Virus record (IMG/VR): IMGVR_UViG_3300037991_000441
Span: 1 to 34,104 of that record
DNA length: 34,104 nucleotides
Direction: 5' to 3' (one strand)
Source: a virus
Taxonomy: Duplodnaviria > Caudoviricetes
Shown in pieces: positions 1 to 34,104 of this stretch. Within the stretch, counting starts at the first letter, position 1. Each line of letters begins with the position of its first letter. A program made the position numbers and the translations under genes. The notes under the pieces are model-generated. The model was given only the letters and a program-made list of their open reading frames with translations, searched no databases and was not told where the DNA came from.

Positions 1-1643
1 AGTATCTTTTGTGTAGTCTGCCTTGCTAACTCATGAGCATCATCTCTTGTTAATGTACCTGATGTTCTCTTTCCATCATCTGTTACTCTATATGTTGTTT
101 TCATCAATTCAGTAGTGAGGAGTTCTTCAAACTCTTCTCTGTTTGCTCGAATCATATCTATGTTGAAGTTTCTTGGAAAAAAGTTTTCATCAAAATAGTT
201 TTCACCTGATTGCTGACGATTCTTTATATCATCTAATCTTTGCAATACTTCATTAAGCTCATCTGTTTTCTTTTCAATTGTCTTTGTGTAACTCTCATCC
301 CAAAGCTTTCTTCTTGCTAAATGAAATTCTTGTTTTGCTCTACCATCTTTTGTGTATGGAATTTGCTTTCCATCTTTTTCAAAGAAACCTCTTTTCAAAT
401 CAGTTTCCATTTGCTTTATTTTTTCACGATTCTGATTTCTTTTTTCAATTCGTGAATCTAAATCTTGTCTTAATCTAAATGGTTTACCTCTTTCAAAGTT
501 TGCTCCACCTAATAATCCAACAGCTTCCTTCTCAATCTTTTCATTCTTAAATGTCTTTATCATAAAATTGATTGCAGCATTTTCCATATCAGTATCGCCA
601 GCTTCACCTCGTATATATCTTACTGTTACATCGTGAAAGAATTGTTGCTCTGTTTTTTGCTGACCACCACCCATTAATCTTCTTGGTGTTTGATATAACT
701 TTTGCCACTCAACTTGTTCAAAAGAAAATAAATTTTCAGCAGAACGTAATGGTGACATACCAACTGATTGTAAATAAAAACTTCTCATTTTGATTGTAAA
801 GTCATAAAGCTTTGCCATGTGCTTTGCTTTATTCTGATGAACACTATTACCCAGCTTAAATCCACGCTTTATGAGTTCAAGATTCAATCCGCTATCAAAA
901 CCAAGCTTCAAGATATAATATTTAGATATTGCTGTTGCTGTGCTATCAGTTAGTAAATCTTTAATAGGATTAAAAATAAAACGAAACAACGGACTCTTAA
1001 TATAAATATTTTCAGAAAACTTCAATCCTTCATTAAATTTTTCTAATGCTTTTCTTCTAAATCGTATTGCTTTTGAATTATCATTAGCTCGAATATTCAG
1101 TTCTTCTACACGATTAAGAATAGCAGTTTGTGCATCTTCAAGTTGTATAATACGCTTACCAACTTTATCGACCTTTACATACTGCCTTAACTGGTCAACA
1201 TGAATGCTGTCTGATGGATTATACTTTTCATCTTTATTGACACCATACTTTTCTTGCTTCTTAGTAACTGGATTATATCTACCTTCATCTTTAATTTTTG
1301 TAAGAAACTTTTGAAACTCAGGTGTATTTAGCTTTGCTATTTCTTTACCCATCTTTGATGCTTCTTCTTGAAGAATAGGTACTTGTTTGTCATAAGCATT
1401 CTTATTACTTATTAACTGGTCTCGGTCTGCAAGAGCTTCAATCTTTTTTGTATCATATACTTCATCACCAACTTTAAATTGTTTTATTTTTCCTTCAGCA
1501 ACTTTTTTAGAGTCTTTGAATATTTTACTACTTTGTGTTTGTTTATTTTCAGCTTGCTGTTGTTTGAGATACTCAATTTCTTTTGTAATCTTAGCTGTAT
1601 AATCATCAACAGTATCACCAACAGAGTTTGCTAATTGTTGAAT
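1..1643. repeat. Terminal duplication, copy A (matches 32462..34104)
   Basis: Manual alignment at offset 32461: no indels, about 62 substitutions, first and last 77 bp identical. Confidence 0.97.
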
Positions 1644-2654
1644 TGCTGATTTATCTTTTAATATAAGTTGTCTGTATCTGATACCACTAGAAACTTCTGC
1701 TGCTTCTTCAATAATGTCATCTATTTGTGCTTTACTAAAAGGTAGCAAAACATCTTCAATAAATCTGTCACCTCTTGGTTTTGTATTTGGTTTTCCTGTT
1801 GTTCTTATCTGTTGTTCTTTAATTGCATGCGTTGCTTCATCAGTATGTTTATTACTAAAAGCAACACCTTTAGAAAAATTATCAGCACTATTTCTAAATG
1901 CTTTTGCTTGAGCTGTTATTGGCACACCAATCAAACCACCAAGTATTCCACCAAAAACAGTCGCAGCACCAACACTCATTCCAACCTCACCAGGGGTTGC
2001 AAGAGGGTCAAATGGATAACGAGTCATCTCTTGAGCAGCAACAATAACTCCAGTACCAGCACCCACTCTCACAGCAGAACGAGCAATACCAACAGTTGGG
2101 CCGCCAAAAGGTAATGCTATAAAATTAATAGGGTCTAAGAATGCTGCTCCGAGATTCTGCCAGAAACCACCCATTCTAATTATTTCTCTTCTTGCTATAT
2201 TTTCATCAAGAACTCTTTTCTTAAATTCAAAATGGTCAAGATTCTTTGCATCAGCAAAATACAATGCATGCTCTTCGTATCCACGAATGAGTTCTTCATC
2301 AAAAGGATTAAAGTTTGGGTCAAACTCAACCTCTTCTTTATCCTTAAACTCTTGAAGAATTTTAAACTCATCAATATTCTGTTCTTCTGGTTGATTACGC
2401 AAGCCATCATAAGTAACTGGTGGCATACCAGCCAAACCCATATAATATGAAAAAGGTCTAGCAAATCCTTTTGTGTTAAACTGTAAATCTTCATTAAATG
2501 CTTCAAACTGAGAGTCATAACTAAATCCAAACATTGCTTGGGTAGAATCCCAAAATGATGGTGCTAGTTGTTCTGTTGGAAGAAATCCTTCTATATCAGC
2601 AAGACCACTTGGTCTGTACGCATTATCAATAAGAAATTCAGTTTTCTCACTCAT
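1..2654 (-). CDS. Largest internal virion (ejection) protein, T7 gp16-position; N-terminal part, runs off the window edge
   Basis: Missing from the ORF track because it has no stop in the window. ATG at 2654 overlaps the upstream TGA (ATGA). Translates MSEKTEFLIDNAYRPSGLAD..., with a Gly/Ala-rich hydrophobic segment (LGAAFLDPINFIALPFGG...VGAATVFGGILGGLIG). In frame with 30826..33486 through the duplicated ends, giving about 1429 aa in total. Confidence 0.8.
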   Translation of the reverse strand, partial: MSEKTEFLIDNAYRPSGLADIEGFLPTEQLAPSFWDSTQAMFGFSYDSQFEAFNEDLQFNTKGFARPFSYYMGLAGMPPVTYDGLRNQPEEQNIDEFKILQEFKDKEEVEFDPNFNPFDEELIRGYEEHALYFADAKNLDHFEFKKRVLDENIARREIIRMGGFWQNLGAAFLDPINFIALPFGGPTVGIARSAVRVGAGTGVIVAAQEMTRYPFDPLATPGEVGMSVGAATVFGGILGGLIGVPITAQAKAFRNSADNFSKGVAFSNKHTDEATHAIKEQQIRTTGKPNTKPRGDRFIEDVLLPFSKAQIDDIIEEAAEVSSGIRYRQLILKDKSAIQQLANSVGDTVDDYTAKITKEIEYLKQQQAENKQTQSSKIFKDSKKVAEGKIKQFKVGDEVYDTKKIEALADRDQLISNKNAYDKQVPILQEEASKMGKEIAKLNTPEFQKFLTKIKDEGRYNPVTKKQEKYGVNKDEKYNPSDSIHVDQLRQYVKVDKVGKRIIQLEDAQTAILNRVEELNIRANDNSKAIRFRRKALEKFNEGLKFSENIYIKSPLFRFIFNPIKDLLTDSTATAISKYYILKLGFDSGLNLELIKRGFKLGNSVHQNKAKHMAKLYDFTIKMRSFYLQSVGMSPLRSAENLFSFEQVEWQKLYQTPRRLMGGGQQKTEQQFFHDVTVRYIRGEAGDTDMENAAINFMIKTFKNEKIEKEAVGLLGGANFERGKPFRLRQDLDSRIEKRNQNREKIKQMETDLKRGFFEKDGKQIPYTKDGRAKQEFHLARRKLWDESYTKTIEKKTDELNEVLQRLDDIKNRQQSGENYFDENFFPRNFNIDMIRANREEFEELLTTELMKTTYRVTDDGKRTSGTLTRDDAHELARQTTQKI

Positions 2655-5600
2655 CTAACAAATAATCCATAAAATCTATTCAATGCATCTGTCCCAGTTT
2701 CATTTAATCCTTGCTCTATTTGTTCTCTTCTTTCAACCCCTGGTCTTAACTGCTCCCTAAGTATATTGTCATATACTCCATCTTTATCAAAAGCAGCAGC
2801 CAAACTTCCAAGTGAAAAAACAAAAGGAAGTGCATCACCTTTAGTATTAGTTACAATTACCGGAGTAAGAGTTTCATTTGCTGTAACTCTCATTGCCTGA
2901 TAAATTATTTCATTTGCATTTGCAGTTTCATAAGCAACTAGAACTACTTTATCAATACCCTCTTTCTTAGCTTCTTCTTTCAATCTTTCTTTAAATATCT
3001 TTTCAGATATATCTTTTCCAGCCTTTAACTCTTTAGCGTAACGTCTTTTGAATTGTGTAGGTAATGTATTTATTTGTGCATACACTTCATCAGTCGGTAG
3101 TGTTTGTCTTGAGAATTTATATTTTTTTAGAAACTCATCTGTCTGCACAGCATTAAAATCAAATACCATATTTGGAGGTAATCTATCATTTACATAGTCT
3201 ACCATAGCAAGATACTTTGCTTCACCTAAATGTATAGCTGGATGGAGTCTTGTATGAGTTGTAGAAAGAGTATGCATATTAGAAAAATCCAATACATTAC
3301 CATCAGATTCCATATAGTTTGTTTCCATATACTCAGTTAACATTGTTTTGAACTGTGAATAATATTGCTTCAATCCAGACTTATCATTGCGTAATTCTGC
3401 ATCCATTGCAGCAACACTCCAAAAATGTTCTGCTATATCTATTATTTCTTGTGGTGGTTGGAATAAAGATAATGCTGCTTTGTTATCTTTAGCTGGACCG
3501 AATATCTCTGTACTGTTTATTAAATCTTTAATTATTATTTCTCGATTAGCTTCTGTGGGGGAATAAAGAGTTTTGATATTTAGTTGCTTTTTTAATATTT
3601 TAAAAGCATCATTCATCTGCTCATTTGTTATTTGACTATAAGAATTAAGCAAGTCAGAATATGGTGCATCATACTGAACCATAGTTGCTGTTCTTTCAGT
3701 AGGCATACCAATACCTTCATTATCTAATAAATTAAATGCTTGTTGATTTCCACCAGCTCTAAATCTAAGAATATGATTTATTGTTCTTAGTTCTTTGAAA
3801 CTATCATTTATACTTTTAAAACCATAGTTACCAGCAAACTTATTAGTTCCCTTATATCCTATATATGAAACTTTTCTTCCATTTGCAGATGGCTGTGACT
3901 CAAGATTTATTCTATGAGTATCCATTGCTTTGAGAACAGACTCTTCAGCACCACCCATCATATTATATCCATCAACAAACTGATGAGGTAAATATCCCTC
4001 ACCAATCAATTTATACATCAAATCAGTAACAGGATTCTTTTTAAGCGACTCTTCAGAAAAATAAAAACCCTTCATGTTTTCTTCAATAGTCTTATCTTTA
4101 TCAATCAAACCTAAATTATTTTCATCATTATATTTTACAAGAGCTTCGAATAATATATTGTCTACCAGTCTTGAAGCTTTCTCATCTCTTTTCAAAGTTC
4201 CTTTGATAATATTATTCATATCATTTGCTTCATTTAGTGCTTCTTGTCTACCTGATTGTTCACTAATAGTGAGTGCTATTAGCTGTGATATAGAAGTTTC
4301 TAAATCTGTTCGTACTGGTTCAAGTTGTAAATCATCTCTTTCATAGTACTTTTCATAAGCAGCCAAATACTCTGGTTTAATTTTTGATTTAAGTTCTTCA
4401 TTTGGATTTCTTACATAGCTTAAGAAGTTCTTTAGGTCTGTTGATTTCTTAGCATTGAGAACAAAGATACCCTGTTCTTCTATTTGATTTGGCTCAAGTG
4501 CAACAGATTTAGCAACCTCTCCAGCCACAAGTTTATTTATTTGTTTACCTAATACTTGTTCTAATCTTGCTCTATCAGCATTTACTATTGTACCAACATT
4601 CTTCGCACCACTTTCGGTAGCCCAATTTGAAAACCTTTTAATAAAATCATCGATAGTTTTTACAGCATCAGTAACGTCTTCATCAGTTCTTACTTCAAAT
4701 AACTCATCTTCAATCACTCCTTTTTCTAACTCATATTTAAGAAGTTCTTCTCTTTTGCCCTGAATTTTTAATTCATTTTCTTTCTTTTGAACATTAGCTT
4801 CTATTCTTGATTCTTCTAATTTTCTAGTATTCGAGTAATTAGCTACTGCTGTTCTTATCTGACCAATATTATCTTCAGACAAAACATTTGTACTTGCAAC
4901 CTTGTTAAAAAATTCAATAACTTTTTTTCTTGTTGGCTCATCAAAGTCAACTGAATTACCGCCAATATCAATATAAGAACGTAAATTACGTTCATCTCCA
5001 TCTTGAAGATATAATGTTATTGCTTCCCAAGCTCCTGATGGCAGTATATCTCCGTTACTATCTTTTATTCGCTTAACTTCTTTTGCTAGTCTAATTGTAG
5101 CTGTTTTTGCAAGATAACCTTTTTTCTGTAATAACTTTTCACTATTAAATGCATCATTATTATCTGTGCTTAGTTGCTCAAACTTTTTTTCCAAAGCATT
5201 AACAGTTTCAGAAGAATATGGAATGTTTCTAAGACCTTCAATATCGGTATTAACAATGCTTAGTATTTCATTTGTTTCCTGTCTTTTTGAAGAACTAGAT
5301 GGTTGAGAACTTGTAATTATTTGTTTTGTTAATTCTTTATATTTTGTAGAGAGAGCAACAAGACTATCCATCTGCCATCCCTCTGTACTATTTAAAATAT
5401 CATTTAAGTCTGCTAGCTGTTCAGGATTGCTTTGTAAATTTTCACCAATGTATGTACCACCAGAAAGCAAATAACCATGCATATTATCAACATCTAATTT
5501 ACTTAAACCTTCTTCACTATAAAGTTTAGCAACAGTTGAACTCAAATCTAAATTTGCTATTTTTCTTGAATATGATTGTGCTAATCCTTTTACTCTTGCT

Positions 5601-6298
5601 TGACCAAAAGTATTTTCTAATTCTTTTGAAGAGGTAACTACATTTTCTAATTGAGCCCTTATTCCAGCCATCAGCATTTCATCGCCTTGACGTTTTGCTT
5701 GATTATATTTTGATGCAAGACTTATAAACTCTTCTTCAATCATTCTCATACTTGCAAGGTTTGATGTTTCTCGTAAACCAGCTTGTATATTTGCCTTACC
5801 TAATGTGAGAGTATCAATACCATCATTCTTAATAATATCTTTAAATTCTGCTGGTGAGTTATCTACTAATGTATCAACATACGCACCAAACACATTTGCA
5901 TATAATTCATCACCACCAGCAACATCTTTATATTTAAGAGCTAATTCTTTATGCTTTACCTCAATATCTTTTTGAATACTCCGCATAAATTTTTTATTAG
6001 CTAAAGTTTTGAATGACCTTCGTGCATTTGCTCCTAAGTCTTGAAACTCTTTTGTATCGTATGCTTCAAAATCACCATCAGCATTTAGTGTGTAGAACTT
6101 TTCCATAGGCATTGTTCTTGCAGCTTTTTCACCAGCTTCAGTTGATGCCAACTTCATTTCTTGCAATGCTATATTACTAAGCTTTTCAGCTTCTGCTGCT
6201 ACACCAAGAAGCGATTGCTCCACAGCATTAGTACGTTGAATAACTCCTATAGGTTTGTTATTGAATGTAAGTTTTTGTTGTTTTAAATTTATAACCAT
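2651..6298 (-). CDS. Internal virion (ejection) protein, T7 gp15-position, 1215 aa
   Basis: Long charged helical ORF between the gp14-like and gp16-like genes, coupled to both neighbours by overlapping stop/start codons. Confidence 0.7.
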   Translation of the reverse strand: MVINLKQQKLTFNNKPIGVIQRTNAVEQSLLGVAAEAEKLSNIALQEMKLASTEAGEKAARTMPMEKFYTLNADGDFEAYDTKEFQDLGANARRSFKTLANKKFMRSIQKDIEVKHKELALKYKDVAGGDELYANVFGAYVDTLVDNSPAEFKDIIKNDGIDTLTLGKANIQAGLRETSNLASMRMIEEEFISLASKYNQAKRQGDEMLMAGIRAQLENVVTSSKELENTFGQARVKGLAQSYSRKIANLDLSSTVAKLYSEEGLSKLDVDNMHGYLLSGGTYIGENLQSNPEQLADLNDILNSTEGWQMDSLVALSTKYKELTKQIITSSQPSSSSKRQETNEILSIVNTDIEGLRNIPYSSETVNALEKKFEQLSTDNNDAFNSEKLLQKKGYLAKTATIRLAKEVKRIKDSNGDILPSGAWEAITLYLQDGDERNLRSYIDIGGNSVDFDEPTRKKVIEFFNKVASTNVLSEDNIGQIRTAVANYSNTRKLEESRIEANVQKKENELKIQGKREELLKYELEKGVIEDELFEVRTDEDVTDAVKTIDDFIKRFSNWATESGAKNVGTIVNADRARLEQVLGKQINKLVAGEVAKSVALEPNQIEEQGIFVLNAKKSTDLKNFLSYVRNPNEELKSKIKPEYLAAYEKYYERDDLQLEPVRTDLETSISQLIALTISEQSGRQEALNEANDMNNIIKGTLKRDEKASRLVDNILFEALVKYNDENNLGLIDKDKTIEENMKGFYFSEESLKKNPVTDLMYKLIGEGYLPHQFVDGYNMMGGAEESVLKAMDTHRINLESQPSANGRKVSYIGYKGTNKFAGNYGFKSINDSFKELRTINHILRFRAGGNQQAFNLLDNEGIGMPTERTATMVQYDAPYSDLLNSYSQITNEQMNDAFKILKKQLNIKTLYSPTEANREIIIKDLINSTEIFGPAKDNKAALSLFQPPQEIIDIAEHFWSVAAMDAELRNDKSGLKQYYSQFKTMLTEYMETNYMESDGNVLDFSNMHTLSTTHTRLHPAIHLGEAKYLAMVDYVNDRLPPNMVFDFNAVQTDEFLKKYKFSRQTLPTDEVYAQINTLPTQFKRRYAKELKAGKDISEKIFKERLKEEAKKEGIDKVVLVAYETANANEIIYQAMRVTANETLTPVIVTNTKGDALPFVFSLGSLAAAFDKDGVYDNILREQLRPGVERREQIEQGLNETGTDALNRFYGLFVR

Positions 6299-6750
6299 TA
6301 TGCGTATGTCTTGTAATCATGAAATGCTTTTATACCAGATGATACTGCTCGTAAGTATAGATATTGTGCTTTTGCATCACCCTCTATTCTAACTTGTTCT
6401 GCTTGTCTTCTATATTTATCATCAGTAAATAAAGCTTGCCTATCTAATCGAACAATATCTTTACCTACAGTTTTTTCTTGTTTCTTTTGAAATGCTCTAA
6501 AGCTTCTATCAAGACCAATATCTCTAGTAGTTCCACCACCTAACAAAGCTTCATTCTTATTCACATCATCAAAATAAGCATCCATCCTATCATTATGCTT
6601 TTGTAAATACATAATCTCATTACGTTTTTTATCTTCTTCAATCTCTCTTGCTCGAGAGTCTGCTTGTTGTTTTGCTGCGTTTGCTGCCGATGCAGTTGCC
6701 ATAACTCCAATAAGAGAACTGGCTAATTGTAAAAATGGTAAAAATGGCAT
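6298..6750 (-). CDS. Internal virion protein, T7 gp14-like
   Basis: Hydrophobic N-terminus followed by an Ala/Gln-rich helix; lies directly after tail tubular protein B. Confidence 0.7.
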   Translation of the reverse strand: MPFLPFLQLASSLIGVMATASAANAAKQQADSRAREIEEDKKRNEIMYLQKHNDRMDAYFDDVNKNEALLGGGTTRDIGLDRSFRAFQKKQEKTVGKDIVRLDRQALFTDDKYRRQAEQVRIEGDAKAQYLYLRAVSSGIKAFHDYKTYA

Positions 6751-9014
6751 TAGAAAGCTACCTCCGCTACTATTGAATTAATCTGTAATGCCAATGGTGC
6801 ATTCTGTGTAATAGTTATTTGTGGGTCACGACCAAATCCCAACAATCTAAATTCTTTCTTACCAGTAATTGCATTTCTTGGCTGGCTCATATCATCAGTT
6901 ACCTGACGTATAATTAAATTAGTATTATTTACAGTAACGGAAAGAGTATTGTTCAAATCAAGAACAACTCTTTGTACTGTTCTAAACTCTCCAGTTAAAG
7001 GTCCATCTGCAACTACTGCATCTATTGGATTTGTTTTCAAAGTAACATCAAACTTCAGACCTATCTCTGCTGAAGATATAGAAGAGTCTACTGACGATAC
7101 GTCCACATTACCACCAGACACAGTAAAACTCCCAAGATAAAAAGTCCCATTGACCACATCAACCACAGCTCCGTTTGCGAAATCGGAACTAACGCTGAAG
7201 ACCCCATTAGTACCAGAATAAGTTTTAGCCAAATCAGTATTAAAGCTATTGCTAAACTCACAAAGAAAATATTTGTTAGTGCCGTCACCTTTATCAAATT
7301 TAACAACTGCATAAACACGTGTATCAATTACACAGACTGAATGAAATGAACCTTGACTTGTAAATTGTGTCCATCCAGCTCTTTGCTCCACTCTATTAGA
7401 ATTAAACACAGCTATACTACCATCAGCATCAACAATAAATAAATAGTTTTCTGCACGACCTATTGCACCAGAAAGCATAGCCATTTGTATTGGTGTATTT
7501 ATTAAATGACTTGATAGCGTTGAGATAGGTTGACCAGTATATCCTTTCACAGCATCAGAAAATATGAACTCTCGTACCATAGAACCTGATGAATCTACAA
7601 ATACTGTTGCTCCATCATATAAGTAAGGTCGGAGAAAAGAAGAACCAAATGATGTCTGTCGTTCTATTGATGCGTTAGTTGGTGTAGTAACTGCACCTTG
7701 TAATGCTGGAACTATAAACTCATCTGTTGATGTAAATACATGTAAATCTTTATTTGATATTATGTGACGAATAGTATTGATGTCACCAATACTTGCTGTC
7801 AAATCAAGTGCATCATTATCTGCCGCTTCTCCTACATCAAAATTAAAAAACGTACCAGTCTTACTTCCCCATAATCCATCAGGTTGTCCAAGCGTTCCAC
7901 CATACCATAAACGATTCTGATGAAAGGCTACTGCTGCTGGGAAACCACGCAATGCAGAGTATGACTGCTCAGACCATTCTGTAACTGGTGCATGCGTTTC
8001 TAGTGTAGGTGTACCTCCACCAGCAGCAGCAGATGTTGCATTTGCACCAGCAGTAAATGTAAATGTATTGTCATCTATAACTTCAGAAACTGTTCTTGCA
8101 CCATTAAGATTTGACCTTGCTATGCCACCAACAGCAGAAGCATTATCAACTGTAAATGCTGCGTTTGCTGCCAAACCATGATTGAGTAATGTAACCTCCA
8201 CAGTTCCAACACCCTCACTTGTTCGAAATGAATCAACCTTTAATCTTCTTTTTAAATTACCAAATACTGTGCCAGTTGCTTGTGTTGCAGATTGCACAGA
8301 AGTAATTTTAAACTCTGAATCATTGTATCTAAAGTTTATACCAACATGTAATGAGTTAGGATAATCACCACCAGATTGTGAACCAGTGGTATCCCAGTAA
8401 GCAGAACTTGTAGTAAAAGTAACACCACTACCACTTGTTGCACTTGGGTCAAGAGTTACACCAGGGGTTTGAAAACTAAAGTAAGGTTGATGCACAATTG
8501 TATTTGCTGAGTTTTGGTCAAATGTATATGTTTCAACAGCAAAAGAAGTAAGTCCTGTTCGCACAAGTTTTCTTACCATAAATGTTTGGTGAGCAATAAA
8601 CATTGTATCACCTGACTGTGCATAGGTAACTTCATGAATATTATCGTGTGTAAAAGGTAATGCTGCACTACTACTATCTTGTGTGATAGTTGTTGCAAGC
8701 GTTACATTAAAAGATGTGTCTACTCTAAACACTCTTATCTTTAGATTTTCAAGAGAGATAATATATCGTTCATCATCTGAAAATATATAAGGTATTATTC
8801 TATGCTGTTGAGTTTTAGAAGTATCAACAGTTGTATCAAACTCATATATATTACTAAGACCAGCTCGTTTTATAACTCCACCTTCAGCTCTTAGAAAAAA
8901 GTTCTCTACCTTTTGTGCAGAGCTAGAATATACTTTTGAATCTGTTCTCGATATAAGTGATGGACTAACTTCACCAAACTGAAAGTTGGATAAAGGAACT
9001 CTTAGCTTTCTCAT
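6750..9014 (-). CDS. Tail tubular protein B (nozzle, T7 gp12-like)
   Basis: N-terminal NFQFGEVSPSL...R.D, EVTYAQSGD, GFPAAVAFHQNRLWYGG...LWGS motifs; 754 aa. Confidence 0.9.
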   Translation of the reverse strand: MRKLRVPLSNFQFGEVSPSLISRTDSKVYSSSAQKVENFFLRAEGGVIKRAGLSNIYEFDTTVDTSKTQQHRIIPYIFSDDERYIISLENLKIRVFRVDTSFNVTLATTITQDSSSAALPFTHDNIHEVTYAQSGDTMFIAHQTFMVRKLVRTGLTSFAVETYTFDQNSANTIVHQPYFSFQTPGVTLDPSATSGSGVTFTTSSAYWDTTGSQSGGDYPNSLHVGINFRYNDSEFKITSVQSATQATGTVFGNLKRRLKVDSFRTSEGVGTVEVTLLNHGLAANAAFTVDNASAVGGIARSNLNGARTVSEVIDDNTFTFTAGANATSAAAGGGTPTLETHAPVTEWSEQSYSALRGFPAAVAFHQNRLWYGGTLGQPDGLWGSKTGTFFNFDVGEAADNDALDLTASIGDINTIRHIISNKDLHVFTSTDEFIVPALQGAVTTPTNASIERQTSFGSSFLRPYLYDGATVFVDSSGSMVREFIFSDAVKGYTGQPISTLSSHLINTPIQMAMLSGAIGRAENYLFIVDADGSIAVFNSNRVEQRAGWTQFTSQGSFHSVCVIDTRVYAVVKFDKGDGTNKYFLCEFSNSFNTDLAKTYSGTNGVFSVSSDFANGAVVDVVNGTFYLGSFTVSGGNVDVSSVDSSISSAEIGLKFDVTLKTNPIDAVVADGPLTGEFRTVQRVVLDLNNTLSVTVNNTNLIIRQVTDDMSQPRNAITGKKEFRLLGFGRDPQITITQNAPLALQINSIVAEVAF

Positions 9015-9016
9015 TC

Positions 9017-9607
9017 CTATCTCCTATTCTGAACAAAACGACCAGTTATTAGTTTTCTTGATGTTTGTTGTTGTGAGTCTACACTTCTTGCTTTTCTCAT
9101 AGCAGCATCAGCTAATGTTGCCATTGTTTGTGTAAGAGAACCATCTCTTGCTATTGATGTAGCAAATACTTGTGCCAATCCATAAGCAACTGCCATCACA
9201 AAATAGCTTGGAAAAAATTCTTCTGTTTGTCTAAATGTATAATCAGCTACAACTGTATCTGTTGTAGTTGTATCAGCATATATCATATCGCCATATATTT
9301 GATATTCTATTGGATTGTCATTAACTGTTATTGCATGAACAATTAATGTATCATTAGGTTGTTGATATGCTAAATCAAATCGTGCTGTTGGTGCATCAGT
9401 TAATCTATTCAAAGCTTCTTGATTTGTTGCAAATCTCCATCGAGCATTCGTTAAAGATGTTTGAACTACGTCTTCATAAATATTTGCAGCAACCCTTGCT
9501 TCTGTTGTTCCATCATCAAAAGATGTAATAGGTTCTGCTCCAATAAAGATTAAACCTCTATTACAAATGTCAATTGCTGTATCTGATTTGGTACTGACTA
9601 CTGCCAT
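9017..9607 (-). CDS. Tail tubular protein A (adaptor, T7 gp11-like)
   Basis: IDICNRGLIFIGAEPITSFDD...WRFA motif; position after the capsid genes. Confidence 0.88.
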   Translation of the reverse strand: MAVVSTKSDTAIDICNRGLIFIGAEPITSFDDGTTEARVAANIYEDVVQTSLTNARWRFATNQEALNRLTDAPTARFDLAYQQPNDTLIVHAITVNDNPIEYQIYGDMIYADTTTTDTVVADYTFRQTEEFFPSYFVMAVAYGLAQVFATSIARDGSLTQTMATLADAAMRKARSVDSQQQTSRKLITGRFVQNRR

Positions 9608-9614
9608 ATTAGAG

Positions 9615-9634
9615 TAGGGGGATTTCTCCCCCTA
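9615..9634 (-). terminator. Hairpin/leaky terminator after the capsid genes
   Basis: Minus strand TAGGGGGA-GAAA-TCCCCCTA with a weak T-tract; equivalent in position to T7 T-phi. Confidence 0.65.
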
Positions 9635-9637
9635 TCC

Positions 9638-9943
9638 TTAATCACTATCTGCGGTACTTAAATCAGAACCATCACCACAGTCAATAGCTGTAGCAGATAC
9701 GGATTTAACAACAGTTGCAGATAAAGTTTTATGTGTTGAATTAGCATCACATATTAGTATGACATCACCCTCGTTCATCATCCCAAGAGCAGACTGACCA
9801 TTCATTTCACCACCAGTAGCATCAGCAGTTGAAAAATAGTTTGCTGCTCTCACAACAGATAAAGCGTCATTAGATGTATAATACCAAAGGTTGACACCAC
9901 TTCCACCAGCTAATCTGGTGAGCTTACTCATATCAAGAGCCAT
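9638..9943 (-). CDS. Putative capsid decoration/minor structural protein
   Basis: 101 aa, directly downstream of the major capsid gene and upstream of the terminator hairpin; WYYTSND...V.AANYF motif. Confidence 0.6.
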   Translation of the reverse strand: MALDMSKLTRLAGGSGVNLWYYTSNDALSVVRAANYFSTADATGGEMNGQSALGMMNEGDVILICDANSTHKTLSATVVKSVSATAIDCGDGSDLSTADSD

Positions 9944-9955
9944 GATTACCCCCTA

Positions 9956-10768
9956 TTAATTATTATCTAAGACTTCATAGATACCATTGTCATCAATAAC
10001 AACAGCACCCATTGACATCATAGATGTTGCAAGATGAGATGCTTTCTCAGGGATATAGTTTATCTCTGTGGAAACATCAGAGTTTACGCCTAATCCTACA
10101 GCAGTAGTATGATAAGCCATATTCTTACCAGCAGTAATTGCAGAGGTAGAGAATATGTTGAAGCCTAGAAACTGCTTCATTGTCATACCACCAGCGAATG
10201 GTAGATTCTGCTCACCAACAAAGTCAGATGATGCAAACTCATTAATTAAGAATAAGTCTGCAAATCCCTTTGGGTGCATAGCAAGATAACGACCACCATC
10301 CTCAGGAATGTTTGCAGAACCAAAAGTTTCAAATAATGTAAGTAAGTCTGCTTTTTCAACAGCACTACTTGTATCATGTATTTGAGTTGAGTTAGCTCCA
10401 GCATCCATTGCTGTATACAGGATATCGTCAGTTTTTCGACCAAGAGCTGCTGCTGCTGACGTTGCAACTGCTTGTCTTTCGTCGATGTTAGTTTTGAGTT
10501 CATCTAGTTTGTCGATATATTCGGCAGCATAGAAATCACTCATGGTTGCTTCCACAGTTGTATGTGTTAGCTCCATAGGTGTTACCATACCATTTCTCGA
10601 TTTAGTAGATGCAGTACCAGTTCCAATCTTTTGAAAACGAACTACGTTTCCAGCTACATTGCCAACAGTACGCACAGTATTCCGTAGTTTAGAACCCATA
10701 CGCTGATATGCCATGTGAACATCAGACTCGAACTGTTTAATAAAGGCTGTATCAATTGTATTTGCCAT
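9956..10768 (-). CDS. Major capsid protein
   Basis: MANTIDTAFIKQFESDVHMAYQRMGSKLRNTVR...AAALGRKTD, typical of podoviral capsids; GGAG SD present. Confidence 0.92.
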   Translation of the reverse strand: MANTIDTAFIKQFESDVHMAYQRMGSKLRNTVRTVGNVAGNVVRFQKIGTGTASTKSRNGMVTPMELTHTTVEATMSDFYAAEYIDKLDELKTNIDERQAVATSAAAALGRKTDDILYTAMDAGANSTQIHDTSSAVEKADLLTLFETFGSANIPEDGGRYLAMHPKGFADLFLINEFASSDFVGEQNLPFAGGMTMKQFLGFNIFSTSAITAGKNMAYHTTAVGLGVNSDVSTEINYIPEKASHLATSMMSMGAVVIDDNGIYEVLDNN

Positions 10769-10849
10769 TATTCAGCTCCATTGTTAAGTTTCAATTACGT
10801 CGCTGATTGTCCGTTTTGCACCTCAACATGATTGTCCACAAGGGGTCAC

Positions 10850-11371
10850 TTAGTGCATAGTGGGTCTTGACTTACTAATTCTTTGCTCAAAATTATCCAA
10901 ATTGCAATAGAAAAGTTTAATGAAGGGTGTAGAATTAAAGTAATATGGGTCATCTTCTTTAGAAAATCCCATAGATTCTAACCATTTTATTGTTTTTATT
11001 TGGTCTTCTGGTACATAGTTTTCTACAAAATCGTAGTCTATTTTTAGAAAAGACAGTATAAGTTTGCTGTGTTTAAAGATAAATAACCAATGTTTATCTA
11101 TCATATCTGTGCCAAGAAACCATATTTTACCCACATGCATCATCTCATCAAGAGGTGTTACACCGCACATTGCAATGGGTTTACCCTTATGCGTAATAGT
11201 AAAACCTTTAGCACCATCTTCAAGAAATGGAACAGCAAGTGCCATCTCTGGAGATGCACCAACTAATGCACATTCTCGAACATCAGAAAGTCTTAGTTTA
11301 TCAACAAGGTGGTCTACATCAGAAAGTTTACATGGTCTGAACTCAAACTGTCCTTTCTGAATGTATGTCAT
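10850..11371 (-). CDS. GNAT-fold protein, T7 gp13-like
   Basis: LRLSDVREC...PIAMCGV...GKIWFLGT...NYV...IKWLESMGF motifs. Confidence 0.75.
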   Translation of the reverse strand: MTYIQKGQFEFRPCKLSDVDHLVDKLRLSDVRECALVGASPEMALAVPFLEDGAKGFTITHKGKPIAMCGVTPLDEMMHVGKIWFLGTDMIDKHWLFIFKHSKLILSFLKIDYDFVENYVPEDQIKTIKWLESMGFSKEDDPYYFNSTPFIKLFYCNLDNFEQRISKSRPTMH

Positions 11372-12165
11372 TTATTAAATAGTTTTTGAAAACCTTCTTC
11401 TACTTGACGAACATAGTTTGGGTCACGCTTTGTCATGCTCCAATATCTTTCGTCTTTCATCATCTCTCTTAGTCCAGCTTCATTTTGCTGACCAGTAGGT
11501 GCAGCATCACCAATAGACTGGCTACCTTTCAAAGCATTAATAACAGTTTCCATAGCCTTAACACCTTCGGCTGTTGAACATAATGTTGCAATCTCAGCAT
11601 GTTGTTCTGGTGTAAAGAACTTATTCGACCATAGTTCTACTGCTTGTACTCTTTCTTTTGCATTATCACCAAGTGTTTTCATTTCTGCTTCTGGGTCAGT
11701 TGAGCCAATGTTCATTGCTTTTTTATACATTTCAATGCCTTCAGCAAACTCATCTTGGCTATATCCATTTTCAAATGACTGGTCAGCCCACCACTCAAGC
11801 AACTCATTACTTCTTGCTAACTCATCATCAATACCTTCTGGTAATATATAATCACCTTTCTTTTCAGGTCTGTCTTTATATGCTTCTGCTTCCAAGTCTT
11901 TCATTACTTGTGACTTTATATCATCTTCTTTCTGACTTAACTTACCTTCAAGTTGAGAGTAAGAGTTTGCCATATCTTCTGCTGATTTAAACTTCTCAGG
12001 CAACCACGCTGGTCTTTCTCCCATAGATTCAACACTCTGTTCCTCTGTTGGTGCTGATTCACTTGTAGGGGTTGTAGGGGTTGTAGGGGTATTATTTGTT
12101 TCTATTTGTTGTCCGACTGTTGTTTCACGTGAAACATTTTCTTCTGTTGTTTGGTCTTCACTCAT
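11368..12165 (-). CDS. Capsid assembly (scaffold) protein
   Basis: Acidic, with ERPAWLPEKF...MANSYSQLE and a C-terminal D.RYW...DP.Y motif; lies between portal and capsid. Confidence 0.85.
   Translation of the reverse strand: MSEDQTTEENVSRETTVGQQIETNNTPTTPTTPTSESAPTEEQSVESMGERPAWLPEKFKSAEDMANSYSQLEGKLSQKEDDIKSQVMKDLEAEAYKDRPEKKGDYILPEGIDDELARSNELLEWWADQSFENGYSQDEFAEGIEMYKKAMNIGSTDPEAEMKTLGDNAKERVQAVELWSNKFFTPEQHAEIATLCSTAEGVKAMETVINALKGSQSIGDAAPTGQQNEAGLREMMKDERYWSMTKRDPNYVRQVEEGFQKLFNK
12063..12089. repeat. 9-bp tandem repeat (TTGTAGGGG)x3 encoding TPT repeats
   Basis: Seen directly, in the low-complexity scaffold N-terminus. Confidence 0.85.
12121..12136. promoter_or_regulatory. parS: parS centromere-like site (perfect consensus)
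   Basis: TGTTTCACGTGAAACA: a 16/16 palindrome identical to the chromosomal ParB-binding consensus; encodes NVSRET in the scaffold. Confidence 0.85.
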
Positions 12166-12166
12166 T

Positions 12167-12451
12167 TCAATCCTCTCTTGCTACTTTATCACCATGTGCT
12201 ATTCGTCTTTCAATAACACCTACAATAAACCTCGAACCTTCTGCATGTCTTAAAACTTCATCAGTTACTGCTGAACCATGAACTGCTTCAATGGTTATAC
12301 TGCGTAAATATTTCAGCACCTCTTTACCAACTGGTGAGTTAAATAAAGCATGCATGTTAAGGCTTATAGTATCCTCATCATCTTTGCTTCTTGGGAATCC
12401 ATCAAATCTACTTGAAATTGCTTTTGTTTCATTCTGCAGCGATTTGTTCAT
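12167..12451 (-). CDS. Small conserved head-module protein (BPP-1 Bbp19-like), 94 aa
   Basis: Start reassigned to ATG 12451 (GGAGG SD). Motif F.SP.G.EVLKYLRSITIE...LRH.EG.R.IV; lies between portal and scaffold. Confidence 0.75.
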   Translation of the reverse strand: MNKSLQNETKAISSRFDGFPRSKDDEDTISLNMHALFNSPVGKEVLKYLRSITIEAVHGSAVTDEVLRHAEGSRFIVGVIERRIAHGDKVARED

Positions 12452-14027
12452 TTGGTGCTTCCTCCATTCCTTGACCCATAGCTTGTTGTGGTTGTTGCAT
12501 TTGTTGTTGTGCCATCTGTTGAGCAGCAGCAACTATCTGTTGTCGTTCAGCAACATCTCTTATTAGCGTGTCAGGAACACCAAACTTCTTAGCTAGATGT
12601 GCAGCAGTCTGTTCACTATTAACCAAAAGATTAACTACTTGTGGACCAAATGCTCCTCCAACTAATTCCAACCATCTTGCTATAGCAGATATATCTGAGT
12701 TTGCTTGTGCCTGTGCTAATGGTGATATTGATTTAACTTTTATTTGTCTGCCATTTAATGTTGGCAGTTCTATGCGACCTTGTTTCTTAAGTATATGTAC
12801 CACTCGAGCTAAAACTGGCTGTACCATTTCAGCTTGTAATCTTCCAAAAGCAGAACCCATACGTCTACTTAAGTCTGCCATTCTTTCTGCAACTTCAGTT
12901 GCACTAGCTGGTGTTCTATCTGGATTACCAAGCATATCATTATACAATGCTTTCTTAATATTATTACGCATGTCACTCAAAATAAAATTGGTAAAGTTCA
13001 AATCACCAGCTTGTCGAATAGGTTGTAGTCCTTGTGAGTTTGGTGCTTTGGGTATAACAGTCCCTGGCACAAGATTGATTGTATCTGGATTGATAACACC
13101 ATCATCATCCATTTGATATATACCAGCTATTGCCATAGCAGCATTCTCAAGAATATCTTTTACTGTGAGATTAGTAGTCTTGATTGCACTTAATGCATTG
13201 AATAATGGACCTCTTCCATATACCTCACCAGAACATGTATTCCATCTAAAACATATATATGGATTACTACCAGTACCACTTAATGCTTCTGATTTAAGAA
13301 CTGTCTTTGTTGCTGTTTCAATACATACATATAAAAAAGCATCTTCATTTAACTTTGAATAATCTTTACAAACAACTTCTAATAGTTTTGTTTTTTGGTC
13401 TGGACTAGCCATCATTGAATTTTGCAACTCTTGTGGCAACTCAATATCAGGAAATAAAATATGTAAATCAGAATATCGAACACTTCTTTCTCTATATACA
13501 TGGTCAATATTATCATTCGGACCAACATCAAGAACTACATGCGGTAATGGTATAGCAGAAAAAGTAATTGGATTAACAGCATCCCCTTCAGAAACATAAA
13601 GCACACCAGTACCAACAGCCAAGTCCATAAATGATTCATGAACCTCTTGTGAAAAGTTTGAGTTCTGTAGTATCTCAAAAACAAACTCAGTTATTTCTTC
13701 AAGCTGATTGTTGATTGCATCTCGTTCTGATTCTGGTATTTCTGAGCCAGCAGTAAAATCAGCCCAACGAGCAAAGTTGGGGACAAGTCCTTGTTGGAGT
13801 CTTGATGCAAATTCTTGTACTCCAACGACAGCAGTTTCATCAAATATCTTTTCATCTCTACGTTCTCCTATGGTCTTAGACTTAAATGTTTCTCGCATAG
13901 GCATAGTAAATTCATAACAATCATCATATACATCTTCAAAGTGTTGACGAATAGCTTTCGCCTTTTCAAACTTTTCCATATAATATTGAGCTAATGCTTT
14001 TGGTTCTGTTGGCATACCAATATGCAT
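12429..14027 (-). CDS. Portal (head-tail connector) protein
   Basis: IFDETAV...FASRLQ, DLAVGTG, RW...GEVYGRGP and SATEV.ER motifs of T7 gp8-family portals. Confidence 0.95.
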   Translation of the reverse strand: MHIGMPTEPKALAQYYMEKFEKAKAIRQHFEDVYDDCYEFTMPMRETFKSKTIGERRDEKIFDETAVVGVQEFASRLQQGLVPNFARWADFTAGSEIPESERDAINNQLEEITEFVFEILQNSNFSQEVHESFMDLAVGTGVLYVSEGDAVNPITFSAIPLPHVVLDVGPNDNIDHVYRERSVRYSDLHILFPDIELPQELQNSMMASPDQKTKLLEVVCKDYSKLNEDAFLYVCIETATKTVLKSEALSGTGSNPYICFRWNTCSGEVYGRGPLFNALSAIKTTNLTVKDILENAAMAIAGIYQMDDDGVINPDTINLVPGTVIPKAPNSQGLQPIRQAGDLNFTNFILSDMRNNIKKALYNDMLGNPDRTPASATEVAERMADLSRRMGSAFGRLQAEMVQPVLARVVHILKKQGRIELPTLNGRQIKVKSISPLAQAQANSDISAIARWLELVGGAFGPQVVNLLVNSEQTAAHLAKKFGVPDTLIRDVAERQQIVAAAQQMAQQQMQQPQQAMGQGMEEAPNEQIAAE

Positions 14028-14028
14028 A

Positions 14029-14322
14029 TTAGTACCTTCTCAATCCTGTAGGTGTTTGCTCTCTACCCTGTGAAAGAAAACCAGACCCCCCTGGGCTGCT
14101 TGTAAATAATGAACCTCGACCAACTCTTCTTCTAAAGACTGTTCCTCCAGTATCGTAAAATAAACTTGTTTTGACTGGTGCAGACGTTTCTACTTCTTTC
14201 TCAAGAGCTTCTTGTCTGTTTTTTATTTTTACTTCTTCTTCTTCTTTTTTTGCTTGTCTAGTTTCTTCCTTAACCTCTTGTCTAGGTTCAGGAGTTCTAC
14301 TACCACCACCACCAAAACACAT
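14029..14322 (-). CDS. Small virion protein, T7 gp7.3-position
   Basis: MCFGGGG N-terminus; immediately upstream of portal; GGAGG SD. Confidence 0.65.
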   Translation of the reverse strand: MCFGGGGSRTPEPRQEVKEETRQAKKEEEEVKIKNRQEALEKEVETSAPVKTSLFYDTGGTVFRRRVGRGSLFTSSPGGSGFLSQGREQTPTGLRRY

Positions 14323-14324
14323 GT

Positions 14325-15851
14325 TTACCTCCTTAAATCATTTCCAAAAAAGGTTCTAGTTCTACTAATACTAGGTCTTTTAAATAAATCAAAGCCTTTT
14401 CTTGCATTGAAAGCTCCTAAAGGTTTCTGTCCAGCCATCAAACTTCGCCCTTCTCCAGCACCTAACATCAAGTATTGCAAAGCATCATGAATATGAGAAT
14501 ACATATTTTTCTCAGGTTTATCTTCATATCTTTCTCCAGATACTTGCATTCTTCTATAGCAGTAGCCACCTTGAAATCCTTTGATAATCTGAGGACATCT
14601 TCTATCTATTAACAATCCAGATTTACCATCTACCATCTTAGTAAGTTGTGAAGAAACAGATTCAAGTCTTAAGTCTATGCTGTTGCTAGGAGCTGGCGTT
14701 GCTTTTAATCCAGCACCTCGCAATATTCCAAATGGTGTTGTTTCATCTGTCTGAGCTCTAAAGTCACCAGCTGGGTCACCATAAATATACACATCAAGAT
14801 TATTAAATCGTGTAGCAATTTCTTGTCTAAGAAGTTCAGCAAAACGAACTATACCCATATCAATAGCTACAATCTCTGACTGTAGTAACCACCGACCTCG
14901 AACTTTCTGTCCAAACACAGCAGAAGGAGTAAGACCAAAATCAATTCCAATATAAAGAGGTACACCAGCAGCAATAGGTATTTCCTCTTCTGCAATATGT
15001 GTATCACTTACAAAGTCTGGATAAACTGGTTTACCATCTTGAATCATGCCAAGCCTATTCATAACATACACATCTATCCAACTTTTTGTTTTACCTCTTA
15101 CAATATTTGGATAATACGTTTGTAATATGTTCTTACTGTTTTCTGCTTTAGAGGTTGGGGAATAGGATAATACTTCGCCCTTTTCTCCTAAGTTTTCTTT
15201 CATCGCTGCTGGTTGTGTATAGAAAGTCCAGTTATCAGGTTTGACTAACATGGTCGCTTGCTCTCTAGGTATGTGGTCTGGTATCGGAACTTCACCTGAC
15301 ATGATAGCCCACCAATGGTCTTCTTCTGGTGCATTGGTATCACAGATAACACCTGACCAACTAGACCCACCCTCTCTCATACTTGGATATCGACCAACAC
15401 GCATAGTACACGCATCAATAATACTTTTAGGAATTTCTCTTGCTTCGTTTACCCAGATACCAGTTAGTTCCAATGACAATAACTTCTTCACATCTTCTGG
15501 TCTATCTAATGCCAAAAAAATTACTTCAAGGTCTAAATCATTCATCTGTATGTGATGTGTATAAGGAACAGACCAATGAAACTTTCCCCACTCATTCTCT
15601 GGAAACCAATCCAGCCAAGTCTTTATAGTTGTCGTTCTTAATTGTGGGTTTGTATTTCTTATGATAGCCCAACGAGATTTACGAATCCCCTCATGATTTT
15701 GATTCTGCTCAAGAGCCCTTCTGAATACCTCAACACAACACGCAACTGATTTACCAGAACCAACTGGACCTCTGATACCACGAAAAAAATTATTGTCCTT
15801 CATAAATTGCTTGAGGACTTCTCCGTCAGGCTTGTAATTAAAGTTTATCAA
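14325..15851 (-). CDS. terL: Terminase large subunit
   Basis: Walker A GPVGSGKS, Walker B-like IWVNEARE, coupling motif DTN, RNase H-like nuclease GIDFG...SHIHDALQY. Confidence 0.96.
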   Translation of the reverse strand: MINFNYKPDGEVLKQFMKDNNFFRGIRGPVGSGKSVACCVEVFRRALEQNQNHEGIRKSRWAIIRNTNPQLRTTTIKTWLDWFPENEWGKFHWSVPYTHHIQMNDLDLEVIFLALDRPEDVKKLLSLELTGIWVNEAREIPKSIIDACTMRVGRYPSMREGGSSWSGVICDTNAPEEDHWWAIMSGEVPIPDHIPREQATMLVKPDNWTFYTQPAAMKENLGEKGEVLSYSPTSKAENSKNILQTYYPNIVRGKTKSWIDVYVMNRLGMIQDGKPVYPDFVSDTHIAEEEIPIAAGVPLYIGIDFGLTPSAVFGQKVRGRWLLQSEIVAIDMGIVRFAELLRQEIATRFNNLDVYIYGDPAGDFRAQTDETTPFGILRGAGLKATPAPSNSIDLRLESVSSQLTKMVDGKSGLLIDRRCPQIIKGFQGGYCYRRMQVSGERYEDKPEKNMYSHIHDALQYLMLGAGEGRSLMAGQKPLGAFNARKGFDLFKRPSISRTRTFFGNDLRR

Positions 15852-16032
15852 TGTTGTAGTTTCTTCCGACTTCTTTGAGTCTTTCTAAGGTGTGGGGGAG
15901 AAGGGAAGCTATTCGTTTATCTGCTTCGTAATCAGTGATAAATTCTTTTGGAAAATGTTTTAGATGAACTTGCTTAATAACAATACGCAGTAAGTTCCTT
16001 GTTTCTTTATCTAGTTTATGTTCGTGATACAT
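15838..16032 (-). CDS. Hypothetical protein
   Basis: 64 aa; overlaps both neighbours within the operon. Confidence 0.65.
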   Translation of the reverse strand: MYHEHKLDKETRNLLRIVIKQVHLKHFPKEFITDYEADKRIASLLPHTLERLKEVGRNYNIDKL

Positions 16033-16280
16033 CAGCTAAACTTTCTATGTGACGCTGTTTTTTTTGCAATCTTCTTTGGTTGTTTGGAAACTTGTTTACC
16101 TTTACGCATGGCTGCTCTTTTCTTTCGAGTTGTTGCTCGATACTCTTCATCCGTTAAAGATTTTATTGCTGACTCTGGTAAATACCTCTCCCCAGTTTTG
16201 AGAGAGGGTTTACCAGACTTGGTTCGCCACTTCTGTCTTGTCCATGCTCGTAGGCTTCTCTGACTCTTTGCTAAAGCCAT
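16032..16280 (-). CDS. Small basic protein (SQRSL..WT.QKWRTKSGKPS...GERYLP family)
   Basis: 82 aa, K/R-rich, coupled by TGATG overlaps. Confidence 0.8.
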   Translation of the reverse strand: MALAKSQRSLRAWTRQKWRTKSGKPSLKTGERYLPESAIKSLTDEEYRATTRKKRAAMRKGKQVSKQPKKIAKKTASHRKFS

Positions 16281-16444
16281 CAGCGATATCCACCACCTTT
16301 AGCTTTATATTGCTTGGCTAACATCTGTGCCTTTCGTGCAGACCATTGCCCTGGTCTTCCACCTTTACCACTAGCCTTGATTCTGCGAAAGAGTGCAGCT
16401 CTCATCTTTGGCTGTGTATAGTTTCCAGCTGCGTTAACTGCCAT
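16280..16444 (-). CDS. Small basic protein, 54 aa (GQWSARKAQ family)
   Basis: Below the ORF-track cutoff. MAVNAAGNYTQPKMRAALFRRIKASGKGGRPGQWSARKAQMLAKQYKAKGGGYR; stop/start overlaps at both ends. Confidence 0.8.
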   Translation of the reverse strand: MAVNAAGNYTQPKMRAALFRRIKASGKGGRPGQWSARKAQMLAKQYKAKGGGYR

Positions 16445-16581
16445 TACTTCTTCTTCTTTTTAGAAGCCATAATTTTTGATTGCAGTTGTTTAGGAAGAGT
16501 CTTCTGCTTTGCAGTCAAACCATTCTTCTTCGCTGGTGGTCTTCCTCTTTTACTTCCGTAAGTTCCTTTTCCCATAGGCAT
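16444..16581 (-). CDS. Small basic protein, 45 aa, with an AT-hook-like KRGRP motif
   Basis: MPMGKGTYGSKRGRPPAKKNGLTAKQKTLPKQLQSKIMASKKKKK; AAGGA SD; TAATG overlap with the next gene. Confidence 0.75.
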   Translation of the reverse strand: MPMGKGTYGSKRGRPPAKKNGLTAKQKTLPKQLQSKIMASKKKKK

Positions 16582-16585
16582 GATG

Positions 16586-16891
16586 TTATCCTTTCTTTTT
16601 CTTGGCTTTATTTCTTCGTGAGATTGCTGCTGCCTTTCGTTTTGCGTCGGCTTTGCTTGATGCTCCCCACGCTCTTAGGCTGAGAAGAAGTCTTGTTGGT
16701 CTGCCCTTTGAGTCCCTTTCCGGTCCTCGCATTCCCCCCATTCTTGCTAGGAAGCTTGCTCTTCTTGGGTTGTCCCCTGACTTTACTGGAGCTTTTAGAG
16801 TTCCTCCCTTGTAGCTTGCTCGACCTTTTGCGTTCAAGCCGCCCTTCGGATTCTTCCCTTCTTTCCTTGTCCAAGCTGGAGTTCTCGCCAT
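16586..16891 (-). CDS. Small basic protein (KNPKGGLNAKGR...RRASF.ARM family)
   Basis: 101 aa, AAGGAG SD, K/R/G-rich. Confidence 0.8.
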   Translation of the reverse strand: MARTPAWTRKEGKNPKGGLNAKGRASYKGGTLKAPVKSGDNPRRASFLARMGGMRGPERDSKGRPTRLLLSLRAWGASSKADAKRKAAAISRRNKAKKKKG

Positions 16892-17083
16892 TTCTTCTCC
16901 TTCTCAATATATTAGACATTAACACAGCAACACGCATAATCAATCCCTTTAAGTTAGTAAATATTTTCATCGAGCTTTTTTCTCCATAAATGTTAGTATA
17001 CTATCCCTTGCTCGTGCCAAACACTGGTTTTTGACCCCCCATGTGTTTGTCACAGCTCTAGTTCAGCAGACTGCCCTAGCTTT

Positions 17084-17461
17084 TCACGTGAGGTCTATGC
17101 TAACTTTGATGTTTCCTGCCACACTATGCATGACCTTATCTACTGCTTTGTATCCAGCCCTATCTAGTAAATCTTTACTTGCTTCCAATTGCACATACTC
17201 TGATTTAGCATTGCTACTTAGCTTCACTATACTCTGTAGTGCTTTCGTAGCATTCAGTCCTATATTCTCAGCTATTGTACTCATCATATACTGTTGCACA
17301 TGTGGTAGCTTCAAAGTCTTGCTAGCAGTAACTCTGCCAGCTTCACCTTCACTATATCCAGCATCTTTACTTGCATCTTTTATACTACATCCTTTTGCTA
17401 CTAACGTATCAACCAACTTCTTCTGCTTTGCAGTAAGCTTGTTACTTGTAAGTTCACTCAT
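17084..17461 (-). CDS. terS: Terminase small subunit (putative)
   Basis: N-terminal HTH LTAKQKKLV...ASKDAGYS...ASKTLKLPHV and C-terminal ASKDLLDRAG; first gene of the late unit. Confidence 0.85.
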   Translation of the reverse strand: MSELTSNKLTAKQKKLVDTLVAKGCSIKDASKDAGYSEGEAGRVTASKTLKLPHVQQYMMSTIAENIGLNATKALQSIVKLSSNAKSEYVQLEASKDLLDRAGYKAVDKVMHSVAGNIKVSIDLT

Positions 17462-17480
17462 TGCCTTTCCTTTCCTTGTT

Positions 17481-17511
17481 ATTCTATGCTTACTTCCGTA
17501 AGCATTGTCAA
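17481..17511 (-). promoter_or_regulatory. Late promoter, TTGACA-N19-TAGAAT with palindromic spacer
   Basis: Minus strand TTGACA ATGCTTACGGAAGTAAGCA TAGAAT, 20 nt upstream of the terS start. Confidence 0.7.
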
Positions 17512-17595
17512 TATCTTAATTTCACTAACTGACACTACTGACTCTACTAACTAACGATTATTCCGACACTTCTTGTAGTGTATTTGCCTTATCTT

Positions 17596-17770
17596 CTTTC
17601 TGTTTTGTGTAAAATGCTAGTCATAATTGCATTGCCGTTCAAAGATATACCCTTTGGCAAATACTAATTTCCCCTTGCCTGTCGGCAATTCCTCGCGGAA
17701 CAAATTAGCATTTGTATCTTTGCCCTATGGCAATGCCCTTCTGCCGTCACATTTTAGCAAAAACAGAAAG
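17596..17770. other. Long branched inverted-repeat structure (structured leader RNA or ssDNA element)
   Basis: Four nested helices capped by two short hairpins; see findings. Confidence 0.75.
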
Positions 17771-17779
17771 GAATATAAA

Positions 17780-18196
17780 ATGTCAAATACTAAACTACAA
17801 GAAGCTTACGGAACAATCATTGATTTCTACAAAGATACATATCAAAGAGAATACGTAGCAAACAAACTACTTGAAAATGTCAACTACTCTATCACTAAGT
17901 CAAAAGAAAACTTGGACAAGAAACAAACAGAATGGTTGAACGAGTATGAGAACTGTGAACATACAGGACAATCAACTGACAAGCTTGGACAACTAGAAAG
18001 AGTTTGCCATCAGTACATACCTCAAAACCTTGAGAATCTTACTGAAACAAAGACTGCTATTGAAAAAGCAATGGCATCTCTTGGCATCAACCAAAAGGTC
18101 ACGAAAACTCTTGATAATCATATCGACCCAAGAAAGCTTATCAACCAGCGACCTGACCCAGCAAACAAGCAGAAGTCAACAAAGGTTGTCGTTTAG
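17780..18196 (+). CDS. Hypothetical coiled-coil protein, first early gene, 138 aa
   Basis: Start reassigned to ATG 17780 (AAAGGA SD); MSNTKLQEAY... Confidence 0.75.
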   Translation: MSNTKLQEAYGTIIDFYKDTYQREYVANKLLENVNYSITKSKENLDKKQTEWLNEYENCEHTGQSTDKLGQLERVCHQYIPQNLENLTETKTAIEKAMASLGINQKVTKTLDNHIDPRKLINQRPDPANKQKSTKVVV

Positions 18197-18202
18197 ACAG
18201 CC

Positions 18203-18233
18203 TTACTTCCTGAGCATGAAGTAAAACTGCTCA
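18203..18233 (+). ncRNA. Compact H-type pseudoknot
   Basis: TTACTTC-C-TGAGCA-T-GAAGTAA-AAC-TGCTCA: two interleaved perfect stems. Confidence 0.6.
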
Positions 18234-18241
18234 ATCTGGGA

Positions 18242-18295
18242 CGCGAAAAAACAAACGCTGGCATACACTTTGTGCCAGCTTATTATTTTTTCGCG
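18242..18295 (+). terminator. Extended hairpin / intrinsic terminator
   Basis: GCTGGCA...TGCCAGC followed by TTATTATTTTTT, enclosed by CGCGAAAAAA/TTTTTTCGCG. Confidence 0.6.
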
Positions 18296-18506
18296 GTTAT
18301 CTGCGTGCTAGTCGCACGTAAATTTACTTGGTTATCTAGTTTGCTACGCAAACGAAATCATACTTGGTCAAGCTGAAGCACGTCACAAACCCTTCAAGGT
18401 GGGGTGGGAATGACGAGAAAGTGGAGTTCAAGTTTGAAACTATGTGGCTGTAACTTACACAAGTTTTTGTAGAGATTCAGTCGCTGAAAATTTATAGGAG
18501 AACACA

Positions 18507-18593
18507 ATGATTTTTGAACTAACAATTGGATTTATTCTAGCTTACGCAGTTGGAATGATTTTCTTTCAATGGATACTGTGGAGGAATCAATGA
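18507..18593 (+). CDS. 28-aa single-TM peptide
   Basis: AGGAG SD; MIFELTIGFILAYAVGMIFFQWILWRNQ. Confidence 0.7.
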   Translation: MIFELTIGFILAYAVGMIFFQWILWRNQ

Positions 18594-18664
18594 ACACATT
18601 AGAAGACATTGTTGGAGTCGTATTTATATTCGCAGGTTTAACTGTATTACTAATGATAACATAG
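18590..18664 (+). CDS. 24-aa single-TM peptide
   Basis: GGAGG SD, ATGA overlap; MNTLEDIVGVVFIFAGLTVLLMIT. Confidence 0.7.
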   Translation: MNTLEDIVGVVFIFAGLTVLLMIT

Positions 18665-18673
18665 GAGAAAGTA

Positions 18674-18952
18674 ATGGAACAGAATCAAGTATTCAAATTG
18701 AATGATGATGAAGTGTTTATCTTAGATAGAAGTCAAAGCAAACGTATTGCACAGCTAAAGATAGACAGAAACATAGAGATATATTCAGCAGTCAAAGGCA
18801 AGTACAAAGTTGTAGAATGGGAACATCAGTATTGTAATCGAAAGTACTTTGATAGTCTATCTGATGCTATTCAATACTGTATGGATATCAAAAGAATTTA
18901 TGACAGAACCAAACTAAAGTACAGTCATAAATATGGTGGAGTAAGTATGTAG
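18674..18952 (+). CDS. Hypothetical protein
   Basis: 92 aa, AGGAG SD. Confidence 0.75.
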   Translation: MEQNQVFKLNDDEVFILDRSQSKRIAQLKIDRNIEIYSAVKGKYKVVEWEHQYCNRKYFDSLSDAIQYCMDIKRIYDRTKLKYSHKYGGVSM

Positions 18953-18984
18953 GTAAATAACTAATGTATTAATTTACCTACGAG

Positions 18985-19013
18985 TTGCAGAGCATAATAA
19001 TTTATAGTAAACT
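18985..19013 (+). promoter_or_regulatory. Putative sigma70 promoter TTGCAG-N17-TAAACT
   Basis: Intergenic with a 17-bp spacer; preceded by the inverted repeat GTAGGTAAAT...ATTTACCTAC. Confidence 0.5.
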
Positions 19014-19030
19014 AAACATGGAGAAAGCAA

Positions 19031-19321
19031 ATGTTCGGAAGACAATATCCTATTTGGAATAAAGTAACGGCTTGTATCTACAAGAGTGATAAAAGCTATG
19101 GCGTAAAGAATACTGGTGAAGTTGAAGTTCGAGTTGGCACATCGAACAGCAACAGTCATCACTTCGTAACACATGTAACAACAGTTCGTACTCATAATAA
19201 TGGTGACAAAGAGTTTCGATTTTATTTGAATCGTCAACTGTTGAAGTGTGCAATTCTTCCCAAAGGTAAGTATCAGTTAGAGTTTAGGGAAGTTCAATCA
19301 ATCCAAGATAATTATATATAA
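19031..19321 (+). CDS. Hypothetical protein
   Basis: 96 aa, GGAGAAAGCA SD. Confidence 0.8.
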   Translation: MFGRQYPIWNKVTACIYKSDKSYGVKNTGEVEVRVGTSNSNSHHFVTHVTTVRTHNNGDKEFRFYLNRQLLKCAILPKGKYQLEFREVQSIQDNYI

Positions 19322-19331
19322 GGAGTAAATC

Positions 19332-19724
19332 ATGGACATCAAACTAAAATCAGGTGCATCAGCAATCAATGAAAGGTTCAGCAATCAAAGAGATAAAATT
19401 GCTGAACATATCCAACGCTTCGGAAGTATCTCAGCCAGAGATGCATTCTATCACTATGGTTGTATGCGACTCGCTGCACAAATATTAATACTCAAACAAA
19501 ATGGCTGGAACATTGTAACTACAATGCGACAAGTTGGAAATGTAACCTGGGCAGAGTATTGGCTAGAAGAAAGATTCAGAAGAGAACACAAGCAAGCTAC
19601 TGACTTCAACCTAGCTAACAGTGGTGAAGATATGCCATTACCAAAAGCTTTCTTCAAGCAAGAAAGAGAACACTATGAAAATATCAGTAACGACCCATAC
19701 GAGTGGGCAGAGGAGGGACACTAA
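19332..19724 (+). CDS. Winged helix-turn-helix protein (HTH_39-like)
   Basis: GSISARDA...YGCMRLAAQI..LK..GWNI.T...AEY.L pattern. Confidence 0.75.
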   Translation: MDIKLKSGASAINERFSNQRDKIAEHIQRFGSISARDAFYHYGCMRLAAQILILKQNGWNIVTTMRQVGNVTWAEYWLEERFRREHKQATDFNLANSGEDMPLPKAFFKQEREHYENISNDPYEWAEEGH

Positions 19725-19725
19725 C

Positions 19726-20004
19726 ATGACCAGTAGATTGGAAGATGTATTACGCAAAGACTATGAACGCTATCGTGACATGGCAAAAGATGAGGTACGA
19801 TTCCCAAACTTCATGAATCGACAGAAGTTTCAGAACGTAGCTGATGCCATTGAACGTATTGTAGATTGCTTTGACTTTGTAGATGATGTTCGCAATGAAG
19901 AGAATCTACCAGATGTAAATGTATCAAAGCTAACTGGTCGACATTATTCTGCTGAAGAAGATGCAATCAATCTTCAACATAATAAACACTATGGAGAAAA
20001 GTAA
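19726..20004 (+). CDS. Hypothetical protein, 92 aa
   Basis: Start reassigned to ATG 19726 (GGAGG SD); MTSRLEDV... Confidence 0.7.
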   Translation: MTSRLEDVLRKDYERYRDMAKDEVRFPNFMNRQKFQNVADAIERIVDCFDFVDDVRNEENLPDVNVSKLTGRHYSAEEDAINLQHNKHYGEK

Positions 20005-20249
20005 TGGTAGTAAAAATAAGATACCAAGACTTACCAGAAAATTTGAAACAAGAAAAGAGGTGGAATGTAAGAATGACTAATGCAATCAATGACAGAATCA
20101 AAGATACTATCAACGATAAACTAGACGATATGAAAGTATCTGAGTTACAATCAATGGTTGAAACACTTGGAATGAACTCAATAGTTCTTGATGAGTTCTT
20201 GCGAGATGTTGCAGCAAAAATGTATGAGAAGTTAGAAACTCATATATAA
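20004..20249 (+). CDS. Hypothetical protein
   Basis: 81 aa, TAATG overlap, GGAG SD. Confidence 0.7.
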   Translation: MVVKIRYQDLPENLKQEKRWNVRMTNAINDRIKDTINDKLDDMKVSELQSMVETLGMNSIVLDEFLRDVAAKMYEKLETHI

Positions 20250-20277
20250 AAAAATGGGTGGCTCAAAAGGCCACCCA
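20248..20277 (-). terminator. Intrinsic terminator oriented for minus-strand transcripts
   Basis: TGGGTGGC/GCCACCCA stem preceded by A7, which reads as T7 on the minus strand. Confidence 0.6.
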
Positions 20278-20297
20278 GTTACTATAAGGAATATAAT

Positions 20298-20687
20298 ATG
20301 ATTACTAAAAACCAGATTAGAATATTATCAGGATTATACTTTTTGATAAAGGAAAAAGAACAACGAATAGTATTATCTCATCACTTACAAAAACAAATGC
20401 CTGATATGAAACAAGGAACATTGTCAACAACCTTGCAAGCTCTCGAGCATAAGCTAGGATTAATAATATCAATGCCTTGTGATGCTGTATTGAGAAGCTT
20501 GTATGCAAATCAAAAAGCACCAAGCACTACAAGAAGATATTACATTACCAAAAGTGGTAACAAATTAGTCAATATGTATTTGCAAATCGTAAAACGAGAT
20601 GGTAATAATGTAGACTATGAAAAGTTATCTTCAGCAGCTTACGCAGTTATCAGAACACCAGAACGTAGACTTACGCAAGGCTTTTAG
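20298..20687 (+). CDS. Winged-helix DNA-binding protein (MarR/PadR-like)
   Basis: GTLSTTLQALEHKLGLI...RRYYITKSG pattern. Confidence 0.65.
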   Translation: MITKNQIRILSGLYFLIKEKEQRIVLSHHLQKQMPDMKQGTLSTTLQALEHKLGLIISMPCDAVLRSLYANQKAPSTTRRYYITKSGNKLVNMYLQIVKRDGNNVDYEKLSSAAYAVIRTPERRLTQGF

Positions 20688-20808
20688 TTGGGCTGGATTA
20701 TCAAAGACAACATACTATAGACAGCTTAAGGGAACGGAGTTAAGATTTGAAACTGCTATCAAAATTGAAAAGGCTATTGAACAACTTGCCACGCTTCAAA
20801 AAAAATAA
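20617..20808 (+). CDS. Cro/XRE-like HTH protein
   Basis: LRKAFSWAGLSKTTYYR...LRFETAIKI. Confidence 0.7.
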   Translation: MKSYLQQLTQLSEHQNVDLRKAFSWAGLSKTTYYRQLKGTELRFETAIKIEKAIEQLATLQKK

Positions 20809-20977
20809 AGGTTTCGAACAAAGAGCATCAGTAACTTGTGATGCATGCAATCAAGATACGCAATACTTCGTTGTCTCTGCTTATAAAAATACAAAGATAT
20901 GTATGAAATGCTATGAGGAGGACACATGGTTAGCAAAAGTAAAGCAAAAGGAAGCTATCACGAAAGGTGGTTTCTAA
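20747..20977 (+). CDS. Small zinc-finger protein (start uncertain)
   Basis: CDAC...CMKC; fills the gap between the HTH and resolvase genes. Confidence 0.5.
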   Translation: MKLLSKLKRLLNNLPRFKKNKGFEQRASVTCDACNQDTQYFVVSAYKNTKICMKCYEEDTWLAKVKQKEAITKGGF

Positions 20978-21261
20978 AATTATTTAATAGTTTAGGTATA
21001 CGTACAAAGAAACAACCACTATCGGGCAGTTTAGGTGGTGAGTACAGAGGGGATTTGACTGTTGATATCGGTGGCAAAAGCTTAATAGTTGAAGTCAAGT
21101 ACAGAGATAGCAGTCAATTCCCTAATGTATTTAATTTACTAGAAGACAAAGACCTTGCTCTATGTAAACGCAAGAAGGGCTCTCCAAGATACTGCGTCAT
21201 TATAAAAGATGAAGTATGGGAAGATGTCTTTGCGTGTCTTATAGAGCATTATGATAATTAA
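20926..21261 (+). CDS. Holliday junction resolvase-like PD-(D/E)XK nuclease
   Basis: SKAKG..HER...PLSG...GDL...VEVK motif. Confidence 0.85.
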   Translation: MVSKSKAKGSYHERWFLKLFNSLGIRTKKQPLSGSLGGEYRGDLTVDIGGKSLIVEVKYRDSSQFPNVFNLLEDKDLALCKRKKGSPRYCVIIKDEVWEDVFACLIEHYDN

Positions 21262-21276
21262 CAAAAGGAGTTCAAT

Positions 21277-21708
21277 ATGACAAATGTAACACAACAACTT
21301 ATTTCTTATATCCAAATGATAAACGAACATCAAGAGCTCACGAAGGAGCAATCAAAGTTTATGTTTGGTGTTATGGGTACATCAAATACAACACCAGTTT
21401 GTACTGGCAAACAGCTATGGTTTATCCAAGACCAAGCTAACAAAGCATGGTATGGATTCATCAAAGCCAATCACATAGCAGAACACTCAGGGTTTGATAT
21501 TACTATTGTTGATAATCTCAAACAAATACTTGAGTTATCTTGTGAAATGAAAATGCCTATCCCTAAAAAGGAAGCACAAAAAATAATTGAACGGCTGCTT
21601 GAGTTCAATGAAACACGATTACCGGAGTTGATGAAACTTATCGAGCAACACATACAACTAAAACTAAAGGAGTACGCAGAGCATGACAAAAAATCAACCA
21701 AAAAATAA
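21277..21708 (+). CDS. Hypothetical protein
   Basis: 143 aa, AAGGAG SD; T.KQL.FI...KKEA..II..L motif. Confidence 0.75.
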   Translation: MTNVTQQLISYIQMINEHQELTKEQSKFMFGVMGTSNTTPVCTGKQLWFIQDQANKAWYGFIKANHIAEHSGFDITIVDNLKQILELSCEMKMPIPKKEAQKIIERLLEFNETRLPELMKLIEQHIQLKLKEYAEHDKKSTKK

Positions 21709-22189
21709 TATTGTATCCCTCAATCCAGTAGCTGCAAGACAAAATCTTCTTGCATTTGCATCACCAGTCAGAGCAAACCTCAGGCTGGTGTGGGAACTCG
21801 ATGAACTTGGATTCAAATTCAAAGGACGTATGATTGATAACATATTGGAGATACCAAGACCTACGCTTCAAGAAGCATTGGAGATAGTAGACAAGTACCT
21901 TGTTCCAATGCAACTAGAAGATATCAGGAATCGTCTTGAGAAATGGAAGTATCTTTTTCACAAACCATTTGATTCCAAAATAGAAGAGGTTCAACTAAAA
22001 ACAAATGCGTATGAAGATTTGCTAGCCAAAATGCCAGCAGATTGTACGCACTATGCTTTGAATACTGCGATGCGAAAGTTCAAAATATTCCCAGCATACT
22101 TTGAGTTGTACTCGCTTATAAAAGAGCAGTATGAAATCCGAATGTATTACCAAGAATCTATTGAGAATAAACTTCTAAATAGTAGTTGA
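21683..22189 (+). CDS. Putative replication accessory protein (helicase loader/inhibitor-like helical domain)
   Basis: Y...L..MP......AL........FP...EL pattern; the function is inferred only. Confidence 0.45.
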   Translation: MTKNQPKNNIVSLNPVAARQNLLAFASPVRANLRLVWELDELGFKFKGRMIDNILEIPRPTLQEALEIVDKYLVPMQLEDIRNRLEKWKYLFHKPFDSKIEEVQLKTNAYEDLLAKMPADCTHYALNTAMRKFKIFPAYFELYSLIKEQYEIRMYYQESIENKLLNSS

Positions 22190-22214
22190 CTGGTTGCACA
22201 GTCGGAACTAGAAT
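22186..22214 (+). promoter_or_regulatory. Putative sigma70 promoter TTGACT-N17-TAGAAT
   Basis: Near-consensus hexamers upstream of the exonuclease gene. Confidence 0.65.
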
Positions 22215-22239
22215 GTCCATATAAATAAGGAGAAAGCAC

Positions 22240-23130
22240 ATGGATAGAACTACATTCATTGGCGGTAGTGATGCCGTCAGATTAGTAAATGGTGATTGGG
22301 AAAATCTCTACCTCGAGAAGATTGGAGAGAAGCAACCTGATGACCTATCAGATAATTTACAAGTACAGATTGGTATTGCTACAGAGCAACTCAATGTTGA
22401 GTGGTTTGTCAAACATCACAGCAGTAATCTTAATATGAATATGATTGAGAGAAACAAAAGACTTGGAGTCTATATGATAGACCATGTTCCTTGTGCTGCA
22501 AATCTTGATGGCTTGATTACACAGCATCAAGACAAGAGAGAATGGATTCTTGAATGCAAACACACAAATCCATTTACATCTATCAAAGATGTTATTGAAA
22601 GGTACATGCCACAAGTACAATTCTATATGCACTTGCACAGACACAGAATGAAAATGATTCCAATACGGAATAGATACAACTGCTGTGGTGCATTCATATC
22701 AATCATTCAAAGTAATGGGAGCAAGTATCATCAGTCCCATATTGAGTACGATGAATTGTATGCAGAAAAGATTATGTCCCTGGTCAAAAAGTTTTGGCTC
22801 AACCATGTAGTACCAAAAGTAAAACCTACTAACGATGGGATTGAAGACCCACCAGAGGTCAACTCAATCCCAATCGACAGAAAGGTTCAGCGTTGTATGA
22901 GTTCAAGTAATGAGTTTACCAATGATACACATGATTACATCAAGACAATGGAAGTAGCACACAAACATGAAGAAGCTAAGAAGAGATTGCTTAGTCATGT
23001 TACTGATGATGTCTATGAAATGTTCAATGACTATCTTGTCATATCAGTATCAAAGACTGGTAGACGTACAATCAAACTTAGGAAAGCAATTCAGCTTGCC
23101 TATGATATAATGAGTGGAGAAAAGAAATGA
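22240..23130 (+). CDS. YqaJ/lambda-exonuclease-like recombination nuclease
   Basis: R..FIGGSD, ANLDG, LECK and Y..QVQFYM motifs. Confidence 0.92.
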   Translation: MDRTTFIGGSDAVRLVNGDWENLYLEKIGEKQPDDLSDNLQVQIGIATEQLNVEWFVKHHSSNLNMNMIERNKRLGVYMIDHVPCAANLDGLITQHQDKREWILECKHTNPFTSIKDVIERYMPQVQFYMHLHRHRMKMIPIRNRYNCCGAFISIIQSNGSKYHQSHIEYDELYAEKIMSLVKKFWLNHVVPKVKPTNDGIEDPPEVNSIPIDRKVQRCMSSSNEFTNDTHDYIKTMEVAHKHEEAKKRLLSHVTDDVYEMFNDYLVISVSKTGRRTIKLRKAIQLAYDIMSGEKK

Positions 23131-23570
23131 CAAAAGAAAATATATACACAGCACTTATGAAGTGTGAATTCAAGAAAGTAAAAGTTGAGGGTAACAATGC
23201 AATGTTCAATGCCAAGTACATGAAAGTAAAAGATATTATACCTATGATTGAACTAGAGTTACAAAAGCAAAACATCATTTGCATTGGTACTATGAAAGTG
23301 AATGAACACAATTCACCAATACTCAATATACAGTTGCGACACATACCAAGCGATACATTCATCGAGAGTGAGTGTACTTGCTTAGACGATACTAAGAAAG
23401 GCAGTCAACAAATTGGTAGTGGCATTACCTACATGACACGATACATTTTACAACGGCTGCTTAACTTAGTGCCAGATGAAAGCACAGATGATGATGGCAA
23501 TGAATCTAGCAAGTCTGGTACATTTCAGAAACCAAGAAAAGTAATTAGAAAGGATAACTATGGAATATGA
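23127..23570 (+). CDS. erf: ERF-family single-strand annealing protein
   Basis: Q.IGSGITY.TRY.L...L.L....DDDG signature. Confidence 0.9.
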   Translation: MTKENIYTALMKCEFKKVKVEGNNAMFNAKYMKVKDIIPMIELELQKQNIICIGTMKVNEHNSPILNIQLRHIPSDTFIESECTCLDDTKKGSQQIGSGITYMTRYILQRLLNLVPDESTDDDGNESSKSGTFQKPRKVIRKDNYGI

Positions 23571-23928
23571 TAACACAAATACTGGTGCAGTTTTTCAACC
23601 GAATGGTGAAGAGCTAAGTGGTACTGGAACACTTAATGACAAGGGCAATGAGAATAGAATTGCTGTTGTCAAAGCATCATCAAAAGATGGTTCTACTGTC
23701 AGAGATATATACTTGAAGATTGGTAGAATGTGGGAGAACGATAGCCAAAATGGTATGGCACCACAGTTTACTGGTCAGATTGATTTACCATCTGACAATA
23801 GTCGAGTTGCTGCTTGGGTCAAGCAAGGCTCATACGGTACTATGCTATCTCTTAAGCTATCACCAAAGCTTGAACAAGAACAATCATCTGTTGACAATGA
23901 CCTTGAATCAGATGATATTCCATTTTAG
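23560..23928 (+). CDS. Single-stranded DNA-binding protein (putative)
   Basis: MEYDNTN.G..F start, acidic C-terminal DDIPF tail; follows exonuclease and ERF. Confidence 0.75.
   Translation: MEYDNTNTGAVFQPNGEELSGTGTLNDKGNENRIAVVKASSKDGSTVRDIYLKIGRMWENDSQNGMAPQFTGQIDLPSDNSRVAAWVKQGSYGTMLSLKLSPKLEQEQSSVDNDLESDDIPF
23891..23919 (+). promoter_or_regulatory. Putative internal promoter TTGACA-N17-GATATT for the candidate sRNA
   Basis: Perfect -35 inside the 3' end of the SSB gene; the predicted start falls at the first hairpin. Confidence 0.5.
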
Positions 23929-24003
23929 GACGTGCTTTCTCCAAAGAAGTCCTAAAACATGCTAGGGGGTCTAATACTGCTCTGCTTGCCTGACCTCCTA
24001 GCA
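23923..24003 (+). ncRNA. Candidate anti-Shine-Dalgarno small RNA with two hairpins
   Basis: TTTTAGGAC-[GTGCTTTCTCCAAAGAA]-GTCCTAAAA, then TGCTAGGGGGTC-[20 nt]-GACCTCCTAGCA with a G.U pair on the + strand. Confidence 0.6.
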
Positions 24004-24022
24004 GATAAAGAAAGCACAGAAT

Positions 24023-24235
24023 ATGATTACAAAAATGACACACACAGTTATTCTCATGCTTACCATCGACCTAGAGTCAGCAAGAGAATGCCAACGACTC
24101 AGCGAAAAAGTATACAATGAGAATAGATGCTTTGAAGCATACAATATTTACAGCACCATACCACCTCGCAAGCCAGATAACTTCGAGAACATCATTGGTT
24201 TATATATAGAAAGGAAAAAACTATGGGAGAAATAG
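24023..24235 (+). CDS. Hypothetical protein
   Basis: 70 aa; overlaps the next gene. Confidence 0.6.
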   Translation: MITKMTHTVILMLTIDLESARECQRLSEKVYNENRCFEAYNIYSTIPPRKPDNFENIIGLYIERKKLWEK

Positions 24236-24411
24236 ATAAATGGAAATATGTGGTTTGGGTAGGTTCTACACCTGACTACTACACCAACTTCAAAGATGCC
24301 AAAAGAGCATACGATGAATGGGTAGATGAAGGCTATGATGATGTTCAGCTTTTAAAAGGGACTGTAGTTTTCCATAGATGTAACAACCAGAGTTCATCTG
24401 GACCATCATAG
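24223..24411 (+). CDS. Hypothetical protein (Y.VWVG..DYY...GYDDV)
   Basis: 62 aa, AAGGA SD; last early gene. Confidence 0.65.
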   Translation: MGEIDKWKYVVWVGSTPDYYTNFKDAKRAYDEWVDEGYDDVQLLKGTVVFHRCNNQSSSGPS

Positions 24412-24512
24412 TCATCAAAGTCGAAAGCTAGTTGTCTAGGTGTGGAGCTGGAAGTGAGGTCCATCGATGAAGGGACGTCTTGATTCTTTTCGTCTTGTGT
24501 CGATGTAGTCAT
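24345..24512 (-). CDS. Possible overlapping 55-aa protein with a QLAFDF motif
   Basis: GAGGA 8 nt before ATG 24512; MTTSTQDEKNQDVPSSMDLTSSSTPRQLAFDFDDYDGPDELWLLHLWKTTVPFKS. Confidence 0.4.
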   Translation of the reverse strand: MTTSTQDEKNQDVPSSMDLTSSSTPRQLAFDFDDYDGPDELWLLHLWKTTVPFKS

Positions 24513-24903
24513 TCATTAAATCCTCTGCACTATCTGGTGACATGGTTAGTAACTTATGCCAAGCTGCACCCCAAACCAAATCAACTCCGACTTCTTTTGC
24601 AGCCTTTCGCATAGCATCAGCTATATTATCATAATCCACAATATCCCAAGATGGATTACTGCCATCATAAGCCATAAGGTCAACAGCGTGTGCATACCCA
24701 TCATCTTGTATTAAATGTTTGCTAGCCATAGTCTGTGATTTGCCAGACTCATACAATTTCTTTTGAGTTTCCAAATCACGAACACCATAGATAACTCCAA
24801 AGTCTACATCCGTATACTCAATCGCTTTCTTAACAACCTCAACAAGCTGAGGGTGTACTCCATCCAATCTATCCAGCGACCTTTGTGATAATTTAAATGC
24901 CAT
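24436..24903 (-). CDS. Endolysin, M15 family peptidase, 155 aa
   Basis: Start reassigned to ATG 24903 (AGGAG SD). F.LS.RS...L.GVHP.L, R....Q..L, SKH, AVD and DGPHFQL motifs. Confidence 0.92.
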   Translation of the reverse strand: MAFKLSQRSLDRLDGVHPQLVEVVKKAIEYTDVDFGVIYGVRDLETQKKLYESGKSQTMASKHLIQDDGYAHAVDLMAYDGSNPSWDIVDYDNIADAMRKAAKEVGVDLVWGAAWHKLLTMSPDSAEDLMNDYIDTRRKESRRPFIDGPHFQLHT

Positions 24904-24973
24904 ATTTTTTCTCCTAAAGTTTCTAATATCCCAATCCCTATGTATGCGAATATTCTCACGACGTTTATCCCAA

Positions 24974-25339
24974 TTACTTCCCATTCTTTCGTAACCCAAA
25001 GAATTTGGTCACAGAACGCACACCAAAACTTGCAGCCACAATACACCCAAGTGTCACCTGATACCATTCAGGCATCATTTCTAAGGCTCTGAAGCCCTGT
25101 TCTACTATATCTCTCCCCCACGACCCACAAAAGCAGAGGATAAGAGGAATGCTAAACAAAATTACCAGATATTCGTCCTTCCAACTAGACTGCGAGCCCT
25201 TCATAGCTTCCAAATCCCAGTCAATATCACCAGTCAACTGCTTCTTTTTTATCTCAAGATTAAGTTTTTGTGATTCTGCTTTGGATTCTATCCATGTAGA
25301 TGCCATACCACCTACCATTGAGAGTGCCTTAAAAATCAT
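24974..25339 (-). CDS. Putative holin
   Basis: SWKDE motif plus two TM segments and PEWY...SFG.R; adjacent to the endolysin. Confidence 0.7.
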   Translation of the reverse strand: MIFKALSMVGGMASTWIESKAESQKLNLEIKKKQLTGDIDWDLEAMKGSQSSWKDEYLVILFSIPLILCFCGSWGRDIVEQGFRALEMMPEWYQVTLGCIVAASFGVRSVTKFFGLRKNGK

Positions 25340-25494
25340 TTTCCCACTTTCTTCATGGCTTCTTTATGTGCCTGACCAAACGTTTTTCCTTTGACCATCA
25401 TCCGAATCATTGCAGCCATGTGTGCTTTACTATGATGTTTACTATGTTTTTTCATAGTTTTTCTTTGTCGTTCTGTAAGTTTATCTAGACTCAT
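25336..25494 (-). CDS. 52-aa His/Lys/Met-rich protein
   Basis: GGAG SD and ATGA overlap with the holin; MSLDKLTERQRKTMKKHSKHHSKAHMAAMIRMMVKGKTFGQAHKEAMKKVGK. Confidence 0.75.
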   Translation of the reverse strand: MSLDKLTERQRKTMKKHSKHHSKAHMAAMIRMMVKGKTFGQAHKEAMKKVGK

Positions 25495-25690
25495 TATTAG
25501 TCTCCTTACCTAACCAGATAGCAAAAGAACCAGTCATAGCTCCTGTCACAACAGACACTAAGCCAGCTTGTTGAGTGGTTAAATCAGGCTGGCTCAATGC
25601 CCACTCGATACACCTAATGTAAACACAGGTCATAGCTAGCATCATCAAGCGTGGGAGGATTCGCCACTTGTCGAGCGTTTCTGGTGTCAT
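25481..25690 (-). CDS. Small 2-TM membrane protein (holin/antiholin-like)
   Basis: LDKWRI.PRL motif with two hydrophobic segments. Confidence 0.7.
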   Translation of the reverse strand: MTPETLDKWRILPRLMMLAMTCVYIRCIEWALSQPDLTTQQAGLVSVVTGAMTGSFAIWLGKETNNESR

Positions 25691-26187
25691 CAGCCTATGT
25701 TTCCCCTATCGAGTTGTACCAATCCGTATACAAAAGCTAGTAATATAGCCATACCAACTATAACACAAAGTATTAAAACGATAACTGTAATTATCTTTTG
25801 TCGCAATACTTGTTTATCGTATATCTCTTTCTGCCTACGCTTGCGTATATCACCTTCCATTTTGAGAAGTTCGTTCCATGCCTGAACACCATGTCTAAAC
25901 TTAATAAACTGTTGGAGTTCATATCGCTGTTCTTCAAGCTGTTTCTTAGCAGTCAAAGCTTCAACAGCTTCTTGTTCGATACTACCTCTGCGTGTAAGTT
26001 TAGTAATGAAGGAAGGATTCTTAGCTCTTTTCTGTGCGTTCTCGATATCAGATGCGGCACTCATCCATTTGGATAAGTCATTCCCCATACTCTGAATATC
26101 TTTGCCAACTTGAAAAGCTCTCTTTAACCCATTAAAAGCTGTGTTTGCTGTAGCAACAGCCGCACTAATTGTTAATGGGTCGAGCAT
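25690..26187 (-). CDS. Coiled-coil protein with a C-terminal TM anchor
   Basis: 165 aa, hydrophobic C-terminus; at the start of the lysis module. Confidence 0.7.
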   Translation of the reverse strand: MLDPLTISAAVATANTAFNGLKRAFQVGKDIQSMGNDLSKWMSAASDIENAQKRAKNPSFITKLTRRGSIEQEAVEALTAKKQLEEQRYELQQFIKFRHGVQAWNELLKMEGDIRKRRQKEIYDKQVLRQKIITVIVLILCVIVGMAILLAFVYGLVQLDRGNIG

Positions 26188-26192
26188 ACATC

Positions 26193-26606
26193 TTAACTCG
26201 GCTTAGTAGGAAAGGTAACAGAAGACATATCTAGCGAACCATTACTTGAAAGTTTTGGAGATGCACTAGCTGGTAAATCTCTAAGCTGTTGTCTATAGGT
26301 TTTCCAGTTATCGGCAAGAGTTACATCAGAGTTTGCCATCCAATCTGTTTCGGCAAGTAATCTATCTCTTTCAACTCTCAGCAATCGCATAGGCTCTGCA
26401 TTTATTAGCTCTGTCTTTTTATCAGATACAGCTTTCCATGTTATGCCAAAGTCCTTTGGGTCTGCACTTTCGATTGCTAAACCATTGCTATCTGCTCCAG
26501 TAACCTTACGAAACATCTGGTTAAACTCTTCTTCACTTGTAGGCTCTCCTCTAAGTACCCACTGATTAATCCCTAATTCTGATAATGCTTTTGTAATTGT
26601 TGTCAT
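26193..26606 (-). CDS. Tail fibre assembly chaperone-like protein
   Basis: LR.ERDRLL.ETDW...W..YRQ.LRDLP...FPTKP. Confidence 0.8.
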   Translation of the reverse strand: MTTITKALSELGINQWVLRGEPTSEEEFNQMFRKVTGADSNGLAIESADPKDFGITWKAVSDKKTELINAEPMRLLRVERDRLLAETDWMANSDVTLADNWKTYRQQLRDLPASASPKLSSNGSLDMSSVTFPTKPS

Positions 26607-27160
26607 TGTGAAATCTCCATTAGTGTCATTGTTGCTACAGTTGAAGCATCATTTGTATAATCTCTATAGTTTTTATTTATTTTACAAACTCCAGAAGTAT
26701 TTTCTGACCAAAAATAAACCTGATATACAAGTGCATCTGTGGTACTAGGTGCGTGTAGTATTGCCATAGAAGGTTGAAATATATCCCATGTTTGAACTTC
26801 TAAATTTATTTGAAAATGAGCTTTATGGGAAACAACATCATTTGACCCTACTTGCGAGCTTGGAAAGTCTGTTGCACTACCCCCTCCTTGTGTAAACATT
26901 ATTTTTCCATGACCTAAACCACTATCATTCCCACCATATTGTAAAGCTCCAAAATCAACACGAACAAGAATTTTACTTGTTGAAAACTTTGGAGTAATGC
27001 TTGTATTTAGTTGTGAATAATTAGTGGGTGTTTGACCAGTACTCAATGCAAGTTCAGTATTATCTGTTGTTGCAACTGTCTGTATCACCATACCAGCTGG
27101 CATAGCCACAGTTCCAGCCGTTGTCTTACCCTGTATTGTATCAACTTTAAGTGTACTCAT
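26603..27160 (-). CDS. Small tail-fibre/receptor-binding domain protein
   Basis: MSTLKVDTI...G.VIQ...ITPKFSTSKILV...TLMEISQ. Confidence 0.7.
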   Translation of the reverse strand: MSTLKVDTIQGKTTAGTVAMPAGMVIQTVATTDNTELALSTGQTPTNYSQLNTSITPKFSTSKILVRVDFGALQYGGNDSGLGHGKIMFTQGGGSATDFPSSQVGSNDVVSHKAHFQINLEVQTWDIFQPSMAILHAPSTTDALVYQVYFWSENTSGVCKINKNYRDYTNDASTVATMTLMEISQ

Positions 27161-27663
27161 TGGGAAATCTCCAGTATCTTTAGACTGCTTGTAAAATATG
27201 AGCTAGGATTTATAACAGCTACACCACTACTTCCAATTGCATAAGGTCTACCAGTAAGTTTTACTGTTTTTGCATTAGTGTTAGAAGCATCCATAGAAAC
27301 TTCTTTGTTCATCCTTACATAAACATTTGTATTTCCAGATGGTACGCTATCAAGAAGTTCATAGTCTTCTTGAGCATAATCAATATTTGAGCCATCAACA
27401 TTAAAATTAATAGTGCATCCGTTATTGATATTGCCACGATAAATATTAATGCAAACACTACAATTCATTATTAGAAGGCTTGAAGCAAACTTTGGTGTAA
27501 AAGTAAGTGATGAACCTCCTATATCAGCATCTGAATTACTACTTAATGATGTGTTTGTCGTAAATTTTTGGAAAGTAGTTTGCACTACCATACCAGCTGG
27601 CATCTGCACAGTACCGCTTGCGGTCACTCCTTCAATTTTATCAGTTTTTAATATTGAGGTCAT
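27157..27663 (-). CDS. Small tail-fibre/receptor-binding domain protein, paralog, 168 aa
   Basis: Start reassigned to ATG 27663 (GGAGG SD); MTSILKTDKI...MPAGMVVQ...FTPKFASS...ILEISQ. Confidence 0.7.
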   Translation of the reverse strand: MTSILKTDKIEGVTASGTVQMPAGMVVQTTFQKFTTNTSLSSNSDADIGGSSLTFTPKFASSLLIMNCSVCINIYRGNINNGCTINFNVDGSNIDYAQEDYELLDSVPSGNTNVYVRMNKEVSMDASNTNAKTVKLTGRPYAIGSSGVAVINPSSYFTSSLKILEISQ

Positions 27664-27941
27664 TATTTGTCCTCCAACCATGATGGCTTTGTTGGAAATG
27701 TTTGCACTAACTGATGTTTATCGTCAAACGAAACAGTAAATGTTTTAGTGCAATCTCGTAATTTTTGTCTATATTCTGAAACTTCTTTCTTTTGTTCCTC
27801 AGTAATTGGATAGTCCGTTGTCATATATTTATCTGTTGCATTTAACAAAAGATTTCTATTCTCACGATATGCCCAAATAACATCTTCTACTTTAATTTGT
27901 TTTTGTTTTTCTTTATTTGTTTCTGAAATACTTACTGTCAT
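27663..27941 (-). CDS. Second tail fibre assembly chaperone-like protein
   Basis: R..RN.LL..TD.Y...DYP...YRQ.LRD...FPTKP.W. Confidence 0.75.
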   Translation of the reverse strand: MTVSISETNKEKQKQIKVEDVIWAYRENRNLLLNATDKYMTTDYPITEEQKKEVSEYRQKLRDCTKTFTVSFDDKHQLVQTFPTKPSWLEDK

Positions 27942-27950
27942 GTTTTACCT

Positions 27951-28721
27951 CTAAAATGGATTTGCACCGAATACAGCAACAAACTCTATTGTTCCATATG
28001 ACCCAGAACCACTACTTTCGTTCTTATCAAAGGTCACTCTTAAAACATTATTACTAGGTTTAGTTACTGTAATGTCTCCGTTACCACCATTAGCATTTAA
28101 AGTATAAACTCCTATATAAGTTGCGTTGTGACCTACTTGAAAGTTTTCAAACCTAGCATATGTTGCAGTTGATTGGTCGTGACTATATCCAGCGATAACA
28201 AAGCACCCACCATTTGTGTCAACTGGAAAGTCATAATAACTATCTGTTCTGCTTAGACCAGTTGCTCTTATTGCCATAATTGGATGAGATTGCAAACTTG
28301 TTCCAGAATCAGCAGTGTAACCAGAACCAGTAACCGAATTTGTAAGTCTTAAATTTTCTGATGCTCCAACTCTAAAGTACAATTTATTATCAGAGTGGTC
28401 ATACGATACTGCTCCTTGATAAGCTTGTGAACCAGAAGTGCCATCAGCAAACAAGATATGCCCTCTTGCATCATTGCCATCATTCGCAATAGTTATTCCA
28501 GCATGACCACTAGACCCAGCTTCATAAATAACAAAATTGTCTGCTTCATCATCATAACTGCTTGGAGAGTTTGTGCCTATTCCTACTTTACCACTAGCAT
28601 CTATTCTCATACGTTCTGTATTAGCAGTTTTTACTGCAACAACATCATTCGTACTTAAGTCAACTCCACTATCATTATCGCCAGTTTGATTGACTATTTC
28701 ATCTACTTCTATTTTGCTCAT
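27951..28721 (-). CDS. Tail fibre protein
   Basis: MSKIEVDEI start; TANTERMRIDASGKVGIGT.SP fibre repeat. Confidence 0.8.
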   Translation of the reverse strand: MSKIEVDEIVNQTGDNDSGVDLSTNDVVAVKTANTERMRIDASGKVGIGTNSPSSYDDEADNFVIYEAGSSGHAGITIANDGNDARGHILFADGTSGSQAYQGAVSYDHSDNKLYFRVGASENLRLTNSVTGSGYTADSGTSLQSHPIMAIRATGLSRTDSYYDFPVDTNGGCFVIAGYSHDQSTATYARFENFQVGHNATYIGVYTLNANGGNGDITVTKPSNNVLRVTFDKNESSGSGSYGTIEFVAVFGANPF

Positions 28722-28903
28722 ACGACCACCAATACCCCTGACACAGTTACTGTTGCACTACTGCCAATCGTTATCGGACCAGCCACAACAGCATTATTTG
28801 TTGCATCTATTGTGAATGAATTATTTATTGTGTTTTCTACTTGGCGAATAACTGGCTCATAGCTAGTGCCATCTGCTTGTTTTCCTATGCTATACTCTGA
28901 CAT
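28718..28903 (-). CDS. Small tail-associated adaptor
   Basis: NA..AGPITI..SATVTV.G..VVV motif; coupled overlaps. Confidence 0.7.
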   Translation of the reverse strand: MSEYSIGKQADGTSYEPVIRQVENTINNSFTIDATNNAVVAGPITIGSSATVTVSGVLVVV

Positions 28904-29262
28904 TATGTAATCTCCATGATGCTCATTGTGACCGATACTTTGTCAGCAACTGAACAATCTATTTGTATCTTATCTGTAGTTTCTAAAACAACTTTACCAC
29001 CAGCTAACATATTCTTGCTTTGCCCTACAGCAATAGGAACATCTTTTGCTAAGAATGTTGTTGTGTTAGTTGCTGTTCGACCACCACCAGATGTATCTGA
29101 TACTAATTTTACTGATGCTGTTACTTGTGCAGTATGAACATTGGCTAGCATCAAACCAATAACTACAGTTGTTGTACTACTCGGTGTAGTATATAAGTCT
29201 TCTGGCGAACCAGCACTTGCTGGCATGACATCGTGACTTACTACCTTAAATGTATTTGCCAT
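28903..29262 (-). CDS. Tail-associated beta-rich protein
   Basis: MANTFK...LYT.P..TT.VV.GL.LAN...KVVLE..D; AAGGAG SD. Confidence 0.75.
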   Translation of the reverse strand: MANTFKVVSHDVMPASAGSPEDLYTTPSSTTTVVIGLMLANVHTAQVTASVKLVSDTSGGGRTATNTTTFLAKDVPIAVGQSKNMLAGGKVVLETTDKIQIDCSVADKVSVTMSIMEIT

Positions 29263-29274
29263 ATTATTTCTCCT

Positions 29275-30798
29275 TTATCCCAAAGCTATAGCCAATGCAA
29301 CACTATTCGCTTCAGCAGTTGCTTCGGTAGTTGCACCAATATCACTTAATAATTCTGACGCACTTCTACCCTCGATAGAAGTACCACTTACTCTCAAGAA
29401 ATCATCATCAGCTACACCAGATGTAAACGTAGCGACATTGCCACTTGATATTCCTGATGTTGGAAGTTGAGATGTAAGAGCTAATGTGCCAGTTGTTGCT
29501 GGCATTGTAAGAGTAATGTTACCACCAAAGGCAGAGTGAGCTGGTGCTTGTAGTTGTGCGTAATGAGCATTAGAACTTTCGCAATAGAATCTAATATACG
29601 ACTGCGTACCACCATTCTTTAAATCTATAGCACCAGTTGATATATCTACATTACCATCTATTCTAACAACACCAGCACCATTTGGTGTTATAGCTATGTT
29701 TCTATCACTTGATGATACAATACTATGTGTAACTACATCTAAGTTACCACCTAGCTCTGGGGTACTATCTGACGATAAATTACCAAATGCACTTGCCGCT
29801 TCCCAGCCACCAGACTTATATACTTTTAACTGATTAGCTGTCGTATCAAATAACAAATCACCAACATCGAGGGAAGAACTTGGTTCGGAGGATGCTACTC
29901 TATATCGAGCAGCAAAATCATTTACACTTGAAAGATTCGTTGCAACAGAATTTACATTAGAAATATCAGTAGCAACAGTTGATATGTTTGATATAACACC
30001 TGATGCGTTGAGTGCCGCCATGTGACCGACAACAGTAGATGTTCCTAAGTTTGCCATTGCTGTTACATTTGAAGATGTTCCAAGAAATCCCATGTCCTCT
30101 ACAACAGCAGATGTGCCAAGTAATCCCATATCAGTAACAACAGCACTTGTTCCTAACAATGCCATAGCAGATATGTTGCTCGATGTAGCTAACAATCCCA
30201 TATCTTCTATAACTGCTGACGTTGCAAGTAATCCCATGTCTTCTACCACAGCAGAAGTACCCAATAGATTAATAGATGTAGTTACATCAGCTAAACTTTG
30301 AACAGCAGTAATACTTGGTCCAGCTTCTGCTGCACCAGTAGTTGCATTAAATCCTAATACTGTACCTACTCTTGCTGCTTTGAGAGGTAACTCCATAGAT
30401 GCAGAAGCATCAGAATCTTGTAATCTTATTGACCGTGAAATTGTATCATCAACATCAGCATCTATTGCCACCAATTTATCCAACTCTGTATTTAGAGAAG
30501 AGATATTAAATGCACCAGAAACTGGAAAGTCTGTTGTTCTTTCAAGAGCTATATCTCTTGTTATTACTACAGTTGACCCACCACTTGCTCCCGTTACACT
30601 CATTGTGACTGTACCTGTTGAACCATTGCCACCTGATACTGTGTAGTGAGTAGTGATTGTTTTAAGCGTATTGTCTACAAATACATTAAGGTCTGCTGCA
30701 GCAAAAAACTCAAAGTTTACTGTAAAAGAGGTCTGTGTTTGCCCTTGAGCAACCGAATACGACACTCTTGGTGTATTATCTGATACTGATATAGTCAT
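29275..30798 (-). CDS. Proximal tail fibre (T7 gp17-like N-terminal anchor)
   Basis: F...F.FF...DL.V...ITR...LNTELDKL anchor domain, internal repeats, D.TP.LGG.LD. Confidence 0.88.
   Translation of the reverse strand: MTISVSDNTPRVSYSVAQGQTQTSFTVNFEFFAAADLNVFVDNTLKTITTHYTVSGGNGSTGTVTMSVTGASGGSTVVITRDIALERTTDFPVSGAFNISSLNTELDKLVAIDADVDDTISRSIRLQDSDASASMELPLKAARVGTVLGFNATTGAAEAGPSITAVQSLADVTTSINLLGTSAVVEDMGLLATSAVIEDMGLLATSSNISAMALLGTSAVVTDMGLLGTSAVVEDMGFLGTSSNVTAMANLGTSTVVGHMAALNASGVISNISTVATDISNVNSVATNLSSVNDFAARYRVASSEPSSSLDVGDLLFDTTANQLKVYKSGGWEAASAFGNLSSDSTPELGGNLDVVTHSIVSSSDRNIAITPNGAGVVRIDGNVDISTGAIDLKNGGTQSYIRFYCESSNAHYAQLQAPAHSAFGGNITLTMPATTGTLALTSQLPTSGISSGNVATFTSGVADDDFLRVSGTSIEGRSASELLSDIGATTEATAEANSVALAIALG
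30016..30267 (-). repeat. Seven 36-bp (12-aa) repeats in the tail fibre
   Basis: LLGTSAVVEDMG-type units. Confidence 0.85.
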
Positions 30799-30825
30799 AA
30801 CGAAACTCTACTTTCTTTTTTATGT

Positions 30826-33800
30826 TTAATCAAGTCGTTCATCTATTGCTGCTCCTAAGTCCCTAACATGAGATTTAACGTAAGGTAGTGAAAGAAAGGG
30901 TAATATCTTCATCAAATCACTAGCTCCTTTACCAAAATCACCATTTAACATTTCCATAATAGATTTACCCATATCAAATGTATGACTTGGACCAGCTCCC
31001 AGCAAACCAATTAAAGACTCATGTGCAGTATCCTGATACTTTGGACTTATAAATCCACCAGTAAAATTTTCTCCTCGAACAGCTAAAATCGTATGTAATG
31101 ATTCATAGAATAAATCCATATAAATTGCTGCAACTCCAGAGTATTCAAAAGATTGCAACATCTTGTCTTGCATACTCATTTCATCCCAAATGTAATCAGG
31201 TTTTCGCAAACTCAAAGACCAGTAAGCTAATCCTACTCCAATAAGAGGTGCCATAACTCTACTCTTCAAAGCACCTTGAGTAAGTGATGCTGTCACTTTA
31301 TTCACAGCAGCAAAAGAATAAGAAAAGAATTGGAAAGGCATACCAAGTAATGGCACATCAAACTTAACATAACCAGGGTAGTCTACACTTTCTTTAAACA
31401 AACCACCCAATCCAGCTTTATTAACTGTAGAAGTACGCAAAAAAACAAGACCATCAACAAGCTTTGGCTTATCTGCTGGTGTACCCATAAGAATTGTATT
31501 CAAAACACCACTAGCAACACTTGCTCTGAAATCATCTCTAAAAGAAATATCTGTCCACTTGTCTGTATTTGCTAACCAAAGACCACCAGCATCATCTCTT
31601 GATTTCTGTATTGTACCATCATCAACAAGACCTTCTATCTTCTTGGCTTCTTTCTTTCCAATGTTATATCGCAAAAGATACTCAATCTCAAACTGACTTG
31701 CCTTACCATATTTTTTAGGATTAGATACTTTAAGAGCTGAGTTTATATAATGGTCTATTCTTAAAATACCATCTAATCTTTTTAATGCTGTGGTAACAAC
31801 AGTAAGACCATTGAGAATATAGAAAGCATTCTTTGCTTTATCAAACATGTGGTCACTCATAGAATTGAATGACATTTCATTAACAAATCTCTGATGACTT
31901 GTACCTAATGTAAGGTCGATTGCTTCACCACCTTTTGCTACTTCTTTTATTGCTGCTCTTACTTGTGGATTAAAGAATGCTTCAAACAAACCATGCATTG
32001 TTTTACCTACACCATGATTCATCATAATTACAGAAGGCTCTGCCATTGTAGAAAACACAACACTACCTAGATAACTAAGCTGTGCAAAAGTTCGAGAGAG
32101 ATTAACTAATCTTTTATCCCAGCTATAAGGATTATCATGCAGTCTATTTGTAACAACTCTATCATACATAAACCTTACTTGAAGAAAATGACGTTCAGCA
32201 TCTGCAACAGATAAACCCTTTTCAAATGCTTCTTCAAAAATATCATCTTGAATATCATCAATTGTTTTGAATGTTCCAAACTCTCTCTTAAACTCAACCA
32301 TACCAGCAGTTTGCTGGACATACTTTTTGTAAACTGAAAATGGGTCAGTATGTATAAACTTAATTAATCTACTATTTGGTATATCAAGCACCCTACTCTT
32401 TAAATGTTTAGATATACCAGCACCAACAAATATTTCTTCTACTTTATCTTCTTGCTCGAGCAGTATCTTTTGTGTAGTCTGCCTTGCTAACTCATGAGCA
32501 TCATCTCTTGTTAATGTACCTGATGTTCTCTTTCCATCGTCTGTTACCCTATATGTTGTTTTCATCAATTCAGTAGTGAGGAGTTCTTCAAACTCTTCTC
32601 TATTTGCTCGAATCATATCTATGTTGAAGTTTCTTGGAAAAAAGTTTTCATCGAAATAATTTTCACCTGATTGCTGACGATTCTTTATATCGTCTAATCT
32701 TTGCAATACTTCATTGAGTTCATCTGTTTTCTTTTCAATTGTCTTTGTATAACTCTCATCCCAAAGCTTTCTTCTTGCTAAATGAAATTCTTGCTTTGCT
32801 CTGCCATCTTTTGTGTATGGAATTTGTTTTCCATCTTTTTCAAAGAAACCTCTTTTCAAATCAGTTTCCATTTGTTTTATCTTTTCACGATTCTGATTTC
32901 TTTTTTCAATTCGTGAATCTAAATCTTGTCTTAATCTGAATGGTTTACCTCTTTCAAAGTTTGCTCCACCTAATAATCCAACAGCTTCTTTCTCAATCTT
33001 CTCATTCTTAAATGTTTTTATCATAAAATTAATTGCAGCATTTTCCATATCAGTATCGCCAGCTTCACCTCGTATATATCTTACTGTTACGTCGTGAAAA
33101 AATTGTTGCTCTGTTTTTTGCTGACCACCACCCATTAATCTTCTTGGTGTTTGATATAACTTTTGCCATTCAACTTGTTCAAAAGAAAATAAATTTTCAG
33201 CAGAACGTAATGGTGACATGCCAACTGATTGTAAATAAAAACTTCTCATCTTAATTGTAAAATCATAAAGCTTTGCCATGTGCTTTGCTTTATTCTGATG
33301 AACACTATTACCCAGCTTAAATCCACGCTTTATAAGCTCAAGATTTAATCCGCTATCAAAACCAAGCTTCAAGATATAATATTTAGATATTGCTGTTGCT
33401 GTGCTATCAGTCAGTAAATCTTTAATAGGATTAAAAATAAAGCGAAACAAAGGACTGTTAATATAAATATTTTCAGAAAACTTCAATCCTTCATTAAATT
33501 TTTCTAATGCTTTTCTTCTGAATCGTATTGCTTTTGAATTATCATTAGCTCGAATATTCAGTTCTTCTATACGATTACTAATAGCAGTTTGTGCATCTTC
33601 AAGTTGTATAATACGCTTACCAACTTTATCTACTTTTACATACTGTCTTAACTGGTCAACATGAATGCTATCTGATGGATTATATTTTTCGTCTTTATTA
33701 ACACCATACTTCTCTTGTTTTTTAGTAACTGGATTGTATCTACCTTCTTCTTTAATTTTTGTAAGAAACTTTTGAAACTCAGGTGTATTTAACTTTGCTA

Positions 33801-34104
33801 TTTCTTTACCTATCTTTGATGCTTCTTGCTCAAGAATAGGTACTTGTTTATCATAAGCATTCTTATTACTTATTAACTGGTCGCGGTCTGCAAGAGCTTC
33901 AATCTTTTTTGTATCGTATATCTCATCACCAACTTTAAATTGTTTTATTTTTCCTTCAGCTACTTTTTTAGAGTCTTTAAATATTTTACTACTTTGTGTT
34001 TGTTTATTTTCAGCTTGCTGTTGTTTTAGATACTCAATTTCTTTTGTAATCTTAGCTGTATAATCATCAACAGTATCACCAACAGAGTTTGCTAATTGTT
34101 GAAT
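30826..34104 (-). CDS. Largest internal virion protein, C-terminal part (5' end lies at 2654 via circularity)
   Basis: The frame stays open from the window end to the stop at 30826 and matches the frame of 1..2654. Confidence 0.8.
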   Translation of the reverse strand: MQQLANSVGDTVDDYTAKITKEIEYLKQQQAENKQTQSSKIFKDSKKVAEGKIKQFKVGDEIYDTKKIEALADRDQLISNKNAYDKQVPILEQEASKIGKEIAKLNTPEFQKFLTKIKEEGRYNPVTKKQEKYGVNKDEKYNPSDSIHVDQLRQYVKVDKVGKRIIQLEDAQTAISNRIEELNIRANDNSKAIRFRRKALEKFNEGLKFSENIYINSPLFRFIFNPIKDLLTDSTATAISKYYILKLGFDSGLNLELIKRGFKLGNSVHQNKAKHMAKLYDFTIKMRSFYLQSVGMSPLRSAENLFSFEQVEWQKLYQTPRRLMGGGQQKTEQQFFHDVTVRYIRGEAGDTDMENAAINFMIKTFKNEKIEKEAVGLLGGANFERGKPFRLRQDLDSRIEKRNQNREKIKQMETDLKRGFFEKDGKQIPYTKDGRAKQEFHLARRKLWDESYTKTIEKKTDELNEVLQRLDDIKNRQQSGENYFDENFFPRNFNIDMIRANREEFEELLTTELMKTTYRVTDDGKRTSGTLTRDDAHELARQTTQKILLEQEDKVEEIFVGAGISKHLKSRVLDIPNSRLIKFIHTDPFSVYKKYVQQTAGMVEFKREFGTFKTIDDIQDDIFEEAFEKGLSVADAERHFLQVRFMYDRVVTNRLHDNPYSWDKRLVNLSRTFAQLSYLGSVVFSTMAEPSVIMMNHGVGKTMHGLFEAFFNPQVRAAIKEVAKGGEAIDLTLGTSHQRFVNEMSFNSMSDHMFDKAKNAFYILNGLTVVTTALKRLDGILRIDHYINSALKVSNPKKYGKASQFEIEYLLRYNIGKKEAKKIEGLVDDGTIQKSRDDAGGLWLANTDKWTDISFRDDFRASVASGVLNTILMGTPADKPKLVDGLVFLRTSTVNKAGLGGLFKESVDYPGYVKFDVPLLGMPFQFFSYSFAAVNKVTASLTQGALKSRVMAPLIGVGLAYWSLSLRKPDYIWDEMSMQDKMLQSFEYSGVAAIYMDLFYESLHTILAVRGENFTGGFISPKYQDTAHESLIGLLGAGPSHTFDMGKSIMEMLNGDFGKGASDLMKILPFLSLPYVKSHVRDLGAAIDERLD
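32462..34104. repeat. Terminal duplication, copy B
   Basis: Aligns to 1..1643 at about 96% identity. Confidence 0.97.

Follow-up and report, generated by a model that had tools for sequence, protein, structure and literature searches.

A single host-type parS site in the scaffolding gene of marine podophages, most likely under selection for binding by host ParB

Genome organisation of the phage

The window analysed here, that is the whole 34,104-nt stretch of IMG/VR record IMGVR_UViG_3300037991_000441, represents a complete marine podophage with a T7-like head-tail module and genes for RecE, Erf and SSB (Table 1). The ends of the window (1-1643 and 32462-34104) repeat 1,643 bp at 96% identity, the mark of two variants assembled together, and this repeat implies a circular genome of ~32.5 kb. 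Besides the genes tabulated, the early region gave weak leads to HTH proteins and a candidate for a lambda-P-like loader. PHROGs and Pfam recognised no DNA polymerase, helicase or primase among the 46 ORFs, and a lineage-specific 138-aa early protein had no usable Atlas match. Between the gp13-like and capsid genes lies a non-coding element on the minus strand (10770-10870) with two GGAYA motifs, kept in the six relatives viewed and lacking an Rfam match; it may serve as a promoter for late genes or as an RNA element.

Among isolates, Pelagibacter phage EXVC031P Hodr (OQ414635.1) is the closest, matched at 64% in terminase, 56% in portal, 54% in capsid and 36% in scaffold. Both phages have the same size and gene order, including the T7-like portal-scaffold-capsid-tail arrangement, and neither has a recognised DNA polymerase, which places the present phage among the Hodr-like marine podophages. 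Hodr differs in belonging to a separate clade (the capsid tree being a quick version) and in its GC content of 33% as against ~36%.

Table 1. Features of the phage window relevant to the parS site
Feature	Position	Strand	Basis or remark
Consensus host-type parS palindrome, single copy	12121..12136		Exact match, uniqueness in record, Markov models
T7-like capsid scaffolding protein gene, 265 aa, with low-complexity E/T/Q/N-rich N-terminus carrying the site	11368..12165	-	PF05396, E 6.6e-10
21-nt in-frame segment, scaffold codons 7-13, carrying most of the site, absent in sister species	12127..12147	-	DNA alignments
T7 gp13-like gene (phrog_308)	10850..11371	-	3' end without parS variant in this phage
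Major capsid protein gene, ~1.35 kb downstream of the site, family marker	9956..10768	-	54% to Hodr
Genes for portal protein and for large and small terminase, upstream of the site within its late operon	12429..17461	-	PHROGs/Pfam
Early/replication region: wHTH, RusA-like resolvase, RecE/YqaJ, Erf, SSB	17780..24411	+	PHROGs/Pfam

A consensus parS site in a phage without par genes

The sequence at 12121-12136, TGTTTCACGTGAAACA, matches consensus parS without a mismatch and is identical to the 16-mer used in PMC7383237. It is the sole match at ≤2 mismatches in the whole record, and on the minus strand it runs from the last base of N10 through T15 (NVSRET) across scaffold codons 10-15. The earlier note had described a perfect host-type parS site read as NVSRET in the scaffold gene and not expected by chance in 34 kb, and both statements hold: Markov models of order 0-3 predict ~1e-5 exact copies in the window. 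The 16-mer is also the longest perfect palindrome there, the runners-up being two of 12 bp. Among the rows listed, contigs from four runs of other studies carry the site without difference and vary at flanking positions.

As a predicted target of ParB, the site shares its 16-bp consensus with the chromosomal parS/ParB-CTP complex (PMC7383237), from which it differs in genomic setting: chromosomal parS lies near oriC or the parAB operon, whereas the present site lies in a phage late operon, near neither of them, and is thus not classed as a chromosomal centromere. Capture of a host origin fragment was ruled out by the flanks, which are scaffold sequence with no par genes nearby, and an RNA hairpin was rejected on an RNA fold z of 0.58. 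A scan for promoters and terminators near the site gave no signal above chance.

The absence of a recognisable par gene or integrase, also claimed from the sequence earlier, was borne out by a six-frame profile search of the phage, with no ParB_N, AAA_31 or Phage_integrase match at E≤1, and by PHROGs and Pfam annotation, with no ParA, ParB or integrase among the 46 ORFs. ParA and ParB were over the cut-off in 0/42 family records, and ParB likewise in 0/5 further records; the only trace was a below-cut-off ParB_N match in one site-less relative (G017, E 1e-3). No hidden phage ParB was found. No plasmid-type initiator or clear repressor was identified in the phage (best leads E 0.01-0.08, Atlas 0.85), PLSDB held no close relative of it (best terminase match 41%), and no tRNA-like att piece was found in the window.

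Selection on the DNA of the site across the family

The peptide [VI][SP][RH]ET occurs in ORFs of family loci in 56 distinct contexts, all of which are parS-coded, against an expectation of ~0.3% from the codon use of this phage. A second lineage has a GC content of 47% and carries the site in the C-terminal linker of the scaffold protein in 28/28 covering loci (30 fetched). Its five site codons are invariant in 23 distinct genes, as opposed to 13 of 88 comparable four- to six-fold columns (P ~2e-4), and form the sole invariant run of this kind in the scaffold gene; at the protein level, four members of this C-linker lineage read ISRET or VLRET. Codon invariance was also found in the lineage with the site in the gp13-like gene (P ~3e-3) and in clade C (P ~2e-3). 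The phage's own lineage is too uniform for the synonymous test to be informative (P 0.26).

In the Hodr clade, 39 of 80 loci fetched with the Hodr capsid carry the site at ≤2 mismatches and 32 at ≤1, and 38 of these 39 sites fall in a 300-nt window making up 2% of bases (of the loci that span it, 38/65 are positive). Among 30 control palindromes, 24 had no match. Across 265 family loci, 63 carry the site at ≤1 mismatch and 57/60 control palindromes are without any match. All these counts, those of the peptide, the 47%-GC lineage and the Hodr clade included, are not frequencies, because they include redundant contigs and two lineages fetched for the peptide. Two-mismatch matches in early or other genes (G012, G013, G027, G261) were excluded as sites, G027 being kept in the two-mismatch contingency table. 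Further placements are the scaffold N-terminus of distant lineages, the space between genes near the portal and, once, a virion protein gene, and the 3' end of the gp13-like gene carries a CACATG variant of parS in two other lineages.

The variants seen in phage sites (T5C, G9A and changes in the outer bases) recur beside parB in bacterial loci and small genomes, a comparison in which only the spectrum of variants is informative because the sites were pre-selected at ≤2 mismatches. As the DNA moves among parS variants, the peptide shifts between S and P and between R and H. A peptide that varies while its DNA follows parB-adjacent variants is the pattern of a DNA-binding site and not of a protein motif, and peptide constraint was rejected on codons that stay frozen while the peptide varies. 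In Hodr, the site lies at the same place in the scaffold gene, has two central mismatches and reads NVSNET; PMC4368675 reports weak binding of such central mismatches in Pseudomonas.

Selection therefore acts on the DNA of the site, most likely for binding by host ParB, as judged from the parS-only codons, the codon-invariant second lineage, the sites at the same place in the Hodr clade and the parB-adjacent variants. A chance origin was rejected on the Markov expectation combined with codon conservation. The check that the earlier note had suggested in related phages, namely synonymous conservation or recurrence of the site in different genes, was thus passed at the level of the family.

Close relatives with and without the site

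Among the best 80 IMG/VR scaffold loci, the eight at 97-100% identity all have the site, and the next 19 (72-87% identity, one of them without the N-terminus) have none at ≤3 mismatches. In DNA alignment, the difference between these sister species is the 21-nt in-frame segment of Table 1, and three site-less sister records (93, 96 and 100% complete) have no site anywhere in the record. The sister species are 72-87% identical to the site-bearing one in scaffold and 93-99% in capsid. Where the capsids are 96-99% identical, their ejection proteins are still only 26-27% and 58% identical, and two replication-region genes also differ strongly, the divergent regions of the window being 2651-6750, 17780-18196 and 21277-22189. 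These differences suggest that site-bearing and site-less sister species have different hosts. One contig (G003, loci L144 and L148) has site-bearing and site-less scaffold alleles at opposite ends and is likely a chimeric overlap of co-occurring sister phages.

In a 39-row scaffold tree with the trait masked, carriers of the N-terminal site do not form one clade (p-AU 3e-11), and the allele of this phage is sister to a site-less allele. Gain or re-acquisition of the site by recombination would be the simpler reading of this topology; repeated loss may be the alternative, since the site occupies that position in the outgroup clade too. With the nearest sister species lacking it everywhere, the site is optional. 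The earlier note had named two outcomes in relatives that would tell against it, and they part ways here: the nearest sister species do lack the site entirely, but where a VSRET-type peptide is kept there is no free synonymous variation.

Outside the family, a T7-like cluster of capsid, tail and portal genes, with a capsid 45-50% identical to that of the phage, is found in many Micavibrio and Azospirillum chromosomes (L238-L314); none of these 77 loci carries the site at ≤1 mismatch.

Integrases and hosts

Integrase genes were found in 4/27 near-complete relatives, all four without the site, and in 0/33 further family records. The apparent exclusion of site and integrase falls short of significance (one-sided P 0.17; 0.08 when the Hodr-clade set is included; records that are not independent), and 17/21 near-complete records without the site are also without an integrase. 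In whole-record searches of the family, each positive record had one site and never more.

Two integrase-bearing relatives carry att-like tRNA pieces. The first (G029), a site-less phage with a capsid 90% identical, has a 45-nt 3' half of tRNA-Asp (L517:3016-3060) with an exact match in 1/401 genomes; that genome (G435) has two parS sites ~3.4 kb from parB and an rsmG-parA-parB operon, and 20/25 genomes of its family have parS. The second (G016) has a 3' half read as tRNA-Val (L519:836-884), with matches in 0/401 and 0/25 genomes.

In a class-wide sample of Alphaproteobacteria, the motif was present in 158/201 genomes (157/200 without genome G071) against 2/201 for the control. Sampled chromosomes mostly hold one to three exact-arm parS sites, and ParB was found in 30/30 small genomes picked from the sample. 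In Pelagibacter, parA-parB is a conserved adjacency according to a preprint (10.64898/2026.04.03.716430). Host assignment through MAG labels was discarded as binning noise, the three closest carrying gammaproteobacterial, archaeal and alphaproteobacterial labels. It is plausible that the phage host is parABS-positive.

Occurrence of parS in other viruses

Exact parS occurs in an estimated 5,700 IMG/VR viral stretches, compared with two for one reversed control. From 139 such loci (L001-L139), 68 were examined by their two longest ORFs, and in 34 of these 68 the surroundings are virion, packaging or lysis genes, so that half are plainly phage. In L009 and L039, we take the replication and virion genes to be of microvirus type. 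A literature search covering few subscription journals returned no report of parS in marine podophages and no survey of host-type parS in phages, and nothing on point for VSRET, Hodr or Pelagibacter parS.

Inferred function of the site

A lone consensus site suffices for the loading of ParB clamps, and ParB orthologs recognise parS in common. The host is very probably a parABS-positive alphaproteobacterium whose ParB binds the site. We posit, at a probability of roughly 0.45, that host ParB loaded on the site allows host ParA to partition unintegrated phage genomes to daughter cells. In this mechanism, the consensus parS in the scaffold gene, kept at the DNA level, would load host chromosomal ParB onto phage DNA, and host ParA would move unintegrated genomes to both daughters when lysis is delayed. 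As a weaker inference, the benefit might be that slow-growing marine cells pass the phage on while it is in a carrier or pseudolysogenic state; equally tentatively, placing the site ~5 kb away from the early region, in a late operon that is quiet, might let ParB spread without affecting early promoters. We prefer partition because it fits the sole tested precedent, requires no more than one site and is in keeping with the temperate members of the family; a single parS suffices for segregation in Pseudomonas (PMC4368675). Against it stand the sister species without the site, the many complete relatives lacking both site and integrase, the failure to identify a plasmid-type initiator, a clear repressor or a close relative in PLSDB, and decay of the site, as in the two central mismatches of Hodr and, judged from protein sequence, the ISRET and VLRET members of the C-linker lineage.

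The evidence here fits uses in the lytic cycle and partition alike, and a lytic role is unlikely without being far-fetched. During replication, tens of phage copies could draw ParB off the host's one to three sites, stalling origin segregation and disturbing division in MipZ hosts, or ParB could hold the phage genomes at the nucleoid, close to the host replisome on which a polymerase-less phage depends. The absence of a recognised polymerase, helicase or primase, the low number of exact-arm sites in sampled chromosomes, and Hodr, isolated as a phage of HTCC1062 and without integrase, all agree with such uses. A high-copy plasmid with one consensus parS pulled ParB from oriC in B. subtilis and impaired origin separation, yet replication initiation was unchanged in the same study (PMC7614844), and in Caulobacter the MipZ gradient is set up by ParB complexes at the poles (PMC3355305). 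A sponge should, however, favour arrays, and family records have at most one site; nor does titration need a fixed placement in the head region.

That placement could instead have its own purpose, although we consider this improbable: ParB spreading between portal and capsid genes might damp late transcription or delay packaging and so defer lysis, or the site might load SMC, tidying concatemers before packaging. Independent placements do fall within ~1.7 kb upstream of the capsid gene, namely at the 5' end of the scaffold gene, in its linker, at the 3' end of the gp13-like gene and in the portal-proximal intergenic space; the site is present in 0/30 loci centred on the early exonuclease gene, and a terminase gene lies within 1.5 kb in 17/68 sampled IMG/VR parS loci. 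Part of the clustering, however, comes from the sampling, because most loci were retrieved with head genes and IMG/VR is biased towards hallmark genes, and tolerance of coding changes may just be greatest in the scaffold N-terminus, where codon preferences also match. Promoters next to a site are silenced as ParB spreads, but this required ParB in excess (PMC4368675), and the scan near the present site gave no promoter signal above chance.

It is very unlikely that the sequence is not a ParB site at all, but a chance or neutral relic, a peptide motif, an RNA hairpin or the operator of another protein. The scaffold N-terminus is rich in E, N, V, S and T with AT-rich codons, so that near-sites arise easily, NVSNET of Hodr being one, and most subfamily members are without the site. 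The Markov expectation, codons frozen under a variable peptide, the unremarkable RNA fold, recurrence in unrelated protein contexts and between genes, and the excess over the reversed control in IMG/VR all argue against it. Least credible is that the phage circle, once loaded with ParB clamps, resembles a chromosome or is shielded from SMC-type defences such as Wadjet: patchy presence among close relatives with differing ejection and replication genes fits host- or defence-specific selection, but enrichment across very different phages argues for a general host function.

Comparison with known systems

Host ParB borrowing by a phage is already known from Bacillus phage phi29, a precedent that the earlier note did not name, which has five parS sites and whose DNA is segregated into the prespore by host Spo0J (PMC2731898, citing earlier evidence). 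Phage partition as proposed here resembles phi29 and Nf in combining chromosomal-consensus parS, a phage without par genes and host ParB proposed to move unintegrated DNA. It differs in having one coding-embedded site and no sporulation, where phi29 has five sites, Spo0A boxes and a spore outcome, and phi29 is unrelated to the T7-like-head marine family. As the sole cultured member of that family infects a Gram-negative SAR11 strain, spore entrapment is presumably not a possible outcome. The site would thus work like those of phi29 but is not the same system. The novelty lies in a lone scaffold-embedded parS found across a marine family, one of whose members is a cultured SAR11 phage.

Phage-plasmids of the P1/N15 type have their own ParA, ParB and initiator and a system-specific centromere. 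Partition through the scaffold-gene site would likewise let a prophage be inherited without integration, but none of those three genes was found in this phage, and the 42 family records likewise gave no ParA or ParB over the cut-off.

Implications for the biology of the family

Extended to the family, the proposal is that a large, apparently lytic group of marine podophages, SAR11 phages among them, is inherited as host-partitioned, unintegrated episomes by way of a scaffold-gene centromere, which we regard as tentative and on balance doubtful. If true, the site would be a gene-free alternative to integration, swapping in and out between lineages, and would mark hidden carrier states in the commonest bacteria of the ocean. 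Pseudolysogeny in slow-growing marine bacteria is often invoked and has few sequence markers or mechanisms; a 16-bp site under codon-level selection offers a concrete handle on it, with plus/minus pairs of near-identical phages, graded natural variants and Hodr on HTCC1062 as available material. The finding indicates that the strategy of phi29 is independent of sporulation and perhaps common among phages, and it bears on how lytic and temperate lifestyles are called from gene content.

Follow-up and report, generated by a model that had tools for sequence, protein, structure and literature searches.

A conserved element at the end of the ssb gene of a marine podovirus with complementarity to the ribosome-binding sites of early genes: a probable small RNA repressor

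The end of the ssb gene of a small marine phage runs into a structured element, part of which is complementary to the ribosome-binding sites (RBSs) of several of the phage's own early genes. We refer to the complementary stretch as the seed and to the extended RBS as the tag. Because tag and seed change jointly across related phages the element is likely to be a small RNA (sRNA), and the seed and tag together make up a real, conserved and co-evolving system, probably one in which an sRNA represses early translation. Our preferred reading, to which comparison of the sequences leads us to assign a probability of about 60%, is that a promoter-driven candidate sRNA of ~80 nt would block the translation of a tagged early regulon in trans. 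An initial annotation of this DNA had proposed an RNA switch which silences early genes marked by their RBSs; this is borne out in part, by the conserved structured element and the co-varying tag on early genes, and the list of targets is narrower than was claimed.

The phage genome

The window, by which we mean the whole stretch of DNA analysed, is an entire virus record of 34,104 bases that CheckV rates as 100% complete. The source is an uncultured marine phage with a podovirus layout: the terminase, portal, capsid and tail genes are on the minus strand, and the early arm occupies the plus strand, ending in genes for a resolvase, a RecE-like exonuclease (22240), Erf (23127) and SSB (23560-23928). 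Two open-ended minus-strand ORFs (3-2654 and 30826-34104) both match phrog_342 (internal virion protein) and hence probably represent a single gene that the record's ends divide. Neither an integrase nor a match of the icd/ant type was found among the 48 proteins scanned against PHROG, and immunity in a carrier state, one of the two roles suggested in the initial annotation, thus gains no support from an integrase. Of the cultured phages, Pelagibacter phage EXVC031P Hodr comes nearest (54% in the capsid and 30% in the exonuclease); it has neither the tag nor a seed after ssb. Exonucleases of clade 2 are found in MAGs labelled Rhodobacterales (3/6 hits) and also in ones labelled Opitutae, Methanobacteriota and an unnamed proteobacterium; as these labels are mixed, no host is assigned. 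The features surrounding the element are:

22186..22214, plus strand: predicted promoter of the exo-erf-ssb operon, TTGACT-17-TAGAAT, with the palindrome GACTG-N6-CAGTC
22240-23130, plus strand: exonuclease gene, RecE-like (phrog_434)
23560..23928, plus strand: ssb gene (phrog_18154), host of the promoter-like boxes, its own RBS without the tag

Terminator-like hairpins at 18257-18320 and 20255-20277 divide the early arm into several transcription units. The palindrome in the spacer of the operon promoter reads GACTG-N6-CAGTC in the window (22186-22214) and CTGC-N6-GCAG in clade 2, and the clade-2 form also precedes an HTH gene in L171 (L171:7940-7975; L172:7940-7970). It is likely to be the operator for a small HTH-like protein (20617-20808; HTH by reading, no PHROG match).

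Structure of the element

The element spans 23923-24003, beginning at the ssb stop codon, and is preceded by promoter-like boxes which lie entirely within the last 13 codons of ssb (VDNDLESDDIPF):

23891..23896, plus strand: -35-like box TTGACA, in the ssb codons V-D-N
23914..23919, plus strand: -10-like box GATATT, in the ssb codons D-I (GAAATA in clade D), where the protein also constrains the codons
23923..23957, plus strand: hairpin 1, a 9-bp stem that includes the ssb stop codon, with a 17-nt loop and a weak inner stem
23932..23943, plus strand: anti-RBS seed GUGCUUUCUCCA, which co-varies with the exonuclease RBS
23960..24003, plus strand: hairpin 2, 12 bp, with the conserved ATACTGCT in its loop

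The TTGACA-N17-GATATT arrangement reported by the initial annotation is present at 23891-23919. So is the 9-bp stem, with arms at 23923-31 and 23949-57 and the ssb stop TAG (23926-28) in its 5' arm, and GTGCTTTCTCCA (23932-43) is indeed presented by it, but the loop is really 17 nt in length and contains a weak inner stem of 4 bp, so that about UCC(A) alone is predicted to be fully open. The second, 12-bp hairpin is also found as described, its arms being 23960-71 and 23992-24003. In relatives it is terminator-like with a tail of U4-U7, while the window's own copy has no U-tract; in clade E it has been swapped for an unrelated long stem with a U7 tail.

Folding of the element region gave z=-3.4. 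In the minimum-energy fold of a longer region the seed pairs with AGAAAGCAC, which precedes ORF 24023, and the centroid structure keeps both hairpins. Both clades have the recurrent motif ACTG(C/G) (window 23974-23981) in the second half of their elements; it is similar to one half of the clade-2 palindrome, and no target was found for it. Taken as antisense to GCAGTA, the loop-2 sequence ATACTGCT has no consistent target in the close family. No Rfam family matched the window at the gathering level, and the scan of 23800-24100 returned one chance snoRNA match (E 0.12).

Predicted targets

A set of 46 start regions of the window was ranked by predicted pairing energy. The principal targets are:

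22229..22239, plus strand: RBS GGAGAAAGCAC of the RecE-like exonuclease, -20.7 kcal/mol, rank 1/46
19019..19029, plus strand: RBS TGGAGAAAGCA of early ORF 19031, -18.2 kcal/mol, rank 2/46
18664..18673, plus strand: RBS GGAGAAAGTA of early ORF 18674, -15.6 kcal/mol, rank 3/46
24009..24017, plus strand: AGAAAGCAC before the adjacent 70-aa ORF 24023, a target in cis or trans, paired with the seed in the minimum-energy fold

The matches before 22240, 19031, 18674 and 24023 are as originally described, and the ranking proposed as a check places the exonuclease, 19031 and 18674 on top. The same ranking does not favour the two other genes put forward as targets, 20004 and erf, whose pairing is weak and which come 7th and 16th, below the portal gene (4th); ORF 24023 is 6th and ssb 32nd. 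Matches to the 12-mer with at most 3 mismatches number 51 in the window vs 32.5+/-6.0 in shuffled sequences, none of 100 shuffles reaching as high.

The main alternative explanation accepts the pairing as real but assigns the seed to the 3' end of the exo-erf-ssb message, acting either as a processed 3'-UTR sRNA of the OppZ/CarZ kind with feedback on its own operon or by pairing in cis, at long range with the exonuclease RBS and locally with the RBS of ORF 24023. We consider this rather unlikely, though it has several observations on its side. The target with the best match stands at the head of the same operon. Furthermore, pairing of the seed with the RBS of ORF 24023 (G-U allowed) is kept by differing sequences in 11/13 close-family representatives, and the two without it are those with the strongest (U6-7) terminators; this is a hint only.

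Conservation in related phages

A search with the SSB protein led to 63 loci. The sequence GTTGACAA is found at the same distance from the stop codon in 36/36 unique close-family tails collected by protein search (SSB 49-100% identical), and a seed-bearing hairpin follows ssb in the close family wherever the contig extends. Six distant SSBs are without the GTTGACAA tail. The set of loci was widened by a pattern scan (77 loci) and by exonuclease searches. Of the resulting 278 sequences 241 contained an exonuclease; removal of 5 with a cut start and 29 with no ssb end left 207 redundant loci with 83 unique RBS/downstream pairs. An anti-RBS seed is present after ssb in 195/207 of these loci, all of which hold both genes. 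A promoter pattern with a relaxed loop matched 23 loci, none of which has an exo, erf, ssb or lysin homolog, and these were set aside as chance matches.

In an alignment of 19 sequences 96.6% of the stem cells are paired and 5/20 pairs have changed on both sides, while changes on one side are mostly to G-U on the plus strand. Hairpin 1 shows a compensatory change of UA to CG at the wobble position of a Phe codon in 7/19 sequences, together with G-U variants. Since related sequences may beat a shuffle control without any structure, we treat the co-variation of the stems as supportive only. The pair at the Phe wobble position also puts the 5' arm of the stem within the ssb codons, as would be expected of the end of the ssb message.

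A further explanation, foreseen in the initial annotation, is that the seed is nothing but the Shine-Dalgarno sequence of a minus-strand ORF; a variant of it is that the seed is a functionless inverted copy of an RBS generated by recombination. In some clade D genomes GGAGAAAACTATG can in fact be read as a minus-strand Shine-Dalgarno sequence plus ATG. The ATG is absent from L033, L036, L044 and the window and elsewhere the ORFs amount to 8-20 aa, so that there is no conserved minus-strand ORF and this explanation is largely refuted. A functionless copy is difficult to reconcile with a seed that is held at one structured position across exonucleases that are 30-35% identical. Taken together we find these two suggestions scarcely credible.

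Co-variation of seed and tag

The tag takes the form GGAGAAAGC and variants. The tag/seed pair of the window is GGAGAAAGCAC/GTGCTTTCTCC; other lineages have GGAGAAAGCT/AGCTTTCTCC, GGAGAAAACTATG/CATAGTTTTCTCC, GGAGAACA/TGTTCTCC, GGAGAACTAA/TTAGTTCTCC, GAGGAGAAC/GTTCTCCTC and GAGGAAGTAA/TTACTTCCTC, and the exonuclease RBS and the seed have likewise shifted jointly in GGAGAACT/AGTTCTCC and GAGGAAGTA/TACTTCCTC. In 19 hand-picked lineages the mean longest Watson-Crick run between a phage's own seed and its own exonuclease RBS is 8.8 nt vs 6.9 nt when permuted, a difference matched by 0 of 100,000 permutations; for all 34 lineages, 10 seedless ones included, the values are 7.9 vs 6.0 nt. Within clade 1 the run of the own pairs was reached by 769 of 20,000 permutations, and within clade 2 by 1,175 of 100,000. 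Columns 1-6 of the alignment were anchored by the search itself and prove nothing, but complementarity in columns 7 and 8, which were not anchored, extends to 64/65 and 56/65 rows, respectively, and in columns 9-10 to 42 and 37 of 65 rows, the flanks being complementary in 7-25 of 65.

L171 and L181, which represent separate lineages, have switched the tag to GAGGAAG and the seed to CTTCCTC. According to a FastTree phylogeny this switch arose twice, with the seed switching each time. Phylogenetically independent contrasts over five traits were few in number, with ~6 concordant changes, 0 opposite and ~3 unmatched, none of the traits being significant alone. One locus, L022, is discordant in having kept a GCAC tag with an AGC seed. 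The seedless relatives L263, L271 and L268 still have a tag-like exonuclease RBS with no intact seed in their contigs, and no convincing seed was found elsewhere in 11 seedless loci, whose contigs are fragments. The expectation that loop and early-gene RBS would vary together across related phages is upheld.

This co-variation also bears on the possibility that the RNA is mainly aimed at host mRNAs with GGAGAA-type ribosome sites, as in host shut-down, the phage tags being secondary. The invariant core UUCUCC is a generic anti-Shine-Dalgarno sequence, and scores of -11 to -12 kcal/mol are reached by late phage genes that have GGAGAAA. Against this, the bases of the seed outside the core follow those of the phage's own spacer, in agreement with the initial annotation, which regarded the pairing as more than generic; we look upon the host-directed explanation as very improbable.

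A protein site held in common would, of course, co-vary too. The tag could be a protein-binding site in DNA or RNA, its inverted copy serving either as operator of the internal promoter or, within a minus-strand RNA, as a decoy, with no RNA-RNA pairing at all. Two tests did not discriminate: G-U wobbles are not enriched among the target mismatches, making up 114/361 in early (32%) vs 41/158 in late genes (26%), and folding of the plus strand is the more stable in 15/27 cases only. Protein binding was also left open for the start-associated sequences (SAS) of mycobacteriophages, in the part of Pope et al. (PMC3203893) that concerns them. However, the site is short and asymmetric with one inverted copy per genome, its place is either the loop of a hairpin whose stems co-vary or a predicted 5' end, and the promoter-like boxes, the U-tails and the stem G-U pairs are all on the plus strand. 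We therefore consider a protein site to be improbable, and return to the reading of the seed as part of an RNA that pairs with the tags.

Distribution of the tag

For counts of the tag we took 25 loci that are 7 kb or longer, with one for each type of seed and RBS, and used ORF calls that are automatic and noisy. At least 8 Watson-Crick pairs with the seed are found in:

the exonuclease RBS: 18/25
early ORFs upstream: 61/211
ORFs between exo and ssb: 10/33
ORFs after the element: 2/57
the ssb RBS: 0/25
minus-strand (late) ORFs: 1/131

The tag is therefore a property of early genes. Tags upstream of the exo promoter (the 61/211) require an RNA that acts in trans, contrary to what is expected if the seed is merely the end of the operon's message and pairs in cis. 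In seven loci (L213, L220, L223, L230, L231, L251 and L245) a gene inserted before the exonuclease has removed the tagged RBS and the seed is kept; its persistence in the first six of these is again at odds with that explanation. As the seed and the tags of other early genes persist without the exonuclease tag, the exonuclease is not the sole target. The inserted gene overlaps or abuts the exonuclease start.

The start region of ssb is near-invariant, AGGAGCCAGAAGCATG, in 15/25 loci (L186:6997-7015, most clade-2 loci), and possibly represents a separate control site serving, for example, SSB autoregulation.

Promoter, terminator and transcript

The promoter-like pattern taken alone occurs at chance level (38 found vs 30.9+/-5.4 expected), and the promoter claimed by the initial annotation gains its support from the constraint on the ssb codons. 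In clade 1 the Asp codon within TTGACA is GAC in 10/10 lineages vs 27/108 of the other ssb Asp codons, a Val to Ile change leaves the -35 hexamer intact, and the spacing from -35 to -10 is fixed at 17 nt in 10/10 lineages. Four of these ten lineages were first found by a pattern containing TTGACA, and the unbiased count is therefore that of the protein-searched close-family tails (36/36). In clade 2, which was assembled by protein search only, TTG is located 24 or 23 nt before the stop codon in 10/14 lineages with a seed vs 2/10 without; this Leu codon is TTG in 9/9 vs 16/79 elsewhere. Here the first bases of the -10-like box are those of the stop codon, and the seed follows 5-7 nt after the box in 8/9. 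The registers of the two clades differ, and in each the start is predicted to lie directly before the seed unit. By eye, the -35/-10 pair has apparently been rebuilt 3' of the ssb stop in L203 and L171, just before the seed or hairpin. In L203 the sequence CCATTCTAA is duplicated immediately past the ssb stop codon. The -10 box of clade D is missing its final T. These codon comparisons show the -35 box to be kept beyond the needs of the protein, and this constraint, with the fixed spacing to the seed, favours a separate transcription start over processing of the operon message.

A U-tailed hairpin closes the unit in 7/10 clade-1 and 13/14 clade-2 lineages; the window lineage is without one. 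U-tailed hairpins also follow ssb in 5/10 seedless relatives, and the terminators are therefore not specific to the element.

Expression data came from five RNA runs in the form of metatranscriptome contigs only, which represent small parts of the region (word shares of 0.05-0.16), so that gaps in their coverage carry no meaning. A 151-nt RNA-library contig corresponds to 23902-24050 with no differences; it starts within ssb, spans the two hairpins and ends in the gene that follows. A second covers 23946-24101. A discrete transcript is not seen among the contigs, which cannot show ends, and these two fit with read-through RNA or DNA; a contig that spans the element is also what the end of a longer message would give.

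Related systems

Among known systems the closest anatomy is that of the SAS of cluster K mycobacteriophages. In the account of SAS given by Pope et al. (2011, PMC3203893) it is a private, extended RBS tag borne by non-structural genes and conserved further than pairing with 16S rRNA calls for, and one copy alone is inverted and lies apart from gene starts; as far as that account goes, the function was left open and no sRNA was named. As with SAS, the tag described here is at the RBS position, is confined to non-structural genes and has one inverted copy. It differs in being GGAGAAAGC and variants rather than the 13-bp SAS consensus, and in belonging to another host phylum and genome. In mycobacteriophage Anaya (record 28000-60800) we found 16 forward copies of SAS and one inverted, the latter (L278:31871-31883 = record 59870-59882) being intergenic between gp96 and gp97 and predicted to form the tip of a long hairpin, which is a single case in GC-rich DNA.

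P4 CI and P7 C4 are phage-encoded RNAs that silence phage genes by short pairing. According to the part of PMC8198154 relevant here, the C4 antisense RNA of P1, a temperate phage, has the icd-ant immunity operon under its control. C4 and CI had been named as the analogues of the element, and the comparison holds insofar as a phage RNA silences phage genes, but SAS and the OppZ/CarZ RNAs are closer. As far as the cited description allows, the element differs from C4/CI in its exo-erf-ssb context, in the lack of an Rfam, icd/ant or integrase match, and in its many dispersed RBS targets.

OppZ and CarZ of Vibrio cholerae, as described in the relevant portions of Hoyos et al. (2020, PMC7398697), are RNAs from the 3' ends of operons, cut by RNase E, which inhibit the translation of their own message. 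On the strength of those portions the element is like them in that the seed is at the 3' end of an operon whose first gene has the best target RBS, and unlike them in being phage-encoded, in the promoter-like signature within the last gene and in having predicted targets in other transcription units. CjNC1 and CjNC4 of Campylobacter have predicted targets in the 5' UTRs of genes belonging to a single temporal class; the pertinent sections of PMC4626219 report partial, Hfq-independent repression in E. coli reporters and knock-outs without a phenotype. By that report they are chromosomal and flagellar while the present element is phage-encoded, and both are directed at one gene class; the lack of a phenotype in the knock-outs cautions that the effect here may be mild.

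Our literature searches found no published description of the element, and the sections consulted of a 2025 review of phage sRNAs (PMC12197685) contain no such system. In the catalogue of Fremin et al. (PMC10690425), 6 supplementary files were searched for five motifs and contained none of them, files 1, 2 and 4 having been outside the search, and the element may already be catalogued there as an unnamed structured RNA.

Proposed mode of action and significance

We propose that a host-type promoter within the last ssb codons would give rise to a separate RNA of ~80 nt, and that the seed in its hairpin 1 would pair in trans with the extended tag GGAGAAAGC that the exonuclease shares with further early genes. 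Pairing would nucleate at the open UCC(A) tip and then zip through the weak inner stem. In this way the Shine-Dalgarno sequence would be covered and the tagged early genes repressed, repression being the expected outcome because the seed covers the Shine-Dalgarno core. Since a host-type promoter would fire early, the effect would have to come through accumulation: an RNA made constitutively would build up as the genomes are copied, and might act as a delayed brake on the early and recombination proteins. The ssb gene, which is always untagged, would stay on while the exonuclease and other early proteins are damped. In the lineage of the window, which has no U-tail, a read-through RNA may in addition enable the seed to mask the RBS of the following gene in cis.

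Phage antisense RNAs known to date mostly control one operon or host genes. A bolder proposal, for which we would offer somewhat less than even odds, is that lytic phages barcode the RBSs of a temporal class of genes and silence them with one sRNA whose promoter is overprinted on the tail of ssb. This would be an early-gene timer made of RNA only, with lock and key co-evolving, widespread in marine podoviruses and constituting the missing partner of SAS. If this is true, temporal control in small marine phages lacking their own RNA polymerase would gain a new level, with one RNA acting on dispersed, barcoded early genes. For swap experiments, the variants of tag and seed found in nature provide ready-made controls, and the occurrence of the same anatomy in the cultured phage Anaya makes the function of SAS, left open in 2011, directly testable.
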